A stretch of DNA of 58,579 nt from Patescibacteria group bacterium (GTDB lineage: Bacteria > Patescibacteriota > Patescibacteriia > 2-12-FULL-57-11): the NCBI GenBank assembly GCA_004299275.1, contig SCSU01000061.1, positions 1 to 58,579 on the forward strand, written 5' to 3'. This document shows positions 1 through 58,579 of the stretch, piece after piece (within the stretch, counting starts at the first letter, position 1; the number at the start of each line of letters is the position of its first letter). The notes under the pieces are model-generated. The model saw nothing but the letters and a program-made list of their open reading frames with translations, did not search any database and had not been told where the DNA came from. A program made the position numbers and the translations under genes.

Positions 1-2
1 TA

Positions 3-251
3 AATGCAGGAGATAAAAATTCACTCAAGCGGAAACATCCGGCAACATTCCCTGACAAAATACCAACGGATTTCATCCAGTGTTTCTGCCCGCCAAAAGG
101 AGTGGTTCTGGATCCATTCATCGGCTGTGGATCAACAGCGGTTGCCGCAAAACAATTAGGCCGAAATTATATCGGTATTGATATCTCGAAAGAGTACTGC
201 AAACTAGCAGAGGAAAGAATCAAAACAATTGGAGATCCTCTGTTTGGGTGA
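3..251 (+). CDS. DNA methyltransferase (N4/N6, beta-class), C-terminal fragment; 5' end lies outside the window
   Basis: Frame open from window edge to TGA 249-251. Hand translation: ...KRKHPATFPDKIPTDFIQCFCPPKGVVLDPFIGCGSTAVAAKQLGRNYIGIDISKEYCKLAEERI. HPAxFP plus DPFxGxGST AdoMet motif are typical of the N6_N4 methylase family. Absent from the ORF track because it has no start. Confidence 0.8.
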   Translation, partial: NAGDKNSLKRKHPATFPDKIPTDFIQCFCPPKGVVLDPFIGCGSTAVAAKQLGRNYIGIDISKEYCKLAEERIKTIGDPLFG

Positions 252-259
252 TATTGAAG

Positions 260-1312
260 TTATTCAATCGTATATTCGATCCTGTTGCTCGCTGTCATCG
301 CTAGTGAAAATGGATTTCTATCAAATAATGCCTTGTAGGTTTGATTATTAAGCCGCATTCTTGCGGTTCTTGATTCGCCCGATAGCATACCCTTTTGGAG
401 TATTTTTAGATTAAAATTTTTCCAGTTCCATTGGCCGTCCAAATATTGCCATCCCATCATTCTCGCAAGTTCTCGAATGAATCCCTGTACTCTCTGGGCT
501 TCCGTTGAATGAAGGTCAAAATTGGAACCATTCCGGACTAGGTTGATCTGTGTGTTTTGGCCACTTGTTATTTTAATCTTATGGCCAGTTCTTTTGTTAT
601 TACCACCTTGTACAAAGTTTGTGCCATCAAAATAACCTGATGCGTTAAATCTATCTCGCATTGCAAAAAATCGCTCGAGATATTGCATTATTTGATAGAA
701 ATTTAAATCATTTTTACACAAAAATTTATTGAGAATATGGCCATCTTGATTGATCTTGAGATAATTAATCCAATCAAGGCAATTTTCTGGATATCCAAAA
801 AGGTTGTTGCCTACACCGTCGGCAAAAAGTAGTGGGCTTACTGCTGTATCGGGAAGATCGTTAATTATTCCACTTTCCTGCAAAATACCCAATAGCAGAT
901 GAATGGTTCCGAAAGGATACTTGCGTTGAAAGGCGGTTTTTCCATCAAAACCCCTCAATATATTTGGCTGAATGCACTCATCGAAGTTGCGATTATTAAC
1001 AACGAGATTGCGGTTATACTCAACGAGATGATTGCCCATGCTCCCTATGTCACGCCGGTTAATTTCGATATCTAAAAAAATACAATTTCTAAAATTTACA
1101 CCATCCTTGGAAATTAAAATTTTTCCGTCATAAAAACCAACTACTTCTCCATCAAGAAAGTTTGTAACTAACAATCCGCAGAGGAAACCGTCGCTATCCG
1201 GACTTAAAATATATTGTCGGCCTCGCTCGACAACCCATGGACGCCGTTCGATTAAATTTTCGTAATCAATCGGGCCACCGTTGTGTTGTGTTGTTCGTCG
1301 TTTTGTTGTCAT
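260..1312 (-). CDS. hypothetical protein, 350 aa; candidate restriction endonuclease or effector partner of the convergent methyltransferase
   Basis: Long ORF in the low-GC island. Its stop lies 8 nt from the stop of the convergent methylase. No family recognised by eye. Confidence 0.6.
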   Translation of the reverse strand: MTTKRRTTQHNGGPIDYENLIERRPWVVERGRQYILSPDSDGFLCGLLVTNFLDGEVVGFYDGKILISKDGVNFRNCIFLDIEINRRDIGSMGNHLVEYNRNLVVNNRNFDECIQPNILRGFDGKTAFQRKYPFGTIHLLLGILQESGIINDLPDTAVSPLLFADGVGNNLFGYPENCLDWINYLKINQDGHILNKFLCKNDLNFYQIMQYLERFFAMRDRFNASGYFDGTNFVQGGNNKRTGHKIKITSGQNTQINLVRNGSNFDLHSTEAQRVQGFIRELARMMGWQYLDGQWNWKNFNLKILQKGMLSGESRTARMRLNNQTYKALFDRNPFSLAMTASNRIEYTIE

Positions 1313-1314
1313 AA

Positions 1315-1785
1315 TTATCTATACTTGAACTCAACGTTCTTAATCTCGTGTTCATTTCCAAATTGGTCAAGTATAACCACATCAGCTTTAAAGGACTCGC
1401 CCTCTTTATGAAGCGGAGGTTGAATCCAAAAATCAAGCATTAACTGTGTCGTCTTTCTGGGGAGTATTGGATATCTACCAAAAACATTTGAGTTTGGGTG
1501 CTTTATTAGTGGCATAACTGTTTCGGTTTTTGGTTTTCTAATAAATCCGTTCGTGACGACTACTTGTTCCGTTGTTATGTTTGTTGCATACCATTGACTT
1601 ACCACTTGCATCGCTGGCTTATCTTTACTCAATCCCATATGCCACCAAGCTCCCAGTGACTGTAATACCATCTTTAAAGTTTGATTGGGAATGCTGGAAT
1701 CATTCGTCTTCTTTTCAGGAATCCTATTTAATAGCCATCCGAGAAACTTACTCAATAAATCAAAGATGGGAGTGTAGTCAATCAT
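1315..1785 (-). CDS. hypothetical protein, 156 aa, N-terminal hydrophobic helix
   Basis: ORF ends 2 nt before the start of the 350-aa ORF (operon-like). Same low GC. No recognisable motif. Confidence 0.5.
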   Translation of the reverse strand: MIDYTPIFDLLSKFLGWLLNRIPEKKTNDSSIPNQTLKMVLQSLGAWWHMGLSKDKPAMQVVSQWYATNITTEQVVVTNGFIRKPKTETVMPLIKHPNSNVFGRYPILPRKTTQLMLDFWIQPPLHKEGESFKADVVILDQFGNEHEIKNVEFKYR

Positions 1786-1891
1786 ATCTTAACATCAACC
1801 ACTTTTGAGGTGTCATTACCTTTCAGGGCTTTGATACCTCAGACTCTAATTTGGTGTGTCCGGGAGGATTTCTCACTCAGCCCCCCCTATT

Positions 1892-1963
1892 TGCACCCGC
1901 CAAGAGTCGAACTTGGATCCCAGGCTTCGGAGGCCTGTATTCTATCCATTGAACTACGGGTGC
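1892..1963 (-). tRNA. tRNA-Arg (anticodon CCG)
   Basis: Minus-strand read: GCACCCG-TA-GTTC..GAAT-A-CAGGC-CUCCGAA-GCCUG-..-CCAAG-TTCGACT-CTTGG-CGGGTGC-A. Cloverleaf with 7-bp acceptor stem and TTCGA T-loop. No encoded CCA. Confidence 0.85.
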
Positions 1964-1988
1964 AAGCAGAAGGTCTGAGTATGTTTGG

Positions 1989-2969
1989 CTACGGGCGCGT
2001 GAATTTTTTTGCAAGCGCGTAGATGGTATACCAAAACGGCCGGAGCGGCAATTCCCAGGAGTCGGGCGCGGTGAAGACCTCGCCGCCAAAGCCGCGCTTA
2101 AAGCGGCTGACGCCCGCGAGCGGATGCTCGGCCGAGTCCTCCGGCGCGATGCCCCAAAAGTCGTAGCTCTGACAGCCGCGGCTTTTTGCCCGGCGCATCG
2201 CCTGCCAATGCAGGAGATACGGCGCCATCACGTTTCGTTTTTTGTCGGACGAGCCGCCGTGGAGATAAGTCGCGGTGCCGCCGAAGAGCAGGAGTATCAT
2301 TCCGGCGAGAGCTTCGCCCTCGTGGTCGGCGAGCATAATCCGGCTTTGGCAAGATGAGCGGTCACTCGGCTCACCCACGAGCGTCTGGAGCATCTTTTGA
2401 TAATAATTTTTGGCGTGGAGCCGGAAGCGGTCGCGTTTGGACGCCGCCTCAAGGAGCGGCCAGAGTTCGGGAAAGAGTTCAGTCCCGCCCTCGCGGACAG
2501 TCACGCCTTTTTTTTCCGCCAGCCGGAGGTTGTAGCGGGTTTTCTCGTGCATGGCGGCGAGCAAAATATCTTCGTTTTTAGTCAGATTAAGAAGAAGCGT
2601 TGTTTGCGGCTGGATGGGCGTAGCCGAACGGGCAGCGGCCGGCCGGAATTCCAGTTTTTTATCCGCCGGGTCAACTCTCATAGCCAGACTGCGCTGTTCC
2701 CGCGCCGCCGCGATGACTTTTTTTAAAAATTCAGTTTTTTGCTCGGCCGTGAGCGTCGGTGAAAAAATCGGCCCGCGGGGGAGATAGGCGTTCTGCTGGC
2801 CCAAGGGCAGAGACCGGAGAATGATTTGCGCCAGCGCTCCCTCGGCCTCGACTCGCGTCACTGCCGTTCCGGCGGCTTTTTGGAATTCCCCCCATTCCCA
2901 GGAATGTAAAAACGAACCCGAACGCGGGCCGTTTTGAGTGACGAAAGAATTCCACGCCTCTCGATCCAT
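1989..2969 (-). CDS. FemAB-family peptidoglycan interpeptide-bridge aminoacyltransferase
   Basis: 326 aa. The C-terminal block YLHGGSSDKKRNVMAPYLLHWQAMRRAKSRGCQSYDFWGI is typical of FemA/FemB/FemX proteins. Confidence 0.75.
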   Translation of the reverse strand: MDREAWNSFVTQNGPRSGSFLHSWEWGEFQKAAGTAVTRVEAEGALAQIILRSLPLGQQNAYLPRGPIFSPTLTAEQKTEFLKKVIAAAREQRSLAMRVDPADKKLEFRPAAARSATPIQPQTTLLLNLTKNEDILLAAMHEKTRYNLRLAEKKGVTVREGGTELFPELWPLLEAASKRDRFRLHAKNYYQKMLQTLVGEPSDRSSCQSRIMLADHEGEALAGMILLLFGGTATYLHGGSSDKKRNVMAPYLLHWQAMRRAKSRGCQSYDFWGIAPEDSAEHPLAGVSRFKRGFGGEVFTAPDSWELPLRPFWYTIYALAKKFTRP

Positions 2970-2976
2970 ATTATTG

Positions 2977-3534
2977 TTATTTTTTCCCTCCCAAGAGCCG
3001 GAGCGCGGCGCGCAGGCGCGCTTCGTCGCCTTTGACTTCCGAGGGGAGCGAGGCGACCGCCTGCGCCGCTTCCTCGCGCCGGTAACCGAGGCCGGCGAGC
3101 GCCTCCACTACGTCGCGGTCCTCCGACCTTTCGGCCTCAGCCAGTTTGCCGCGCAGTTCCAAAATAATTTTTTGCGCGGTTTTTGTTCCCACTCCCGGCA
3201 CCGAGGTCAGCCGGCTGATATCCCCGGCGTCAATCGCCAGCCGGACTTCGCTAGTTGCCCCGATGGACATCACTTGGAGCGCCGTGCGCGGTCCGACGCC
3301 GGAGACGGCAATCAATTTGCGGAATAGTGCCCGCGCCGCCTCGTCGGCAAAGCCGAAGAGCTCATGGCTGTCCTCGCGTGTGACTTCCATGGTGCAGAGC
3401 CGCACCCGTTCGCCGACCGCGAGCTTGACGGCGGTGGGCGCCGTGAGCGCGACTTCGTAGCCAATACCCGCCACTTCAACGATGGCGCGGTTTTCTTCTT
3501 TAGCGGTGATTGTTCCTTCGAGAGTGGCGATCAT
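2977..3534 (-). CDS. ruvA: Holliday junction branch migration complex subunit RuvA
   Basis: MIATLEGTI...VGYEV...HhH region SGVGPRTALQV. Start moved to the internal ATG at 3534 because the track ORF start (3639) reads through a REP element. Confidence 0.85.
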   Translation of the reverse strand: MIATLEGTITAKEENRAIVEVAGIGYEVALTAPTAVKLAVGERVRLCTMEVTREDSHELFGFADEAARALFRKLIAVSGVGPRTALQVMSIGATSEVRLAIDAGDISRLTSVPGVGTKTAQKIILELRGKLAEAERSEDRDVVEALAGLGYRREEAAQAVASLPSEVKGDEARLRAALRLLGGKK

Positions 3535-3540
3535 ACTTTC

Positions 3541-3586
3541 CCAAACCCCTCCCCCTGCGGGGACTCCCTTTAGCAAAGGGAGAATC
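3541..3586 (-). repeat. REP-like double hairpin, family A (copy 1 of 4)
   Basis: The reverse complement reads TTCTCCCTTTGCTAAAGGGAGTCCCCGCAGGGGGAGGGGTTTGG, matching the copies at 20679, 37090 and 47135. Confidence 0.85.
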
Positions 3587-3601
3587 AGATTACAGGACTC
3601 A

Positions 3602-5725
3602 CTAATAATTACATACCCCGCCGCGGCAGTCGCCGGCAAATTCCGACTCGGCGGTAACGTGGCGTTCCTGGCCGATGATGTCCAGCGTCCCCAAGGTCAG
3701 CACTTGGTCGGGCTTGGAACCGTAGCGATAAACCGTGATGCCTTTGCACTTGAGCTTCCATGCCAAGAGATAGGCCGCGCGCACGTCGGCAACCGTGGCC
3801 TTGGCCGGCAGATTAATGGTTTTGGAAACCGCGTTGTCCGTATATTTTTGAAAAACCGCTTGCATCCTCAAGTGATTCTCGGGAGAGATCTCGAGCGCAG
3901 TCCGAAAGAGTCGGCGCGCGTCCGCGGGGATGCCCTTGATTCCCGCGAGGTTGCCCTTGGCCGCGATTTCAAACAGCAAGTCCGAGGAATAGAAGCCCCG
4001 TTTTTTAGCGAACTCTTCAAAAAGAGGATTGACCTCGAGGAGCCGCGTGCCCTCCATCACATTGCGGACAAAGGCGACGGCAAAGAGCGGCTCAATCCCC
4101 GAGGAGCAGCCGGCGATAATCGAGATGGTGCCGGTCGGCGCGATGGTGGTTGTCGTCGCGTTCCGAAAAGCGCGGTAGCCGCGATGAGCCCAGAGCGAGC
4201 CCTTAAAGTTGGGGAAGGAACCGCGCGAGCGGCCGAGCTCAGCGCTTGCGCGGGAGCTCACGTCGCGGATGCGCTTTATCAGTTTGGCGCCGAACAGGAG
4301 CGCGCGGCGCGAGTCGTAAGGAATCCCGAGTTTAATTAATGTTTCAGCGAAGCCCATAACACCGAGCCCAATCCGGCGGTTCGCCAGCGTGGCGCGTTCA
4401 ATCTCCGGCAGGGGGTAATTGTTGGCGTCAAGCACGTTGTCCAAAAAGCGCACTGCGGTTTTGACTAAATAGTCGAGTTTGGCCCAGTCAAAACGTCCGT
4501 GGACGTCAAAAATTTTGGAGAGATTGATTGAACCGAGCGTGCAGGACTCCCAAGCGTGTAAAGGTTGCTCGCCGCAGGGATTTGTCGCCTCGATTCGTCC
4601 GAGATGCGCGGTCGGGTTTTTGCGGTCAATTTCGTCGAACCAGACCACGCCCGGGTCGCCGGTGCGCCAGGCCTCGGTTACGATTTGGTCAAAGATGTCG
4701 CGCGCCCCGACCCGCTCGCTGACTTTGCCGGAGCGCGGATTCACCAGCGATATTTTGCCGCGGCGGCTGACCGCCCGCATAAAAGCGTCGCTCGCGCCGA
4801 CCGAGAAGTTAAAATTGGAAAACGCTTTGCCGTCGGCTTTGGCCGTCACAAACTCGCGAATGCTCGGATGGGTGACAGCCAAAATCGCCATGTTGGCGCC
4901 GCGCCGTCGCCCGCCTTGTTTAATCACGTCGGTCGTGGTGTCAAAAAGCCGGATAAAAGAGACCGGCCCCGAGGCAATCCCGCCGGTCGAACGCACGATG
5001 TCGCCGCCCGGCCGGATGGCGGAAAAGGAAAAACCGGTGCCGCCGCCGGACTGGTGGATTTTGGCCGCGGCCTTAAGCCCGTCAAAAATGGAATCCAGCG
5101 AATCCTCAATCGGAATGACAAAACAGGCGGCGAGCTGGCCGGAGGGGAGTCCCGCGTTCATGAGCGTCGGCGAGTTGGGTAGGAACTCGCCGTTGGCCAT
5201 CATCCGGTAGAAAGTTTCCTCGGATTCGTCCACCGTGTCGCGCGCGCCGCCGTAGCGCTGTTCCGACTGGGCCACGGCGCGGGCCACGCGCCGGAAGAGC
5301 TGAGAGGGGGTCTCAATTGTCCGGCCCTCGCCGTCTTTTTTAAGATAGCGTTCGGCGAGGACTTTAATCGCGTTTACGCCGAGCTTGAGGTCGTCGCGGA
5401 CGCCGAAAAATTCCTTGATTCGCCGCGTCTTGGTCCGTTCGGCGCGGTAGAGGATAAAGGCCTTGGCCGCGTCAGCGAGTCCGCGCTCCATCAAGGAGTT
5501 TTCCACCGCGTCAGAGACATCTTCCACCGTCGGAATTTTTCGGCCGTAGGCCTCGGCGACAGTCGTCACCACTTGATTGGCTACGGAGCGCGCGACTTTG
5601 CCGTCTGGCCGGCTGACGGCCAGAATCGCTTTTTCCACGGCGCGGGCGATTTTTTCCTCGGAGAATGGCTCCAGCCGTCCGTCGCGTTTGCGGACGAATT
5701 TGGGGATCGCGTTTATCTTGGGCAT
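3602..5725 (-). CDS. nrdJ: adenosylcobalamin-dependent (class II) ribonucleotide reductase with N-terminal ATP-cone
   Basis: 707 aa. ATP-cone VRKRDGRLEPFSEEKIARAVEKA, active-site TNPCGEQPL, and a C-terminal Cys pair CRGGVCNY. Confidence 0.9.
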   Translation of the reverse strand: MPKINAIPKFVRKRDGRLEPFSEEKIARAVEKAILAVSRPDGKVARSVANQVVTTVAEAYGRKIPTVEDVSDAVENSLMERGLADAAKAFILYRAERTKTRRIKEFFGVRDDLKLGVNAIKVLAERYLKKDGEGRTIETPSQLFRRVARAVAQSEQRYGGARDTVDESEETFYRMMANGEFLPNSPTLMNAGLPSGQLAACFVIPIEDSLDSIFDGLKAAAKIHQSGGGTGFSFSAIRPGGDIVRSTGGIASGPVSFIRLFDTTTDVIKQGGRRRGANMAILAVTHPSIREFVTAKADGKAFSNFNFSVGASDAFMRAVSRRGKISLVNPRSGKVSERVGARDIFDQIVTEAWRTGDPGVVWFDEIDRKNPTAHLGRIEATNPCGEQPLHAWESCTLGSINLSKIFDVHGRFDWAKLDYLVKTAVRFLDNVLDANNYPLPEIERATLANRRIGLGVMGFAETLIKLGIPYDSRRALLFGAKLIKRIRDVSSRASAELGRSRGSFPNFKGSLWAHRGYRAFRNATTTTIAPTGTISIIAGCSSGIEPLFAVAFVRNVMEGTRLLEVNPLFEEFAKKRGFYSSDLLFEIAAKGNLAGIKGIPADARRLFRTALEISPENHLRMQAVFQKYTDNAVSKTINLPAKATVADVRAAYLLAWKLKCKGITVYRYGSKPDQVLTLGTLDIIGQERHVTAESEFAGDCRGGVCNY

Positions 5726-5877
5726 ACCCGGTGGTAGAACGCCGACTCGAACCCCGCTTAAGCGGGGTTCGACGAGCGAACACTTTTTACGACTATTAGC
5801 TTTTGTTCTGGGCTCTGCTTCATTGCCTTGAAGAAACTTTGCTCTAGGAACGCTGTCGGCGTTTCACCACCGGGCAT
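5726..5877 (-). promoter_or_regulatory. nrdJ leader cassette: 20-bp stem joining the uORF start to the nrdJ start, plus an internal 26-nt palindrome
   Basis: Minus-sense CCCGGTGGTGAAACGCCGAC (5874-5855) pairs with GTCGGCGTTCTACCACCGGG (5746-5727). Perfect palindrome TCGAACCCCGCTTAAGCGGGGTTCGA lies at 5747-5772. Confidence 0.6.
5758..5877 (-). CDS. conserved small upstream ORF, 39 aa (MPGGETPTAFLEQSFFKAMKQSPEQKLIVVKSVRSSNPA)
   Basis: Hand translation. Paralogue of the 45-aa uORF at 23793-23930: 22/39 identical residues, 12 of them through synonymous codon differences. Confidence 0.55.
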   Translation of the reverse strand: MPGGETPTAFLEQSFFKAMKQSPEQKLIVVKSVRSSNPA

Positions 5878-5885
5878 ACGGGAGT

Positions 5886-5894
5886 ATTGTAACA
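5886..5894 (-). promoter_or_regulatory. extended -10 promoter-like element TGTTACAAT, 8 nt upstream of the uORF ATG
   Basis: Sequence match only. Its counterpart TGTTATAGT sits in the equivalent position upstream of the valS uORF. Confidence 0.35.
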
Positions 5895-5950
5895 GATTCG
5901 CCGAAGACTGGTTGGGTTTAAGACGTCAGAGGCAGGGCAAATGCGAACAC

Positions 5951-5981
5951 GAGGTTCGACCTCCTCGGGAGGTCGAACCTC
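5951..5981 (-). terminator. 31-nt palindrome 14 nt downstream of the ileS stop (family B, copy 1 of 2)
   Basis: GAGGTTCGACCTCC-TCG-GGAGGTCGAACCTC, a 14-bp stem. The same element lies 3' of rsmA at 50003-50033. Confidence 0.6.
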
Positions 5982-5994
5982 TGGTGAGCACAGA

Positions 5995-8892
5995 CTAAAC
6001 CTTCTCCAGTCCAATCCAAGCTGTCTCGCCTTGGATTTGCACCTCCGTCGTGTACGGCAGATCGGCGCGGCCGGTCGTTACAGTTTTGGCGCGGACGGCT
6101 TGGCCAAGTTCGGTCTCGACTTTTTTAAATTCGGCGGCAGGCTCGCCAGAAGTTTCGTAAGAGAGATGGATGAAGTCGCTCACGGTGAGTCCGGCACTTT
6201 TTCGGAGCGCCTGGATATGGCGAATCAGCTCGCGCAGAGCGCCGGCGCGTTTGAGTTCCGGCGTTAAAGCCGTATCGAGCGTCACGGAGATTTCCCCGCT
6301 CTTTTTTTGTTCAACGGCGAGAACATTCAGTTCATCGCGGATAATCTCGGCAATTTCATCCGTAAAGGGCGCGCCGGTGAGCACGGCTTTCGCGAGCGGC
6401 TGGCGAGTTGGCATTTTGGCCGCCGACCGCTGTTCCAAGCCGAGCGAGACCACCACCCGCGCTCGCGCCATTTCTTCCAAGAGCTTTTTATCCGACATCT
6501 TTTTTTCAAGTTTGGGCCAATTTTCGAGATGCACTGACTCCATGGAACCTTGGAGTTCGCGGTAAAGCGCCTCGGCGGTAAAGGGCGCGAATGGCGCCAG
6601 CAGTTTGGAAAATTGAAGCAGTGCAAAATGGAGCGTGGCGCTGGCTTGTTTCCCCCCCGCGCCCTTGAACCGCTCGCGGCTGCGGCGGACATACCAAGTG
6701 GAAAGGTCAGTCACAAAGTCAGCGAGCGCTCGCGCCGGCTCGGTGACGCGATATGCTTCGAGGTCGGCTGTGACTTTTTCCGCGAGTTCTGAGAGACGCG
6801 CGAGAATCCAGCGGTCGAGAATGTGACGCGAGGGGATAGTGGATAGTGGATAGTGGATAGAACTGTAAGTTTTGTAGAAGGCGAGCACGTTCCAGAGAAT
6901 CAGGAAAAATTTGCGCTGGAGTTCGGCCAAGTCCTTTTCGTCAAAACGTTTGGCGTCGCCGGGCTGGTTGACCGAGTACATATAGAGCCGCAGGCAGTCG
7001 GCGCCGTATTTCTCAATCATCTGCCAGGGGTCAACCACATTACCTTTGGATTTGGACATTTTTTGCCCCTTGGCATCGAGGAGGTGTCCAAGCGAAATCA
7101 CATTTTTGTAGGGCGCGTCTTTGCCGAGGAGCGCGGCAACGGCGAGCAGGGTATAAAACCAGCCGCGGGTTTGGTCAATCGCCTCGCTGATGTAGTCGGC
7201 GGGAAAAGCTTCGCCGCCATCCACCCGTTTTTTGTTTTCAAACGGATAGTGCCACTCCGCAAAAGGCATGGCGCCGGAATCAAACCAGACGTCAGCGACC
7301 TCTTTGACCCGGCTCATCCAGGCGCCGCATTTTTGGCAGTGGATTTTTAGGGCGTCCACAAAAGGCCGATGGAGGTCAACCGCGCCGCTGTTTTTTGGCA
7401 ACTCGCCGGTCAGTTTTTCCAGTTCTTCAAGCGAGCCGACGCAGAGGCGGTGCTCGCATTTCTCGCATTCCCAAATCGGGAGCGGCGTGCCCCAGTAGCG
7501 CTCGCGGGAAAAAGCCCAGTCCTTGACCGAACGGAGCCACTCGCCAAAGCGGCCTTCCTTTATATATTCCGGCACCCAGTTGATTTGAGCATTGGCGCGA
7601 AGCAGTTTTTCCTGCAGCGCGGTCATCCTAATCCACCACGATTCCTTAGCGTAGTAGAGGAGCGGCGTCCCGCAGCGCCAGCAAAAGGGATAGTCGTGCG
7701 TGTAATCGTAGCTCGCATAGAGCGCGCCGTTTTTTTTCAGACTGGCGATGATTGCCGGATCGGCATCCTTGACGAACTCACCGGCCCAAGGCGTGATCTC
7801 AGGGAGAAACCGGCCATCAGGGTCAACAGTCATCAGCACCGGCAGGTTGTTTCCACGGCCGACGTTGAGGTCATCTTCGCCAAAAGCCGGCGCGATATGG
7901 ACAATGCCCGTGCCTTCTTCGACCGAGACAAAGCTTCCGGCAATCAGCCGGTAAGCGGGCCGGTCGGGTTTAACAAAGGTAAAAAGCGGTTCGTAGCTGA
8001 GGCCAGCGAGCTCGCGGCCCATAACCGAGAAAAGGGTTTTTGAATCGGGGGGGAGGACTTTCTCGGCCAGCGCTTCGGCGACAATCAAAGTTTCTTCGCC
8101 GTTTTTTGCCAGCCGGTAGGTGATGTTCGGCCCGACAGCCAGCGCGACATTGGCCGGGAGTGTCCAAGGGGTCGTGGTCCAAACCAGAAAAAAAGTTTGG
8201 TCGTCGGTCACAATTTCTTTCCCTGACCCTGATTTGATTTTTTGCCCGGCCGCGGCGCGCAGTTTAACGATGACCGACGGCTCGGTGACTTCTTTATAAC
8301 CTAGCGCCACCTCGTGGGAGGAGAGCGCGGTGCCGCAACGGGGGCAATAGGGGACAATTTTGTAGTCTTTGTAGAGCAGTCCTTGGTCCCAGACTTGTTT
8401 GATAATCCACCAAAGCGATTCAATGTAAGGCGTCTCGTAGGTGATGTAGGGGTGCTCCAAGTCCAGCCAAAAACCGATGCGCCTGGTTATTTTGTTCCAA
8501 TCTTCAAGATAAGACCAAACGCTTTTTTTGCATTCGGCGTTGAAAAAGGCGATGGACTCGGCTGGGGTCGCTTTGAGCGATTCAATTTGTTTTTTCCCCG
8601 AGATGCCCAGAGCTTTTTCCACGCCGAGCTCGACCGGCAGGCCGTGGGTGTCCCAGCCGGCTTTGCGTTCCACGCGCCAGCCGGCCATGGTCTTGTAGCG
8701 CGGGAAGAGGTCTTTGAAGGCGCGGGCCTCAACGTGGTGGATGCCCGGCCGTCCGTTCGCGGTCGGCGGGCCCTCAAAAAACACAAAATTGCCGCGGGGA
8801 GATTTTTTTTCCAGCGTTTTTCCAAAAATTTTTTTCTCTTCCCAGAAACGAAGGATTTGTTCTTCCAATTCGGGAAAATTAGGGGCGGGCAT
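5995..8892 (-). CDS. ileS: isoleucine--tRNA ligase
   Basis: 965 aa. PTANGRPGIHH (HIGH-like), KMSKSKGN, class Ia editing and anticodon-binding regions. Confidence 0.95.
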   Translation of the reverse strand: MPAPNFPELEEQILRFWEEKKIFGKTLEKKSPRGNFVFFEGPPTANGRPGIHHVEARAFKDLFPRYKTMAGWRVERKAGWDTHGLPVELGVEKALGISGKKQIESLKATPAESIAFFNAECKKSVWSYLEDWNKITRRIGFWLDLEHPYITYETPYIESLWWIIKQVWDQGLLYKDYKIVPYCPRCGTALSSHEVALGYKEVTEPSVIVKLRAAAGQKIKSGSGKEIVTDDQTFFLVWTTTPWTLPANVALAVGPNITYRLAKNGEETLIVAEALAEKVLPPDSKTLFSVMGRELAGLSYEPLFTFVKPDRPAYRLIAGSFVSVEEGTGIVHIAPAFGEDDLNVGRGNNLPVLMTVDPDGRFLPEITPWAGEFVKDADPAIIASLKKNGALYASYDYTHDYPFCWRCGTPLLYYAKESWWIRMTALQEKLLRANAQINWVPEYIKEGRFGEWLRSVKDWAFSRERYWGTPLPIWECEKCEHRLCVGSLEELEKLTGELPKNSGAVDLHRPFVDALKIHCQKCGAWMSRVKEVADVWFDSGAMPFAEWHYPFENKKRVDGGEAFPADYISEAIDQTRGWFYTLLAVAALLGKDAPYKNVISLGHLLDAKGQKMSKSKGNVVDPWQMIEKYGADCLRLYMYSVNQPGDAKRFDEKDLAELQRKFFLILWNVLAFYKTYSSIHYPLSTIPSRHILDRWILARLSELAEKVTADLEAYRVTEPARALADFVTDLSTWYVRRSRERFKGAGGKQASATLHFALLQFSKLLAPFAPFTAEALYRELQGSMESVHLENWPKLEKKMSDKKLLEEMARARVVVSLGLEQRSAAKMPTRQPLAKAVLTGAPFTDEIAEIIRDELNVLAVEQKKSGEISVTLDTALTPELKRAGALRELIRHIQALRKSAGLTVSDFIHLSYETSGEPAAEFKKVETELGQAVRAKTVTTGRADLPYTTEVQIQGETAWIGLEKV
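6834..6860. repeat. heptamer tandem array (GGATAGT)x~4 inside the ileS coding sequence, in frame
   Basis: Direct reading. Encodes IHYPLSTIP just before the conserved ILDRWIL. Confidence 0.9.
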
Positions 8893-8914
8893 ACCCGGCA
8901 GTAGAATTTGTTAG

Positions 8915-8960
8915 CACGGACCTTGAAGGTCCGTTTTCACAGACCTTCAAGGTCCGTGTC
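8915..8960. repeat. GACCTTGAAGGTC double-palindrome module (family C, copy 1 of 3) in the ileS 5' leader
   Basis: CACGGACCTTGAAGGTCCGTTTTCACAGACCTTCAAGGTCCGTGTC. Near-identical copies lie at 13007 and 49134. Confidence 0.85.
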
Positions 8961-8971
8961 CAGCTTGGAAA

Positions 8972-8980
8972 AGTATACCA
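8972..8980 (-). promoter_or_regulatory. extended -10 promoter-like element TGGTATACT upstream of the ileS leader
   Basis: Sequence match only. Confidence 0.3.
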
Positions 8981-9073
8981 GTGAAGCGCTGGTTGGCAAT
9001 GTGCTTCCTGACGGGCCTGATTGTTTGACAGCCGCGTTTTTATCTGTTGAGCTGACGGCGAAGGCAGGAGGAA

Positions 9074-9499
9074 ATGGAGGATTATCAGCTGGAAAAACAG
9101 ATGGCGGTGGCGATTTACTCGTTTCTCTTCGCCGAGGCTCAAGCGCGCCTGCGCCGTCTTCAGGAAATCGTGAACGATTGGGGGATGAATCAACCGCCGC
9201 TCGAAAAAAATGGCGTGGAGCGCGTGCCGGCCGCGAGTCGGGTCCCGCGCGAGATCTGGGTCGAAATTAAACTCCTCGAACAGGAGTGGCAGGAGCTTGC
9301 GGCGGCAGCTCGGGCATTGACCGAACAGGACAGCCGTGAGTACTACCGGGTCGCCGACGCGCTGGCCAAACTCCGGGCGAGTTTGGAGGTATCAGACACG
9401 CTGGTTTGGGCAATTCGTTCAGCTATCGCCAATCGCGGCGTAATCGCCTCGCGTCTCGCCTTTTGGGAGAGAGAACTGCGCCGAGCACAGACGCCCTGA
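9074..9499 (+). CDS. hypothetical protein, 141 aa
   Basis: AGGAGG lies 3 nt upstream of the ATG. The ORF is co-directional with downstream rpiB. No family recognised. Confidence 0.55.
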   Translation: MEDYQLEKQMAVAIYSFLFAEAQARLRRLQEIVNDWGMNQPPLEKNGVERVPAASRVPREIWVEIKLLEQEWQELAAAARALTEQDSREYYRVADALAKLRASLEVSDTLVWAIRSAIANRGVIASRLAFWERELRRAQTP

Positions 9500-9534
9500 A
9501 AAGCGTCTTTTTTTAATTTTGATATAATGTCTCC

Positions 9535-9987
9535 ATGAAAAGGACAATAGTTTATATCGGCGCGGATCACGCCGGCTTCCGGCTGAAGCAGCAGCTTTTG
9601 GCGTATTTGCGGCAGCTTAAGTTTAGAGTGGTGGACCTCGGAGCAAAAAAGCTTATTCCCGGCGATGATTATCCGGATTATGCCTTTGCCGTGGCGCGTG
9701 AGGTCGGCCGCGGCCGCGGCTCGGGGGTGCTTATCTGCGGCTCGGCGCAAGGGGTCTGCATCGCCGCCAACAAAGTGCGGCGGATTAGGGCTGTCGCCGC
9801 CGCCACCGTCCGCGACGTTAAACTTTCCCGCGAACACAATGACGCCAATGTTCTCTGTCTTTCCGGCTGGAGCACGCCGCTCCCCCGGGCGCGGCAGCTC
9901 TTGCGGGCTTTCCTCAACACGCCGTTCTCCGGCGCGCCGCGCCACATCCGCCGAATTAAAAAAATCAGTAAGCTGGAGGTAAGGTAA
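9535..9987 (+). CDS. rpiB: ribose-5-phosphate isomerase B
   Basis: IGADHAGFRLK...VLICGSAQGVCIAANKV...REHNDANVLCLSG, the RpiB/LacAB signature. Confidence 0.9.
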   Translation: MKRTIVYIGADHAGFRLKQQLLAYLRQLKFRVVDLGAKKLIPGDDYPDYAFAVAREVGRGRGSGVLICGSAQGVCIAANKVRRIRAVAAATVRDVKLSREHNDANVLCLSGWSTPLPRARQLLRAFLNTPFSGAPRHIRRIKKISKLEVR

Positions 9988-9991
9988 TCTT

Positions 9992-10627
9992 GTGACAGAA
10001 ATTATCCCCGCCATTTTGGCTTATTCGGAAAAAGAGTTTGACGACAAGGTCAAACAAATTGGAGCGCGAGCGTCAACAATTCAGATTGATGTCATGGACG
10101 GATTGTTTGTGCCTAACCGCACTTGGGCCGATCCGGCGGCTGTCGCCAAGATGCGTCTCCCTTACACCATCGAAGCCCATCTAATGGTCGCTGATCCGCT
10201 TCCCGCGGCGCAGGCTTGGGTGGCGGCTGGGGCTCAGCGGATTTTTGTTCACGCCGAAGCCGAGGGCTGGCGAGCGGCGGTCCAGGCCGCGCGCGAAGAG
10301 GAGCGGGAGGGCGGCGTAGCCGTCAATCCAAACACGCCACTTTCGGCGATTGAAGAAGTCATCAACGAGCTGGACGCGGTGCTCGTCATGGGGGTTAACC
10401 CCGGCTGGAGCGGACAGCCCTTCGAACGCCTTGCCATCGCCCGCGTCGCCGAGTTACGATCGAGGTATCCTCGGCTCCGGATCGAGGTTGACGGCGGAGT
10501 CAACGAATCAAATGCCCGCGAGCTCGCCGCGGCCGGAGCTGACGGACTCGTCGCCGCTTCCGCCCTTTTTTCCGCCAAAAATTTCGAAGAATCATTTAAA
10601 GCCCTTAGCCGGGCCGCAAACTCATGA
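9992..10627 (+). CDS. rpe: ribulose-phosphate 3-epimerase
   Basis: GTG start. IQIDVMDGLFVPN, HLMV, VMGVNPGWSGQ and EVDGGVN motifs. Confidence 0.85.
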   Translation: MTEIIPAILAYSEKEFDDKVKQIGARASTIQIDVMDGLFVPNRTWADPAAVAKMRLPYTIEAHLMVADPLPAAQAWVAAGAQRIFVHAEAEGWRAAVQAAREEEREGGVAVNPNTPLSAIEEVINELDAVLVMGVNPGWSGQPFERLAIARVAELRSRYPRLRIEVDGGVNESNARELAAAGADGLVAASALFSAKNFEESFKALSRAANS

Positions 10628-11445
10628 AGCCAAAACATTTTTTTCTGACTGCCGTTGCGGCAATTTTTTTTGCCGCCGCTTTTAGTGCCCTGAGCGTTCA
10701 GGCCGCGACCATAACCGCGGGGAGCCTGATCAAGGGCACGAGCTTCTCTTCCGTTTATTATTATTCGTCAAACGGCAAGCGCTACGTCTTCCCTAACGAG
10801 AAAACTTACAAGACTTGGTATTCGGATTTCTCCGGCGTCGTCACCATTCCGGATACCCAGCTCTCGGTCATACCGATTGGCGGCAACGTGACCTATCGTC
10901 CGGGCGTGAAGATGGTAAAAATCACTACGGCTCCGCGAGTCTATACCGTGGCCAAGGGCGGCGTGCTCCGCTGGGTGACGCAGGAGTCAATCGCCTCGGC
11001 CTATTACGGCGCCGACTGGAATAAAAAAATTGACGACATTCCTGATGCTTTTTTCACCAACTATACCGAAGGCGCGATGATTTCCGCTTCCGCCGACTAC
11101 AACCCCATCACCGAGACCACCGTCGCCACCACGATTGATGTTGACAAAGGAATAAGTCAGCCGACGGTTCAACCAAAAACCGTGGACGTAACCTACACCC
11201 TGACTGGTTTCAATCCTCAAGCAGTCACAATCAACAAAGGCGATACAATCCGCTGGACCAACAACACCACCGGCGCACTAGAGCTCCGCTCCAATCCTCA
11301 TCCGGCGCATACTGACAATCCGGCATTCTCCGGTAATGCGGTTTCCGGCGGCCAATATTCGCAAACCTTCAGCCTAGCTGTCAGTTTTGGTTATCATAAT
11401 CACGTCTCGCCGGGCAATACCGGAACAATCACCGTCAATCCTTAA
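10624..11445 (+). CDS. secreted protein with C-terminal cupredoxin-like domain
   Basis: N-terminal signal peptide (..ALSVQAA). The C-terminal block VTINKGDTIRWTNN...HNHVSPGNTGTITV looks cupredoxin-like. ATGA overlap with the rpe stop. Confidence 0.65.
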   Translation: MKPKHFFLTAVAAIFFAAAFSALSVQAATITAGSLIKGTSFSSVYYYSSNGKRYVFPNEKTYKTWYSDFSGVVTIPDTQLSVIPIGGNVTYRPGVKMVKITTAPRVYTVAKGGVLRWVTQESIASAYYGADWNKKIDDIPDAFFTNYTEGAMISASADYNPITETTVATTIDVDKGISQPTVQPKTVDVTYTLTGFNPQAVTINKGDTIRWTNNTTGALELRSNPHPAHTDNPAFSGNAVSGGQYSQTFSLAVSFGYHNHVSPGNTGTITVNP

Positions 11446-11475
11446 GGGCTAAGTACTAACCTTTAATTCAATTAT

Positions 11476-11691
11476 ATGCGCAACGAAAACTACAACTTAC
11501 TCAAGCTCCTGCATAATTCTTTAGATGACCAGTGGCGTTTGGAGAAGCACTATTTAAAGGACGCCAAAAAATGCGGCTGTAAAAGCTGCTCGATGCTTCT
11601 TGGTAAGCTGCGTAACCAGCTCACCGTCAATATTGCCGCCCTGCAAAAGGAACTGGCGATGCACATGGGGAAGAAGGGCAAATTGTCCTAG
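11476..11691 (+). CDS. hypothetical small protein, 71 aa
   Basis: ORF only. Lower GC than the surroundings and ends 9 nt before the IS left end. Confidence 0.4.
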   Translation: MRNENYNLLKLLHNSLDDQWRLEKHYLKDAKKCGCKSCSMLLGKLRNQLTVNIAALQKELAMHMGKKGKLS

Positions 11692-11700
11692 GCGGGATTC

Positions 11701-12980
11701 CAAGACCCGATCTCCATTGCGCATTAGATAAAAATAAAGTGTTACCGTAGTCGTGTTGGTATTTTGAAAAGTTTTTTAAGAATCGAGTCGCATTTTTGTT
11801 TGAGTACAATCGGGTTCAGTGTAGCATATTTCTGACGCAATCTTTCTTTTGTTTCAGGGTCAATATCCGGATGAGCCAGTACCCGCTGATATACTGTCTG
11901 CGCCGTATCGTACTTGCGCACTTTTCTGGAAAGAATCCGTACTTTCTCAATGCACTTCAAAGACGGAATGAAAAAGTTAATGTAATCTTCCAAAACATCA
12001 TAAAGTTCGTTTAAAATTGCGGCGTGTCGCAGATCGTTAAATCTAGTGTAACCCACGATATGTCTCACATTGGCGTAGTTCTTCTGTTCGATCCTCGCAT
12101 GGTCGTTTTTCATGTAAGGACGGGTGCGGGTCATCTTAATTTTCCGTTCATCGCACCACCCCTTAAGATGCCAATTGATGAATTCTCCTCCGGAATCCGG
12201 ATCAATGCCGCGTAACGGAAAGGGTAAACGTCTTTCAATTCGCTCAATACTGCGCACGGTTTCCATTTCTCCTTTGTTCCACTGCGCCGCCAGCATCGTC
12301 CAGATAGTTGCGACGTCCGTATACTGCACTGTATAGCAAAAATCGCCTGAAATCGTGTATCCGCAATGAGCCACAGTGTCCACCTCGCCCCACCCCGGAG
12401 GAGGATTCTCCCAAGGACCTCTTCGTACCGGAATGATTTCTTTAAGATTGGATGGTTTGGTTGCGCCTCGTCCGCCGCGACGTCTGATGTTCTCAAAATT
12501 AGCAATGCGGTTCTTAATGGTGCCGAGACTCGCCTGAAGCAAGAGACCGGTCGTTTCCTCAGCGTGCTTCCACATCCCGTCTCTCTTCAAAATTCTGATA
12601 TATTCTGGAATTGCCGGGTGCAGACGTTCGGCGCAGATGCGATTGGCGGCTGCCCATATCTCCTTAAGAGCCGCCGCAGTTCGGTGGTCATAGACCTTCT
12701 TCCTCCCGCGGCGTTCTTCGTAGGAGCTAGGGCGAAGATGAAACGTTCGGAACCTCCGGATGGCCGATTTTCGGAATACCTTCGTGATACTACAGACCGC
12801 GTCAAGGATTCGACCCTTTCCTGCTTTATCTGCGGTTAGATACTCCCGCAGTTTTTCCTTAAAAATCTCCTGTTTGGTAGCCATATTCATATACGGCTAC
12901 GGTAACAGGAATTATTATCTAACCGCTCCTGTCTCGGTAACAGTTATTTTTATCTAAAGCGCATTGGAGATCGGGTCTTG
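11701..12980 (-). mobile_element. insertion sequence, ~1,280 bp, ~48-bp imperfect terminal inverted repeats
   Basis: Left end: CAAGACCCGATCTCCATTGCGCATTAGATAAAAATAAAGTGTTACCGTAG. Reverse complement of right end: CAAGACCCGATCTCCAATGCGCTTTAGATAAAAATAACTGTTACCGAG. Single transposase ORF and lower GC. Confidence 0.85.
11742..12890 (-). CDS. DDE (rve/integrase-core type) transposase
   Basis: 382 aa. Candidate catalytic triad in GEVDTVAH ... GIDPDSGGEF ... HARIEQKN. IS family not assigned. Confidence 0.8.
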   Translation of the reverse strand: MNMATKQEIFKEKLREYLTADKAGKGRILDAVCSITKVFRKSAIRRFRTFHLRPSSYEERRGRKKVYDHRTAAALKEIWAAANRICAERLHPAIPEYIRILKRDGMWKHAEETTGLLLQASLGTIKNRIANFENIRRRGGRGATKPSNLKEIIPVRRGPWENPPPGWGEVDTVAHCGYTISGDFCYTVQYTDVATIWTMLAAQWNKGEMETVRSIERIERRLPFPLRGIDPDSGGEFINWHLKGWCDERKIKMTRTRPYMKNDHARIEQKNYANVRHIVGYTRFNDLRHAAILNELYDVLEDYINFFIPSLKCIEKVRILSRKVRKYDTAQTVYQRVLAHPDIDPETKERLRQKYATLNPIVLKQKCDSILKKLFKIPTRLR

Positions 12981-12987
12981 TTATTTG

Positions 12988-12996
12988 TGGTATGAT
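12988..12996 (+). promoter_or_regulatory. extended -10 promoter-like element TGGTATGAT, 8 nt from the IS right end
   Basis: Sequence match only. Precedes the tkt leader module. Confidence 0.3.
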
Positions 12997-13006
12997 AAAG
13001 ATAAGA

Positions 13007-13050
13007 ACAGACCTTGAAGGTCTGTAAAAACGGACCTTCAAGGTCTGTGC
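13007..13050. repeat. GACCTTGAAGGTC double-palindrome module (family C, copy 2 of 3) in the tkt 5' leader
   Basis: ACAGACCTTGAAGGTCTGTAAAAACGGACCTTCAAGGTCTGTGC. Confidence 0.85.
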
Positions 13051-13073
13051 TCGCGATCTATTACCTACCGAGT

Positions 13074-13961
13074 ATGCCCCAAGTTACGCGCCAGCCGGAA
13101 CATCTCCACGACAAAAAATTGAAACAGCTCGAGGAGCGGGCGATGAAAATCCGCGAGGATATTATTGCCATGCTGACCGAAGCCGGGAGTGGCCATTCTG
13201 CCGGACCGCTGGGTATGGCCGATATTTTTACCGCGCTCTACTTCCACGTTCTTGTCCACGACCCGAAAAAACCGGACTGGCCCGAGCGCGACATCTTGCT
13301 CCTCTCAAACGGCCACATTTGTCCGGTGCGCTACGTAGCCATGGCTCATGCCGGTTACATCCCGAAGCGCGAGCTGATGACTCTGCGCAAATTCGGCTCG
13401 CGTCTCCAGGGGCATCCCGAGCGCGTTCGCTGGCCGGCACTTGAATCCACCTCCGGCCCCTTGGGTTCCGGGCTCCCCATTGGCGCCGGCATGGCCTACG
13501 CCTATAAGTATTTGGATAATAAACCCAACCGTGTTTTTGTGATTTCAAGCGACGGCGAGCTTGAGGCCGGGGTCAACTGGGAGGCGGCGCTTTTCGCGGC
13601 GCGCAACCGTCTGCATAATCTGACTTGGATTATTGACCGCAACAACATCCAGATTGACGGCTATACCGAGGACATCATGCCGCTCGAATCGCTCACGGAA
13701 AAATTTATGGCTTTCAATTTTCATGTATTGGAGATTGACGGACACAACATCCGCGAGTTCGTGGACGCGGTGGAGGAGGCCCGCGCGGTCTGGGAAAAGC
13801 CGACAGTGATTATCGCCCACACCATCCCCGGCCGGGGCGTGGATTTTATGGAGTTCGAGCCCTATTGGCACGGCGTGCCGCCCAAGCGCGGCGAGGAGGC
13901 GGAAAAGTCGCTGGCCGCGCTCCGGACGCTCGGGGGACGGATTGTGAGTGAGCATGAGTGA
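13074..13961 (+). CDS. transketolase, N-terminal (TPP/PP-domain) subunit
   Basis: MPQVTRQ...SGHSAGPLGMADIFTALYF...SSDGELEAGVNWEA. Start moved from 13014 to ATG 13074 because the upstream part is the repeat module. Confidence 0.85.
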   Translation: MPQVTRQPEHLHDKKLKQLEERAMKIREDIIAMLTEAGSGHSAGPLGMADIFTALYFHVLVHDPKKPDWPERDILLLSNGHICPVRYVAMAHAGYIPKRELMTLRKFGSRLQGHPERVRWPALESTSGPLGSGLPIGAGMAYAYKYLDNKPNRVFVISSDGELEAGVNWEAALFAARNRLHNLTWIIDRNNIQIDGYTEDIMPLESLTEKFMAFNFHVLEIDGHNIREFVDAVEEARAVWEKPTVIIAHTIPGRGVDFMEFEPYWHGVPPKRGEEAEKSLAALRTLGGRIVSEHE

Positions 13962-13967
13962 AGACGT

Positions 13968-15119
13968 ATGCCATTTGGAATAAATCCTAAGGCAAAATTG
14001 GTCAAAAATTTATTCGCCGCGGACATTGAACTCAAACCGACCCGCGATGGCTATGGTTTGGGTTTGGTGGATGCCGGCAAAAAGGACGCCAAGGTGGTCG
14101 TGCTTTGCGCCGACCTTTCCGAATCCACCCGCTCGCATTGGTTTAAAAAAGAATTCCCCGCTCGCTTTGTGCAGATTGGCGTCTCCGAACAGTCCATGGC
14201 CGCGATTGCCTCGGGCTTAGCGCTGGCCGGCAAGGTGCCGTTTATCTCAAGCTACGCCGGTTTTTCCCCGGGCCGGAATTGGGAACAGATTCGGACGACG
14301 ATTACCTTGAACGACGCCAACGTCAAAGTCGCCGGCGCGCACGCCGGGGTCTCGGTCGGTCCGGATGGCGCCACGCACCAGATGACCGAAGACCTCGCGC
14401 TGATGCGTACTCTGCCGAACATGGTAGTTCTCGCGCCGTGCGATATGCAGGAAACCAAAAAGGCCACGGTCGCGGTGGCGGGTGTTTACGGTCCGCACTA
14501 TCTCCGTTTCGGCCGCGAGAAATCGCCGGTGTTCACCACGCCGGCCACACCTTTTAAAATAGGGCGAGCAGAAATTTTCCGTTTCGGCCGCGATGTGACG
14601 ATTGTCGCCTGCGGTATTTTGGTTCACGAGGCGCTCAAGGCGGCGGAGGAACTCCGCAAAAAAGGCATTGAGGCCGAGGTGATTGATTCTCACACGATTA
14701 AGCCGCTGGACGCCAAAACAATTCTCGCTTCAATTGCGAAAACCGGCTGCGTGGTGACAGTGGAAGAGCATCAGGTTGACGGCGGGTTGGGAGCGGCAGT
14801 CGCTGAAGCGCTTGGGGCGGCTCGGCCGGTGCCTTTAGAGCGGATTGGTGTGCAGAATCGTTACGGCGAGTCAGGTGAGCCGATAATGCTCCTCGAGGCC
14901 TTCGGTTTAACTTCGCCTTATATCGCAATGGCCGCGCGACGGGCGACTGCGCGAAAAGCAGGGAAAAAAGTGTCGGAAGTCCCGGATTATATGGCGGCGG
15001 CAGAGCGACGTGCCGTTGAACTAAAAAAACAAGTGATTAGCGAAGCGCTCTCCCGCGCGCCGCGGGAGTGGGGAGGAAAAAAGGGAAACATTAAAGACCT
15101 AATTAAAAAAAGTAAGTAG
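13968..15119 (+). CDS. transketolase, C-terminal (Pyr/C-domain) subunit with ~60-aa basic C-terminal extension
   Basis: FVQIGVSEQSMAAIASGLA...GPDGATHQMTEDLALMRTLPNM. The tail ..KKGNIKDLIKKSK extends beyond the usual length. Confidence 0.85.
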   Translation: MPFGINPKAKLVKNLFAADIELKPTRDGYGLGLVDAGKKDAKVVVLCADLSESTRSHWFKKEFPARFVQIGVSEQSMAAIASGLALAGKVPFISSYAGFSPGRNWEQIRTTITLNDANVKVAGAHAGVSVGPDGATHQMTEDLALMRTLPNMVVLAPCDMQETKKATVAVAGVYGPHYLRFGREKSPVFTTPATPFKIGRAEIFRFGRDVTIVACGILVHEALKAAEELRKKGIEAEVIDSHTIKPLDAKTILASIAKTGCVVTVEEHQVDGGLGAAVAEALGAARPVPLERIGVQNRYGESGEPIMLLEAFGLTSPYIAMAARRATARKAGKKVSEVPDYMAAAERRAVELKKQVISEALSRAPREWGGKKGNIKDLIKKSK

Positions 15120-15136
15120 AACATAGAAGGTAGGCC
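15116..15136. repeat. heptamer array, GTAGAAC family (GTAGAAC ATAGAAG GTAGGCC)
   Basis: Direct reading. Overlaps the tkt-C stop codon. Confidence 0.7.
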
Positions 15137-15151
15137 AAAAATAAGTGTGCT

Positions 15152-16138
15152 ATGTCCAAACCCGTCTTTGACATGATTTCGGTCGGCGATGCCACGCTGG
15201 ACATCTTTATTTTTGTCTCCGAGGCCTCGGTGATGTGCTCGGTGGACCGCACGGCCTGTCTTTTGTGTTTTAACTACGCGGACAAAATTCCCATTGAGCG
15301 GCTGGACCGCTCTGTCGCCGGCAACGCCGCCAACAATGCCGTTGGCAGCGCCCGCTTGGGGCTCAATACTTCTTTCTACTCCATCATCGGCGACGACGAG
15401 ACCGGCCACTCGGTCACCGAGACGATGAAAAAGGAAAAAGTTTCACTGGAGCATCTGCGTTTGGACAAAAAGCATCCTTCCAATTATTCCGTGGTGCTCA
15501 ATTACCGCGGCGAGCGGACGATTCTGACCCACTCGGAGCCGCGCACCTACGAGGCGCCGCACTTGGTGCATTCGGAGTGGGTTTACTACACGGCCATCGG
15601 CAAGAATCACGAGCGGCTGGAGCGCGATATTGTGAAGCACGTCAAACGCACTGACACCAAGCTCGCCTATAACCCGGGCTCGAGCCAGCTCCGGGAAGGG
15701 TTGAAACGCCTCCTGCCGACTTTTGCCGCCACCAATGTTTTATTTTTGAATAAAGAAGAAGCCCAGCTCTTAGTGGGCAAACAGGGGACGATGTCGGCGC
15801 TTTTGCGCGCGCTCCAGGAGCAGGGGCCAGAGATGGTGGTCGTGACCGACGGGCCGCGCGGTTCAAGCGTCTTTGACGGCCGGAAGATGTATTCCATGGG
15901 GGTGTTTCCGGTCAAGGTGGTGGAGATGACCGGCGCCGGCGACGCTTTTGCCACGGCTTTTATCGCCGCGCTCCACTACGGCCGGCCGGTAACCGAGGCG
16001 CTCCGCTGGGGCGCGGCCAACGCCGCTTCGGTCGTGACTAAAATCGGGCCGCAAGCCGGGCTCCTGCGTTTGCCGGAGCTCAAGCGCTGGCTTAAGAGAT
16101 ATGCTTCGGTGAAACCAAGGGAGTTGAAGACCGGCTAA
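15152..16138 (+). CDS. PfkB-family carbohydrate kinase
   Basis: 328 aa. TGAGDAFATAFIAAL signature near the C-terminus. Substrate not assignable. Confidence 0.8.
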   Translation: MSKPVFDMISVGDATLDIFIFVSEASVMCSVDRTACLLCFNYADKIPIERLDRSVAGNAANNAVGSARLGLNTSFYSIIGDDETGHSVTETMKKEKVSLEHLRLDKKHPSNYSVVLNYRGERTILTHSEPRTYEAPHLVHSEWVYYTAIGKNHERLERDIVKHVKRTDTKLAYNPGSSQLREGLKRLLPTFAATNVLFLNKEEAQLLVGKQGTMSALLRALQEQGPEMVVVTDGPRGSSVFDGRKMYSMGVFPVKVVEMTGAGDAFATAFIAALHYGRPVTEALRWGAANAASVVTKIGPQAGLLRLPELKRWLKRYASVKPRELKTG

Positions 16139-16168
16139 GCGCTTATCGCCTAGCGCTTATCGTTTATG
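16134..16168. repeat. heptamer array, GCTTATC orientation (left arm of four-helix-bundle cassette 1)
   Basis: GCTAAGC GCTTATC GCCTAGC GCTTATC GTTTATG. Spans the kinase stop and the cassette ATG. Confidence 0.85.
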
Positions 16169-16513
16169 TTTAGATTTGAGGGCCTGGAGATCTGGCAACT
16201 AGCAATCAAGTATGCTGAAAAGTTATACTCCGTCTCGCGGGCATTTCCAGATGAGGAACGTTACGCACTTGCTGATCAGCTCCGTCGCGCGGCAATCTCT
16301 ATTTCCAACAATATAGCCGAAGGTTCGGGTGGAACAGATAGAGAATTTCGTAACTTCCTTTCGATGAGTGTCAAGTCAACATTGGAGTGCATTAACATCT
16401 TAATTATTGCAGAACGTCTACGTTATATTTCGAGAGCAACGAAGGATTCTCTCTACGAGGAAGGAGAACGACTTATTCGTAAGATACGAAGTTTTCGCAA
16501 CACTTTTCCATAG
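16166..16513 (+). CDS. four-helix-bundle protein (23S rRNA intervening-sequence protein / Avd-like family)
   Basis: LEIWQLAIKYAEKLYSVSRAFPDEERYALADQLRRAAISISNNIAEG...EFRNFLSMSVKSTLE is the family signature. Confidence 0.85.
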   Translation: MFRFEGLEIWQLAIKYAEKLYSVSRAFPDEERYALADQLRRAAISISNNIAEGSGGTDREFRNFLSMSVKSTLECINILIIAERLRYISRATKDSLYEEGERLIRKIRSFRNTFP

Positions 16514-16527
16514 TAATCCCACGGTCG

Positions 16528-16564
16528 GCGATTAGCGATAAGCTATAAGCGATTAGCGATAAGC
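16528..16564. repeat. heptamer array, GATAAGC orientation (right arm of cassette 1), ends at the fba ATG
   Basis: GCGATTA GCGATAA GCTATAA GCGATTA GCGATAA GC-ATG. Reverse complement of the left-arm units. Confidence 0.85.
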
Positions 16565-17488
16565 ATGCTGGTCACACTAAAATCCGTACTCTCCAAAGCC
16601 CACCGCGGCAATTACGCCGTCGGCGCGTTTAACATTAACAATTTGGAAATTTGTCAGGCGGTGATGGCGGCGGCGGAGAGAGTCCGCGCGCCGGTGATTC
16701 TCCAGACTTCCGAAGGCGCGATTGACTACGCCGGGATGGATTACCTCGCGGCCATCGCGCGGCTCGCGGCGGCGAAGACGCGCCTGCCGGTGGTTTTTCA
16801 CCTCGACCACGGCAAAAATCCGGCGCTGGTTGAACGGGCGATTAAAAGCGGGTATTACACCTCAGTGATGATTGACGGGTCGGCTCGTTCTTATAAAGAA
16901 AACGTCCGCATCACAAAAAAGATTGTCGCGATGGCTCATCGCCGCGGTATTTCGGTTGAGGCCGAGCTCGGCGCTATCGCCGGGATTGAGGATTTTGTTT
17001 CTGTTTCCGAGCGCGAAGCGCGGCTCACCAATCCCGTGGAAGCCGCAAAATTTGTTAGAGAAACCGGGTGCGATGCTTTAGCCGTGGCCATTGGCACGAG
17101 CCACGGCGCGTTCAAGTTTAAGGGCGAACCAAAACTTGATATTGTGCGGCTGAAAAAAATAAAGAAGCTCACCAAAAAACCGCTCGTGCTCCACGGCGCC
17201 TCCGGCGTGCCGGCGGACATCAAACGGCTCGCCCTAAAATACGGCGGCCGTCTCAAGGAAGCCCGCGGCGTCTCCGACGCGCTCAACCGCACCGCGGTCC
17301 GCGGTGGCATCAATAAAGTGAACATTGATACTGACCTGCGTCTGGCTTTTACCGCCGGCGTGCGTCGGGCGCTCGCGGAACACCCCGAGGTGATTGACCC
17401 GCGCAAAATTCTTGGCCCGGCAAAAAACTTCATCACGCAAGTCGTCGCGCGCAAAATGCGCCTCCTCGGCTCTGCGGGCAAGGCGTAA
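16565..17488 (+). CDS. fba: class II fructose-bisphosphate aldolase
   Basis: 307 aa. VVFHLDHG, GTSHGAFKF and LVLHGASGV motifs. Confidence 0.9.
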   Translation: MLVTLKSVLSKAHRGNYAVGAFNINNLEICQAVMAAAERVRAPVILQTSEGAIDYAGMDYLAAIARLAAAKTRLPVVFHLDHGKNPALVERAIKSGYYTSVMIDGSARSYKENVRITKKIVAMAHRRGISVEAELGAIAGIEDFVSVSEREARLTNPVEAAKFVRETGCDALAVAIGTSHGAFKFKGEPKLDIVRLKKIKKLTKKPLVLHGASGVPADIKRLALKYGGRLKEARGVSDALNRTAVRGGINKVNIDTDLRLAFTAGVRRALAEHPEVIDPRKILGPAKNFITQVVARKMRLLGSAGKA

Positions 17489-17532
17489 ATTTCAAATACT
17501 CGTCGAGCGAAACAGCGATATGGGGATGTTGA

Positions 17533-17597
17533 ACATCCCGAGGGATGTTCAACATCCAGAAATCCGGTGGATGTTTGACATCTGGATATACATTTGT
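17533..17597. repeat. three tandem copies of the palindrome GGATGTT-N-AACATCC
   Basis: GGGATGTTGAACATCCC, GGGATGTTCAACATCC and GGATGTTTGACATC read directly. They lie between the fba stop and its terminator. Confidence 0.8.
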
Positions 17598-17651
17598 GAC
17601 TGAAGCTAGCGTATTTAATCCCGTTCCGCACTACGTGGTATCTTTGCAAAA

Positions 17652-17681
17652 CCCGCTCCGCAAGGAGCGGGCTTTGTTTTT
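17652..17681 (+). terminator. rho-independent terminator after fba
   Basis: CCCGCTCC-GCAA-GGAGCGGG followed by a T-rich run. Confidence 0.75.
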
Positions 17682-17711
17682 CAATTTTTCATTGTGATAG
17701 AATGTTGGCGT

Positions 17712-18704
17712 ATGGCTGGTTTTGACCTCATCACTATCGGCGCGGCGACGATTGACGCTTTTGTCTGGTCCAAGGCCTTCCGTCTGGTTAAAAGCCGCGC
17801 TTTTTCCACTGGCGTGGGCGAGTGCTTGTCGCTCGGTTCAAAAATCGAGATTGATAAGTTCGTGCTAGGGACCGGCGGCGGCGGAACCAACTCGGCCGCG
17901 ACTTTTGCCAATCTCGGTTTTAAAACCGCCTGTTTGACCGCTGTCGGCGATGACCTTTTTGGCCAAGGCGTGCTCGGAGATTTAAAAACGCGCCGGGTGG
18001 CTTCGGTTCTGGTTCAGAGAATCCCCGGCGGACAAACCGCCTTTTCCACAATTTTAGTCGTGCCTTCGGGCGAGCGGACCATACTGGTCTCGCGCGGCGT
18101 GGCCGAGCATCTGTCGGAAAAAATGCTTCCGCGGCGGTTCAGCGCCAAGTGGATTTACATGACCTCGCTCGGCGGCAATTTGAAATTTGGGAGGAAAATT
18201 TTCAGCCAGGCAAAAAAATCCGGGACGAGCATTTTCTGGAACCCGGGCGCCAAAGACCTTGTGCTTGGAGCCGGTCGTCTGAAGCCTTTCTTAAAACAAG
18301 TGGAAGTTTTGGACATGAACCGCGAGGAGGCGATGAAGTTGACCGGTCGGCCTCTTGGAGATTTAGCAGGCATGCTCCGTGACTTAGATAAAATCGGCAG
18401 CCGCTTAGTGCTCCTGACCGACGGGGAGAAGGGCGCCTATCTCTCAGAAGGCGGGCAGTTGTGGCGGGCGCACACCCATCGCCATATCAAAGTGGTTAAT
18501 AAGACCGGCGCGGGTGATGCTTTTGGCAGTGGTTTTCTCGCCGGGCTCATCAAATATCGTGACCGGACGCGGGCGCTCCAGCTCGGGGTCTTGAACTCCG
18601 AGAGCGTCATCCAAAAAATCGGCGCCAAAACCGGACTCCTCACTAATTGGCCAAGCAAAAATAAACTGGCCGGCGTAAAAGTGACCGCCGTCGCTAAAAG
18701 CTAA
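17712..18704 (+). CDS. PfkB-family carbohydrate kinase (second copy)
   Basis: MAGFDLITIGAATIDAFV...NKTGAGDAFGSGFLAGL. Start chosen at ATG 17712; the track start 17694 is also possible. Confidence 0.75.
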   Translation: MAGFDLITIGAATIDAFVWSKAFRLVKSRAFSTGVGECLSLGSKIEIDKFVLGTGGGGTNSAATFANLGFKTACLTAVGDDLFGQGVLGDLKTRRVASVLVQRIPGGQTAFSTILVVPSGERTILVSRGVAEHLSEKMLPRRFSAKWIYMTSLGGNLKFGRKIFSQAKKSGTSIFWNPGAKDLVLGAGRLKPFLKQVEVLDMNREEAMKLTGRPLGDLAGMLRDLDKIGSRLVLLTDGEKGAYLSEGGQLWRAHTHRHIKVVNKTGAGDAFGSGFLAGLIKYRDRTRALQLGVLNSESVIQKIGAKTGLLTNWPSKNKLAGVKVTAVAKS

Positions 18705-18754
18705 TCGCTTAGCGCGTATCGCCGGCGATATGCGATTGGCGATAAGCGATATGC
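18700..18754. repeat. back-to-back inverted heptamer arrays of the GATAAGC family with no cargo
   Basis: GCTAATC GCTTAGC GCGTATC GCC|GGC GATATGC GATTGGC GATAAGC GATATGC. Palindromic about GCCGGC. Confidence 0.8.
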
Positions 18755-18765
18755 AAGCAAAAGGT

Positions 18766-19752
18766 ATGCCCAAGATTTTTATCACCCGACAAATTCCCGA
18801 TGCTGGGATAAAGCTCCTCAAAAAAGCGGGCTACAACGTTTCGATTTACCCCAAGGACGAGATTATCCCGCGGAAAGAATTGCGCCGCGCCGTCAAAGGC
18901 GTTGACGCCTTGCTTCCGTTACTTACCGACCGGATTGACGGCGAAGTAATGGACGCGGCCGGCAAAAAATTAAAGATCATCGCCAATTACGCCGTTGGTT
19001 TTGATAATGTTGATTTAGAAGCCGCCAAAAAACGCGGGATTATTGTTGCCAATACGCCGGCGCCGGAGGTGTCCGAGACCGTGGCGGAGCACACCTTTGC
19101 CCTGATGATTGCTCTCGCTCATCGAATCGCGGAGTCCGACGCTTATGCCCGCGCCGGCAAATATCAGGGCTGGGGGCCGTTGCTCCTCCTTGGTGTTGAT
19201 CTTTACGGGAAGACCTTGGGGATTGTGGGTTTGGGGCGGATCGGCGCGGCCGTGGCCAAGCGCGCGGTTAAGGGTTTTGGCATGCAGGTCGTCTACAGCG
19301 ACCCGCGCAAGAATCCGGATTTTGAAAAAGAATTTAACGCCCGCTATCTGCCGCTTGCCAAACTGTTGGCGGTTTCCGATTTTGTTTCCCTGCACGTGCC
19401 TTTGCTACCTTCCACGCGACACTTGATTTCCACCGCCGAATTCGCTTTGATGAAAAAGACGGCTTATCTTGTAAACACCGCCCGCGGCCCGATTGTGGAC
19501 GAAAAAGCCCTGCTCCGGGCGCTCCGGACCGGGCGCGTCGCCGGCGCCGGGCTGGACGTCTTTGAGTGCGAGCCGGCGATTGACTGCGACCTCACCGACA
19601 AACTGGCGCTTAAAAAATTCGCCAACGTCGTGCTCACCCCGCACACCGCCTCGGCCACGATCGAGGCGCGGCAGGCGATGAGCAAGCTCGCGGCGGAAAA
19701 CATCATCGCGGTACTTTCTGGAAAAAAACCGTTGACTCCAGCGAAGGTGTAG
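18766..19752 (+). CDS. D-isomer-specific 2-hydroxyacid dehydrogenase (glyoxylate/hydroxypyruvate reductase-like)
   Basis: MPKIFITRQIPDAG..., NAD fold GIVGLGRIGAAVAKRA, and TPHTASAT. Start moved to ATG 18766 because the track start lies inside the repeat array. Confidence 0.85.
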   Translation: MPKIFITRQIPDAGIKLLKKAGYNVSIYPKDEIIPRKELRRAVKGVDALLPLLTDRIDGEVMDAAGKKLKIIANYAVGFDNVDLEAAKKRGIIVANTPAPEVSETVAEHTFALMIALAHRIAESDAYARAGKYQGWGPLLLLGVDLYGKTLGIVGLGRIGAAVAKRAVKGFGMQVVYSDPRKNPDFEKEFNARYLPLAKLLAVSDFVSLHVPLLPSTRHLISTAEFALMKKTAYLVNTARGPIVDEKALLRALRTGRVAGAGLDVFECEPAIDCDLTDKLALKKFANVVLTPHTASATIEARQAMSKLAAENIIAVLSGKKPLTPAKV

Positions 19753-19755
19753 GGG

Positions 19756-19783
19756 GTAGTACATAGAACGTAGAACATAGAAA
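19756..19783. repeat. heptamer array, GTAGAAC orientation (left arm of cassette 2)
   Basis: GTAGTAC ATAGAAC GTAGAAC ATAGAAA. Ends 3 nt before the cassette ATG. Confidence 0.85.
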
Positions 19784-19786
19784 TGT

Positions 19787-20191
19787 ATGCGGGTGAGTTC
19801 ATATAAGGATTTGATTGTTTGGCAGAAGGCAATGCAGCTTGTGAAAAAAGTGTATTCTCTAACACAGCTGCTACCCCGGGAGGAGCTGTATGGCCTCGCG
19901 AGTCAAATGAAGCGCGCCGCGGTTTCTGTCCCGTGCAATATCGCAGAGGGATTCAGGCGAAACCACCGGCAAGAGCAAATCCAGTTCTTTGCGGTCTCGT
20001 ATGGCTCGGGTGCTGAACTGGAAACTCAGATTGAGATTTGCAAGCAGCTCGGTTTTGCAAAAGCGGAACAGACCAAGGTCGCAGAGGATATTCTCAATGA
20101 GGTGATGAGGATGCTTAACACATTTTCCATTCCCATGAGCCGACGCCTCCAAGATTCAACTACCAACTACGTTCTACGTTCTACGTTCTGA
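19787..20191 (+). CDS. four-helix-bundle protein (23S rRNA intervening-sequence protein / Avd-like family)
   Basis: LIVWQKAMQLVKKVYSLTQLLPREELYGLASQMKRAAVSVPCNIAEG. The C-terminal TTNYVLRSTF is encoded by the right-arm heptamers. Confidence 0.85.
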   Translation: MRVSSYKDLIVWQKAMQLVKKVYSLTQLLPREELYGLASQMKRAAVSVPCNIAEGFRRNHRQEQIQFFAVSYGSGAELETQIEICKQLGFAKAEQTKVAEDILNEVMRMLNTFSIPMSRRLQDSTTNYVLRSTF

Positions 20192-20194
20192 TAC
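20167..20194. repeat. heptamer array (CTACGTT)x3 + CTGATAC, reverse complement of the GTAGAAC family (right arm of cassette 2)
   Basis: Direct reading. Ends 1 nt before the next ATG (20196). Confidence 0.85.
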
Positions 20195-20195
20195 T

Positions 20196-20675
20196 ATGCA
20201 CATTTTTTCCAAACACTGTTATTGCCGGCGGCAGATTATCCCCTTCCGTTCGACTGAGCATTTTGACGAGCACGCGGTGGCCAGAGTTTTTTGTCCCGAT
20301 TGCGCCGAGCGCGCGCCGGGGGAGGCCTTTGAGGTGGCGGTCGCCGGCATTCCGGGTTGGAGCGGCGTTTACGCCATTGACTGGAACCAGTCTTTTTTGG
20401 AAGAGAAAGACCCGGATTTTCGGGATAGCGAAAATTATTACAAAAAACTTTTTTCTTCCGGCGACGTCACTTTTGGTTTTTTGCCTAAAAATAAGCCGGA
20501 ATTTTTTTACACTTTGTTCGGGATTAGCGAGCGTCTGCCTTCAAAAACTTTGCCGCCAGGACGCGCCGGACGCACTCTTGCGGAAGAAGAGGCGACCGCG
20601 CACGCCCATCGCCACCCGCTCCGCGGCTCGCGGGAAAAAAAACGCCGCCCGCGCGGCTGGGGGAGGAAGGGCTAG
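20196..20675 (+). CDS. hypothetical protein, 159 aa, with CxxC...CxxC and a basic tail
   Basis: ORF flanked by repeat elements. HCYCRR...CPDCAE suggests a zinc-ribbon-like N-terminus. Confidence 0.5.
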   Translation: MHIFSKHCYCRRQIIPFRSTEHFDEHAVARVFCPDCAERAPGEAFEVAVAGIPGWSGVYAIDWNQSFLEEKDPDFRDSENYYKKLFSSGDVTFGFLPKNKPEFFYTLFGISERLPSKTLPPGRAGRTLAEEEATAHAHRHPLRGSREKKRRPRGWGRKG

Positions 20676-20678
20676 TTA

Positions 20679-20735
20679 ATTCTCCCTTTGCTAAAGGGAG
20701 TCCCCGCAGGGGGAGGGATTTAGGTTGGAGGGTAT
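20679..20735 (+). repeat. REP-like double hairpin, family A (copy 2)
   Basis: ATTCTCCCTTTGCTAAAGGGAGTCCCCGCAGGGGGAGGGATTTAGGTTGGAGGG, starting 4 nt after the stop codon. Confidence 0.85.
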
Positions 20736-20752
20736 GGAGGAATAATAAAAAC

Positions 20753-20781
20753 CGGCGTCTCCATTGGGAGCGCCGTTTTTC
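20753..20781. terminator. hairpin with flanking A and T runs (possibly a bidirectional terminator)
   Basis: AAAAACCGGCGTCTCC-ATTG-GGAGCGCCGTTTTT. Confidence 0.5.
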
Positions 20782-21048
20782 TTGCGGCCGCGGTCCGAGC
20801 GGTTCCGTTTGAGCGCCGGTCGTCCGCGAGTCCCGGCGCGGAGCAGAACCTTCTTCTCCCCTGGTTCTTTTTCCTCGGAGCCCGGGGTTTCCTTGCTCGG
20901 CTGAAGGAACTTGTAACGTTTGGTCATGAACGTTCTCCTCCCTCTCATTTTATACAAATATTGACCCGCTGCCAATTTATGGTCGGATGTTGAAAAAATG
21001 AGTAAAATTATCCACAGGCGTTAATTCTTAATATTTATCGGGAAAATT

Positions 21049-21462
21049 ATGAATCCCAAACAGTTTTTTCAAATCGGGGGCATCGTCCTCGTGCTCGTCG
21101 GACTCCTTGGTTTTATCGGGGTCCTTGGGCCGACCGAGGGGCAGAGCGTGTTTGGCCCGCTCTGGTGGTTTGATAACGCCGAGAACTGGGCGCACCTCGT
21201 CGTCGGCATCGTGGCGCTCATCGTTGGCTTTGCGCTCGCGGCCAACTTGCAGAAGCCGCTGGCGATAGTCGTTGGGGTAGTGGGCATCTTAGTCGGGTTG
21301 TGGAGCTTACTGGTGAGCACCAAACTGCTCGGCGCCAACTTGGAGAACCCGATGGATACGATTCTCCACCTCGTGGTCGGCGCTTGGGCGCTCTGGGCCG
21401 GGTTGCGCGGCGCGAAGGCCATGCCGCCAGCCGCGCCGCCCAAGCCAATGGGGACGATGTAA
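21049..21462 (+). CDS. small integral membrane protein, 137 aa, about 4 TM segments
   Basis: Hydrophobic segments throughout (IGGIVLVLVGLLGFIGVLG, VVGIVALIVGFALA, ...), followed by a terminator. Confidence 0.6.
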   Translation: MNPKQFFQIGGIVLVLVGLLGFIGVLGPTEGQSVFGPLWWFDNAENWAHLVVGIVALIVGFALAANLQKPLAIVVGVVGILVGLWSLLVSTKLLGANLENPMDTILHLVVGAWALWAGLRGAKAMPPAAPPKPMGTM

Positions 21463-21482
21463 CTTTATTATCGGAATGAAAA

Positions 21483-21513
21483 ACACCCCGACCTGCGTCG
21501 GGGTGTTTTTTTT
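21483..21513. terminator. bidirectional rho-independent terminator between convergent genes
   Basis: ACACCCCGAC-CTGC-GTCGGGGTGT flanked by AAAA and TTTTTTT. Confidence 0.75.
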
Positions 21514-21583
21514 GGACCCAGTGGGAATCGAACCCACATCTTCCGGATGCAAACCGGATGCTCTACCACTAAGCTATGGGCCC
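21513..21583 (-). tRNA. tRNA-Ala (anticodon UGC)
   Basis: GGGCCCA..GCTTAGTGGTAGAGC..TCCGG-TTTGCAT-CCGGA..GTGGGTTCGATTCCCAC-TGGGTCC-A. G3:U70 is present. Confidence 0.85.
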
Positions 21584-21669
21584 GCCAAAATCAGACGGGA
21601 TTCCGAATTTCCATTATAAAGCGGGGAAAGGATAACAGAAAGCGACATTGCGGGCAATCCTTAAACACC

Positions 21670-21702
21670 CAAAAACACCCCCCGATGTACATCGGGGGGT
21701 GT
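21670..21702 (-). terminator. rho-independent terminator after the RRM-protein gene
   Basis: ACACCCCCCGAT-GTAC-ATCGGGGGGTGT with a T run on the minus strand. Confidence 0.7.
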
Positions 21703-21725
21703 TTGGCTTGAAAACCGCGGGAGCT

Positions 21726-21983
21726 CTAGCGTTCCTGCTTGGGGCGGGCTTCGTTGCAGGCGAGCGCCCGGCCGCCGAGATCGTAGCCGTTGAACATCTC
21801 AATGGCTTTTTGCGCTTCGGCGTCGGAGGCCATCTCCACAAAGGCGAACCCGCGGGGGTGGCCGGCCGCTTTGTCCATGGGGATAAACACCGAGGCGACC
21901 GTGCCGGCTTGGGAGAAAAGCTCGGTTAACTGCTGTTCAGTAACGTTCCAGGAGAGATTGCCGACGAAGACACGATTGGACAT
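21726..21983 (-). CDS. RNA-binding protein with RRM domain
   Basis: RNP-2 VFVGNL and RNP-1 RGFAFVEM. 85 aa. Confidence 0.9.
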   Translation of the reverse strand: MSNRVFVGNLSWNVTEQQLTELFSQAGTVASVFIPMDKAAGHPRGFAFVEMASDAEAQKAIEMFNGYDLGGRALACNEARPKQER

Positions 21984-22105
21984 AACTGCGATAAGATTAG
22001 ATTATTAATAAGTAAGACGATAAATAAAGAGGGCGCGACACTACATACGGCAAAAGTTTTAAAAATTAGACGCTAGTGAGTATATCACAGCTCTGGCACT
22101 AAAAC

Positions 22106-22579
22106 ATGTTGCGAGTCAAGCCTTTCATCTTTGTTGGCGTTATTCTCCTCCTCGCGGTTTTTGGTTGGGGCGAGTGGCGGGCGAGGACGGCCGTAAAGGC
22201 CGCCGCCAGCGGCTACCGCGGCGCGAGCGAAGTCAACAGCGTTTTGGTTCTCTCGGTTTCGCGCGACCTCGCGGCCGGCAAGAAACCGGCGGACATTTTA
22301 AATTCTTTTCGAGCGGCGAGCGAAAGGCAGGAGAAATCTTTGGCCGGATTTTATAAAGCCGTCCCTTTTTGGTGGCGGCTCCAGCCGGGCCGGAGCGAGA
22401 TGCGGTTGATTAAATTAGCCGAAGCGGAATCGCGGGCGCTCACGGCGCTCACGGACTCACTCGCGCTCCTTGAGCAATCCGCGGAAAACGAATGGTCCGA
22501 ACCGCTTAAAAAGTTGAATCAGGCAACCGCCGAGTTCGGTTCCGCGCATCGCGCGATCATGCAAACATTCATCCCTTAA
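22106..22579 (+). CDS. hypothetical membrane-anchored protein, 157 aa
   Basis: N-terminal TM helix (FIFVGVILLLAVFGW). No family recognised. Confidence 0.5.
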   Translation: MLRVKPFIFVGVILLLAVFGWGEWRARTAVKAAASGYRGASEVNSVLVLSVSRDLAAGKKPADILNSFRAASERQEKSLAGFYKAVPFWWRLQPGRSEMRLIKLAEAESRALTALTDSLALLEQSAENEWSEPLKKLNQATAEFGSAHRAIMQTFIP

Positions 22580-23705
22580 GCTCCACCCTGATTTTTTGGA
22601 GCATTAGTTTTTCGGCATCAAGCAGGGAAATTCCACCGATGGCAAAGGCGGCTTGGCGCGGCGCGCCGGTCGGCGCCCAGTCGCGGACGAGCTGGAGCGC
22701 GTCAAGGTTGCGGTTCGTGTGGAGGAGTCCGGAGACGCCGCCGGCGTTATTTTCGTAAAGTACAAAAGAGACAGCTACTTCGGGCGAGGCGGCGATGAGC
22801 TCATCCAAGACGCCGGCGAGTTCCGTCTCGCCGCCGCCGGCGGCCACGAAATCCTGGCGGGTGAGCAGGGCCCAGGCGATTTTGTGCTCGCTGTCTTGGC
22901 GGAGCCGGGCGAGCGCGCGACCCCAGAGCCGGAGGGTCGTCACTGTGCGCGTCCGGTAGAGCTCGGCGACAATCCGTTCGCGGTCGGCGCCGTCTTCGAC
23001 GAGCTTGGCGGCCGTGGCTAGAGTCCGGGGCGAGACGTTTCCAGTTTTAAAACTTTTGGTTTTGGCGATTACGCCGGCCAAGAGCGCGGTCGAGAGCGCC
23101 CGGTCAAGCTTGGCGTCCGGCCATCGGGCGAGGAGCTCGGCGACAACTTCCGAGACGGAAGCGGCGGTGAGGTCCACCAAGTTTATATTGCCGTAGTGTT
23201 CGTTGGTCGGCGAGTGGTCGAGGTTCGCGACCGGCACGGAACGCCAAAACTCCGGTGCCTGACGCCAAAGCGCGCCCAAGGCCTCGTGGTCAGGACAGCC
23301 GACGGTAATCGCCAAGTCGTAACGGCAGCGTCCAGGCTCGGCCCGGACCTGTTCCGGGCTCCAATTTTCTTTCTCCGGCGTCAAGGTGATTTTAAGTTCG
23401 TCACCGGAGACGGCATAGTGAAGGTTCGCGAGTTTGGCCGGGCCGAGCGGCAGAGTGATGACCAAATTGGCCAGCCCGGGCAGATGGCTTTTGATTGTCT
23501 CGGCGTCAGGCAGGAGCCCGTGTTCCGGCCTCAAAACAAAGCCGTCGCCGACAGTGTCCACTGACTTGCCCTGAGCGCGGAGCAGGCGGCGGAGCGTTAG
23601 GCCGGCCGCGGTCTCATCAACGCCGGCAAGGTGGGGTAGCGCAATCAGAATACGCTGGCTGCGCCGGGCTGCCTCCAAAAACTGTTCGTGCGGTTCGAGT
23701 GCCAT
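22569..23705 (-). CDS. DHH/DHHA1-family (NrnA-like) protein with degenerate catalytic motifs
   Basis: 378 aa. Architecture and the LDHSP...NLVD block resemble NrnA. DHH reads DHS, and the GGGH position reads PTGAPRQAAF. Confidence 0.55.
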   Translation of the reverse strand: MALEPHEQFLEAARRSQRILIALPHLAGVDETAAGLTLRRLLRAQGKSVDTVGDGFVLRPEHGLLPDAETIKSHLPGLANLVITLPLGPAKLANLHYAVSGDELKITLTPEKENWSPEQVRAEPGRCRYDLAITVGCPDHEALGALWRQAPEFWRSVPVANLDHSPTNEHYGNINLVDLTAASVSEVVAELLARWPDAKLDRALSTALLAGVIAKTKSFKTGNVSPRTLATAAKLVEDGADRERIVAELYRTRTVTTLRLWGRALARLRQDSEHKIAWALLTRQDFVAAGGGETELAGVLDELIAASPEVAVSFVLYENNAGGVSGLLHTNRNLDALQLVRDWAPTGAPRQAAFAIGGISLLDAEKLMLQKIRVELKG

Positions 23706-23752
23706 GGGGTAGAATTGGTAAAGTAAGACACCTTACCCGCTCCCTTTAATTT

Positions 23753-23782
23753 TTGCAACCCGCCCCGTCCGCTTGTTATAGT
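23753..23782 (+). promoter_or_regulatory. promoter-like TTGCAA - 18 nt - TGTTATAGT upstream of the valS leader
   Basis: Sequence match only. The -10 ends 10 nt before the uORF ATG. Confidence 0.4.
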
Positions 23783-23792
23783 TCCCTGCAGT

Positions 23793-23930
23793 ATGCCCGG
23801 TAGTGAAACGCCGGCAGCATGCATAGAACAAGGTTTCTTAAGGGCTATAAAACTGAATCAAGAGCAAACGCTCTTAATCGCAAAGAATGTCCGTTCGCCG
23901 AATCCAGCCCCTGTTTCCGGTAATGGGTGA
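23793..23930 (+). CDS. conserved small upstream ORF, 45 aa (MPGSETPAACIEQGFLRAIKLNQEQTLLIAKNVRSPNPAPVSGNG)
   Basis: Hand translation. Paralogue of the nrdJ uORF, with a third-codon-position substitution pattern between the two. Confidence 0.55.
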   Translation: MPGSETPAACIEQGFLRAIKLNQEQTLLIAKNVRSPNPAPVSGNG

Positions 23931-24016
23931 AATTCAAACAAGGTGCAGCATTAAAACAATAATTATTCGCCGACAGAAACAGGGGCTGGGTTCGGAGCCG
24001 GCGTTCTACTACCGGG
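23796..24016 (+). promoter_or_regulatory. valS leader structure: 20-bp closing stem plus inner 14-bp stem
   Basis: CCCGGTAGTGAAACGCCGGC (23796-23815) pairs with GCCGGCGTTCTACTACCGGG (23997-24016). CCAGCCCCTGTTTC (23904-17) pairs with GAAACAGGGGCTGG (23976-89). Confidence 0.6.
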
Positions 24017-24017
24017 T

Positions 24018-26804
24018 ATGACTAAGAAAATTGAACTCCCCAAGTCCTACGCCCCCAAGGACTACGAAGACGCGCTTTACCGCCAATGGGAAAAGAGCGG
24101 GTTTTTTAATCCGGACAAATTGCCCGGCCGGCGTCCGGATTCTTACTGTATTGTGATGCCGCCGCCGAACGTCACCGGCGTTTTGCACATCGGCCACGCG
24201 GTGATGCTCGCGATTGAAGACCTGCTGATTCGTTTTGAGCGCCTGCGCGGGAAAAAAACGCTCTGGCTCCCGGGCACCGACCACGCCGCGATTGCCACCC
24301 AGAACAAGGTGGAAAAGCTCCTTTGGGAGAAGGAAAAGAAAACCCGCCACGCTCTCGGCCGCGAAAAATTTTTGGCGCGGGTTAAAAACTTCGCGCAGGA
24401 GTCGCACGACACGATTGTCACTCAAGTCAAAAAGATGGGCTCCTCCTGCGACTGGTCGCGCGAGGCCTACACTTTGGACGCGCCGCGCGTTCAGGCCGTG
24501 GCCGAGGCCTTCCGGCGATTGCATGAAATGGGACTGATTTACCGCGGCCAGCGGGTTGTTAACTGGTGCCCGCACTGTCAGTCAACGCTCTCTGACGACG
24601 AGGTAGCGTACCGGCCGGCCAAGGAGAAGCTCTATTGGATTAAATACGGACCCTTTGTTTTGGCCACCGCCCGTCCCGAAACCAAACTAGGGGACACCGC
24701 CGTGGCCGTGCACCCCCAAGACCAGCGCTACAAAAAATACGTGGGCCGGCGTTTCAAGATTCCCGGCGTGCTCGGCGAATTTGAAGTCGTGGTCGTGGCT
24801 GACGGGGTAGTGGACAGGGAGTTCGGTTCGGGGATGATTAAGGTTACCCCGGCCCATGATTTTACCGACTTTGAGATCGCGGCGCGCCACGGCGTTCCAA
24901 TGCGTCAAGTAATTGGCGAAGACGGCCGGATGATGGCGAATACCGGCAAATATGCCGGGCTCACCACCGCCGAGGCGCGCGCGGCGATTGTCCGCGACAT
25001 GGAGAAAATGGGTTTGATTGAAAAGATTGAAGAATACGAGCATAACCTCTCGGTCTGCTATCGTTGCGGCACGACGATTGAGCCGTTGCCTAAACTCCAG
25101 TGGTTTATCGCGGTCAATAAACCTTTTACCTTTCGCCAGTCAGCGCGGTCTCCGATTAAAGACATCGGCGACGGCGAAAAAATCACGCTCAAAGAGCTGA
25201 TGAGTCACGTGGTCAAAACTGGCCAGATTCAAATCATCCCCGACCGTTTTGTCAAAACCTATTTCCACTGGATTGACAATCTCCGCGACTGGAACATCTC
25301 GCGTCAGATTTGGTTCGGCCACCGGATCCCAGTTTGGCACCACGATACCTGTCAGATGCTTGGCATCATGGACACAATGCACCAGCCTGACACATGGATG
25401 CGGGATGCTTATGTTATTTTGGATAAACCATTGGATGAGTATGCCGACGACGAGATCGTTTATTGTGGGAAGTGCAAGAACGGTTACACCATCAAAAAGA
25501 TAAAGGAGGGTCATTTTACACAGGATCCGGACACGCTGGACACCTGGTTTTCTTCCGGGCTCTGGACTTTTTCCACGCTCGGCTGGCCGGCGGAGATGGC
25601 GGATTTTAAAAATTATCATCCGACCGCGGTGCTCGAGACTGGTTATGACATTCTTTTCTTTTGGGTGGCGCGGATGATTTTGATGTCGCTCGCGCTGATC
25701 GGCGAGATTCCTTTCAAAACAGTTTATTTGCACGGACTGGTGCGCGACGAGCAGGGGAGGAAGATGAGCAAGTCACTCGGGAACGTGATTGACCCGCTCG
25801 CGGTCGCCGCCAAGTACGGGACTGACGCCGTGCGGCTCTCGCTCGTGCTCGGCACGACGCCCGGGAACGACACCCGGCTCTCGGAAGAAAAAATCGCCGG
25901 CTTCCGCAATTTTACCAACAAGCTGTGGAATATCGGACGGTTCGTGTTGAGCCAAACCTCAATTTCCAAATTCCAAATTCCAAATTCCAAAACTTTGCCC
26001 GACCGCTGGATTCTTTCCCGCTTGTCCGAGGTGACCGAGCGGGTGACGCGGCATCTGGAAAATTATGAATTTTCCGCGGCCGGCGAAATTCTGCGCGATT
26101 TTACCTGGGGCGATTTTGCCGATTGGTACTTGGAAATCAGCAAAGTTCAAAAACAGAGTTCACCCGCGCTCGCCAAAAACACCGATTTAATTCTCCGTCA
26201 CACCCTCGCGGTTCTCCTTAAGCTCTGGCATCCCTTTATGCCTTATGTGACCGAGGTTCTGTGGCGAGAACTTCAAGGAAAAGAGGGCGGTTTGCTTTTG
26301 GTCGCGTCCTGGCCGGCGCCGGGGGCACGGGAGGCGCGAGCCGAGCAAGCGATGAAGAACTGGCAGGAGACGGTCGCCGCGATCCGCAATCTCCGCGCCG
26401 AATACAAGGTGCCGCCGGAGCGGGAAGTTGAGGCCGAAATCGTCAGCGCGCCGGCTGGATTGTCCGAGGAGCTCGCTTGGCTCGAAAAATTGTCTCGGAG
26501 CAAAATCAGCGCTGTTAAAAAAGCTGAGAAAAAAGGCCAGGCGGCCGCGCTCGCCGGCTCCATGGAAATTTATGTTGACCTCGCCGGAGCGGTTGACCGA
26601 GGGCGGGAGTCCGCCCGGCTTCAAAAAGAGCGGGAGAGTTTAGAGAGTTATCTCGCCGCCTTGGAGGCCAAACTAAAAAATAATGACTTTTTGAAACGAG
26701 CGCCGTCGGCGGTGGTGGAAAAGGAAAAAGAAAAAGCCGCGGCGGCGCGCGACAAACTGGCGCGAATCCGCCGCGAGCTCACATCGCTTGGTGCGGACGG
26801 TTGA
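24018..26804 (+). CDS. valS: valine--tRNA ligase
   Basis: 928 aa. PPPNVTGVLHIGHA, KMSKSLGN, and a C-terminal coiled coil. Confidence 0.95.
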   Translation: MTKKIELPKSYAPKDYEDALYRQWEKSGFFNPDKLPGRRPDSYCIVMPPPNVTGVLHIGHAVMLAIEDLLIRFERLRGKKTLWLPGTDHAAIATQNKVEKLLWEKEKKTRHALGREKFLARVKNFAQESHDTIVTQVKKMGSSCDWSREAYTLDAPRVQAVAEAFRRLHEMGLIYRGQRVVNWCPHCQSTLSDDEVAYRPAKEKLYWIKYGPFVLATARPETKLGDTAVAVHPQDQRYKKYVGRRFKIPGVLGEFEVVVVADGVVDREFGSGMIKVTPAHDFTDFEIAARHGVPMRQVIGEDGRMMANTGKYAGLTTAEARAAIVRDMEKMGLIEKIEEYEHNLSVCYRCGTTIEPLPKLQWFIAVNKPFTFRQSARSPIKDIGDGEKITLKELMSHVVKTGQIQIIPDRFVKTYFHWIDNLRDWNISRQIWFGHRIPVWHHDTCQMLGIMDTMHQPDTWMRDAYVILDKPLDEYADDEIVYCGKCKNGYTIKKIKEGHFTQDPDTLDTWFSSGLWTFSTLGWPAEMADFKNYHPTAVLETGYDILFFWVARMILMSLALIGEIPFKTVYLHGLVRDEQGRKMSKSLGNVIDPLAVAAKYGTDAVRLSLVLGTTPGNDTRLSEEKIAGFRNFTNKLWNIGRFVLSQTSISKFQIPNSKTLPDRWILSRLSEVTERVTRHLENYEFSAAGEILRDFTWGDFADWYLEISKVQKQSSPALAKNTDLILRHTLAVLLKLWHPFMPYVTEVLWRELQGKEGGLLLVASWPAPGAREARAEQAMKNWQETVAAIRNLRAEYKVPPEREVEAEIVSAPAGLSEELAWLEKLSRSKISAVKKAEKKGQAAALAGSMEIYVDLAGAVDRGRESARLQKERESLESYLAALEAKLKNNDFLKRAPSAVVEKEKEKAAAARDKLARIRRELTSLGADG
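25964..25991. repeat. heptamer tandem array (TTCCAAA)x4 inside the valS coding sequence, in frame
   Basis: Direct reading. Encodes ISKFQIPNSK just before the conserved LPDRWIL. Confidence 0.9.
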
Positions 26805-26846
26805 CAAACCACGAGCGGTCTGCCCTAATGCAGGCAGGAGGAGCAC

Positions 26847-27227
26847 ATGGTCGAAGAGAAAAAGGGGGACAAACCCTTCAAACACGTCTGCGTGCTGTGC
26901 CTGGCCACGCTCTGGGGCTGGCGGCCGAAGGCCGACCACTCCTGCGGCTACCTGACCGTCGAGGTGGCGCGGGATTACAATCTGGCCGAGATGATTCCGG
27001 AGAGCGAACGCGTCGCCTGCGCGCAATTCGCGCTCCTCATCATGGGGTTCACGCCGGAGAAAACCAGGGACTACAAGCGTCGGACGGAGCGCGTGGGCAC
27101 AGTGAACATTCCGCCGGTCATCACCGGCGGGCGGCGGACGAAGTCCCTGTTTGGGACCCAGTCCGGCCGGGGAACCGCGGGGCCGGCTTCTCGCCGCAGC
27201 CGTCCGACGGAGCCGAGGACCAAGTGA
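26847..27227 (+). CDS. hypothetical protein, 126 aa
   Basis: AGGAGG lies 5 nt upstream of the ATG and a terminator follows. No family recognised. A competing overlapping frame at 26801-27247 is less well supported. Confidence 0.5.
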   Translation: MVEEKKGDKPFKHVCVLCLATLWGWRPKADHSCGYLTVEVARDYNLAEMIPESERVACAQFALLIMGFTPEKTRDYKRRTERVGTVNIPPVITGGRRTKSLFGTQSGRGTAGPASRRSRPTEPRTK

Positions 27228-27245
27228 CGCCGGCGGGAGGCAGCT

Positions 27246-27274
27246 GACACGCTCCAGAGAAGCGTGTCTTTTTT
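27246..27274 (+). terminator. rho-independent terminator
   Basis: GACACGCT-CCAGAGA-AGCGTGTC followed by TTTTTT. Confidence 0.75.
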
Positions 27275-27300
27275 ATAACGCGTTGATATAATAGTAATCT

Positions 27301-28509
27301 ATGGTTAAAGGAGAAAAAACCGTTGGCCCTCTTCTTTCCTCGCGCTTTATTCAGGATGTTGTTGTTCGTGCGTCTTTGGAGAATAAGCTTGCGAGCGGCC
27401 GGAAGCTAAGAGTCAAAATCGGGATGGACCCGACCGCGCCGGACCTCCACCTCGGCCACGCGGTGGCATTGCGCCTACTGCGGCGGTTTCAGAACGCCGG
27501 CCACACCATTGTTTTTATCATCGGCGATTTTACCGCCAAAATTGGCGACCCCTCGGGCAAATCCAAGACCAGGCCGATGCTTGACGCTCCAGCGATCGAG
27601 GCCAACGCTAAAACCTATTTTGAACAGGTCGGTTTGATTCTGGACGTCAAAAAAGCGGAGATTCGCCGCAATTCGGAGTGGCTCGGGAAGCTCGGTTTTG
27701 ATGATGTGATTAAACTCGCCTCCAAATTCACCGTGGCAAGAATTCTTGAACGCGATGATTTTGCCGAGCGCTTTAAGAGCGGTTCGGAGATCTCCGGCCA
27801 TGAACTCCTTTACCCCATGATGCAGGCGCAGGACTCGGTGGCTGTGGCCGCGGACGTCGAGGTCGGGGGCACGGACCAGCTTTTCAATATGCTCGCCGGC
27901 CGCGAGCTCCAAAAAAAACTTGGTTTGCCGGAACAGGAAGTTTTGACCGTGCCGCTGTTGCTCGGATTGGACGGGACGCTGAAAATGTCCAAGTCGCTCG
28001 GCAATTATGTCGGTCTCCGCGACAAACCCGAGGAGATGTACGGCAAACTGATGAGTCTGCCGGACCGATTGCTCCGGCACTACTTTGAGCTTGCGACCGA
28101 TTTGTCGGATTCGGAAATCGAAGCGATTCAAAAAACGCTCGTCGGAGAAAAGGCAAATCCGCGCGACCTAAAAATGCGTCTGGCGCGGCTCGTGGTCGCG
28201 AGCTATCACGGCGAGGGGGCGGCGGAGAGCGCCGAAGAGTCCTTCGTCAAAGTTTTTCAAAAAAAAGAAATTCCGGATGAGGTCAAAACAGTCGCCGTGG
28301 ACAAAAATAAACTGACCGCGGCGGAACTGCTTCTTTTGACCGGCCTCGCGGCTTCAAAAAGCGAAGCCCGGCGCGTTATTGAACAGCGGGGTTTAAAGAT
28401 TGACGGCGTCGCGGTCGGCGACCCGTCGCTCCCAGTGGCCATCGGGGAGAAGGGCGTGCTGCTCCAAAAAGGCAAAAGGCATTTTATCCGGGCGGTGCGG
28501 AAAGCTTGA
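27301..28509 (+). CDS. tyrS: tyrosine--tRNA ligase
   Basis: 402 aa. PDLHLGHA, KMSKSLGN, and a C-terminal S4-like domain. Confidence 0.9.
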   Translation: MVKGEKTVGPLLSSRFIQDVVVRASLENKLASGRKLRVKIGMDPTAPDLHLGHAVALRLLRRFQNAGHTIVFIIGDFTAKIGDPSGKSKTRPMLDAPAIEANAKTYFEQVGLILDVKKAEIRRNSEWLGKLGFDDVIKLASKFTVARILERDDFAERFKSGSEISGHELLYPMMQAQDSVAVAADVEVGGTDQLFNMLAGRELQKKLGLPEQEVLTVPLLLGLDGTLKMSKSLGNYVGLRDKPEEMYGKLMSLPDRLLRHYFELATDLSDSEIEAIQKTLVGEKANPRDLKMRLARLVVASYHGEGAAESAEESFVKVFQKKEIPDEVKTVAVDKNKLTAAELLLLTGLAASKSEARRVIEQRGLKIDGVAVGDPSLPVAIGEKGVLLQKGKRHFIRAVRKA

Positions 28510-28594
28510 ATTACAGACTATTGACTTGGAAGTCCTGGGCGCTTAAGATTCCTTCGCAAAGCCAATTAAAATAATTTTTAGCAACTTTCGTTTT

Positions 28595-29476
28595 ATGCTG
28601 AAAGACAGTTCCGAGGCGTTTAAGAATTCTTCAAGAATCGCCGGCAAGGTAAAAAAAGGGATGACGCCGCCGGTGGTGGCCGCTCTGGCAGTAGGCGTCT
28701 TGCTTATAATCGGCGTGGCCGCGGCCTGGCAGAAGACCGTGGGGGAAAAATCGACGCGCTTGGCCAACGCCGAGGCGGAGAGGACGGCGCTGAATAAAAA
28801 AGTCAAGGAATTGTCCGGCGAGCTTTCGGCCAAAGAAAAGGAAGCCGCTGACGCCAAAAAAACGGCGGAGGAAAAAGCCAAGGAGGCGGAAGCGGCCCGG
28901 CTCGCGGCCTTGGAAGTGCCGCTGGACTGGCGCGTTTTTACCGTCACTCCTTTCGGTTTTGAATTCCGCTACCCCAAAGAGTGGGGCGAGGCGGCGCTTA
29001 AAACTTTTAAGCTGGAAGATAAGTCGGGTGAGCGCGGCGAGGGCGGCAATATCACCTTTTCCGCCCTGCGGCCGACCGTGGTGCTCGCCGGCTGGAACAG
29101 CGCCGATTACACCTCGTCTAAGCCGTCTTTGGCCTTTGACGCCGTTCGATTTAAGGGAATCAAAAATTGCGATGACCTCAAAAACCGCCACACGGTCTCT
29201 AACTGCGAAGAAATCAAAACCCGCGACGGCCTGACCGCGCTCCTTTATCGCGAGAGCCAGTTGCCGGCGGACCAGGTGAACGGCGTCTCTTTCTCCTTTG
29301 ACGTCGGAGCGGTTTTTACCGGCAACGAACGATTCCCGGTTTTCGCGGTGCAAATCAATCAGGACGCCAATATCGCCTTTGACAGCTTGAAGCGAGTGAT
29401 TGCTTCCATTAAAAATATTGCTGCGCCGCCGGTAGCCGCGACTTCCAGCCCGCCGGCCGCCGCACAAAAGCAGTAG
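28595..29476 (+). CDS. hypothetical membrane-anchored protein with coiled-coil segment, 293 aa
   Basis: TM helix (VVAALAVGVLLIIGVAAA), then a charged coiled region, then a globular C-terminus. Confidence 0.55.
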   Translation: MLKDSSEAFKNSSRIAGKVKKGMTPPVVAALAVGVLLIIGVAAAWQKTVGEKSTRLANAEAERTALNKKVKELSGELSAKEKEAADAKKTAEEKAKEAEAARLAALEVPLDWRVFTVTPFGFEFRYPKEWGEAALKTFKLEDKSGERGEGGNITFSALRPTVVLAGWNSADYTSSKPSLAFDAVRFKGIKNCDDLKNRHTVSNCEEIKTRDGLTALLYRESQLPADQVNGVSFSFDVGAVFTGNERFPVFAVQINQDANIAFDSLKRVIASIKNIAAPPVAATSSPPAAAQKQ

Positions 29477-29554
29477 GGAACAGCAACAGGTAACGAAAAT
29501 CCGAGACTCAAGAGGTTTCGGATTTTTGAATTGAAAATTAAAATATAGACAATA

Positions 29555-29631
29555 GTCATCTCGACCAAGGCGGAGAGATCTTCAATTCGACGAAAAAGAG
29601 TTGAAGATCCCTCGGCTCCGCTCGGGATGAC
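29555..29631 (+). repeat. structured repeat, family D (copy 1 of 2), in the argS upstream region
   Basis: GTCATCTCGACCAAGGCGGAGAGATCTTCAATTCG...TTGAAGATCCCTCGGCTCCGCTCGGGATGAC. A second copy lies at 50791-50895. Confidence 0.8.
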
Positions 29632-29829
29632 GACATATCCATCATCTCGACCCCGTTCGGGGACTTATTTGTTTAGTTCCCGAGCATTGTCGAGGGACTA
29701 CTTTAATCCCCGTTGCGATCGTAGCCCCTCGGCTGCGCTCGGGGACTTCTCAATTCTTCAACTTTCTACCAACCTTGTTTTCTTACCGTTTCAAGGATAA
29801 TCTGTGTTAGGTCGTCTTAAATTTACGCT

Positions 29830-31725
29830 ATGAACTCTTTAGTTAGAGCCAAGGAAGAAATTTTGGCGCACCTTGCCGCCGCTATCGGCCCGGAGGCGGA
29901 ATTGCTCGCGGACTCGCTCGGCGAGCCGCCGCAGCCGGACTTCGGCGATTTGAGTTTTGCCTGTTTTTCCCTCTCTAAAATTTGGAGCAAAAAGCCAACG
30001 GTCATCGCGAACGACCTCGCCGCCTCAATCGGCCGGGAGCTCGCGCAGACCAAAGAAAAAGGTTATGTGGAGCGCGTGGAGGCCCGCGGCCCCTACCTGA
30101 ATTTTTGGCTGGACATCGGGCGCGTAGCCCAGGAGACGCTCCGACAGGCGGCGCGGAGCGGCAGCCGCTACGGCACCCGCGCGGCCGGAGCCATCGGCGC
30201 GCGCTTGCCGGCGGTAGATACTTTTTTGGAATCGCAGATTGAAGAGCTCCGGAATTTTTTGCCCGGCCGGGGAATTATCCACGGCGTTTCCCGGCTGGTT
30301 AAAGTCCCGGGACGCGCCGGCGCGCGGCTGCTCGAGTCGGTCGGCGGTGCGCGACGGCGGCCGCTCGTCATGGTTGAGGTCTGTTCGCCGAACACTCATA
30401 AAGAAATTCATATCGGACATTTGCGCAATATCGTGTTCGGGCGGGCGATAGTAACGCTCCGCCGGGCGCTGGGCGAGGAGGTAATTACAAGCTCCTACCC
30501 GGGAGACGCCGGCGCGCACGTGGCCAAAACGCTCTGGGCGCTGGACAAATTCCACAAGAATGAGCCGGTGCCGGCGGAAAAGGGCCGCTATCTGGGCAAG
30601 ATTTACAGCGAGGCCAGCCGGGCGCTGGAAAAAAATCCGCAAGTTAAAGGCGAGATTGACTCGGTTCAGCGTTCGCTTGAGGCCGGGGACAAATACTGGA
30701 CCGCGCTGTGGCGCAGAACGCGCGCCTGGAGCATTGCTGAGATAAAAGCGGTTTTCACCGAACTCGGCGTGCCGATCCGGCGCTGGTATTTTGAGAGCGA
30801 AACCGAGGGGCCGGGGCGGCGGCTGGTGGGCGAGCTCTTAAAAAAGGGGGTCGCCCAAAAAAGCCAAGGCGCGACAATTATTGATTTGTCCGCCGAGGGG
30901 CTGGGCGCTTTCCTGATATTAAAATCGGACGGCACGACGCTTTATGCCACCAAAGACCTGGCTTTGGCCAAGAAAAAATTTGCGGAATATCCACTGGACC
31001 TTTCCATCCATGTCGTTGACGCCCGGCAGACGCTCTACTTCAAACAGCTTTTTGCCGCGCTTCGTAAAATCGGCTTTGCCAAACAACTGGTGCATCTGCC
31101 TTTTGAATTTGTGACGCTCAAAGAGGGCCCGATGAGTTCGCGGCTCGGCAATGTCATTGCTTACGAAGACCTGCGCGACGAGATGATCAAAAAGACCTCG
31201 GCCGAAACGCAAAAACGCCATACCGATTGGCCGAAAAAACGCCTCCAGTCCACCGCGCATGCGATTGCCCTGGCCGGCATGGTGGTGGGTATGCTCAAAC
31301 AGGACACTGACCGGCAGATTGTTTTTGACCTGGAAGAAGCGCTCTCCTTTGACGGTTTTACCGGGCCGTATCTGCAGTATACTTTAGCCCGGGTCAAAGG
31401 AATTTTGGCCAAAGTTCAAAGCGGGCGCCGCGGCGCGGCGGACGGTGGGTATAACTTTAATCGACCAGAAGAGCGCGCGCTTGTCCTGGACTGCGCCCGC
31501 TACAGCGAGGCGGTCAAAGAAGCGGCGGAGTCCTATCGGCCGGCGAAGCTCGTGGCTTTTTTATTCGTTTTGGCCAAGCATTTTGCCGAGTTCTACGAAC
31601 GGGTGCCGGTCATCGCCTCGCCCGAAGCCGAACGCGCCGCGCGCCTCACGCTCGTCGCGGCGGTCGGCGCGGTGCTCGAAAGCGGTTTCCGCCTGCTCGG
31701 TATTCCGGTGGTTCGTGAGATGTAA
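29830..31725 (+). CDS. argS: arginine--tRNA ligase
   Basis: 631 aa. SPNTHKEIHIGHLRN (HIGH) and a C-terminal DALR-type anticodon-binding region. Confidence 0.9.
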   Translation: MNSLVRAKEEILAHLAAAIGPEAELLADSLGEPPQPDFGDLSFACFSLSKIWSKKPTVIANDLAASIGRELAQTKEKGYVERVEARGPYLNFWLDIGRVAQETLRQAARSGSRYGTRAAGAIGARLPAVDTFLESQIEELRNFLPGRGIIHGVSRLVKVPGRAGARLLESVGGARRRPLVMVEVCSPNTHKEIHIGHLRNIVFGRAIVTLRRALGEEVITSSYPGDAGAHVAKTLWALDKFHKNEPVPAEKGRYLGKIYSEASRALEKNPQVKGEIDSVQRSLEAGDKYWTALWRRTRAWSIAEIKAVFTELGVPIRRWYFESETEGPGRRLVGELLKKGVAQKSQGATIIDLSAEGLGAFLILKSDGTTLYATKDLALAKKKFAEYPLDLSIHVVDARQTLYFKQLFAALRKIGFAKQLVHLPFEFVTLKEGPMSSRLGNVIAYEDLRDEMIKKTSAETQKRHTDWPKKRLQSTAHAIALAGMVVGMLKQDTDRQIVFDLEEALSFDGFTGPYLQYTLARVKGILAKVQSGRRGAADGGYNFNRPEERALVLDCARYSEAVKEAAESYRPAKLVAFLFVLAKHFAEFYERVPVIASPEAERAARLTLVAAVGAVLESGFRLLGIPVVREM

Positions 31726-31811
31726 TTGAAAGTTTTGGTTACTACAGTTTTCTCTTGCAGGCTTTGGCACGGGTGTTATACTCACCCCCACGATGAATTA
31801 ATCGCAAATGT

Positions 31812-32267
31812 ATGTTTAAACAGCGTTTAGAGGGCGGCGCCGGCGACACCGTCATCGCCGGCGGGGTCAAGGTCGAAGGTGATTTTGTGAGCGAGGGCAA
31901 TGTGATTATCGAAGGCGAAGTGGTCGGGAGTCTCCGGACCGCGCGCGACCTGCAGGTCGGCGACGCGGCCAAGATCCACGCCGACGTGGCGGCGACCAAC
32001 GCCCGCGTTGCCGGCGAGGTGCGGGGCAATGTCGTCATCAAAGAAAAACTGGAGCTGGCTTCGTCCTCGCGAATTTTCGGAGACGTTCAGGCTAAGATTT
32101 TAACGGTTGAGGCCGGCGCGCAGTTGAACGGCAAAATTCATATGGGGGAAGCGCCCGCCGAGGCGACGAGCAAGAGCGAACGCAATCACGCGGAACGGAC
32201 TACGGCTGGCGGTCTCTCGGCGCTCGTCGGCAACCGCGTCAAGGCAGAGAAGGCCAGCGCAAATTAG
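31812..32267 (+). CDS. bactofilin-family cytoskeletal protein
   Basis: Beta-helical repeats: VIAGGVKVEGDFVSEGNVIIEGEVVGSL...VAGEVRGNVVIKEKLEL... Confidence 0.85.
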   Translation: MFKQRLEGGAGDTVIAGGVKVEGDFVSEGNVIIEGEVVGSLRTARDLQVGDAAKIHADVAATNARVAGEVRGNVVIKEKLELASSSRIFGDVQAKILTVEAGAQLNGKIHMGEAPAEATSKSERNHAERTTAGGLSALVGNRVKAEKASAN

Positions 32268-32339
32268 TTAATAGCTATAGTTTATAGCTATAGGTCTTTA
32301 AAAAATTTCTCGCTATTCACTATAGCTATATACTTTTTT

Positions 32340-33110
32340 GTGTACCACTATATCTACGACAACTTTCTTTCCGACAAGCGGCAGGCCAAGACGCTGGCGG
32401 AGCTCGAAAACCGGCTGACTGATTTGGGCATTCAGGGGCGGGTTGACCGCCTCCATCCTTTCAAAAGTCTGCGCGAGGCGATTGACGAGGGCCTCCGGCG
32501 CGGCACTAAGACTTTGGTTGCCGTCGGCAACGACGAAACTTTCAAAAAAATTTTGGATGTGGCGGCGGGCATGGGCGTGACTGTCGGTTATGTCCCGCTC
32601 GCGCCCGAGAGCGCCTTTGCCGAGCTTTTGGGCATCCCGCTCGGAGTCGCGGCTTGCGACATCCTCGCCGCCCGACTGACCGAAAAGCTTGATGTCGGCC
32701 GAGTCAACGGGCAATATTTTTTGGCCGCGGTTTCCTTTGACGCCAAAAACGTTAAGTTGGAATGCGAGGGGCGGTTTCGGCTGGAGCTCGTCGCCGGCGG
32801 ACGGGTTTCCATTATGAACATCGCGGCCGTGGAGCGGGACGCCCCGGAACACGTGGCCAATCCTTTTGACGGCCTGCTCGAAGCGGTGCTCGAGCCCGCG
32901 GCCGCCGGTCCTCGGCCGTTTCGCGGCCGGGCAGTGCCGAGCGTTTTACCGATTAAACGCGTGGTGGCGCGTTCGCCAGAGGCATTTTCGCTTTACTCCG
33001 ACGGCCGCGAGCTCAAGAGCCAGAACGCGGAGATTGATTTGGCCAAAGAAAAACTCAAGGTGATTATCGGCAAGTCGCGGCTGTTCGCGGCGATGGCCGG
33101 CGGCGGATAG
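32340..33110 (+). CDS. diacylglycerol/lipid kinase catalytic-domain protein (YegS-like)
   Basis: GTG start. The TLVAVGNDETF block resembles the DAGK_cat GGDGT region (degenerate). Confidence 0.6.
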   Translation: MYHYIYDNFLSDKRQAKTLAELENRLTDLGIQGRVDRLHPFKSLREAIDEGLRRGTKTLVAVGNDETFKKILDVAAGMGVTVGYVPLAPESAFAELLGIPLGVAACDILAARLTEKLDVGRVNGQYFLAAVSFDAKNVKLECEGRFRLELVAGGRVSIMNIAAVERDAPEHVANPFDGLLEAVLEPAAAGPRPFRGRAVPSVLPIKRVVARSPEAFSLYSDGRELKSQNAEIDLAKEKLKVIIGKSRLFAAMAGGG

Positions 33111-33135
33111 CGCAGATGGCACGGGGTGTTATCAA

Positions 33136-33173
33136 GAGTGTTTACAACCTCCTATAGGAGGTTGTAAACACTC
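33136..33173. other. perfect 17-bp hairpin at the boundary of the low-GC LAGLIDADG segment
   Basis: GAGTGTTTACAACCTCC-TATA-GGAGGTTGTAAACACTC. Confidence 0.8.
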
Positions 33174-33233
33174 AAGATACGGGCGGTTGTGACCGCGTAA
33201 AAAAATATTTGGTAGACGCTTATTATTTGAGGT

Positions 33234-33881
33234 ATGTTGCCCAAATAAAAAGTCGCCATTAAGTGGTCCCCTAAATTCGCCTATGCCCTCGGTCTTCTGA
33301 CCTCGGATGGCAGCCTTTCTATTGATGGCAGACACGTAAATTTTACGTCAAAAGAATTGGAGTTAATTAAATTATTTCGAGCCTGTCTTTGTCTGGATAA
33401 CGCAATCGGCAGGAAGGTTCGTTCAAACGAGCGTGAAAAGAGGTACTACCAAGTACAATTCGGCGACGTAATTTTTTATCGATTTCTTCTTGATATCGGT
33501 CTTACTCCTAAAAAGTCCAAGACGATTGGTTCACTTAAAATTCCGGACGATTTTTTCTTTGACTTTCTGCGCGGATATTTTGACGGTGATGGGTCGGTAT
33601 TTTCCCATAAAGACCGTCGTTGGAAAAACAGTATTATGCACTACCTTGTTTTCATCTCGGCTAGTCGGAACCATCTTCAATGGATACAAGATACTAATCG
33701 ACGTTTGCTTTCAATCCGCGGAGCAATCAGCCAAGGTGGTAGAGGTGTTTTTCAGCTCCGTTACGCCAAACGCGAATCTCGTCTTCTTGCCAAACGATTG
33801 TATTACCATCTAGTATTACCATACGGGAAAAGAAAATTTAGAAAACTTCAAAAAATCATGGGCGAGTGGAGAAACTGGTAG
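33234..33881 (+). pseudogene. two-motif LAGLIDADG homing endonuclease gene interrupted by an in-frame TAA at codon 5
   Basis: ATG 33234 MLPK-TAA(33246-48)-KVAIKWSPKFAYALGLLTSDGSLSIDGR... (motif 1) ...FLRGYFDGDGS (motif 2). The track ORF starts at TTG 33357. The last 22 nt overlap tRNA-Leu. Confidence 0.6.
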
Positions 33882-33944
33882 ACTCGTATGCTTGAGGGGC
33901 ATATGCTGAAAAGCATGAGGGTTCGAATCCCTCCTCGCCCACCA
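33860..33944 (+). tRNA. tRNA-Leu (anticodon GAG), long variable arm, CCA encoded
   Basis: GGGCGAG...TATGC-TTGAGGG-GCATA-variable arm-GAGGGTTCGAATCCCTC-CTCGCCC-ACCA. Confidence 0.85.
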
Positions 33945-34083
33945 GCCTTCGCCAAGGCTTCGGCTGGCAAGCCAGATGTAGCTCAAGCGACGGCTGGCAT
34001 GCCGGCAGGAAGGTTTGGCGAAGGCTGTCCTTCGTAGCTTGCAGAGCGAAGAAGGGCAAAAGACGCTCCGACGAACGTCGGAG

Positions 34084-34160
34084 CGTCTTTAATGGGCGGT
34101 TAGCTCAGCTGGTTAGAGCGTCTCGTTTACACCGAGAAGGTCGTAGGTTCGAATCCTACA
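34084..34160 (+). tRNA. tRNA-Val (anticodon UAC), CCA encoded
   Basis: GGGCGGTTAGCTCAGCTGGTTAGAGCG-TCTCG-TTTACAC-CGAGA-..GTAGGTTCGAATCCTAC-ACCGCCC-ACCA. Confidence 0.9.
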
Positions 34161-34163
34161 CCG

Positions 34164-34189
34164 CCCACCAAAGCACCCCGACGCATGTC
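34164..34189 (+). terminator. rho-independent terminator after tRNA-Val
   Basis: CACCCCGAC-GCAT-GTCGGGGTG followed by TTTT. Confidence 0.75.
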
Positions 34190-34257
34190 GGGGTGTTTTG
34201 TATCTTGACTAATTTTAAATTTCCTTTATATTTCTGTCGTCCCCTGAGGAGGAAACG

Positions 34258-34902
34258 ATGGATGCAGAACAGAGACGTGCAGCGCTTCTCGATTTCTTCG
34301 ACTCGCACTTGCTCGAGCCGAAGCCGGAGAGAGCGGCCGCGCTCCTCGAGCCATTTGTCCGGATGATTGAGGACGGCCGTTACTATCTCTCGGCGCGGAG
34401 CAAATTCCGCGCCAGCCAGGTGACGGCGATTCTCGCGCTCGCGACGGACGGAGCAATCCAAAAGGGCGAGCTGGTCTCGTTGTCCGCGCCGCCGCTCCGC
34501 GAGGGCTGGATGACTGAGGAGGCCGCGGCCAAGTCCTTTGGCGTCGCGCTGGCGGTGAGCACTTGTTCTTTGGAACTGCCGCGGCTTGCGCTGGAGCCGC
34601 CGCGCGGAGGAGGGGAGCTCCCGCTCGAGGACGAGGTCACTGACTTTCTCGAGGCGACGCTCTGGAAGGACCTGCGCCCGTGTCTCGTAAACACCCTCTG
34701 CGCGGAGCTCGGGGAACACCAGCGGCTCAGCCGCTGGGTCAGCGACACCTGGGACGCGCTATTCCTCGTTCTGCTCGCCGCGCGGCAAAACCGCACCGAT
34801 GTTTTCCTGCGGCTTAAACCCCTGATCGAGCTCCTCTCCCACGCCATCCTCGCCGGCCGCAAACGCGACGATTCCTCGACAGCGATACTCTTTGTCGCCT
34901 GA
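34258..34902 (+). CDS. hypothetical protein, 214 aa
   Basis: GAGGAGG lies 5 nt upstream of the ATG, and a hairpin plus T run follows. No family recognised. Confidence 0.55.
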   Translation: MDAEQRRAALLDFFDSHLLEPKPERAAALLEPFVRMIEDGRYYLSARSKFRASQVTAILALATDGAIQKGELVSLSAPPLREGWMTEEAAAKSFGVALAVSTCSLELPRLALEPPRGGGELPLEDEVTDFLEATLWKDLRPCLVNTLCAELGEHQRLSRWVSDTWDALFLVLLAARQNRTDVFLRLKPLIELLSHAILAGRKRDDSSTAILFVA

Positions 34903-34967
34903 CCCCCCGCCGTAGCCGAGGGGGCTTTTTTATGTTATACTTCCGGCATAACAATAAATGATGATAT

Positions 34968-35345
34968 ATGCCTGCTTCCAAAACGATATTAGTCGTGGAA
35001 GATGAGCTGTCGGTCAGCAAGGTTTTAAAAGATAAATTATCGCGGGCGGGGTTCCGGATGCTCACGGCCGCGAACGGCGCCGAGGGTTTGCGTTCGGCCC
35101 TGCGCCACCATCCCGATTTGATATTGCTGGACATCATTATGCCGGTCATGGACGGGATGACCATGCTTAAAAAATTGCGTCAGGACAAATGGGGAAAAAA
35201 AGCCGAGATTATCATACTGACCAACTTAAGCGACACCAAAGACGTGGCCGATGCCCTGCGCGCCGGCGCGTATGACTATTTAGTCAAAGCCAATTGGAGT
35301 TTGGAGAGTTTGGTGCGGCGGGTAAAGGACAGATTAGGGGTGTGA
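34968..35345 (+). CDS. stand-alone response regulator receiver domain (CheY-like)
   Basis: ILVVEDE...DLILLDIIMPVMDG...IIILTN...K. 125 aa. Confidence 0.9.
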   Translation: MPASKTILVVEDELSVSKVLKDKLSRAGFRMLTAANGAEGLRSALRHHPDLILLDIIMPVMDGMTMLKKLRQDKWGKKAEIIILTNLSDTKDVADALRAGAYDYLVKANWSLESLVRRVKDRLGV

Positions 35346-35357
35346 TATAATTACGGC

Positions 35358-35594
35358 ATGCAATATTTTGTCGGCATCCTGTTTATCGCTCTCGGGGTGC
35401 TCTTAGTGCTCAAGACCGAATTTTTTTACGGCCTTGTCGGCGCCATGGAATGGCCGGAGAAGCACATCGGCCCGGGCGGAACAAGAATTTTTTTAAAAAT
35501 TGTCGGGTTAGTTCTGGTTTTTGCCGCCTTTCTTTTAATGAGCGGAACTCTGGCCGACGTCGGCCGAGTAGTGCTGACGCCTACAGTCCGCTGA
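35358..35594 (+). CDS. small membrane protein, 78 aa
   Basis: Two hydrophobic helices. ORF only. Confidence 0.45.
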   Translation: MQYFVGILFIALGVLLVLKTEFFYGLVGAMEWPEKHIGPGGTRIFLKIVGLVLVFAAFLLMSGTLADVGRVVLTPTVR

Positions 35595-35643
35595 TTTTAC
35601 GACGCTGATAACGCTGATAGCATTTGCGACAATAATCAGCGGA

Positions 35644-35668
35644 CTACTCACGACTCACTACTTCACCT
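35644..35668. repeat. heptamer array, CGACTCA family (CTACTCA CGACTCA CTACTTC ACCT), ends at the ATG
   Basis: Direct reading. Confidence 0.75.
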
Positions 35669-36208
35669 ATGCCCTACCTTCCCTCCGGCACCGAATTGCT
35701 GAACCCCTTCCAGATATTAGAACGCGCGGGGGTTAAAGAGGGGATGCGCGTCGCCGACCTCGGTTCGGGCGCTATCGGCCATTTTGTTTTTCCGGCCGGC
35801 CGGATGGTCGGCAAAAACGGCGCGGTTTACGCCGTGGATATTTTGAAGTCCGCGCTCGCCGGGGTTGAGTCGCGGGCCAAGATTGAGGGCGCGGCTAATG
35901 TGCAGACAGTTTGGGCGGACATCGAAGTCGTTGGCGCGACAAATATCCCCGCTGGAACGCTCGACATCGTGCTCCTCATCAACAATCTCCCCAAGCAATC
36001 TATGGTGGCGGAAGCGGTTCGGCTTTTAAAACCCGGCGGCAAACTGCTGGTGGTTGACTGGAGTCCGACCGCCTCGCCGTTCGGTCCGCCGTCTAAAGAC
36101 CGGGTGGACAAAGAGACGGCCAAACGGCTCGCCGCCGAGCAAAAATTGCGGCTGAAAGATGAATTTCAAGCCGGCCGCTACCATTACGGGCTGGTGTTCG
36201 AAAAATAG
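35669..36208 (+). CDS. class I SAM-dependent methyltransferase
   Basis: Motif I VADLGSGAIGHF, and post-I/II motifs ...LKPGGKLLVVDW. Confidence 0.8.
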   Translation: MPYLPSGTELLNPFQILERAGVKEGMRVADLGSGAIGHFVFPAGRMVGKNGAVYAVDILKSALAGVESRAKIEGAANVQTVWADIEVVGATNIPAGTLDIVLLINNLPKQSMVAEAVRLLKPGGKLLVVDWSPTASPFGPPSKDRVDKETAKRLAAEQKLRLKDEFQAGRYHYGLVFEK

Positions 36209-36252
36209 CTCCGGCTATCGTAAGACCGCTCCGATACAATGTCGGTGCGGTC

Positions 36253-36711
36253 TTGTATTATGTTGATGATTTGCTATTATCGTTCGCGAATATGATTGAC
36301 TGGCGTTTGCTTTTTTCGCCGCGGTTTTGGTTTGCGATTGGCTGGAATCCTCTCCAACCGCGGACGGGATTTATTATGGCCGCGGTTTTCGGTTTGTTTT
36401 TGGTCGCCGGCGCGACACTTTGGTTCTTCGCGAGCCGCCGCGACAGGTTTGACCCGCCGCTTCGCCGCGCGCTTAAACGTTTCGGCCACGTTTTTTTCAC
36501 CGTCGGCCTGCTCGGATTATTCTTCACCCTTACCGCCTACGAACAGGCCGGAGTTTTTGCCGCGCGTTTTTGGTTTTTGCTTCTGCTTTTGATTTTTGCG
36601 GTATGGCTCGGCTCCGAGGCCTGGCGGGCGCATATTCTGATTCCGGCGGAGCGCGAAGCGGCTTCCATCAAAGAACGTTTGAAAAAATATTTCGGGAAAA
36701 AACGGCAGTAG
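36253..36711 (+). CDS. hypothetical integral membrane protein
   Basis: TTG start in the track (an in-frame ATG at 36292 is also possible). Three to four hydrophobic helices. Confidence 0.5.
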   Translation: MYYVDDLLLSFANMIDWRLLFSPRFWFAIGWNPLQPRTGFIMAAVFGLFLVAGATLWFFASRRDRFDPPLRRALKRFGHVFFTVGLLGLFFTLTAYEQAGVFAARFWFLLLLLIFAVWLGSEAWRAHILIPAEREAASIKERLKKYFGKKRQ

Positions 36712-36718
36712 GATTATT

Positions 36719-37084
36719 ATGGACGGCCGAAAGAATCTGGGCAATTTCGGCGAGCGGCTGGCCGTCACAGCGCTTTTGCGTCAGGGTTATAAAATTCGCG
36801 GCCGGCAGGTGCGCACTCCCTTTGGCGAGATTGACATCATTGCCGAGGCGCCCGACCACCTTATTTTTGTGGAGGTAAAAACGCGGCGAACCGCGGAGTT
36901 CGGCGCGCCCGAAGAGGCAATTACCGAAAAAAAGCGCGAACATCTGGCGAACGCCGTGGAGTCCTACCGGCTGGCCGAAGGCCTCTTGGATAGACCGTTC
37001 CGCGTGGACGCTATTGCCATTTTTTTGGACGAGGCCAAGCGCAAGGCGACCGTTAGACACATTAAAAATATTCTGGAGGACTAA
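36719..37084 (+). CDS. yraN: YraN-family (UPF0102) endonuclease-like protein
   Basis: GERLAVTALLRQGYKIRGRQVRTPFGEIDIIAEAPDHLIFVEVKTRR. Confidence 0.85.
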   Translation: MDGRKNLGNFGERLAVTALLRQGYKIRGRQVRTPFGEIDIIAEAPDHLIFVEVKTRRTAEFGAPEEAITEKKREHLANAVESYRLAEGLLDRPFRVDAIAIFLDEAKRKATVRHIKNILED

Positions 37085-37089
37085 AGTCC

Positions 37090-37145
37090 ATTCTCCCTTT
37101 GCTAAAGGGAGTCCCCACAGGGGGAGGGATTTAGATTGGAGGGCA
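37090..37145 (+). repeat. REP-like double hairpin, family A (copy 3)
   Basis: ATTCTCCCTTTGCTAAAGGGAGTCCCCACAGGGGGAGGGATTTAGATTGGAGGG, starting 6 nt after the yraN stop. Confidence 0.85.
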
Positions 37146-37165
37146 TCGGGGATAGGGTATAGTGT

Positions 37166-37194
37166 TTGACAGTCCGTCGGGTGTTTGATATCTT
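37166..37194 (+). promoter_or_regulatory. promoter-like TTGACA - 17 nt - TATCTT upstream of nusA
   Basis: Sequence match only. Confidence 0.4.
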
Positions 37195-37205
37195 ACTCAT
37201 TGCTA

Positions 37206-37237
37206 GGACGAGCTATTGAGTAGGCTCGTCCATTTTT
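37206..37237 (+). terminator. intrinsic-terminator-like hairpin inside the nusA leader
   Basis: GGACGAGC-TATTGAGTAG-GCTCGTCC followed by ATTTTT. Confidence 0.6.
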
Positions 37238-37255
37238 CTACTCGTTCTCTAATTT

Positions 37256-37290
37256 CTACTCACGACTCACTATTCCCGACTCACTACTTT
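37256..37290. repeat. heptamer array, CGACTCA family, ends 1 nt before the nusA ATG
   Basis: CTACTCA CGACTCA CTATTCC CGACTCA CTACTTT. Confidence 0.8.
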
Positions 37291-37291
37291 T

Positions 37292-38599
37292 ATGGCTTCC
37301 CCCATTGTTCAGGCAATGAAGCAAATCTGCGACGAGAAAGGCATCCCTTACGAGGCGGTGCTTGATACCGTTTCGGCCGCGCTTGCCGCCGCTTATCGCA
37401 AGGATTTCGGCGAAAAGAATCAAAACGTCAAAGTGGAGTTTGACCCGGAGACGGGCGGCTCCCGCGTTTTTGACGTGAAGACGGTCGTTTCCGACGAATT
37501 CGTGGCCGAGGCCGTTAAAGAAATGGAGGCGTTTGAAGCGGCGCGCACCGCGGGCAAAGAGGTCAGCGCGGAAAAAATAAAAGAAGGCCGCGTGGAGCAG
37601 GCTATTGCCGTCGCCAAGCCCGGGGAGCTCGTCGCCGCCGGCGAGCCGGTGGAAGAGGTCAAGTACAATCCCAAACTGCATCTCTCGTTTTCCGAAGCGC
37701 AAAAAATCAAACCGGACGCGCAGATCGGCGAGGAACTCCGGATTGAGTTGCCTCTGCCGGGCGCTTTCGGCCGCATGGCCGCCCAGACCGCCAAACAAGT
37801 CATCACCCAGCGCCTGCGCGAGGCCGAGCGCACCCGCGTCTTTGAGGAATTCAAGGGCAAGGAAGGGGAGCTCCTGACCGGCATGGTCCAGCGGCGCGAG
37901 GGCAAGATGATTTTGGTGGATTTGGGGCGGGTAACCGGAGTCATGTCGCCGACCGACCAGATGCCGAGCGAACCCTACAACTCCGGCGACCGCGTGCGGG
38001 TTTTCGTCTATTCGGTCCAGATGGGGCCGAAGGGGCCGGAGATACTTATCTCACGGACGCATCCAGACATGATTCGCCGGCTTTTTGCCTTGGAGATTCC
38101 GGAGGTCGCTTCCGGCGTGGTGCAGATCCACTCCATCGCCCGCGACCCGGGCTCCCGGGCCAAAGTGGCGGTTTCCTCCACACAGGAAAATGTAGACCCG
38201 ATCGGTTCCTGCATCGGCCAGCGCGGCAGTCGCATCCAGACGGTCATCTCGGAACTGGGCGGGGAGAAGATAGACATTATTGAGTGGAAAGATGACCCCG
38301 AGCGCTTCATCATCAATTCGCTCTCCCCGGCCAAGTCAATCAAAGTTGCCTTGGACCGCGAGACTAAAGTTGCCACCGCGAGCATCGCGCCGGAACAGCT
38401 TTCTTTGGCCATTGGCCGCGGCGGGCAGAACGTGCGCTTGGCGGCAAAATTGACCGGCTGGAAGATCAACATCGTCGAGGCTGGCGGCGACAAAATCGAG
38501 TCAACCAGCGAAACGGCGGCGGGGGACGCGGAACCGCCAGCACCCAAGGAAGCAGAAGCCGCCGAAGAGAAAAATGATAAGGGTGCAGTTGCGGGTTAA
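37292..38599 (+). CDS. nusA: transcription termination/antitermination factor NusA
   Basis: 435 aa. S1 domain (GELLTGMVQRREGKMILVDLG) and two KH domains (GSCIGQRGSRIQ, LAIGRGGQNVRLA). The N-terminal domain carries an insertion. Confidence 0.9.
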   Translation: MASPIVQAMKQICDEKGIPYEAVLDTVSAALAAAYRKDFGEKNQNVKVEFDPETGGSRVFDVKTVVSDEFVAEAVKEMEAFEAARTAGKEVSAEKIKEGRVEQAIAVAKPGELVAAGEPVEEVKYNPKLHLSFSEAQKIKPDAQIGEELRIELPLPGAFGRMAAQTAKQVITQRLREAERTRVFEEFKGKEGELLTGMVQRREGKMILVDLGRVTGVMSPTDQMPSEPYNSGDRVRVFVYSVQMGPKGPEILISRTHPDMIRRLFALEIPEVASGVVQIHSIARDPGSRAKVAVSSTQENVDPIGSCIGQRGSRIQTVISELGGEKIDIIEWKDDPERFIINSLSPAKSIKVALDRETKVATASIAPEQLSLAIGRGGQNVRLAAKLTGWKINIVEAGGDKIESTSETAAGDAEPPAPKEAEAAEEKNDKGAVAG

Positions 38600-38614
38600 C
38601 GCGCCAACGATTTT

Positions 38615-39352
38615 ATGGAAATTCTAAAAGCCGTCTTTTACACTCCGATTTTTAACTTGCTGGTTTTTCTCTACAACGCCATCCCCGGCCACGACGTCGG
38701 CGTGGCCATCGTGCTCGTGACCGTGATTCTGCGCTTGCTCACCCTGCCGCTCAACACCTGGAGCATCAAATCGCAAAAAGCGCTCCAGGACCTCCAGCCC
38801 AAACTCAAAGCGATTCAAGAACAATTCAAAGGCGATAAAGAAAAACAGGCGCGGGAGACGATGGCGCTCTACTCGGCCGAAAAGGTGAACCCCTTTTCTT
38901 CCTGTCTGCCGCTTTTGATTCAGCTGCCGTTCCTGATTGCGCTTTATCAAGTGCTCCAGAATGTGCTTTCCTCCCGGGGTTTTGAAGTGCTCTACCCTTT
39001 TGTCGGGAACCCCGGCGTCATCAGTCCGGTCTCTCTCGGTTTAATCAACTTGAGTTCTCCTTCGTGGACCTTGGCCCTGATTGCCGGCGTCTCCCAATTT
39101 TTCCAGGCAAAGATGATGACGGTCTCGAGGCCGCCTCAGCCGCCCGCGCCGGGCGCCAAAGACGAGGACACGCTCGCGCTCATGAACAAGCAGATGATTT
39201 ACATGATGCCGATTATGACCGTGGTGATTGCATGGAGTCTGCCGGCGGGCCTGGCGCTTTACTGGATAGTGATGAATGCCTTGGCCATCGCCCAGCAGTG
39301 GTGGGTTTTTAAAAAGAAAACAGTCCCCGAAAAGAACACAGTACCCGCCTGA
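38615..39352 (+). CDS. yidC: membrane protein insertase YidC (short, Oxa1-like form)
   Basis: 245 aa. ...SIKSQKALQDLQPKLKAIQEQFKGDKEKQ..MALY...NPFSSCLPLLIQLPFLIALY. Confidence 0.85.
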   Translation: MEILKAVFYTPIFNLLVFLYNAIPGHDVGVAIVLVTVILRLLTLPLNTWSIKSQKALQDLQPKLKAIQEQFKGDKEKQARETMALYSAEKVNPFSSCLPLLIQLPFLIALYQVLQNVLSSRGFEVLYPFVGNPGVISPVSLGLINLSSPSWTLALIAGVSQFFQAKMMTVSRPPQPPAPGAKDEDTLALMNKQMIYMMPIMTVVIAWSLPAGLALYWIVMNALAIAQQWWVFKKKTVPEKNTVPA

Positions 39353-39398
39353 TTCGCTTTGATTCGCGTGAAGATTAGTTTTGATTAGTTATTTATGT

Positions 39399-39701
39399 AT
39401 GCGCATTGATTCCCGCGACTTGGTGGGCTTGCCGGTTTTAACTGAGTCGCGGCGGCGTCTCGGCAAAGTCCTCTCGTTTGAAATTGACGTTGACTCGCAG
39501 GCGGTCACGCTCTATCACGTCGGCGCGCGCCATTGGCCCGGCGCCGCACGCTACTTAATTTCGCCGCGGCAAGTGGCCTCCGTCACCGCCGAGGAGATGG
39601 TTGTTTTTGACGCGGCGGTTCGCGAGCGCGAGGCCGAAGCGCGCGCCATCGCCGCGCCGGCCGCCACTATCTCGCCAGTGGCAAGCAGTCAAAGGGATTA
39701 G
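39399..39701 (+). CDS. PRC-barrel domain protein
   Basis: RDLVGLPVLTESRRRLGKVLSFEIDVDSQAVTLYHV. Start set at ATG 39399; the track TTG at 39381 is possible. Confidence 0.6.
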   Translation: MRIDSRDLVGLPVLTESRRRLGKVLSFEIDVDSQAVTLYHVGARHWPGAARYLISPRQVASVTAEEMVVFDAAVREREAEARAIAAPAATISPVASSQRD

Positions 39702-39835
39702 AGAAGACCGTTGCAAAACTCGCGATTTTGCCTTTCACGGGCGCCTGTCGACCCCGCTCTCCCTACGTTTTAGTAGGGTTCGCGGGGCTCGTGAACCCGT
39801 TCAAGGCAACCTCATCAAGTTTTGCAAAGGTCTCT
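39702..39835 (+). other. ~135-nt structured element closed by an 18-bp imperfect stem (possible sRNA, 3' UTR or MITE)
   Basis: AGAAGACCGTTGCAAAACT (39702-20) pairs with AGTTTTGCAAAGGTCTCT (39818-35). Inner hairpins: CGACCCCGC/GCGGGGCTCG and CCCTAC/GTAGGG. Confidence 0.45.
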
Positions 39836-39868
39836 TAGAGTGAGGTTGGTGTCTGGAATTTTGTGTTT

Positions 39869-39896
39869 GGATTTCGGATTTCGGAATTTGGGATTT
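39869..39896. repeat. heptamer array GGATTTC GGATTTC GGAATTT GGGATTT
   Basis: Direct reading. Lies 10 nt upstream of ATG 39907. Confidence 0.75.
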
Positions 39897-39906
39897 TTAT
39901 TTTGTT

Positions 39907-40842
39907 ATGTTGCCGCTCCCTCGCGCGATAATCCGGACCCTCTGTTTTGCCGATGTGCTGGACATGGCTCTGACCCCGGCGGAGTTGCACCGGACCCTGG
40001 GCATTGACCTCGGTGCGAGCGCGGCGCTCGCTGAGGTTTACTTTGCGTTCTGGGGTGACCGCGAGCTCCGTGAAAAAATTGTTTTCAAAAACGGTTTCGT
40101 GGCGCTCGCCGGCCGCGAGGAGCTCATCGCCGAACGGCTGCTCCGGCTCGCGATTGCCGAGGAAAAGTGGAGCGCGGCGCAAAGAGCTCTCCGGCGTCTC
40201 CGCCACCTGCCGTGGCTCAGGCTCGCCGCGGTCTGCAACACCGTGGCCATGGGTCTGCCGCGCGCCGAGAGCGACATTGATATTTTTTTGGCCGCCGCCC
40301 CCGGGCGGCTGTGGGCGCTCCGTCTCCTCTCCCACCTGGCTCTGGCGTTAGGTTCGCTCGCCCGCCGCGGCGGGCAAACCAGAAACCGGATTTGCCTTAG
40401 TTTTTCCGTAACCCGGGGCGCCTTTGACCTCTCACGCGTGGCTAAGCAACCGGCCGACCCCTATCTCACTTTTTGGCTGTCCTCAATCGTGCCGGCGCTG
40501 GACTGCCGCGGCACCTACGAGGAGCTCCTCGCGGCCAATCGCTGGTCAGCGGAGCTTTTGCCGAATTGCTCAGCGCGCGCCCTGGCCCCGTTTTATGCCG
40601 TCCAGAATTCCCGCCTCGCCGTTTTTTTGGAATTTATTTTTTCCGGGAGAATCGGGAGGAATCTGGAGATTTTTGCCCGCCGGCTGCAGCGCCAGAGAAT
40701 TCTGGCCAATCCGGAGAGTCGCGTGCATGAGGCGGGCACCGATGTAGTGGTGACCGACGAGATGCTTAAGTTCCACGAGCAGGACCGGCGCGCCGAGATC
40801 CGCGACGCCTTTCTCCTGCGCGCGGTGCATTACGGAGTATAG
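39907..40842 (+). CDS. hypothetical protein, 311 aa
   Basis: Long ORF co-directional with the O-antigen-ligase-like gene. No family recognised by eye. Confidence 0.6.
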   Translation: MLPLPRAIIRTLCFADVLDMALTPAELHRTLGIDLGASAALAEVYFAFWGDRELREKIVFKNGFVALAGREELIAERLLRLAIAEEKWSAAQRALRRLRHLPWLRLAAVCNTVAMGLPRAESDIDIFLAAAPGRLWALRLLSHLALALGSLARRGGQTRNRICLSFSVTRGAFDLSRVAKQPADPYLTFWLSSIVPALDCRGTYEELLAANRWSAELLPNCSARALAPFYAVQNSRLAVFLEFIFSGRIGRNLEIFARRLQRQRILANPESRVHEAGTDVVVTDEMLKFHEQDRRAEIRDAFLLRAVHYGV

Positions 40843-40876
40843 AAGTAGTTAGTACGTAGAACACAGAACATAGAAA
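40839..40876. repeat. heptamer array, GTAGAAC family
   Basis: ATAGAAG TAGTTAG TAC GTAGAAC ACAGAAC ATAGAAA. Ends 5 nt before ATG 40882. Confidence 0.75.
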
Positions 40877-40881
40877 GTGTT

Positions 40882-42147
40882 ATGAATTCGTTTGTTTTCC
40901 TGCGCGAGTGGGGGACAATTCTGCTGGTGTTCCTCCTCCCCTGGCAGGCGCGCTGGATTGCGCGCGAGGGTTGGCGTCCGATTGATGGCGCGAAACTTCC
41001 TTGGCTGACACTTTCTCTCTATGCCACCGAAGTTCTGGTCGGCCTGCTTATAATCTTCGCGTTGGCGGACCGTGATTTTCGCCTTCGTCTCCGTTCGCGC
41101 CTGCCAAGGTTGATTATCTACCCTTTGGCGCTGATAGTTTTATTTTCTTTATTATCAATTTTCTGGTCGGCTGACCGCGACTTGGCGCTGCAAAAAAGCG
41201 TTCAGCTCATTTTGGCCTTGTCCGTTCTGCCGCTTTGCATTGCGCACCAAAAACCGAAAAATTTGGTCAGCGCTTTTCTCCTTTCGGCCGGTGTTCAGGC
41301 GTTCCTCGGCGCGGCCCAGTCGCTCGCGGGCTTTTCGCCGGCTTCCACTTGGCTCGGCGTGTCGCGCCAGAGCGGCGAGCTCGCGGCCTCGGTCGCCGAG
41401 GGCGGCGACTTGCGGGTGCTCCGCGCTTACGGCACTCTGCCGCACCCCAACATCCTCGGCGGCTATCTCGCGGCGGCGATACTCCTCGCTCTCGTCCGCT
41501 ACCGCGAGGCAGTTAGCCGCAATCAACGGATATTTTTCATCGTTTTTCTTTCGCTGCTTTTCTTCGCCCTGTTTTTCACTTTCTCCCGCAGCGCCTGGCT
41601 GGCCGTCTCCCTCGGTTCTTTGCCGCTCCTTTACGCGCTGGTCAAAGAACGCGCCGGCGCGCATCTGCTTTTGCCCTTGGCGCTAGTGCCCGCGCTTTTG
41701 GCCGCCATCGTTTTTGCGCCGGTGGTCGCCGGCCGGCTCACCGGCGCGGGGCGGCTCGAGGTTCGTTCCACCAAAGAGAGAGTCACCTCCCTCGCCGACG
41801 GTTTCGCCGTCTTTATGGGGAGCGGGGGTTTAGGCGTCGGCGTCGGGCAAATAAATCCCAAAGCTTACGGTTCCCCAACAATTTCCACCGAACCGGCTCA
41901 CCTGGTGCCACTCCAGTTTGCCGCCGAACTCGGCATCATTGGTCTGTTGCTGTTCCTGTTTTTCGCTTGGCGGCTATGGCGCGCCGCCCGCGCAACCCCC
42001 CTTTCTCTTGCCCTGTTTCTGTTGTTGTCCACTGTTTCTCTTTTCGACCACTACCTCTGGACCCTCTGGGCCGGCAATCTGTTGTCCATTTTCGCAATTT
42101 TTGCGATTCTTCGGGCAAAGTCCGACCCCGCTTTTGGGGGGTCTTGA
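40882..42147 (+). CDS. O-antigen ligase (Wzy_C/RfaL) family membrane protein
   Basis: 421 aa polytopic protein. The FTFSRSAWLA block is typical of the O-antigen ligase domain. Confidence 0.75.
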   Translation: MNSFVFLREWGTILLVFLLPWQARWIAREGWRPIDGAKLPWLTLSLYATEVLVGLLIIFALADRDFRLRLRSRLPRLIIYPLALIVLFSLLSIFWSADRDLALQKSVQLILALSVLPLCIAHQKPKNLVSAFLLSAGVQAFLGAAQSLAGFSPASTWLGVSRQSGELAASVAEGGDLRVLRAYGTLPHPNILGGYLAAAILLALVRYREAVSRNQRIFFIVFLSLLFFALFFTFSRSAWLAVSLGSLPLLYALVKERAGAHLLLPLALVPALLAAIVFAPVVAGRLTGAGRLEVRSTKERVTSLADGFAVFMGSGGLGVGVGQINPKAYGSPTISTEPAHLVPLQFAAELGIIGLLLFLFFAWRLWRAARATPLSLALFLLLSTVSLFDHYLWTLWAGNLLSIFAIFAILRAKSDPAFGGS

Positions 42148-42181
42148 CATCTTTGGGGGACTGTATACAATACCCCCGCGT

Positions 42182-42208
42182 TTAGCACTCGCCCCATAAG
42201 AGTGCTAC
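42182..42208 (+). promoter_or_regulatory. CIRCE element (HrcA operator) upstream of groES
   Basis: TTAGCACTC-GCCCCATAA-GAGTGCTAC versus consensus TTAGCACTC-N9-GAGTGCTAA. Confidence 0.85.
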
Positions 42209-42243
42209 CCGCCTTTTATTTTTCTAATTATTTTCAGCGAACT

Positions 42244-42537
42244 ATGCAGAAACTGCGTCCGCTCCATGACCGGGTAATCGTGAAGCCGATTGAGGAGGCC
42301 GAGGCCACGGTCGCCGGGATTATCCTCCCCGACACCGTGGACAAGGAGAAGCCGGAGAAAGGCGAGGTCATCGCCGTCGGCCCCGGCAAATACGAGGAGG
42401 GCAAATTTGTGCCGATGTCGGTCAAGGTCGGCGACAAAGTCGTCTTCAAAAAGTACAGTCCGGACGAGGTCAAAATCGGGGAGGTCGAATACCTGATTCT
42501 CTCCGAGTCTGACCTGATGGCGATAATTGAATCATAA
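42244..42537 (+). CDS. groES: co-chaperonin GroES
   Basis: MQKLRPLHDRVIVKPIEEAEATVAGIILPDT... Start moved to ATG 42244 because the track start reads through CIRCE. Confidence 0.95.
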   Translation: MQKLRPLHDRVIVKPIEEAEATVAGIILPDTVDKEKPEKGEVIAVGPGKYEEGKFVPMSVKVGDKVVFKKYSPDEVKIGEVEYLILSESDLMAIIES

Positions 42538-44169
<1,632 letters not shown>

Positions 44170-44179
44170 AAAAGAGTAC

Positions 44180-44207
44180 GTAGAACGTAGAACATAGAAC
44201 TAAACAC
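44180..44207. repeat. heptamer array, GTAGAAC family
   Basis: GTAGAAC GTAGAAC ATAGAAC TAAACAC, starting 11 nt after the groEL stop. Confidence 0.8.
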
Positions 44208-44208
44208 A

Positions 44209-44240
44209 AGATCGGATCCCACGGAGATCCGATTTTGTTT
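44209..44240 (+). terminator. rho-independent terminator after groEL
   Basis: ATCGGATC-CCACGGA-GATCCGAT followed by TTTGTTT. Confidence 0.7.
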
Positions 44241-44530
44241 GTCGCTTGGTGATAAACGCCACCCTCCGCTGATAAGCGAGCGACAAAGAAAGATTGTGGA
44301 GGATAAAAGAAAATACTAAAGTTGGCTTTGCACTAAAATTTGTTTTGCCACTGAGCGAGCTCAAATGTTGCTACGCAGTGAGTTATTGCCATGTTGCTCG
44401 GCATAAACGGGTGGAGGGGATTGGTAGGGGTGAGGAGGGGCAGCCGCCTCTCCTCACCCTTACCACCGCGTAGCCGGTTGATTATTTGTAATTTTTCGCG
44501 TACCATAGTTTTGGCGGAGATGCCTCAAAG

Positions 44531-44872
44531 ATGATTAAGCGCAGCGCGGAAAGCCAAAAGATTCACGACGACATCCGGCAGAATAAATTTTTTGCCGCCA
44601 TTGGTTATATTTGGATTCTCTGCCTCCTGCCGCTCCTCGGCCGCCAGAGCTCCAAATTCGCGCTGTTCCACGGCCGGCAGGGCTTTTTGCTTTTCGCCCT
44701 CTCGCTCGGTCTCTGGATTTTAAGCTGGTTCCCGTGGATCGGTTGGCTGATTTGGCTTGTTGGCTCGGTCATTCTGGCCGCGCTGGCTCTCTCCGGAGTC
44801 TTTTTTGCGCTCCGCGGCGAATACTGGAAGATGCCCGTCCTCGGCAGCTACGCCAAAAAAATCACCTTATAA
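44531..44872 (+). CDS. small membrane protein (DUF4870/Tic20-like)
   Basis: FFAAIGYIWILCLLPLLGRQSSKFALFHGRQGFLLFAL. Three TM helices. Confidence 0.6.
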   Translation: MIKRSAESQKIHDDIRQNKFFAAIGYIWILCLLPLLGRQSSKFALFHGRQGFLLFALSLGLWILSWFPWIGWLIWLVGSVILAALALSGVFFALRGEYWKMPVLGSYAKKITL

Positions 44873-44915
44873 TTCCATCTCTCACCTCTAACACCCAACT
44901 TTTAACTTCCAATTT

Positions 44916-46050
44916 ATGAAAGACCTCCTCGTGCGTTTGGAAAATTTGTCCGAGAAAATTTCCTCCACTTGGAGGTTGCTTTGACCTAGGACGCAAGGAA
45001 AAACAGGCGGCGGCTTTGGAGGAACAGATGAGCGCGCCGGAATTTTGGCAAGACGCCGCCCGCGCCAGAAAAATTTCCGAAGAGCGCGCCGCGCTGGCCA
45101 AGGAGCTGGAAGAGTGGGGAGCGCTCCGCGCGACCGTTGCCGAATTGACGGCTCTGGTTGGCGAGTCAATAAAAACCGGCGACAGCGCTTTGGCCGAAGA
45201 GTTTGGCGCGGAAATTGAAAAATTGGAAAAACGATTTTCGGAGCTGGAATTCGCGGTGCTCTTTTCCGGAAAATACGACATGCGGGACTGCATCGTCGCT
45301 TTTCACGCCGGCACCGGCGGCACCGAGGCGATGGACTGGGCCGAGATGCTGCTCCGGATGATTCTGCGCTTTGCCGAACGCCAAGGTTTTAGCGCGCGAG
45401 TGGTTGACCTGCAGCGCGGCGGCGAGGCCGGGATTAAATCGGCCACCGTTGCTTGTGCCGGCCGCTACGCTTATGGCTGGCTCAAATCCGAGGCCGGCGT
45501 GCACCGGCTGGTGCGCATCTCGCCCTTTGACGCGGAAAAGATGCGGCATACCTCCTTCGCGTTGATTGAAGTTTTGCCGGACTTGGGCGAGCTGGCGGAA
45601 ATCGCTCTGGACCCCAAGGATTTGAAAATTGACACCTTTCTCGCTTCCGGCCACGGCGGCCAGGGCGTGCAGACGACTTACTCGGCCGTGCGCGTCACGC
45701 ACCTGCCGACCGGCATCGTGGTCTCCTGCCAGAACGAACGCAGTCAAACGCAGAATAAAGAAACCGCCTTGCGGATTATGCGCGCCAAACTCCATGCCCG
45801 CGCCGAGGCCGAGCGCCAGCGGGAAAAACAAAAGATTCGCGGCGAGTACACCTCGGCCGAATGGGGGAACCAGATTCGCTCCTACGTGCTCCAGCCCTAT
45901 CGGCTGGTCAAAGACCACCGGAGCGGCTTTGAGAGCCCGGAGACTGACGCGGTGCTGGACGGTGTGCTCGAGTCGTTTGTTGAGGCCTATCTCCGCTGGG
46001 AGCAGGCAGGGAGGCCAAAGATAAAAGGTTCAAAAGAAACAGTTGAATAA
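44916..46050 (+). CDS. prfB: peptide chain release factor 2, with programmed +1 frameshift at CTT TGA C (44979-44985)
   Basis: Frame 0: MKDLLVRLENLSEKISSTWRLL-TGA. After +1: DLGRKEKQAAALEEQMSAPEFWQD... An SD-like GGAGG lies 3 nt upstream of CTT. SPF and GGQ motifs occur downstream. Confidence 0.9.
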
Positions 46051-46179
46051 AACAGATAATGAAAGCCAATTTTTCCTATCTTGGCTTTAATAAATCGGGA
46101 GTTACGCCAAAAAACGCTATAGCGTTTTTTGGCGGAGTCTAGAGGAGGAATAAAATCAAAAGGATAACTAAATAAAATT

Positions 46180-47100
46180 ATGAGAATTCTAGTGACCGGT
46201 GGTGCAGGTTTCATCGGTTCCCACGTGGTGGATGCGCTCGTCTCTCGCGGACACAAAGTAACCGTGCTCGATGACCTCTCCACTGGCAAGCGGGAGAACT
46301 TGAACCGCCAAGCGGCCTTCGTCAAAGGCAAGGTTGAGACCCTCGCGGCCGAACGGCTGGTGCGCCGGCTCCGTCCCGAGGCGATTTTTAACTTCGCCGC
46401 GCAAAAGGATGTCCGTTTTTCTGTCAGCCGTCCGGCTGAAGACGCGCTCATTAACGTCGTCGGTCTGCTCCGCTTGGTCCAAGGCGCGCTGCCTCATGGC
46501 CTCAAACGGTTGGTGCTGGCTTCGACCGGCGGCGCGATTTACGGCGGCGCAAAAAAATTGCCGACGCCGGAAGATTATCCCGCTCATCCGTTTTCGCCCT
46601 ACGGCGTCTCTAAACTTGCGAGCGAGCTTTATCTCCACTCTTACCGGCACGCCGGCGGCTTGCCCGCGGTCTCGCTCCGTTTCGCCAATGTCTACGGCCC
46701 GCGCCAAGACCCGAAGAGCGAGGCCGGCGTGGTCGCCATTTTTGCCCGCCGACTGCTCCGCGGCCAGCGGCCGGTGATTACGGGCGACGGGGAGCAGTCC
46801 CGGGACTTTGTCTACATTGACGATGTCGTGCGGGCTTGCCTCGCCGCTTTGACGACGAAACATCTCGGCGTTTACAACATCGGCACCGGGGTGGAAACAA
46901 ACATCAATGAACTGGCGCGGATGCTGAATTTACTTGTTGGCAGCGAGCTCCAGCCGGTTTACGCTCCGGCAGTAGCGGGGGAAGAGCGCCGAAGCGCTCT
47001 AGCGATTGGACTGGCTAAGAAATTTCTTGGCTGGAAGCCGCGAGTGGCGCTGGCTCAGGGACTGGCCAAGACGATTGAGTGGCAGATAGCGCGTAGCTAA
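46180..47100 (+). CDS. NAD-dependent epimerase/dehydratase (UDP-glucose 4-epimerase-like)
   Basis: ILVTGGAGFIGSH and YGVSK catalytic motifs. 306 aa. Confidence 0.85.
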   Translation: MRILVTGGAGFIGSHVVDALVSRGHKVTVLDDLSTGKRENLNRQAAFVKGKVETLAAERLVRRLRPEAIFNFAAQKDVRFSVSRPAEDALINVVGLLRLVQGALPHGLKRLVLASTGGAIYGGAKKLPTPEDYPAHPFSPYGVSKLASELYLHSYRHAGGLPAVSLRFANVYGPRQDPKSEAGVVAIFARRLLRGQRPVITGDGEQSRDFVYIDDVVRACLAALTTKHLGVYNIGTGVETNINELARMLNLLVGSELQPVYAPAVAGEERRSALAIGLAKKFLGWKPRVALAQGLAKTIEWQIARS

Positions 47101-47130
47101 TCGCATATCGCAAATAGCAGATAGTGAATG
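47082..47130. repeat. heptamer array with GC at unit positions 1-2 (GCAGATA GCGCGTA GCTAATC GCATATC GCAAATA GCAGATA GTGAATG)
   Basis: Direct reading. Spans the epimerase stop codon. Confidence 0.75.
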
Positions 47131-47134
47131 TTAA

Positions 47135-47178
47135 ATTCTCCTTTTCTAAAGGGAGTACCCGAAGGGGGAGGGATTTAT
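47135..47178 (+). repeat. REP-like double hairpin, family A (copy 4, diverged)
   Basis: ATTCTCCTTTTCTAAAGGGAGTACCCGAAGGGGGAGGGATTTATG. Confidence 0.8.
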
Positions 47179-47183
47179 GAATA

Positions 47184-47242
47184 ATAGCGAATAGCGAATA
47201 GCGAATGAAAGCGAATTCAAAGCAAATAACAGCGAATAGCAG
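47184..47242. repeat. heptamer array (ATAGCGA)x3 plus degenerate units, ends at the tsaC ATG
   Basis: ATAGCGA ATAGCGA ATAGCGA ATGAAAG CGAATTC AAAGCAA ATAACAG CGAATAG CAG-ATG. Confidence 0.8.
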
Positions 47243-47902
47243 ATGGCAATAACTCGTAGCAATATTCGCGCGGCGGTGGAGGTTCTTAAAAAAGGCGGGT
47301 TGGTTATTTATCCCACGGAGACTGCTTACGCCCTTGGCTGTGACAGTCGGAACCTGAGCGCTGTCCGTCGTATCTATGCGCTTAAAGGCCGTCAGCGGCA
47401 GAAACCGCTTGCGCTCATCGCCGCCGGCCTCAAAATGGTCAAACATTTTTTTCGATTCACGACTCACTATCCCGCCTTTGACGGGACCCCCCGCCTCTGG
47501 CGGGGTGGCTCACGGCTCACTCGCAAGCACTGGCCCGGCCCCTTGACGCTTGTTCTTCCAGTAAAGAATCCCCGTCTCCGACGCGCGCTTGGAGCGCGCG
47601 AGGTCGGCGTGCGCGTCTCGCCGCAGGCGGTTGCCCGAGCTCTTTCCAAATATCTCGGCGCGCCGATTGTCGCCACTTCGGCCAACCGAAGCGGTAAAGG
47701 GAATTGTTATTCAATTCGCGCGGTCCGCCGTTCCTTCGGCCTTTCACGAGATTGGACTCCGACGTTACGTCGGAGTCCAATCTCGAAAGTCGTGTTTATC
47801 CTCGACTCCGGTCATCTTCCGCGGCGGAGACCGTCAACCGTAGTCGCTTTCCGCAAAGGTAAACCAATAGTCCTCCGGCAGGGACCAATTAGGATTTCGT
47901 AA
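47243..47902 (+). CDS. tsaC: L-threonylcarbamoyladenylate synthase (YrdC/Sua5 family) carrying two in-frame repeat insertions
   Basis: GGLVIYPTETAYALGCD...YALKGRQRQKPLALI...HWPGPLTLVLP...ATSANRSG...PSTVV. Confidence 0.85.
   Translation: MAITRSNIRAAVEVLKKGGLVIYPTETAYALGCDSRNLSAVRRIYALKGRQRQKPLALIAAGLKMVKHFFRFTTHYPAFDGTPRLWRGGSRLTRKHWPGPLTLVLPVKNPRLRRALGAREVGVRVSPQAVARALSKYLGAPIVATSANRSGKGNCYSIRAVRRSFGLSRDWTPTLRRSPISKVVFILDSGHLPRRRPSTVVAFRKGKPIVLRQGPIRIS
47456..47524 (+). repeat. double-hairpin repeat, family E (copy 1 of 2), inside tsaC and in frame
   Basis: TTCACGACTCACTATCCCGCCTTTGACGGGACCCCCCGCCTCTGGCGGGGTGGCTCACGGCTCAC. Encodes THYPAFDGTPRLWRGGSRLT. Confidence 0.85.
47751..47781. repeat. 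31-nt perfect palindrome inside tsaC, in frame
   Basis: ATTGGACTCCGACGT-T-ACGTCGGAGTCCAAT. Encodes RDWTPTLRRSPI. Related CCGACG-N-CGTCGG hairpins lie at 34058-34090 and 50858-50880. Confidence 0.85.
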
Positions 47903-47932
47903 TCTCGTCTTTATTCGTATTTTCGTAGCCCC

Positions 47933-49099
47933 ATGCTTCAACCCGGCGGCTCGCAAATATTCTGGAAGTACTTGGTCGCCCACCCCTCGCGTCAGGTGAG
48001 GGAACTTTTTCTTTCCACGGCGATTATGGATTTCGCCGTCGCGGCGATTACGATTTTTGAGCCGATTTACCTGTTCAAAATCGGTTTCAGCATTCCTCAA
48101 ATCATCCTTTTTTATCTAAGCATTTACGGCTTTTACTTTGTCATCCAACCCCTGGGCGGCAAAATTACCCGCTCGCGCGGCTACGAGCACGGGATTATTT
48201 TTTCCACGCCTTTTTTGATTCTTTATTATCTGTCGCTTTTTGCCATCCCTTACTCGCCGCTCTTCGCCGCGGTCGCGGTGATTGCCTTCGCCATCCAAAA
48301 AACTCTTTACTGGCCCGGGTTTCACGCCGACTTCGCCCGTTTCGGTTCGGTCGCCGAACGCGGCCGGGAATTCGGCGCGCTGGTTTTTTTGCTCTCCATC
48401 TCGGCGGTAACCGGGCCGGTTTTCGGCGGTCTCATCCTCAAATTTTTTGGCTTCCCCGCGCTTTTCGTGATTGTCTCTTTGATTATTCTGCTATCGAACA
48501 TTCCGCTTTTAACCACGCCCGAAAAGTTTAAACCGCGCGAACTTTCTTACCGCGACGCTTACAAACGGCTCTTTCGCCCCGAGCACCGGCGGCTCGTCCT
48601 CGCCCATATCGGCTATGGCGAGGAATTGTTCGCGGCAGTTCTTTGGCCGCTCATGATGTTTTCGATCATCGGTCATTTTGCCACACTAGGTTTGATCGTA
48701 ACTTTGGGGACGCTCTTTACCGCCGTCGTCGGCTTTGTCATCGGGCGGCTCACCGACACCGCCCCGCGCCGCAGCATCCTCCGATTGGGCGGAATTTTTA
48801 CGGCGCTCTCTTGGCTCACGCGTATCACCGTTGCCTCGCCGTTAGCGGTGCTCGGCATCGAGGCCATCTACCGCTCTGGACGCATGGCCCAGGCATTGCC
48901 CATGACGGCCATGACCTACGACCGCGGCCGGGAGTACTCGGTCACCAAAACCGCGCTCCTCTTCGAGATGGCCGTGGTGATCGGCAAGGCGTCGGCCGCG
49001 CTCTTCGCGCTCCTCGCTTTTATTTTCGCGCCGGATTACGCTTGGCCGATTGTCTATCTGCTCGCCGCGGCGTATACGCTGTTGTATTTGGTGTTTTAA
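47933..49099 (+). CDS. MFS-type transporter
   Basis: 388 aa with about 12 hydrophobic segments. Confidence 0.75.
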   Translation: MLQPGGSQIFWKYLVAHPSRQVRELFLSTAIMDFAVAAITIFEPIYLFKIGFSIPQIILFYLSIYGFYFVIQPLGGKITRSRGYEHGIIFSTPFLILYYLSLFAIPYSPLFAAVAVIAFAIQKTLYWPGFHADFARFGSVAERGREFGALVFLLSISAVTGPVFGGLILKFFGFPALFVIVSLIILLSNIPLLTTPEKFKPRELSYRDAYKRLFRPEHRRLVLAHIGYGEELFAAVLWPLMMFSIIGHFATLGLIVTLGTLFTAVVGFVIGRLTDTAPRRSILRLGGIFTALSWLTRITVASPLAVLGIEAIYRSGRMAQALPMTAMTYDRGREYSVTKTALLFEMAVVIGKASAALFALLAFIFAPDYAWPIVYLLAAAYTLLYLVF

Positions 49100-49100
49100 T

Positions 49101-49182
49101 ATGCCCGGTAGTGAAACGCCGACGGCAAGCCGGACACAGACCTTGAAGGTCTGTAAAAACGGACCTTCAAGGTCTGTGTGTA
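49101..49182 (+). promoter_or_regulatory. rsmA leader: uORF head (ATGCCCGGTAGTGAAACGCCGAC) fused to the family C module
   Basis: The first 9 codons, MPGSETPTA, match the nrdJ/valS uORF heads. There is no 3' arm. The frame is open into rsmA. Confidence 0.6.
49134..49180. repeat. GACCTTGAAGGTC double-palindrome module (family C, copy 3 of 3)
   Basis: ACACAGACCTTGAAGGTCTGTAAAAACGGACCTTCAAGGTCTGTGTG. Confidence 0.85.
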
Positions 49183-49988
49183 TGGATTTAACCGACCGTA
49201 CAGAATTGCGCGCGCTTCTTGCCCGCCACGGCATCACGCTGGCCAAAACCTACGGCCAGCATTTTTTGGTTGACCGCCGCGTGCTGGAGATGATTGTGGA
49301 AACAGCCTTCCCTATTCCCTATACCCTATTCCCTATACCCCTAGTTTTCGAGGTCGGCCCCGGCGCCGGCACGCTCACGCGTGAACTTGCGGCGCGCGCC
49401 GGGCGCGTCATCGCCGTTGAGCGCGACCCGCGTTTTTTGCCCGTGCTCGAGGAGACGCTCAGCGAGTTTGGCAATGTTCAAATCATCGAAGCCGACGCCT
49501 TAAAAATCTCCTTCAGTCAACTCACCCCTCCCTATACCCTAGACCCTAGACCCTATACCCTTGTCTCCAACCTCCCTTACGAAATCACCACGCCTTTTCT
49601 CTGGAAAATTTTGGAAGAGGAGCCGGTTGTGCCGGCGCAAGCCGTCCTCTTAATCCAAGCCGATGTCGCCGAGCGAATTCTGGCCAAGCCGCCCAAGATG
49701 AATCTGCTCGCGCTTTTGGTCCAGCTCTCGGGCGAGGTGAAACTTGTCCGCAAGGTTCCGGCTTCGGCATTTTTTCCGCCGCCGCGGGTCCAGAGCGCGA
49801 TTATTGAAATCATCCCCAGATTGGATATCCGCCAAGCGCCAAGCGCTAAGCGCCAAGCTCTTTCCTTGGCCCGCCGCGCTTTTGCCAACCCCCGCAAAAA
49901 ATTAGGCAATACTTTGGGCAATCAGGCCGGGCGTTTTGCCGCTCGCCGGCCCGGGGAGCTCGGGGTGGAGGACTGGCTGGAGTTGTGA
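49183..49988 (+). CDS. rsmA: 16S rRNA (adenine1518/1519-N6)-dimethyltransferase RsmA/KsgA with three in-frame heptamer insertions
   Basis: MDLTDRTELRALLARHGITLAKTYGQHFLVD...EVGPGAGTLT...SNLPYEITTP. Start set at ATG 49183; the track ORF (49050) reads through the leader repeats. Confidence 0.85.
49311..49338. repeat. heptamer array CCTATTC CCTATAC CCTATTC CCTATAC inside rsmA
   Basis: Direct reading. Encodes FPIPYTLFPIP just before the EVGPGAGTLT SAM motif. Confidence 0.9.
49530..49560. repeat. heptamer array CCCTATA CCCTAGA CCCTAGA CCCTATA inside rsmA
   Basis: Direct reading. Encodes PPYTLDPRPYT just before SNLPY. Confidence 0.9.
49831..49858. repeat. heptamer array GCCAAGC GCCAAGC GCTAAGC GCCAAGC inside rsmA
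   Basis: Direct reading. Encodes RQAPSAKRQAL. Confidence 0.9.
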
Positions 49989-50002
49989 TTTATGCTCGCC
50001 AG

Positions 50003-50033
50003 AGGTTCGACCTCCTCGGGAGGTCGAACCTCG
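50003..50033 (+). terminator. 31-nt palindrome 14 nt after the rsmA stop (family B, copy 2)
   Basis: GAGGTTCGACCTCC-TCG-GGAGGTCGAACCTC. Its flanks also match the ileS copy in the same gene-relative orientation. Confidence 0.6.
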
Positions 50034-50108
50034 TGCTCGCCCACTTCGCTATTGCCCTGTTTTCCTTTATAATAATCTCAAACCACGCCGAGGCGTGGAT
50101 ATTCGCGT

Positions 50109-50741
50109 ATGGTTCAATCTTCCTGGTCTGATTCGCACCGTCTCTCGCTCGCCGTGCTGGCCGGCGCGACGGCGGTTATGCTCTCTTTCGGCTTTCTTTC
50201 CATTGGCCGGGCCATCCAGCGGCCTTTTGAACCCAAGGGTCCCCCCACTAAAACCTACGACGAACAGGCCAAGGAGGCGGAGCAGGCCCTCAAGGTCAAG
50301 GACACGGACGGCGATGGGCTCTCCGACTGGGATGAAATTAAAATTTATAACACCAGCGCCTATATCGCCGACACCGACTCGGACGGCAAGAGCGACGGCG
50401 AGGAAGTAAAAATGGGCGAAGACCCCAACTGCCCCGCCGGCAAAACCTGCGCGAGCTCGGCCGCCTATCTCGCTCCGCCGGCCAAAGTTGACCCCGAGGA
50501 CCTGCTTAATAATTCCGCCAATCCTTTTGAAAATATTTTCCAAAGTTCCGGCTCGGCGCTGGATGTCTCCCTGCTCGCCGCTTTTGACGCCCCCAAGATT
50601 CGCGCGCTCCTTAAGGCCTCGGGCGTCGCCCAGGACACTTTGGACAAACTCACCGACAGCCAGCTTGAAGCTATATATAAGGAAGCTCTCGCCGACCAAG
50701 TGCCGACCTCCACCGCAAAATCCGTTCTGGGAGCACAATAA
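50109..50741 (+). CDS. membrane-anchored protein with thrombospondin type-3-like calcium-binding repeats
   Basis: N-terminal TM helix, then DTDGDGLSDWDE and DTDSDGKSDGEE. Confidence 0.65.
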   Translation: MVQSSWSDSHRLSLAVLAGATAVMLSFGFLSIGRAIQRPFEPKGPPTKTYDEQAKEAEQALKVKDTDGDGLSDWDEIKIYNTSAYIADTDSDGKSDGEEVKMGEDPNCPAGKTCASSAAYLAPPAKVDPEDLLNNSANPFENIFQSSGSALDVSLLAAFDAPKIRALLKASGVAQDTLDKLTDSQLEAIYKEALADQVPTSTAKSVLGAQ

Positions 50742-50745
50742 TAAT

Positions 50746-50787
50746 GTGAGTAGTGAGTAGAACGTAGAACATAGAACGTAGTATTTA
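50746..50787. repeat. heptamer array GTGAGTA GTGAGTA GAACGTA GAACATA GAACGTA GTATTTA
   Basis: Direct reading. Starts 5 nt after the stop codon. Confidence 0.8.
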
Positions 50788-50790
50788 TTC

Positions 50791-50895
50791 GTCATCTCGA
50801 CCAAGGTGGAGAGATCTCCAATTCGTCAATGCGATAAGAACTGAAGATCCCTCGACCCCGGTCCGACGTAACGTCGGACCTTCGCTCGGGATGAC
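50791..50895 (+). repeat. structured repeat, family D (copy 2), with a nested CCGACG hairpin
   Basis: GTCATCTCGACCAAGGTGGAGAGATCTCCAATTCG...CTGAAGATCCCTCGACCCCGGTCCGACGTAACGTCGGACCTTCGCTCGGGATGAC. Confidence 0.8.
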
Positions 50896-50900
50896 ATCTG

Positions 50901-50964
50901 CTCACGACTCACGATCCCGCCTTTGGCGGGACCCCCCGCCGCTGGCGGGGTGGCTCACTACGCC
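50901..50964 (+). repeat. double-hairpin repeat, family E (copy 2), immediately upstream of the giant ORF
   Basis: CTCACGACTCACGATCCCGCCTTTGGCGGGACCCCCCGCCGCTGGCGGGGTGGCTCACTACGCC. Confidence 0.85.
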
Positions 50965-50965
50965 A

Positions 50966-53900
50966 ATGTCTCCTTCCGCTCGCCGCCGAGCCGCACTCAC
51001 GCTTGTCTGTCTCTTCCTCACTGCGGAGGTTGGTGTTTTTGGTTTGGCCGCGGCGGCCAACGCCCAAGGCGGCGCGGTGACAATCCTCCCTTCTCCAGCG
51101 GCCGGCATCGGGCCGGTTTTTGTCCGCACCGATGTCGGCGTCCGGGACTCGGTCCGCTTCGGCCTCTTGGCCACGCTCCTGATGAGTTCCTTGAACGCGA
51201 TTAATTATTTTGCCCAAAAAATCGCTTTTGACTACGCCGAGCAGGTCTCCGAAGGCGGGCCCGGGCAGAAGCCGCTCTTTTTTACCGAGGATTGGAAAGA
51301 TTATCTCAGGGATGTCGCTCTGGATTCAGTCGGCGAATTTTTGGGCACGCTAAACCAGTCCGGACTCCTGCCGTTTAACGTCTGCGCGCCGAGCATCAAC
51401 ATTGTTGTCCCCTTGGCCTTGGGCATCCTCTTTGACGATTACCGGCCGCCCAAGCCCAAGTGCGAATGGAAGGCGATACAGGCCGCTTACAAAAATCTTA
51501 CTTTTAACCTGACCACCGACCTCTCGCTCAAGGCCACGGCCTCAATGTTTGAGCCGGGCCAGTCGGAGTTGGACGCCGCGATTCGCGCCGCTTCGCTGGC
51601 GCGCCAGCGCATTCCGCCGGTCCAAAACCCGGCGGCGCTCGCGCGCTCCTCCGGCCGGGGCTTCCTCGACCTTCGGAGTCCGCTGTCGCGGAATGTCCTC
51701 ACGCCCGCCGAGCTCATCCGCCACCAGACCTTGGCGGAAACCGTGGATGAACCGAACAGGGCCAAAGACCTCTCCTGGCGGGGCTCGTGGGAGGTGATTA
51801 AAGCCGCGCCGGAGAATATCGGGCTGGCCGCTTTAAACACTTTTATCACCCATTTAGTTTCTAAACTGATTCAAAAGGCGCTCAAGGGTTTGCTGTTTCA
51901 CCCGCCGGACCAGCCTGTCTGCAACCTCGGCATCGCCGGCTGCAGCGGCGGCATGGCTGACCAAAATGCCGGCAATAATCCGGAGGATTTAGGCACGGCG
52001 CGTCGCCTGAACGCCGACCTGATTACGCCCGCGCTCCAGTCCGACGCCCGCTATGATATCCTAACCGAACTCGCCACCTGCCCGGATAAATTTCGCACGC
52101 CCAATAATTGCGCCGTGGACACCCAGCTCGCGGCGCTCGTCGGCCAGGGGCCGCGGGACGGCAAATACTTCACGGTCAAAGAAGCGCTGGACGCCGGGTA
52201 TCTGCACGGCGACTGGCCGCTCATCTCCAACTCCGAGACGCACCGCGCGCGAAACGCCGACCCCTACTGTTTTGCCAGCGGCTATTGCTACTCTAACTTG
52301 GTCAAATTGCGCAAGGCGCGGATTTTGCCCGTCGGCTGGGAGCTCGCCGCGGCCAAAAGTCCGGCTGACCCGGTCAAACTTTCCGAAGTCGTCGCCAAAT
52401 TCAACGACTGTCCCACGCCCGAGGACCCCAACCCCGCCAATCATCCCTGGTGCAAACTCATTGACCCCAACTGGATATTGAAAGTGCCTGTTACCCAGTG
52501 CCGGCTCCGCGGCTTTGGCGCCACGATGCTCGACGACCAGGGCGGCGGCCGGGCGGAAATCTGTCTGGATCAGCCCTCCTGCATGCAAGAGGACAAAAAC
52601 GGCAACTGCTTGGTCGGTTACGGCTATTGCGCCCGCGAAAAAAATATCTGGCGAATCGGCGGCCGCGAGTGTCCGAGCGCCTACGCCTCCTGCGCCAGTT
52701 TTGCCGGCCGCGCTGGCGAGTCGCTGACCGTGCTCCAGTCCAGTTTGGACCAAGGCGTCTGCAACGCGGAGAATGTCGGCTGCCGCGCTTATTCCACAGT
52801 CCGCGACAGTAAGGACGCGAGCGCTTGGCTCTATTCCCCGGGCCGTGACCGCGTTTTCCTGAATCGACAGGTGAGCGCTTGCGAGGCCAAGGACGCCGGC
52901 TGCGGCAAGGTTATAGATAAAGAAGGTCTGCGCCGGAATTTGGTGCTGAATTCCTCGTTTGAGGAAGATGTCGCGCCGAATGCCGGGCTCTTCGCCCGCT
53001 ACTGGACCAAGGCCGAGTGGGGCACGCAGTGGTTAAGCGACCAAGCCATGAGCCGGAGCGGCAGTCATTCGCTCGCGCCGCCGGACTACCAAAAATCCAA
53101 TGATGTTGACGTCGCGGTCAAGCAGACCGTTAACCTCGACCCCAACGCGACCTACACCGTGTCTTTTTACGGCCGGCAGGAGAAAACCGGAGAAAAAGGC
53201 GGTTTAATTTTGCGGCTGGGGGTGCTCTCGGACGCCGGGGTTGTGCCCATAGCCGACAGCGCCACCAACTGCGCCGCGAATGGTGAGTGGCGGGCGCTCT
53301 TTGGCGTTCCGGCCGGTGTCGGCTGGGAACGCTATTCCTGCACCCTCGTTTTGCCGCCGAAGGTTTTCACTCCGCCCGGCTACGCCAAACCGGTAACGCA
53401 GACCGGCCAGCTCGCCGTGAACTTGTATCGCATCGGCGACCGGCCCTTGGTTGACGACTTGCAGATTGAAGACGGCTCTCGCGCCACCGACTATCACGGC
53501 TCCGCTTTTGAGGGCGGCGCGCTGGTGACGCTCAAAACGCCGCCGGAGTACCTCGGCTGTAGCGGCGAGGCGGCCAAAGACCCCAAGGACTGCGGCCGCT
53601 ACGCCCAAGTCTGCCGTTCGGACGAAGTCGGCTGTGACCGTTTTACTCCGCTCGAGGGCGGCATCGCGCTCACGGCCGTGGTTTCGGGGAATGACGGCTG
53701 TCCCTCCGAGTGCGTCGGCTATGAGACCTTTAGAAAAGAAGAGACAAACTACGACACCGCCAGCTATCCGCTCTACTTCATCCCCAAGACCGCGGCCTCT
53801 TGCGGCGCGGCCGCTAACGGCTGTTCGGAGTTCACCAATTTAGACACGCAGGCCGCCGGCGGGGAGGCGCGGGAATACTTTACTTATCTCCGGCCCTGCG

Positions 53901-56900
53901 AGCGGCCGACCGCCGAAGTCCCCACCTACTACACTTGGGAGGGCTCAGACACCGCCGGCTATCAGCTCAAAGAGTGGCACCTCAAAGTCGGCGCCGCGTT
54001 CCCCAATGAGCCGGCCGGAACAACCGGCGTCAAACCGCCGGCCACGGTGCCCGGTTACAACCCCGCTTTCTGCACCAAGGCCATTTACCAGTCCGGCGGC
54101 GACCCCGACTGCCGCGAGTTTTTGGACGCCGACGGCAAAGTTTATTATCGGCTGTATTCCAAAACCATCATCATCACGAGCGACTGCCATCCTTACCGCC
54201 TGACTAAAGCGCCGGAGGACACCTCAGTCAAATCCGAGAACGCCTGCACCGGCGGCAAGCACTGGGCCGTCGGCAAATGCCTCGTCTGCGAAGACCTGGG
54301 GGGAACTTGGAACGCCGCGGCCGGCGAATGTACCTTTTACGGTTTGCGCTCCGAGTCCAACACCTGTTCATCGGCCGAGAACGGCTGCCGGCTGTTTACC
54401 GGCAACGCCGGCGGCAACGTCCAGACGATGCTCACCGAGACCTTTGAGGGCGCGCTTTCCTCTGGCTGGCTCAATACTCTAAAAGCCAACCCGAGCACGG
54501 TCGCGACCTCCACCGAGTCCACGGTCGTGGGCGGCGCTTCGCTCAAAATCACCGGCTCGCTCGCGGCCGCTTACAATTTTGTCACTTCCACTCCGCCCGC
54601 GCTCACCCAAGGCGACTTGTATCTCCTGAATTTTTGGGCCAAGGGCGCGAACGGTAATTTTGCCAACCTGAGTTTTACCAACCCCACGACCAATGAGACC
54701 GTCAAATTCCTCGACCCGGCGGTAAAACAAGTCGGGCTCACCGGCAACTGGAAGGCCTACAGCTTCGGCCCGGTGGTTTTGACCATTAACCCTAAATCCG
54801 CGGACGCGGTTAAGGGCATCAATCTTTCGTTCGCCGCCGGGATGCCGGGCAATTCGTCGTGGTATCTGGACAACATTGAGCTTAAAAAAATCGGGAGTGC
54901 CGTCGCCGCGATTGACGGCTCGTGGAAAACCCCGGCGATTTGCGACCAGAGTCCGGCCGGAGCGCCCCTGCCCCAGTATTACCTTGGTTGTGCCAGCTAC
55001 ACCGACCGCACCGACGCGACGCGCAACCTCCGTTCCTTTGACCGGCTCTGCCGTAGCGCCGCGGTCGGCTGCCGCGCCTATCTGGATACCCGCAACAACG
55101 ATTTTATCGGTTATGAGTACTGGAACGCCTTGGCGACTTTGCCGGTGAAGGCCACGGTTCCCACGCCGGTCAAGGGTTCTTACAGTGAGACCGTGTGCAC
55201 TGTTTCGCCCGAGCAGTCCTCCTGCCGTTATAACTTAAAGAGCGGCAACCGCCCGGCTTTGAATATCTTGGGGACAGTAGTTGAGTGCAGCCGGCCGGAT
55301 AAAAGCGAGGGCTCCTGTTCCATTGACGGAACTTACATCTGTGAGGTGAAAAAAGGGGAGACCAAATGCGCCGGGAGCCCCTCGGACCTCGTCACCGTGC
55401 CGCCGGACCGGACAGTGTACCTCGTGGACGCCGAAGGCAAGCGCTGTGACGCCTCGCAAGCCGGCTGCAGCGAGGTCGGAGCGCCGCAGGGTTCGGTTTG
55501 CGGCCTGCTCTCGCCCTGTAAGCCCTCCGGCGGCGCCGTCACCTGCAAATGCGAGGCGCCGGTTGAGAACTGCGGCTACAACGCCCAAAACCAGTTTATC
55601 TGTTCCGCCAAAAACCAATTCGTCTGCGATGTGCCGAGCGGCCAGAGCTCCTGCACCTATGCCCTGCCGCAAAACGAGCCCTACGGCAAACTGTCTTATA
55701 CCAGCAAAAATTTGATTTTAAATCCGGAGCTCTACCAAACCCAGGTCTGCTCCGGCCCGGCGGTTGGCTGTGAGGAATGGAAATCAGCCAATAGGAACGC
55801 CCCGGGAATCGCTTACTTCAAAACACCGGACGGCCGCTACTGCGAGTATCGGGAAAAGGTGCAAATAAACGGCGCCGAGTACTCCGGCTACTTTCTGCAA
55901 GGTAAGGATTCGCCTTGCGACCCGACTTACGTGATCGGCGGCAACTACTACGGCCTGCGCAAAACCGGCGACGCCAATTACAAGGGCTATGTCGGCTCCT
56001 GCTCCTCGGAGTTCGCCGGCTGCACCGAGTTTATTGACCACGCCGACCTGACGGTTAAACAAATCGGTAACAAGTTCGTCGCCGACCCGGCCCGCTACTA
56101 CTACGTCAAAGACCAGAGCATTGACGACGCCTCCTGCAACGGCCAGGCGTCGCCCAAAGAGGGTTGCCTGCTGCTTGAAGACACGAGCAAACCCGAGATT
56201 AGTTATTCCGCGGTCGGCACTTACGGTGACAGCGCCAACAAGGACTACCGGCTCGTGCCCGCCCGGCCCGGCTACTGCGGCTACAAGATTGACTGCGCCA
56301 ACGGCGCGCCGGTCCAAAACATCATCGGCAACCTCGGCGCCGGCTGGGTCGCGCCGTTCTATAACACGCTCGAGGACTATCTGGCCAACCCGCAGTTCTG
56401 GCCCTTTGCCAGCAAGGGCTATCAGAAAGACATTTTGAAAAAGGAATTTTTCTACCGCGCAAGCTTTACCCCCAAAGACGCCAAGGATGTCTGCCAGCTG
56501 ATAAAAAAACTCTTCAACGCCGACCTGCCCTTTACCTACGCCGGTCGGGGCTGCAGCGTCAAGCAGGATTGCGCGGGCAACGGCTTGGACGCGAGCGCCG
56601 ACTGCGTGGCCGCGAGTTCGGAATTTACTCCGTCCGCGCCGGCCAACTCGGTGGTTAAGGTCAGCCGCGACCGCGTCTGCGGCGCTTGGTTCGCCTGCAA
56701 GAGCTCTTCTCCGGTTTTTGACCCGCGCACCAACCGCTTCCGTGAGGTTTGCGACCAAATCGGACTTTGCGATCAAGCCTCGCTTGCCGAACAAAAGGAC
56801 ACGAGCAAGGTGGACATCACTCTCTGCAAACGGTGGGTCAACGACGCCGAGTCCAGGCAAATTCTTTCGGAAAAATTGTACCGCGAGCGGGATGTCTCTT

Positions 56901-58579
56901 TTTCCGGCTTTGATTACTCCGGCTACAGCGTGCCGCACCAGTTCCCGGCGAGTGTCCTCTCTCAGGCCAAAATCGGCAGCCGCTGCGCGGTGCCCCAAGG
57001 CGTCTCCTGCGACCCCAAGGTGAACTCTAACGCCGCCCAAAACGGCAAGGCCGACTGCTCGTGTCAGTCGTCGTTTGACTGTCCTTCGACTCTCGGGCCG
57101 GACAAAAAACCAACGGTCAACCGCTACTCCTGCGACCCGGTTTATTCGCTGGGCAATGACCTCGGCGCCTGTCCGTTTGTCCCGCAGAATCCCGATGTCG
57201 GAAAAGACGGCGACACCTGTCTTGTCGGCGGCGGCGAGGTTGCCTATTGCCAAAATCCCGCCCAGCAGAATTGCTGTCGTAACGGGATTGTGGAAGGGAT
57301 TGAGGGCTGTGACGACGGTAACAGTATTTCCGGCGACGGCTGCAGCGCCGGTTGCGGACTGGAGGGCAAGTGTTTTGGCCGGCGGTGTTATCAGTCAGCT
57401 TTCGGCAAAACCGACCCGGTAGCGCTGGATGGGCCGCAGGCGCTCGAGCCCGTCGGTTCGGAGAATATCGGCAAAAATACGCTGGAATTTTCCTGTCGCG
57501 CCTACCCCGAGGCGAGCTCGCCCGTGCCCGGTGACGTCGTCTTGGCGCGCAACACCGACACCGGCGCGCCGGAGTCGGTCAAACAGGGCTTCCAAGGCGC
57601 GGCCATTTGCGAAGAGGGGGAGAACTGCGAATGCAATTATCAAAAAGCCAAATACAGCGGCGGCGAGCTCAAGTATTTCGGCTCCAGCGCGCCGCTCGCC
57701 AATACCGGCCGCTGCTCCGGCGGGCCGTTTGACGGCGCGGCTTGCGACCCGCTCCAGAACCGCTTTAAGGAGCGCAACGCGGTGAAAAATGTTTTGACCT
57801 GCAACGCCGCGCAAGTGGCGGCCGGCGGCGCGACCGAGGGCGACTGCCAGCCGGTTCAGCGCGCCGACTTGGTCCGCGGGTTCCAAGGGTTCTGTTTGGA
57901 GCGCGACGAGACGACACCCATCTACGGTCGCGAGCTCGCCGCTGGCGCTCCGAGCCGCGCTTGCCTCACATGGCTCCCGACCGACCGGCTCTCCGGCCAG
58001 CCCGACCTCTTTAACCAATACAAGAGCGCGACCTACGAGCTCCGCGACAGTTACGCCTGCGCCCTGCCGCAGGTCTACCGCGTGATGAAGGCCTCGGGGC
58101 CTTATGCTAAGGACTTTGCTACTGGCAAGGATGTGAATGCCCAGCAGGATATCTGGCTGGGGACAGTGGCTTCGGACGGGGATCAGTTCAACAAAAACGC
58201 GTTTAACCCTTTCCTGTTCTGCCCGCCTTCAACCGGGTTTGTGGTGATGGGCGCCTGCACCAACAATAGCGGTGAGGTTGAAGGAGCCGGTTTGGGGATA
58301 GGACCCCCAATGTTCAATCAAAAACCAGTGCTCAATTATGTTTGCGTGCCGTGGGGTTCGGTGCACCTTGCCGAACGCTCGCGCGGCAAATCTGGAAACG
58401 GTCAATACACGACTGTTCCGAGTCCGCCGGACATCGCCCAAAATTACCTAAAAGAGTGTTCGTTTGCCGACTTCCCGATTTCGGGGCAACCGAGCATCGT
58501 CAACTATCAGGAGCTGGCGCGTTTCCCGCAGGGGATTTGCGCCCAGAATGTCAGTGAACAACAGCTCAGTAATTTGGAC
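50966..58579 (+). CDS. giant secreted cysteine-rich protein, at least 2,538 aa; 3' end outside the window
   Basis: Hand translation finds no stop from 50768 to the window end (not in the track because no stop is present). ATG 50966 gives signal peptide MSPSARRRAALTLVCLFLTAEVGVFGLAAAANA-QG. Two CBM/jelly-roll-like segments and one CCRNGIVEGIEGCDDGNSISGDGCSAGC repeat. Confidence 0.85.
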   Translation, partial: MSPSARRRAALTLVCLFLTAEVGVFGLAAAANAQGGAVTILPSPAAGIGPVFVRTDVGVRDSVRFGLLATLLMSSLNAINYFAQKIAFDYAEQVSEGGPGQKPLFFTEDWKDYLRDVALDSVGEFLGTLNQSGLLPFNVCAPSINIVVPLALGILFDDYRPPKPKCEWKAIQAAYKNLTFNLTTDLSLKATASMFEPGQSELDAAIRAASLARQRIPPVQNPAALARSSGRGFLDLRSPLSRNVLTPAELIRHQTLAETVDEPNRAKDLSWRGSWEVIKAAPENIGLAALNTFITHLVSKLIQKALKGLLFHPPDQPVCNLGIAGCSGGMADQNAGNNPEDLGTARRLNADLITPALQSDARYDILTELATCPDKFRTPNNCAVDTQLAALVGQGPRDGKYFTVKEALDAGYLHGDWPLISNSETHRARNADPYCFASGYCYSNLVKLRKARILPVGWELAAAKSPADPVKLSEVVAKFNDCPTPEDPNPANHPWCKLIDPNWILKVPVTQCRLRGFGATMLDDQGGGRAEICLDQPSCMQEDKNGNCLVGYGYCAREKNIWRIGGRECPSAYASCASFAGRAGESLTVLQSSLDQGVCNAENVGCRAYSTVRDSKDASAWLYSPGRDRVFLNRQVSACEAKDAGCGKVIDKEGLRRNLVLNSSFEEDVAPNAGLFARYWTKAEWGTQWLSDQAMSRSGSHSLAPPDYQKSNDVDVAVKQTVNLDPNATYTVSFYGRQEKTGEKGGLILRLGVLSDAGVVPIADSATNCAANGEWRALFGVPAGVGWERYSCTLVLPPKVFTPPGYAKPVTQTGQLAVNLYRIGDRPLVDDLQIEDGSRATDYHGSAFEGGALVTLKTPPEYLGCSGEAAKDPKDCGRYAQVCRSDEVGCDRFTPLEGGIALTAVVSGNDGCPSECVGYETFRKEETNYDTASYPLYFIPKTAASCGAAANGCSEFTNLDTQAAGGEAREYFTYLRPCERPTAEVPTYYTWEGSDTAGYQLKEWHLKVGAAFPNEPAGTTGVKPPATVPGYNPAFCTKAIYQSGGDPDCREFLDADGKVYYRLYSKTIIITSDCHPYRLTKAPEDTSVKSENACTGGKHWAVGKCLVCEDLGGTWNAAAGECTFYGLRSESNTCSSAENGCRLFTGNAGGNVQTMLTETFEGALSSGWLNTLKANPSTVATSTESTVVGGASLKITGSLAAAYNFVTSTPPALTQGDLYLLNFWAKGANGNFANLSFTNPTTNETVKFLDPAVKQVGLTGNWKAYSFGPVVLTINPKSADAVKGINLSFAAGMPGNSSWYLDNIELKKIGSAVAAIDGSWKTPAICDQSPAGAPLPQYYLGCASYTDRTDATRNLRSFDRLCRSAAVGCRAYLDTRNNDFIGYEYWNALATLPVKATVPTPVKGSYSETVCTVSPEQSSCRYNLKSGNRPALNILGTVVECSRPDKSEGSCSIDGTYICEVKKGETKCAGSPSDLVTVPPDRTVYLVDAEGKRCDASQAGCSEVGAPQGSVCGLLSPCKPSGGAVTCKCEAPVENCGYNAQNQFICSAKNQFVCDVPSGQSSCTYALPQNEPYGKLSYTSKNLILNPELYQTQVCSGPAVGCEEWKSANRNAPGIAYFKTPDGRYCEYREKVQINGAEYSGYFLQGKDSPCDPTYVIGGNYYGLRKTGDANYKGYVGSCSSEFAGCTEFIDHADLTVKQIGNKFVADPARYYYVKDQSIDDASCNGQASPKEGCLLLEDTSKPEISYSAVGTYGDSANKDYRLVPARPGYCGYKIDCANGAPVQNIIGNLGAGWVAPFYNTLEDYLANPQFWPFASKGYQKDILKKEFFYRASFTPKDAKDVCQLIKKLFNADLPFTYAGRGCSVKQDCAGNGLDASADCVAASSEFTPSAPANSVVKVSRDRVCGAWFACKSSSPVFDPRTNRFREVCDQIGLCDQASLAEQKDTSKVDITLCKRWVNDAESRQILSEKLYRERDVSFSGFDYSGYSVPHQFPASVLSQAKIGSRCAVPQGVSCDPKVNSNAAQNGKADCSCQSSFDCPSTLGPDKKPTVNRYSCDPVYSLGNDLGACPFVPQNPDVGKDGDTCLVGGGEVAYCQNPAQQNCCRNGIVEGIEGCDDGNSISGDGCSAGCGLEGKCFGRRCYQSAFGKTDPVALDGPQALEPVGSENIGKNTLEFSCRAYPEASSPVPGDVVLARNTDTGAPESVKQGFQGAAICEEGENCECNYQKAKYSGGELKYFGSSAPLANTGRCSGGPFDGAACDPLQNRFKERNAVKNVLTCNAAQVAAGGATEGDCQPVQRADLVRGFQGFCLERDETTPIYGRELAAGAPSRACLTWLPTDRLSGQPDLFNQYKSATYELRDSYACALPQVYRVMKASGPYAKDFATGKDVNAQQDIWLGTVASDGDQFNKNAFNPFLFCPPSTGFVVMGACTNNSGEVEGAGLGIGPPMFNQKPVLNYVCVPWGSVHLAERSRGKSGNGQYTTVPSPPDIAQNYLKECSFADFPISGQPSIVNYQELARFPQGICAQNVSEQQLSNLD

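Follow-up and report, generated by a model that had tools for sequence, protein, structure and literature searches.

The 225-nt block between the valS promoter and the valS ATG is probably a copy of a mobile cassette, small, non-autonomous and MITE-like, that is restricted to its lineage and inserted at the start codons of housekeeping genes. The block is a repeated element and an insertion relative to the corresponding loci of relatives; its base pairing is conserved between copies, and its open reading frame (ORF) carries substitutions of the coding type. The source is a Patescibacteria/CPR bacterium near Uhrbacteria, and the window referred to below is the whole 58,579-nt stretch of DNA that was analysed. 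A preliminary description offered two readings of the block. One, a selfish cassette, is supported by a second, diverged copy with TATG flanks at the start of another gene, by three partial copies at starts, by its absence from the valS and nrdJ loci of relatives, and by analogous elements in an Uhrbacteria genome. The other, a translation-coupled leader, is not supported as a regulator dedicated to valS, as genes unrelated to valS have the cassette in front of them too and neither an Rfam match nor an attenuator signature is present. Translation coupling nevertheless may plausibly account for how the host gene continues to be translated after the insertion.

The cassette at valS and its copies

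The valS cassette (copy 1) lies downstream of a promoter-like site, and its parts are the following.

23753..23782, + strand: promoter-like site TTGCAA-18 nt-TATAGT with a TG-extended -10 box, of host type; similar boxes are found in relatives
23792..23795, + strand: left flank TATG, whose ATG is the start of the cassette ORF
23793..23930, + strand: cassette ORF (uORF), 45 codons, MPGSETPAACIEQGFLRAIKLNQEQTLLIAKNVRSPNPAPVSGNG, stop TGA at 23928-30
23796..23815, + strand: left terminal inverted repeat, the 5' arm of the outer stem, CCCGGTAGTGAAACGCCGGC
23898..23917, + strand: 5' half of the inner stem, overlapping the last uORF codons
23976..23995, + strand: 3' half of the inner stem
23997..24016, + strand: right terminal inverted repeat, the 3' arm of the outer stem, GCCGGCGTTCTACTACCGGG
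24017..24020, + strand: right flank TATG, which holds the valS start codon
24018-26804, + strand: valS, ATG 24018, 928 aa (Pfam tRNA-synt_1, Anticodon_1, Val_tRNA-synt_C)

The promoter-like site, the 45-codon uORF opening at 23793, 10 nt past the -10 box, and the TATG beside each arm are all present as first described. No second promoter-like site was found in 23650-24100, and no internal promoter within the cassette in either copy 1 or copy 2. The ATG of the left flank is probably the original position of the valS start; in copy 1 the uORF ATG and the valS ATG are 225 nt apart. From the uORF stop to the valS ATG there are 87 nt, a long distance for termination and re-initiation of the simple kind. 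The frame of copy 1 is that of valS, but two stops (TGA and TAA) interrupt it; these stops, and the long table-11 ORFs of the window, led to rejection of uORF read-through into valS under code 25 (TGA=Gly). Ribosome hopping of the T4 gene 60 type was also discarded, as a ribosome landing on the candidate codon, GGG at 24014-16, would not be in the valS frame. In an independent assembly, 5.5 kb of Logan contig SRR8426596 match at 100% identity, cassette included.

The window has four occurrences of the arm motif, where 0.01 would be expected, and 5762-5884 matches 23786-23908 over 123 nt at 75% identity. The 58 kb contain five copies in all, two of them full and three partial or hybrid; those other than copy 1 are listed here.

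5723..5878, - strand: copy 2, a full cassette in front of the gene for a class II ribonucleotide reductase (nrdJ, 3602-5725)
5878-5875 and 5726-5723, - strand: TATG flanks of copy 2
5874-5855 and 5746-5727, - strand: left and right arms of copy 2
5877-5758, - strand: ORF of copy 2, 39 aa
5772-5747, - strand: inner hairpin of copy 2, with the TAA stop inside a TTAA loop
49100..49184, + strand: copy 3, a hybrid of TATG, left arm (49104-49123), double-hairpin module (49136-49178) and TATG
8893..8967, - strand: copy 4, a hybrid of double-hairpin module (8916-8958), right-arm remnant TTCTACTGCCGGG (8906-8894) and T
13007..13076, + strand: copy 5, double-hairpin module (13007-13049) and degenerate right-arm-like sequence ending ...CCGAGTATG

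Full cassettes measure 152-225 nt from ATG to ATG and end in 20-bp imperfect terminal inverted repeats (CCCGGTRGTGAAACGCCGRC ... GYCGGCGTTCTACYACCGGG). The full alignment of copies 1 and 2, which are ~75% identical, shows that they agree in their TATG flanks and arms, in the frame of their ORF and in the inner hairpin. Copy 2 (152 nt) is out of frame with its host gene and has a TG-extended -10 box, TGTTACAAT, 8 nt upstream. Copy 3 begins directly 3' of the stop of the upstream MFS gene; its 81 nt are in frame and stop-free and add 27 codons to rsmA (conserved start ATG 49182), the only open in-frame extension among the copies tested. Copy 4 adjoins the ATG (8892) of an ileS-like gene. Copy 5 ends at the transketolase start (ATG 13074); its similarity to the arm is weak and was assessed visually. 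All five copies adjoin a start codon in a single orientation, a specificity that rests on two full and three partial copies, the full ones from one 58-kb window.

Searches of the window and of nine relatives' loci with nhmmer and tblastn found no copies past copies 1-3. Scans for the arm pattern gave two chance matches in GTDB genomes, in high-GC coding DNA; 38 matches in JGI metagenomes, all high-GC and without a TATG flank or a right arm; and five chance matches in IMG/VR. These scans used exact patterns, which diverged copies would escape. No match was found by blastn to plasmids and phages. An autonomous IS or transposase with the cassette's ends is absent from the window, and for such ends, too, the exact-pattern scans of GTDB, JGI and IMG/VR gave only chance matches. 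The preliminary description would have taken a lack of homologous peptides or arm pairs in related genomes as refuting; none were found in other genomes, and both are present within the same genome instead. Mobility is inferred rather than observed, since there is no copy in any other genome or metagenome searched.

Relatives' loci and the insertion site

In locus L051 a DHH-like gene (44% identity) is followed by valS (61% identity), the same synteny as in the window. The spacer there is 70 nt, compared with 312 nt in the window, which is 87 nt plus the 225-nt cassette. The cassette is absent at valS in L047, L049 and L051, all the relatives examined there, and at four nrdJ relatives (67-75% identity; L052-L056). 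In the three valS relatives the start lies 6-9 nt past a TG-extended -10 box; starts of nrdJ lie 6-9 nt past an extended -10 box in three of the four loci (14 in one). The nrdJ locus of L056 reads TGTTAGAAT-8 nt-ATGCCAAAG, and that of the window reads TGTTACAAT-8 nt-ATG[cassette]ATGCCCAAG. The closeness of these starts to the extended -10 box suggests that the valS and nrdJ mRNAs are leaderless in the relatives. Because the relatives are distant (61-75% protein identity), their 'empty sites' are orthologous loci of other lineages and not polymorphic empty sites.

A T precedes 28 of the 37 ATG starts, which makes T-ATG the normal start context; the TATG repeat could therefore be either a target duplication or an element-borne TATG at one end. 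Analogous elements occur in L049 (Uhrbacteria), with CCCNG...CNGGG ends. One copy sits on the start codon of the DHH gene (TATG-CCCCGCACATAA...TTATGTGCGGGG-TATG); a second copy of the same family is intergenic, with TTGA/TTGA flanks. A third element is on the start of infB, with ATGAAT/ATGAAT flanks. The family has AT-rich, non-conserved interiors and an ORF of just four codons. Its TATG/TATG and TTGA/TTGA flanks favour a real 4-bp target duplication.

The features by which MITEs are recognised can be compared with these data. At 152 and 225 nt, the full copies are within the usual size range (about 50-500 bp) and have no transposase gene, their sole ORF being 39-45 codons long. Both have terminal inverted repeats. 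Both are flanked by TATG, the common start context noted above. Copies are dispersed, with two full and three partial or hybrid ones in 58 kb. The cassette is present or absent at orthologous sites; this holds for comparison with distant relatives and is not population polymorphism.

Conserved pairing and the cassette ORF

As originally reported, the outer stem of copy 1 (23796-23815 / 23997-24016) consists of 18 Watson-Crick pairs with a single G.U and a single A/C mismatch. Four more pairs (U.G, A-U, U-A, G.U) can form between the UAUG sequences on either side, so that both AUGs would fall within the helix. An inner stem with the uORF stop in its loop was likewise described correctly, but it is 20 bp long (23898-23917 / 23976-23995) and not 14 bp. 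Comparison with dinucleotide shuffles, which had been proposed as a test of the fold, gave a clear result: the minimum free energy of copy 1 is -101 kcal/mol against -63.7 +/- 5.0 for 200 shuffles (z = -7.47), none of which matches it. For copy 2 the value is -80.3 kcal/mol (z = -9.6 against shuffles). The 20-nt arms are complementary at 18 of 20 positions in each of the two copies. Between them, the outer stem has 23 conserved pairs, two with compensatory double changes and none broken; at the base of the inner hairpin a C-G pair is replaced by U-A.

A permissive Rfam scan of 23600-24200 (E <= 10) found no T-box and no riboswitch or other cis-regulatory leader; weak matches to generic hairpins (miRNA and similar) had E-values of at least 0.05 and were far under gathering scores. 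At gathering thresholds, the whole window contains four tRNAs and nothing else.

The cassette ORF (39-45 codons) has no start of its own and borrows the flanking ATG. Frame 0 is the sole frame open in both full copies, and differences between them fall 7/8/15 at codon positions 1/2/3. Codon changes in frame 0 are synonymous in 12 cases and non-synonymous in 17; the counts for the other frames are 6/20 and 2/21. In simulations that kept the transition/transversion ratio, the probability of at least 12 synonymous changes and no stop was ~0.0007-0.0009. The synonymous excess is thus significant and specific to frame 0, a coding-type pattern; it should be noted that this signal comes from a single copy pair. 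Plain amino-acid identity between the two peptides was not unusual in the simulations. An NG86 dN/dS estimate (omega 0.27, p = 0.005) was dropped in favour of the simulations; it is overstated, as transitions dominate 20:10.

A word-index search found no homologues of the peptide, and HMMER against 1.84 billion representative proteins found none that was meaningful; its two matches were both large multi-stretch repeat proteins and covered parts of the profile only. A Pfam scan of the peptide gave no match. Identification of the uORF as an N-terminal transposase fragment is unsupported, with neither a Pfam nor a meaningful HMMER homologue. The AlphaFold model is a single helix of low confidence (pLDDT 70) and is uninformative.

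Host gene expression and comparison with known elements

On the preferred reading, the cassette has been inserted exactly on start codons, which in this organism are typically T-ATG; valS and nrdJ are promoter-proximal and probably leaderless in relatives. The left ATG, at the old host start, now opens the cassette ORF, and the right TATG regenerates the host start codon. This new start sits at the base of a stem of 20-24 bp, in which codons 2-8 of the cassette ORF are the pairing partner. We infer that host translation depends on melting of the stem by ribosomes or on RNase III processing. It is quite possible that host translation is kept by coupling to the cassette ORF. Ribosomes loading co-transcriptionally on the 5'-proximal AUG would unwind the left arm and thereby expose the host AUG; those that terminate in the loop of the inner hairpin may re-initiate.

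With the same cassette, RNase III or another dsRNA nuclease might instead cut the 20-24-bp terminal stem. The cut would remove the cassette RNA, and the 5' end left on the host mRNA would be very short and free of structure, so that translation could proceed as on the original leaderless message; the stems would be conserved for processing. The stem is long enough, and in both full copies a single nucleotide separates its end from the host AUG; the compensatory changes preserve pairing, which simple coupling does not strictly need. Correia elements (CREE) of Neisseria provide a precedent, as those between promoter and gene are transcribed as a hairpin that affects expression, with documented RNase III cleavage (PMC2649163). 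Processing is nonetheless unlikely as the main account; it leaves the synonymous excess of the ORF unexplained, and the conserved mid-stem G.U and A/C interruption may disfavour cleavage. Slightly less likely again is a tolerated insertion without a role, in which the ORF is incidental and host genes start by ordinary internal initiation as the stem breathes. The substitution pattern and arm covariation would then reflect two diverged master copies or constraint from transposase recognition, and not selection in place. This would suit the L049 family, with its terminal inverted repeats, 4-bp flanking repeats, non-conserved interiors and four-codon ORF, and also a peptide with no homologue among 1.84 billion representative proteins and only a low-confidence helix (pLDDT 70) as its model. 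It does not suit a synonymous excess limited to frame 0, or a compensatory change that extends to the inner hairpin, which is no transposase-binding end. Furthermore, a stem of ~-35 kcal/mol covers the start codon in two essential genes; unless compensated in some way, this would be strongly deleterious.

A dedicated cis-regulatory leader of valS that responds to valine or to the charging of tRNA-Val, whether T-box-like, a riboswitch or a leader-peptide attenuator, is largely refuted and very improbable. The position upstream of an aminoacyl-tRNA synthetase gene, the extensive structure with a leader ORF, and the right-arm remnant before the ileS-like gene would all fit such a leader. However, the permissive Rfam scan gave no leader match, the copy 1 peptide has two Val in 45 residues and no Val run, and there is no terminator-like site on the + strand from the uORF to valS. 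The same cassette also precedes the ribonucleotide reductase gene and, in part, rsmA and transketolase, and valS lacks it in all relatives examined.

The preferred reading, a mobile cassette inserted on start codons, could be taken further. Slightly more tentatively than coupling itself, the cassette may represent an undescribed CPR class of 'start-codon hijacker': an element bounded by terminal inverted repeats that inserts precisely at the (T)ATG of genes that are leaderless or coupled in translation, uses the captured start to express its own conserved 39-45-aa peptide, and hands the host start back within the repeat stem. If so, expression of valS and nrdJ would hang on cassette translation or RNA processing, and the element would be hard to lose. 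The CCCNG...CNGGG ends and ATG-containing flanks of the unrelated Uhrbacteria cassettes would make hijacking clade-wide. Such a class would show how a host can survive a mobile element at the most sensitive nucleotides of its essential genes, through start-codon duplication and coupling of host translation to the element's own ORF. It would also offer a natural 'leaderless bicistronic' design in CPR/Patescibacteria, where translation initiation is essentially unstudied. The data point to a conserved orphan micro-protein on a MITE, which is unusual. In annotation, such cassettes look like 5' leaders that are long and structured, or like N-terminal extensions, as at rsmA, and could be mistaken for riboswitches or mis-called starts.

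Parts of this arrangement have counterparts elsewhere. In the MS2 coat-replicase 'Min Jou' interaction and in E. coli rpmI-rplT, a downstream start is sequestered by codons of an upstream ORF; these are fixed phage or operon features with Shine-Dalgarno starts. The cassette resembles them in that its ORF codons pair over the downstream start, which upstream translation would be expected to open; it differs in that a mobile cassette would have imported the arrangement into SD-less, probably leaderless genes, with a putative coupling. Mobile insertion cassettes are kilobase-sized, transposase-less passenger ORFs flanked by terminal inverted repeats; the genes on them are complete and bring their own expression signals. 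The cassette is likewise bounded by terminal inverted repeats, transposase-less and equipped with a passenger ORF, but is only 150-225 nt long, and its ORF relies on the ATG of the target. Rickettsia palindromic elements (Ogata et al. 2000) are reportedly small palindromic mobile elements inside coding regions that are read through into the host protein. Copy 3, an in-frame 27-codon N-terminal addition to RsmA, is like them; the full copies are not, as they lie upstream of the host ORF with their own stop and are unfused (two stops in copy 1, copy 2 out of frame).

Leaderless upstream small ORFs of mycobacteria (PMC4633059) start at or a few nt from the transcript 5' end, before a housekeeping gene; they are not known to be repeated mobile cassettes or to be enclosed by terminal inverted repeats. 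CREE/NEMIS elements are likewise bacterial MITEs in form: they measure ~100-230 bp, end in terminal inverted repeats between short flanking direct repeats, occur in several diverged copies per genome, lack a transposase and often lie 5' of genes. There is no sequence similarity between the two; the cassette has arms CCCGGTRGTGAAAC..., a 4-bp TATG flank where CREE have TA, and a host among the Patescibacteria where CREE are found in Neisseria. In further distinction from CREE, the cassette copies, full and partial, are all next to a start codon in one orientation, and the cassette carries a start-less ORF with coding-type substitutions and supplies its host with a new start codon and not a promoter.

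Copies of the cassette in the window

Comparison within one window and with distant relatives shows, at the level of sequence, a lineage-restricted, MITE-like cassette placed exactly on start codons. The layout of the copy before valS (copy 1) agrees with the preliminary description. The promoter-like TTGCAA-18 nt-TATAGT at 23753-23782 has an upstream TG and is the sole such site within 23650-24100. A 45-codon ORF opens at ATG 23793, 10 nt past the -10 box, and closes at TGA 23928-30. The outer stem (23796-23815 / 23997-24016) has 18 Watson-Crick pairs, one G.U and one A/C mismatch, and valS starts at 24018. The inner stem is also present; it is 20 bp long (23898-23917 / 23976-23995) rather than the 14 bp first described. 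The UAUG tetranucleotides on either side can pair together, which places both AUGs within the helix. The proposed folding stands against shuffled controls (MFE -101 kcal/mol vs -63.7 +/- 5.0, z = -7.5). A Logan assembly contig from SRR8426596, possibly built from the same reads, is identical to the window over 5.5 kb.

The element had been described either as a translation-coupled valS leader or as a selfish cassette inserted at TATG starts. Its copies favour the cassette over the valS leader: it is a repeated element, with a second full copy before a ribonucleotide reductase gene. The 20-nt arm (terminal inverted repeat, TIR; pattern CCCGGTRGTRRAACGCCG) occurs four times in the window, where 0.01 occurrences are expected. 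No further copies were found in the window by nhmmer and tblastn.

Copies of the cassette in the window other than the valS copy
5878-5723, minus strand: copy 2, full, directly 5' of the class II ribonucleotide reductase gene (nrdJ; ATP-cone and RNR domains)
49100-49184: copy 3, partial/hybrid, left arm, then a 43-nt double-hairpin module
8967-8893, minus strand: copy 4, partial/hybrid, double-hairpin module and right-arm remnant, abutting the ATG of an ileS-like gene
13007-13076: copy 5, partial/hybrid, double-hairpin module and degenerate arm-like sequence, 5' of a transketolase gene

Copies 1 and 2 are ~75% identical and have the same order of parts. In copy 2 a TG-extended -10 box (TGTTACAAT) is followed by 8 nt, TATG and the left arm. 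Then come a 39-codon ORF, which keeps the frame of the copy 1 ORF, and an inner hairpin whose loop contains the stop codon, and after these the right arm and a TATG which holds the host start. The predicted fold has -80.3 kcal/mol (z = -9.6). Copy 3 directly adjoins the upstream gene's stop codon and contributes 81 in-frame, stop-free nucleotides, a 27-codon extension of rsmA.

The 43-nt double-hairpin module, ACAGACCTTGAAGGTCTGT AAAA ACGGACCTTCAAGGTCTGTG, occurs three times (8916-8958, 13007-13049 and 49136-49178), each time with a promoter or upstream gene on one side and a start codon on the other; two of the three are joined to one cassette arm. In copies 3 and 5 it is in the host-gene frame and reads LKVCKNGPSRSV.

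Loci without the cassette, and constraint on its stems and ORF

The organism's valS places it in the Patescibacteria, close to Uhrbacteria and Magasanikbacteria, with a best match of only 61% identity. Synteny is kept in one relative (L051), where a divergent DHH-like gene (44% identity over its full length) is followed by valS. The spacer before valS is 70 nt in this relative vs 312 nt in the window, which is 87 nt plus the 225-nt cassette. All three valS relatives (L047, L049 and L051) have a TG-extended -10 box 6-9 nt 5' of the valS start, and from this we infer leaderless or near-leaderless transcription.

The cassette is absent from all four nrdJ relatives (67-75% identity). The nrdJ start reads TGTTAGAAT-GTAACCGT-ATGCCAAAG in one of them (L056) and TGTTACAAT-ACTCCCGT-ATG[cassette]ATGCCCAAG in the window; removal of the cassette and one TATG therefore gives the relatives' arrangement to the nucleotide. 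The closest nrdJ relative (L052/L053, 75% identity) has a ~30-nt leader rich in CCACCTCCC from the TG-extended -10 box to the ATG, so promoter-to-start distance varies within the clade. Gene starts in this genome normally have T at position -1 (28 of 37 ATG starts in the window). Sequences resembling Shine-Dalgarno sites are nearly absent upstream of the window's genes; GGAGG precedes one or two only, e.g. at 34258.

Both the TIRs and the inner hairpin are shown by the alignment of copies to be kept up by compensatory change. RNAalifold retains 23 outer-stem pairs in the two full copies and none is broken; two double changes are compensatory, A-U to G-C and G-C to A-U. The G.U and the A/C interruption are common to both, and matching arm sequences are kept in the single-arm copies 3 and 4. 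At the base of the inner hairpin, the sequences differ by a C-G to U-A change.

The ORF, which has no start of its own, is shown to diverge in the manner of coding sequence. The ATG frame is the only one open in both full copies, and the 30 differences are spread 7/8/15 over the three codon positions. There are 12 synonymous and 17 non-synonymous codon changes in this frame, and 6/20 and 2/21 in the others. Nei-Gojobori omega is 0.27, inflated by a 2:1 transition bias. In a simulation with a fixed transition/transversion ratio and a fixed count of changes, at least 12 synonymous changes with no stop arise with P ~7-9 x 10^-4 (5 x 10^-5 for codons 9-39). Amino-acid identity between the two peptides is not unusual in the simulation, and their BLOSUM score is marginal only (p ~0.02). 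The evidence for past translation and selection of the peptide is thus genuine but modest, and comes from one pair of copies. The peptides begin MPGSETPAAC... and MPGGETPTAF...; no Pfam family, word-index homologue or meaningful match among 1.84 billion representative proteins was found. AlphaFold models one helix (pLDDT 70).

Host expression and kinship of the cassette

The left ATG would occupy the former initiation position, so that ribosomes would translate the cassette ORF first; for valS and nrdJ that position would be leaderless, and for rsmA coupled to the preceding stop. As the left arm consists of codons 2-8, translation of the ORF would require melting of the stem in which the host AUG is buried. 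In each full copy the ORF continues across the inner hairpin's 5' half and has its stop codon in the loop. The proposed logic is that of MS2 coat-replicase or rpmI-rplT coupling, which a mobile element would have brought in. The main alternative to coupling is that RNase III cuts the terminal stem, which would regenerate a near-leaderless host mRNA; such cleavage is documented for Correia elements located between promoter and gene (PMC2649163). The preference for start codons may be due in part to the loss of insertions elsewhere by selection, the genome being gene-dense.

In structure the cassette fits the definition of a MITE with two reservations: one is an autonomous partner, absent from the window, and the other is that the flanking TATG may or may not be a true duplication. 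Correia elements, RPEs, Rfam leaders and attenuators are all different from it. To our knowledge, the following combination has not been described: strict one-orientation placement on start codons (two full and three partial copies), an ORF dependent on a captured ATG, a host start regenerated within the TIR, and a CPR host. No description of it was found in the literature searched; collection scans for the cassette used exact patterns.

Analogous cassettes are present in the Uhrbacteria relative L049 (GCA_016181485.1). The first scan of the relatives' loci demanded ATG on both sides and was hence biased; the second was unbiased and needed a 10-nt exact seed.

TIR cassettes in L049
8142-8245, minus strand: TATG-CCCCGCACATAA...TTATGTGCGGGG-TATG, on the conserved start codon of the DHH-family gene
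5228-5334: second copy of the same family, intergenic, TTGA/TTGA flanks
14385-14516: separate element, CCCGTTAGAGAT...ATCTCTAACGGG, on the infB start, ATGAAT/ATGAAT flanks, 26-codon ORF

The TTGA-flanked copy shows that, judged by their flanks, these are TIR elements of the ordinary kind, which duplicate 4 bp of target and also land elsewhere than on start codons. The CCCNG...CNGGG ends that they have in common may point to a single superfamily. CC ends and duplications of 4-5 bp are features of IS1380-type elements; a relation to them is only a lead.

Other repeats in the window

Tandem repeats with a period of 7 nt (3-5 units each) are widespread, in intergenic spacers 5' of genes as well as within conserved genes. 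The (CAAATTC)n repeat of valS gives SKFQIPNS in a variable loop, and an Uhrbacteria valS (P0004) has SKFQIPNSKF in the same place. Two further sequences (P0002 and P0007) have 'PYTL' at that loop, which is what the (CCCTATA)n repeat found in rsmA encodes. Other short palindromic or double-hairpin families, e.g. ATTCTCCCTTTGCTAAAGGGAGTCCCCGCAGGGGGAGGGATTT, are dispersed intergenically. The relative L047 has a similar double hairpin, GGGGAGG/CCTCCCC, 5' of its valS.

Repeats other than the cassette
25960-25991: period-7, valS
6834-6860: period-7, ileS-like gene
49308-49340, 49530-49561, 49830-49858: period-7, rsmA
16528-16564, 18724-18751, 19757-19782, 20167-20189, 37258-37288, 39869-39896, 44178-44200, 47183-47206, 50757-50781: period-7, intergenic
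3540-3585, 20679-20724, 37090-37132, 47140-47181; 5951-5981 and 50002-50032; 47457-47513 and 50902-50958: palindromic/double-hairpin
21480-21509, 21674-21703, 34060-34089, 34170-34199: 30-nt hairpins beside tRNA genes

The last of these are related perfect hairpins (AAAACACCCCGAC...GTCGGGGTGTTTT) that adjoin two tRNA genes (21513-21583 and 34094-34167); termination or RNA processing is a possible role.

What the first reader, a model, noticed from the sequence alone, without database searches (positions are those of the whole stretch)
50966..58579. Secreted cysteine-rich ORF of at least 2,538 codons running off the window
My hand translation in the frame of ATG 50966 has no stop up to 58579. 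The only long ORFs in the track here are antisense artefacts.
- Predicted Sec signal peptide (..GLAAAANA-QG).
- Two segments resembling carbohydrate-binding or jelly-roll modules: about 52925-53490 (NLVLNSSFEEDV...YTVSFYGRQ...LVDDLQIEDG) and about 54425-54890 (ETFEGALSSGW...YLLNFWAKG...WYLDNIELKKI).
- One Myxococcus-type Cys-rich repeat (CCRNGIVEGIEGCDDGNSISGDGCSAGC, about 57272-57360).
- Cys pairs occur throughout.

Giant surface proteins are a recurring feature of CPR-type episymbionts and are candidate host-attachment factors. Most of this protein has no domain I can name.
Basis: partly seen in the sequence, partly recalled or inferred. Interest (0 to 1): 0.65.

Follow-up and report, generated by a model that had tools for sequence, protein, structure and literature searches.

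The report
Giant secreted CPR surface protein
This is a real, intact gene fragment (about the first 80%) for a ~3,100-residue secreted, disulfide-rich protein that is conserved in hundreds of Uhrbacteria-type ultra-small groundwater bacteria, always sits behind a small membrane partner gene and usually just upstream of a type IV secretion system, and most likely acts as a sugar-binding arm for contacting other cells.

Summary
The frame from ATG 50966 is open for 2,538 codons to the window end. Two independent assemblies show no indels, and the gene continues at least 1.7 kb further. Homologues of 2,600–3,800 aa imply about 595 residues are missing.

The Sec-type signal peptide is supported only by heuristics and family conservation. 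Database or structure evidence supports the other three:
- two CBM4/9/16/22-type jelly-roll modules;
- one myxo_disulf repeat;
- 113 Cys, about 50 of them invariant.

The rest of the protein matches no Pfam, NCBIfam, PDB-sequence or Foldseek entry.

New findings:
- The family is large (at least 1,132 clusters at 50% identity; at least 566 species genomes). Where an organism is named it is Patescibacteria (Uhrbacteria, Falkowbacteria, Magasanikbacteria), and the protein is called "hypothetical".
- It is always preceded, at a median of 4 nt, by a small TM-anchored TSP3 (Ca-binding) protein.
- In 23–27 of 33 informative loci it lies upstream, on the same strand, of a type IV secretion cluster of the kind used by single-membrane (monoderm) bacteria (M23 hydrolase, VirB6-like, PrgI, VirB4, VirB8-like).

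Best reading: a glycan-binding host-contact protein, possibly the adhesin not yet identified for the Patescibacteria type IV secretion system (T4SS). Function is inferred, not shown.

The parts
50109..50741 (+). Small partner gene (210 aa): an N-terminal TM anchor, two TSP3-type Ca-binding repeats (DTDGDGLSDWDE, DTDSDGKSDGEE) and a C-terminal tail
   Evidence: Pfam TSP3_bac at E 9e-7; sequence. A homologue lies directly upstream on the same strand in essentially all related loci that have upstream sequence, with a median gap of 4 nt.
50742..50965 (.). Intergenic gap of 224 nt, unusually long for this gene pair, made up of short interspersed repeats (D1, D10/D19, D8 with two GC hairpins)
   Evidence: the repeat finder. 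Assembler depth is 124x here against 26x in the ORF, and contigs break here in both runs. In relatives the start of the giant gene's stop-to-stop ORF lies a median 4 nt, at most 555 nt, after the partner's.
50966..58579 (+). Giant ORF: 2,538 codons, truncated at the contig end, about 81% of a gene of roughly 3,100 codons
50966..51064 (+). Sec-type signal peptide (aa 1-33, cleavage predicted after ANA)
   Evidence: n/h/c regions read from the sequence; the motif is conserved in the family. This is a heuristic call, with no dedicated predictor.
51140..51895 (+). N-terminal all-helical domain (aa ~59-310) containing the conserved motif ...N..N.FAQK.A.DyAe..s.GG.G.kPLF...
   Evidence: AlphaFold model 1 shows long helices at low confidence. 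Family occupancy is 0.98 and pairwise identity 0.32. No database match.
52052..52852 (+). Most conserved core (aa 363-629): a confident alpha/beta part (363-510) followed by a Cys-rich beta-hairpin part
   Evidence: Pairwise identity 0.46-0.53, with many invariant Cys. Using aa 340-660 as the query, the core was found in 1,132 clusters at 50% identity, in the 150 hits listed mostly about 330-680 residues from the N-terminus. No known-fold match is attributable to this part in the whole-model Foldseek search, whose listed hits are dominated by CBM jelly-rolls.
52913..53500 (+). CBM-like beta-jelly-roll module 1 (aa ~650-845)
   Evidence: Foldseek matches CBM16/61/22/4 at E 3e-6, TM 0.65-0.72. 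The PDB profile hit to CBM16 is E 0.007. It is the least conserved of the confidently folded domains, pairwise identity 0.25-0.28.
53738..54382 (+). Confident beta-rich domain of unknown fold (aa ~925-1139)
   Evidence: Model 1 pLDDT 82-93; pairwise identity 0.41-0.47; no non-CBM match.
54401..54835 (+). CBM_4_9 module 2 (aa ~1146-1290; Pfam hit at 1156-1267)
   Evidence: Pfam PF02018 at E 2e-6, above the gathering cut-off. PDB profile hits to CBM22 (4xup, E 4e-7) and CBM4 (1gui, E 6e-6).
54836..58579 (+). C-terminal-ward Cys-rich, mostly beta region of several domains (aa 1291-2538) with no recognisable fold
   Evidence: Model 2 has mean pLDDT 55.9 with several domains at 70-90. Foldseek against the PDB gives no hit at E <= 0.001.
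57275..57367 (+). Single Myxococcus-type cysteine-rich acidic repeat (aa 2104-2134), a lineage-specific insert
   Evidence: TIGR02232 at E 1.2e-5, above the cut-off. Family occupancy here is only 0.35.
52760..56032 (+). Seven copies of the short motif C-x6-G-C-x2-[FYW], starting at nt 52760, 53612, 53801, 54365, 55049, 55748 and 56000, mostly at domain boundaries
   Evidence: Regex count of 7 against 0.32 expected from 500 shuffles (maximum 4). Ten homologues carry 5-8 copies each.

Best explanation
The ORF is the 5' four-fifths of a genuine gene. It encodes a protein of about 3,100 residues (about 340 kDa; the part present is 269 kDa, pI 5.3) in a Uhrbacteria-type Patescibacterium from groundwater.

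Proposed mechanism:
- The protein is exported by Sec and its signal peptide is cleaved. It then folds outside the cell into a chain of ten or more mostly beta domains, held by roughly 50 conserved disulfides and by short C-x6-GC-x2-[FYW] hairpins at domain boundaries.
- It has no LPXTG signal and no C-terminal anchor. It is most likely held at the cell surface through its conserved N-terminal helical domain and its obligate operon partner, a small type-II membrane protein with two Ca-binding TSP3 loops.
- Two CenC-type (CBM4/9/16/22) jelly-roll modules are displayed on this conserved scaffold. They vary more than the scaffold, as expected for specificity determinants. I propose they bind polysaccharide on the envelope of the host or partner cell.
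- The protein would therefore be a host-recognition and attachment arm.
- In most relatives the gene pair lies just upstream, on the same strand, of the Patescibacteria type IV secretion cluster (M23 hydrolase, VirB6-like, PrgI/VirB3, VirB4, VirB8-like). No adhesin has been identified for that system. The protein plausibly makes or stabilises the cell-cell contact through which that machine works.

Shown: the gene is real and intact; the family and its distribution; the signal-peptide features; the CBM folds; the Cys conservation; the partner gene; the synteny.

Inferred: surface retention through the partner, glycan binding, host attachment, and cooperation with the T4SS.
For: Real and intact gene: (no indels in two assemblies).

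Family: 88 homologues of mostly 2,500-3,700 aa, each named as Patescibacteria or 'hypothetical' where a name is given. The core occurs in 1,132 clusters at 50% identity at a fixed position. At least 566 species-representative genomes carry it.

Extracellular location: signal peptide; about 50 invariant Cys; 112 Cys in the mature part.

CBM modules. The same module type turns up in phage tail-fibre and receptor-binding proteins. The CBM modules are less conserved (0.25-0.29) than the scaffold (0.41-0.53).

Anchoring: no LPXTG and no C-terminal TM segment in 80 full-length homologues.

Partner: a TSP3 plus TM protein is always directly upstream. This holds even in the subclade where the rest of the synteny is lost.

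T4SS neighbourhood: PrgI, a VirB4 (PDB 4ag5, E 3e-50), a VirB8-like protein, a polytopic VirB6-like protein and an M23 hydrolase lie downstream on the same strand. At least one of the VirB6-like, p640, PrgI or VirB4 genes is within 10 kb in 23 of 33 loci, rising to 27 of 33 if M23 alone is counted. The VirB6-like gene is immediately adjacent in L012, L018, L061 and L081, and also in L049.

Literature: the Patescibacteria T4SS resembles the conjugation machinery of monoderm bacteria (the MPF-FATA class), mostly lacks a relaxase, often has KsgA nearby, and 'no adhesins such as PrgB were detected' (PMC12102498). In Saccharibacteria the T4SS and several glycan-binding envelope proteins are essential for epibiotic growth (PMC10633639).
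Against: No expression, localisation or binding data exist, and no RNA runs hold the sequence.

CBM-type jelly rolls also occur in enzymes and structural proteins, and the ligand-binding residues were not examined.

About 85% of the protein has no recognisable fold, so an undetected activity is possible. Model confidence is modest (mean pLDDT 64 and 56).

The T4SS link rests on synteny alone. The same block also holds housekeeping genes (GroEL, RF, Sua5, KsgA), and unrelated genes often separate the giant gene from the T4SS by 1-9 kb. In a divergent subclade (L056, L062, L065, L075) neither KsgA nor T4SS genes are nearby.

The window ends inside the gene, so the downstream genes of this particular organism are unknown.

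The interaction with the partner protein is untested.
Confidence: 0.55

Rival explanations
1. Core envelope structural protein. The giant protein and its membrane partner would build a constitutive surface structure of the cell itself, such as an S-layer-like coat, a sheath or a cell-wall scaffold. The CBM modules would then bind the cell's own wall polysaccharide rather than a host's.
For: The pair is conserved at one place per locus in at least 566 species genomes, in a housekeeping neighbourhood. The neighbours are envelope genes: Wzy_C, an M23 peptidase, PEGA proteins and VanW/PG_binding_4. The scaffold is under clear purifying selection.
Against: Pfam reports no SLH or other S-layer domain. 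From general knowledge, classical S-layer proteins are Cys-poor, whereas this protein has 4.4% Cys. A 340-kDa monomer with variable CBM modules looks more like an adhesin than a lattice subunit. This rival is not excluded.
Confidence: 0.2
2. Polysaccharide- or cell-wall-degrading enzyme, or a predatory lytic factor. The CBM modules would target an unrecognised catalytic domain to host wall polymers for nutrient scavenging or entry. This has been proposed for giant proteins of Omnitrophota.
For: From general knowledge, CBM4/9/16/22 modules are typical appendages of glycoside hydrolases, and the closest PDB hits are from xylanases, a laminarinase and an endoglucanase. The Omnitrophota giant-gene preprint proposes adhesion plus wall digestion next to secretion systems (10.1101/2023.11.21.568195). 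Large parts of the protein are of unknown fold.
Against: No catalytic domain was found by Pfam, NCBIfam, the PDB profile search or Foldseek, in this protein or in three full-length homologues. A separate M23 hydrolase is encoded nearby and could supply lytic activity.
Confidence: 0.12
3. The protein is a surface adhesin, but it is functionally independent of the T4SS. The co-location would be inherited gene order in a compact genome with no mechanistic link.
For: The same syntenic block carries unrelated housekeeping genes. The spacing to the T4SS genes ranges from adjacent to about 9 kb, with unrelated inserts. A subclade keeps the pair without any nearby T4SS. The protein has a Sec signal, so it does not need the T4SS for export.
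Against: The T4SS genes are on the same strand downstream in 23-27 of 33 loci across relatives as distant as about 28% identity, and are directly adjacent in several. The T4SS has no identified adhesin (PMC12102498).
Confidence: 0.3
4. Secreted toxin or effector delivered to the host cell.
For: It lies close to a secretion system, is large and multi-domain, and has regions of unknown function.
Against: No toxin or enzymatic domain was detected. A Sec signal peptide and dense disulfides fit a folded extracellular protein poorly suited to passage through a T4SS channel. The strong conservation of a single orthologue contrasts with the polymorphism typical of toxins.
Confidence: 0.04
5. Not a gene: a chance open frame in GC-rich DNA, or an assembly chimera.
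For: GC is about 60% here, and long antisense ORFs also occur.
Against: Homologues of mostly 2,500-3,700 aa match at E = 0 over 97-100% of the length. A single contiguous BLASTP alignment covers residues 26-2554. Two independent assemblies agree.
Confidence: 0.01

Closest known systems
CenC-type carbohydrate-binding modules (Pfam CBM_4_9, PF02018; CAZy CBM4, 9, 16, 22)
   Same: Two modules of the protein have this beta-jelly-roll. One passes the Pfam gathering score, and both match solved CBM structures by profile or fold.
   Different: They make up only about 13% of the window ORF. In the proteins behind the closest PDB hits the module is attached to a glycoside hydrolase; here no catalytic domain is detectable. 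The ligand and the binding residues are unknown.
Surface adhesins of Gram-positive conjugative T4SSs (for example PrgB/aggregation substance of pCF10)
   Same: A large Sec-exported surface protein encoded next to a PrgI/VirB4-type T4SS of the monoderm class. The proposed role is the same: making the cell-cell contact for the secretion machine.
   Different: No sequence or fold similarity was detected. There is no LPXTG sortase signal (0 of 80 homologues). The protein is about 2.4 times larger and rich in disulfides. Its anchor is presumed to be a separate small membrane protein. The published survey found no PrgB homologues in Patescibacteria (PMC12102498). This is a functional analogy only.
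Giant secreted proteins of Omnitrophota ('Giant genes are rare but implicated in cell wall degradation by predatory bacteria', bioRxiv 10.1101/2023.11.21.568195)
   Same: Very large, mostly unannotatable secreted proteins of small-celled, host-dependent bacteria. Domains for attachment and carbohydrate binding were found only through structure prediction. The genes lie next to a conserved secretion-system locus.
   Different: Different phylum and no homology. Those genes are at least 25 kb and lie next to a type II-like system. This gene is about 9.4 kb, next to a type IV system, with an obligate small partner.
Phage receptor-binding and tail-fibre proteins that carry CenC-like CBMs
   Same: The same module type is used to recognise surface polysaccharide on another cell (Foldseek BFVD hits). 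The modules are variable and sit on a conserved scaffold.
   Different: This is a chromosomal bacterial gene in a housekeeping context. No phage genes are nearby, and there is no trimeric fibre or beta-helix signature.
Essential glycan-binding envelope proteins and T4SS of Saccharibacteria (Southlakia epibionticum Tn-seq, PMC10633639)
   Same: The T4SS cluster has the same parts list: a PEGA exported protein, a wall hydrolase, a VirB6-like protein, PrgI, VirB4 and large hypotheticals. Envelope proteins with polysaccharide-binding or dockerin-like Ca-binding domains are required for epibiotic growth.
   Different: No 3,000-aa orthologue lies in or beside the Saccharibacteria cluster, where the largest genes encode about 1,100 aa. 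Among the homologues and genome titles that name an organism, this family was seen only in the Uhrbacteria/Falkowbacteria/Magasanikbacteria group.
Myxococcus cysteine-rich acidic repeat proteins (TIGR02232)
   Same: One copy of the repeat passes the NCBIfam cut-off.
   Different: It is a single copy rather than an array, in a poorly conserved insert (occupancy 0.35). It is not a family-defining feature.

Membership tests
Uncharacterised giant Patescibacteria protein family (P0002-P0089 and 1,132 clusters at 50% identity) | Collinear full-length homology, including the conserved core at about residues 330-680 | tested here: met
   45% identity over 97-100% of the query to P0002-P0006, with a single HSP covering residues 26-2554. 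The core was found in 1,132 clusters, in the listed hits mostly at about the same position.
Uncharacterised giant Patescibacteria protein family | Conserved Cys framework and C-x6-GC-x2-[FYW] motifs | tested here: met
   About 50 invariant Cys columns. Seven motif copies here against 5-8 in homologues.
Uncharacterised giant Patescibacteria protein family | Small TM plus TSP3 partner gene immediately upstream on the same strand | tested here: met
   Window 50109-50741. Present in essentially all related loci that have upstream sequence.
Uncharacterised giant Patescibacteria protein family | C-terminal domain ending ...DNWGWCNG...PW..Y.G.I.V.P | not testable with these tools
   The window ends about 595 residues before the expected C-terminus. 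X1's contig extends 1,712 nt further, but its sequence could not be retrieved.
CBM_4_9 (PF02018) | Pfam gathering score reached | tested here: met
   28.6 bits against a cut-off of 25.9, aa 1156-1267. Module 1 does not reach it by sequence, but does match by fold.
CBM_4_9 (PF02018) | Beta-jelly-roll fold superposable on solved CBM4/16/22 structures | tested here: met
   Module 1: Foldseek E 3e-6, target TM 0.65-0.72. Module 2 was not in either model and was tested by sequence profile only.
CBM_4_9 (PF02018) | Carbohydrate binding, with aromatic residues lining a cleft | not tested
   Binding-site residues were not examined. Binding itself needs an experiment.
Myxococcus cysteine-rich repeat (TIGR02232) | NCBIfam cut-off reached | tested here: met
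   25.1 bits against 20.8.
Myxococcus cysteine-rich repeat (TIGR02232) | Occurs as tandem arrays of repeats | tested here: not met
   Only one stretch matched, and self-comparison found no further copies.
Sec-dependent secreted proteins | N-terminal signal peptide with n, h and c regions and an AxA cleavage site | tested here: met
   Read from the sequence and conserved across the family. No dedicated predictor was run.
Sortase-anchored Gram-positive surface proteins (including PrgB-type T4SS adhesins) | C-terminal LPXTG motif followed by a hydrophobic segment and a charged tail | tested here: not met
   0 of 80 full-length homologues have LPXTG in the last 80 residues or a hydrophobic C-terminus. 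No sortase was found among the window ORFs that were scanned; several ORFs were not scanned.
Sortase-anchored Gram-positive surface proteins (including PrgB-type T4SS adhesins) | Sequence or fold homology to PrgB adhesin or Ig-like domains | tested here: not met
   No Pfam, NCBIfam, PDB or Foldseek match apart from the CBMs.
Component of the Patescibacteria T4SS locus (monoderm, MPF-FATA-like class) | Encoded in the virB4 neighbourhood together with PrgI/VirB3, VirB6-like and VirB8-like genes | tested here: inconclusive
   Met in relatives: 23-27 of 33 loci, same strand. Not met in one subclade. It cannot be seen for this organism, because the window ends inside the gene.
Component of the Patescibacteria T4SS locus (monoderm, MPF-FATA-like class) | Physical or functional dependence on the T4SS | not testable with these tools
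   Needs genetics, co-purification or cryo-ET.
S-layer proteins | SLH or other S-layer anchoring domain; low Cys content | tested here: not met
   Pfam reports no such domain. Cys content is 4.45%.
Glycoside hydrolases with appended CBMs | A recognisable catalytic GH domain | tested here: not met
   None found in the window protein or in full-length P0003, P0007 and P0064.

The most novel reading that the evidence does not exclude
The giant Cys-rich protein and its Ca-binding membrane partner together form the extracellular host-contact module, the 'missing adhesin', of the relaxase-less type IV secretion system of Uhrbacteria/Falkowbacteria-type Patescibacteria. The variable CBM modules would select the host's surface glycan and position the T4SS channel against the host envelope. 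The conserved domains that match no known fold would form a new kind of disulfide-stapled stalk.
Probability: 0.27. Interest if true: 0.75.

Novelty: new variant of a known kind. Interest (0 to 1): 0.55.

Why it matters
How uncultured Patescibacteria outside the Saccharibacteria find and hold on to their hosts is unknown. A published survey of their widespread, relaxase-less type IV secretion system found no adhesin.

This work defines a concrete and very widespread candidate (at least 566 species genomes, at least 1,132 sequence clusters):
- a conserved architecture;
- two variable glycan-binding modules that can be expressed and put on glycan arrays;
- an obligate small partner protein;
- a frequent genomic link to the T4SS.

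That turns a vague idea ("giant surface proteins may mediate attachment") into testable hypotheses. It also flags about 2,000 residues of conserved extracellular protein with no known fold.

For annotation purposes, it shows that the gene is real, that its start is ATG 50966, and that it is cut by the contig end and is not a pseudogene.

Tried and rejected
- Recovering the 3' end. The complete neighbouring protein is not on record in the contig index. An exact-match scan of metagenome contigs with the window's last 49 nt found nothing. Read laying shows that an X1 contig extends 1,712 nt further, but it does not return the sequence.
- Expression. No RNA run holds the sequence.
- Domain searches. 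NCBIfam gave only the single repeat. PADLOC found nothing for the giant protein or its partner. Rfam found only four tRNAs in the window. Pfam on three full-length homologues found only CBM_4_9, so the missing C-terminus carries no known domain either.
- Structure searches. Model 2 (aa 1290-2489) had no PDB match at E <= 0.001. In model 1 the CDTb and iota-toxin Ib hits have an rmsd of about 14-30 Å over long alignments, and I read them as arising from CBM-like receptor-binding domains, not as real similarity. The viral library returned only CBM-bearing tail proteins.
- Internal duplication. Self-BLAST found no repeated modules beyond the short Cys motif.
- Small genes between the giant gene and the T4SS in L001. 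No pilin or other Pfam hits.
- Promoter and terminator scan of the gap before the ORF. Nothing above chance.
- Literature. Four full-text searches found no paper describing this family. PF28074, precomputed for one partner homologue, is not in the local Pfam copy.
- Considered and rejected: PrgB-type or sortase-anchored adhesin membership, a classical S-layer protein, a CBM-appended glycoside hydrolase, and a chance ORF. See the membership tests and the rival explanations.


Full report
**1. The observation**

Translating window 50966-58579 on the + strand gives 2,538 codons with no stop. The nearest upstream in-frame stop is at 50765. There are two candidate ATG starts, 50891 and 50966. The database copy of this protein (P0001, 2,563 aa) was called from 50891, but the N-termini of its closest full-length relatives align to the methionine at 50966: P0003 residue 1 corresponds to P0001 residue 26.

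P0001 is recorded on a single contig of 58,579 nt, exactly the window length. The ORF runs off the end because the contig ends there. Contigs from two public groundwater-metagenome runs cover the whole ORF with no inserted or deleted letters and only two SNPs. One of them continues 1,712 nt beyond the window. Those other assemblies are short-read, so the long-read form of the test was not run.

A single BLASTP alignment joins P0001 residues 26-2554 to residues 1-2467 of the 3,062-aa P0003. About 595 residues, roughly 19% of the protein, are missing.

**2.

- *Signal peptide.* Residues 1-33 have a basic n-region (RRR), a 19-residue hydrophobic core (Kyte-Doolittle 2.1) and ANA|QG. The family consensus keeps P..A.AQ, and 61 of 80 full-length homologues pass a simple h-region plus AxA test. 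No dedicated predictor was available.
- *Module 2.* It passes the Pfam gathering score for CBM_4_9 (aa 1156-1267, E 2e-6). The family profile matches CBM22 and CBM4 chains in the PDB at E 4e-7 and 6e-6.
- *Module 1* (aa ~650-845). It is weak by sequence (CBM16, E 0.007). The AlphaFold model superposes on CBM16, CBM61 and CBM22 at Foldseek E 3e-6 with target TM 0.65-0.72.
- *Myxococcus-type repeat.* The hit is real: TIGR02232, aa 2104-2134, 25.1 bits against a cut-off of 20.8. It is a single copy in a poorly conserved insert.
- *Cysteines.* Cys makes up 4.45% of residues, with 112 in the mature part. About 50 Cys columns are invariant in a 40-sequence alignment.
- *A new motif.* A short motif, C-x6-G-C-x2-[FYW], occurs seven times against 0.3 expected. 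It is kept at 5-8 copies in homologues and lies mostly at domain boundaries.

**3. What the rest of the protein looks like**

Two AlphaFold2 jobs, each using 30 full-length homologues as the alignment, covered aa 34-1145 and aa 1290-2489. Mean pLDDT was 63.8 and 55.9. The models suggest this layout:

| Residues | Predicted structure | Confidence |
|---|---|---|
| ~59-310 | all-helical N-terminal domain | low |
| 363-510 | alpha/beta core | confident |
| 511-629 | Cys-rich hairpin region | low |
| ~650-845 | CBM-like module 1 | confident |
| ~925-1139 | beta domain of unknown fold | pLDDT 82-93 |
| ~1146-1290 | CBM_4_9 module 2 | not in either model |
| 1291-2489 | further mostly beta domains | mixed |

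Foldseek against the PDB and against BFVD returned only CBM-type jelly-rolls for model 1. In BFVD these occur in phage tail-fibre and receptor-binding proteins. Model 2 returned nothing at E <= 0.001. One limit applies: the models were searched whole, and the listed top hits are dominated by CBMs, so weaker matches to the other domains could be hidden. Pfam, NCBIfam and PADLOC add nothing, and the full-length family profile against PDB sequences hits only CBMs. Self-comparison finds no larger internal repeats.

The only strongly hydrophobic stretches are the signal peptide and one borderline segment at aa 138-156. None of the 80 full-length homologues has an LPXTG motif or a hydrophobic C-terminus.

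**4. Family and organism**

A word-indexed search found 88 homologues of mostly 2,500-3,700 aa. Where sources name them, they are Patescibacteria (Uhrbacteria, Magasanikbacteria) and "hypothetical"; one is "CBM-cenC protein".

An exhaustive HMMER search with the conserved core (aa 340-660) found 1,132 representative clusters at 50% identity. In the listed hits the core mostly lies about 330-680 residues from the N-terminus of proteins of about 2,600-3,800 aa; the shorter hits look like fragments. Titles that carry a real taxon say Uhrbacteria, Falkowbacteria or "Patescibacteria group". Many others carry labels that look wrong (see section 9).

The window's neighbours are ordinary housekeeping genes: tRNA synthetases, NusA, GroEL, RF, Sua5 and KsgA. 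Its GroEL is 81% identical to that of a Patescibacteria MAG, and its KsgA and Sua5 are closest to an Uhrbacteria MAG and an unnamed relative. NCBI places Uhrbacteria in the Parcubacteria group of the Patescibacteria. The CPR assignment is supported.

**5. Genomic context, the main new result**

I examined three long contigs and then 80 species-representative loci. The gene immediately upstream is a protein of about 210-250 aa with an N-terminal TM helix and TSP3-type Ca-binding repeats. It sits on the same strand with a median gap of 4 nt. This holds in essentially every locus that has upstream sequence. It also holds in a divergent subclade whose wider neighbourhood is different. The window has this gene at 50109-50741. 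Full-length members of the partner family are confined to Patescibacteria. The pair is therefore the invariant unit.

Further upstream the order Wzy_C, GroES/EL, RF, epimerase, Sua5, (MFS), KsgA is widely conserved and is present in the window.

Downstream, on the same strand, most relatives carry:
- an M23 peptidase;
- a 900-1,080-aa polytopic membrane protein (7-9 TM helices plus a large soluble part, VirB6/PrgH-like by topology);
- a soluble protein of about 640 aa;
- PrgI (VirB3-like);
- a TraC-N-like protein of 220-233 aa;
- a VirB4 ATPase (PDB 4ag5, E 2.7e-50);
- a VirB8-like protein.

These are documented.

Among the 33 loci with at least 9.7 kb of downstream sequence, 23 have at least one of the VirB6-like, p640, PrgI or VirB4 genes within 10 kb. 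The count is 27 if M23 alone is included. With one exception (an M23 gene on the opposite strand in L029) these genes are co-directional with the giant gene. In L012, L018, L061 and L081, and also in L049, the VirB6-like gene directly follows the giant gene. The subclade represented by L056, L062, L065 and L075 has neither KsgA nor T4SS genes nearby.

**6. What is already published**

A 2025 survey describes the Patescibacteria T4SS as a distinct lineage related to MPF-FATA, the type IV secretion class of single-membrane (monoderm) bacteria. It usually lacks a relaxase, and KsgA is frequent in the virB4 neighbourhood. The survey states that no adhesins such as PrgB were detected, and it does not mention a giant gene (PMC12102498).

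In the genetically tractable Saccharibacterium *Southlakia epibionticum*, the T4SS cluster is essential for epibiotic growth. That cluster holds a PEGA exported protein, a wall hydrolase, a VirB6-like protein, PrgI, VirB4 and hypotheticals of about 1,100 aa. Several envelope proteins with glycan-binding or dockerin domains are also essential. There is no 3,000-aa orthologue (PMC10633639).

A preprint on Omnitrophota reports much larger giant genes next to a type II-like secretion locus and proposes roles in adhesion and wall digestion. Four full-text searches found no description of the present family.

**7. Interpretation**

The safest statement is that this is a Sec-exported, disulfide-stabilised, multi-domain extracellular protein belonging to a large orthologous family.

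The best mechanistic reading (confidence about 0.55) is a host-contact or adhesin arm. Two CenC-type modules are displayed on a conserved scaffold. They are less conserved (pairwise identity 0.25-0.29) than the scaffold (0.41-0.53), the pattern expected for specificity determinants and seen in phage receptor-binding proteins. With no sortase signal and no C-terminal anchor, retention at the surface most plausibly runs through the N-terminal helical domain and the obligate TM plus Ca-binding partner. That step is inferred.

Cooperation with the T4SS is attractive, because that system lacks a known adhesin and the synteny is frequent and co-directional. It rests on gene order alone and is not universal. 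I put it at about 0.27-0.3.

The rivals are:
- a constitutive envelope structural protein (about 0.2);
- an enzyme with an undetected catalytic domain (about 0.12);
- a toxin or effector (about 0.04);
- a non-gene (about 0.01, effectively refuted).

**8. Novelty and interest**

The gene is a new member of a sequence family that already sits, unnamed, in the databases. As a kind of system, it is a variant of the known theme of large CBM-bearing surface adhesins next to a secretion system. It has an unusual architecture (about 85% unknown folds, a dense conserved disulfide framework), an obligate small partner, and a link to the Patescibacteria T4SS that I did not find reported.

It is moderately interesting to CPR specialists. 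It yields direct, feasible tests: glycan binding by the CBM modules, complex formation with the partner, and phylogenetic profiling. No cultured host-symbiont system exists yet for this lineage.

**9. Things seen in passing**

- The gap before the ORF (224 nt, against a median gap of 4 nt in relatives) is a patchwork of short interspersed repeats. They recur in other intergenic regions of the window and are multi-copy in the metagenome.
- One 57-nt copy lies inside Sua5 as an in-frame insertion of about 13 aa that three homologues lack.
- The true KsgA start is ATG 49182, and short repeats fall in its variable loops.
- The first 2 kb of the window has 40% GC against about 57% elsewhere and is bounded by a tRNA-Arg gene.
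- An IS-like element with 37-nt inverted ends lies at 11701-12980.
- Many GTDB records that carry this Patescibacteria locus are titled "uncultured Gammaproteobacteria bacterium", and a few "Candidatus Methylomirabilis sp." or "Candidatus Kapaibacterium sp.". I take these to be placeholder or wrong labels, but did not follow them up.

Noticed in passing
window 50742-50965, with copies at 15104, 19758, 20159-20193, 29555-29623, 40851, 44175 and 47457-47513: The gap between the partner gene and the giant ORF is a patchwork of short interspersed repeats that recur in other intergenic regions. These are D1 'AGTACATAGAACGTAGAACATAGAA' (7 copies), D10/D19, and the 57-nt D8 with two GC hairpins. Assembler depth is 124x here against 26x in the ORF, and contigs of both runs break here. 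They look like REP/MITE-type elements in a CPR genome.
   Followed up: partly
window 47457-47513 (inside Sua5, 47243-47902): A 95%-identical copy of the 57-nt D8 repeat lies inside the Sua5/TsaC coding sequence. It appears as an in-frame insertion of about 13 aa ('TTHYPAFDGTPRL') that three homologues lack. This recalls the in-frame palindromic elements of Rickettsia. A second window-specific insertion lies near aa 165-180.
   Followed up: partly
window 49050-49988 (KsgA); repeats at 49302-49340 and 49529-49567: Alignment with homologues puts the KsgA start at ATG 49182, not at TTG 49050. Short CCCTATA-type direct repeats (D7) fall in two variable loops of the protein ('IPYTLFPIP', 'PPYTLDPRPYTL').
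   Followed up: partly
window 1-2000: This stretch is a low-GC segment (0.40 against about 0.57 elsewhere) at the contig start, bounded by tRNA-Arg(CCG) at 1891-1964. It holds two minus-strand ORFs (260-1312 and 1315-1785) with no Pfam match. It may be an integrated island.
   Followed up: no
window 11701-12980: This looks like an IS-type element. A 382-aa minus-strand ORF (11742-12890) has a weak rve integrase-core hit (E 5e-4) and is flanked by 37-nt inverted repeats, 95% complementary, at 11701-11737 and 12944-12980.
   Followed up: partly
window 21480-21509, 21674-21703, 34060-34089, 34170-34199: Similar 30-nt GC-rich palindromic hairpins lie beside tRNA-Ala (21513-21583) and on both sides of tRNA-Val (34094-34170). 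One further copy lies about 90 nt downstream of tRNA-Ala. They may be terminators or processing signals.
   Followed up: no
window 50891 versus 50966: The database gene call for this ORF (P0001, 2,563 aa) starts 25 codons too early. Homologue N-termini and the position of the signal peptide support ATG 50966.
   Followed up: yes
L012 19189-21789; L018 14347-16994: In these T4SS clusters the VirB4 function appears split. A 220-233-aa ORF with weak TraC_F_IV N-terminal similarity precedes a 631-635-aa ATPase (P-loop_TraG; PDB 4ag5, E 3e-50).
   Followed up: no
L018 13445-13816: A gene for a 23S rRNA intervening-sequence protein (PF05635, E 1e-32) sits inside the T4SS cluster, between the ~640-aa gene and PrgI.
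   Followed up: no
L002 20381-22093 (-) and 23941-26232 (+); L001 22841-25213: Other Cys-rich secreted proteins cluster beside the giant gene in relatives. One is a 570-aa lipoprotein-like protein with 13% Cys and no Pfam hit. Others are M23 peptidases that carry MopE-type Cys-rich metal-binding motifs.
   Followed up: no
L008, L014, L018, L020 and many other loci: Many GTDB species-representative records that carry this Patescibacteria-specific locus are titled 'uncultured Gammaproteobacteria bacterium', and a few 'Candidatus Methylomirabilis sp.' or 'Candidatus Kapaibacterium sp.'. These look like placeholder or wrong organism labels.
   Followed up: no
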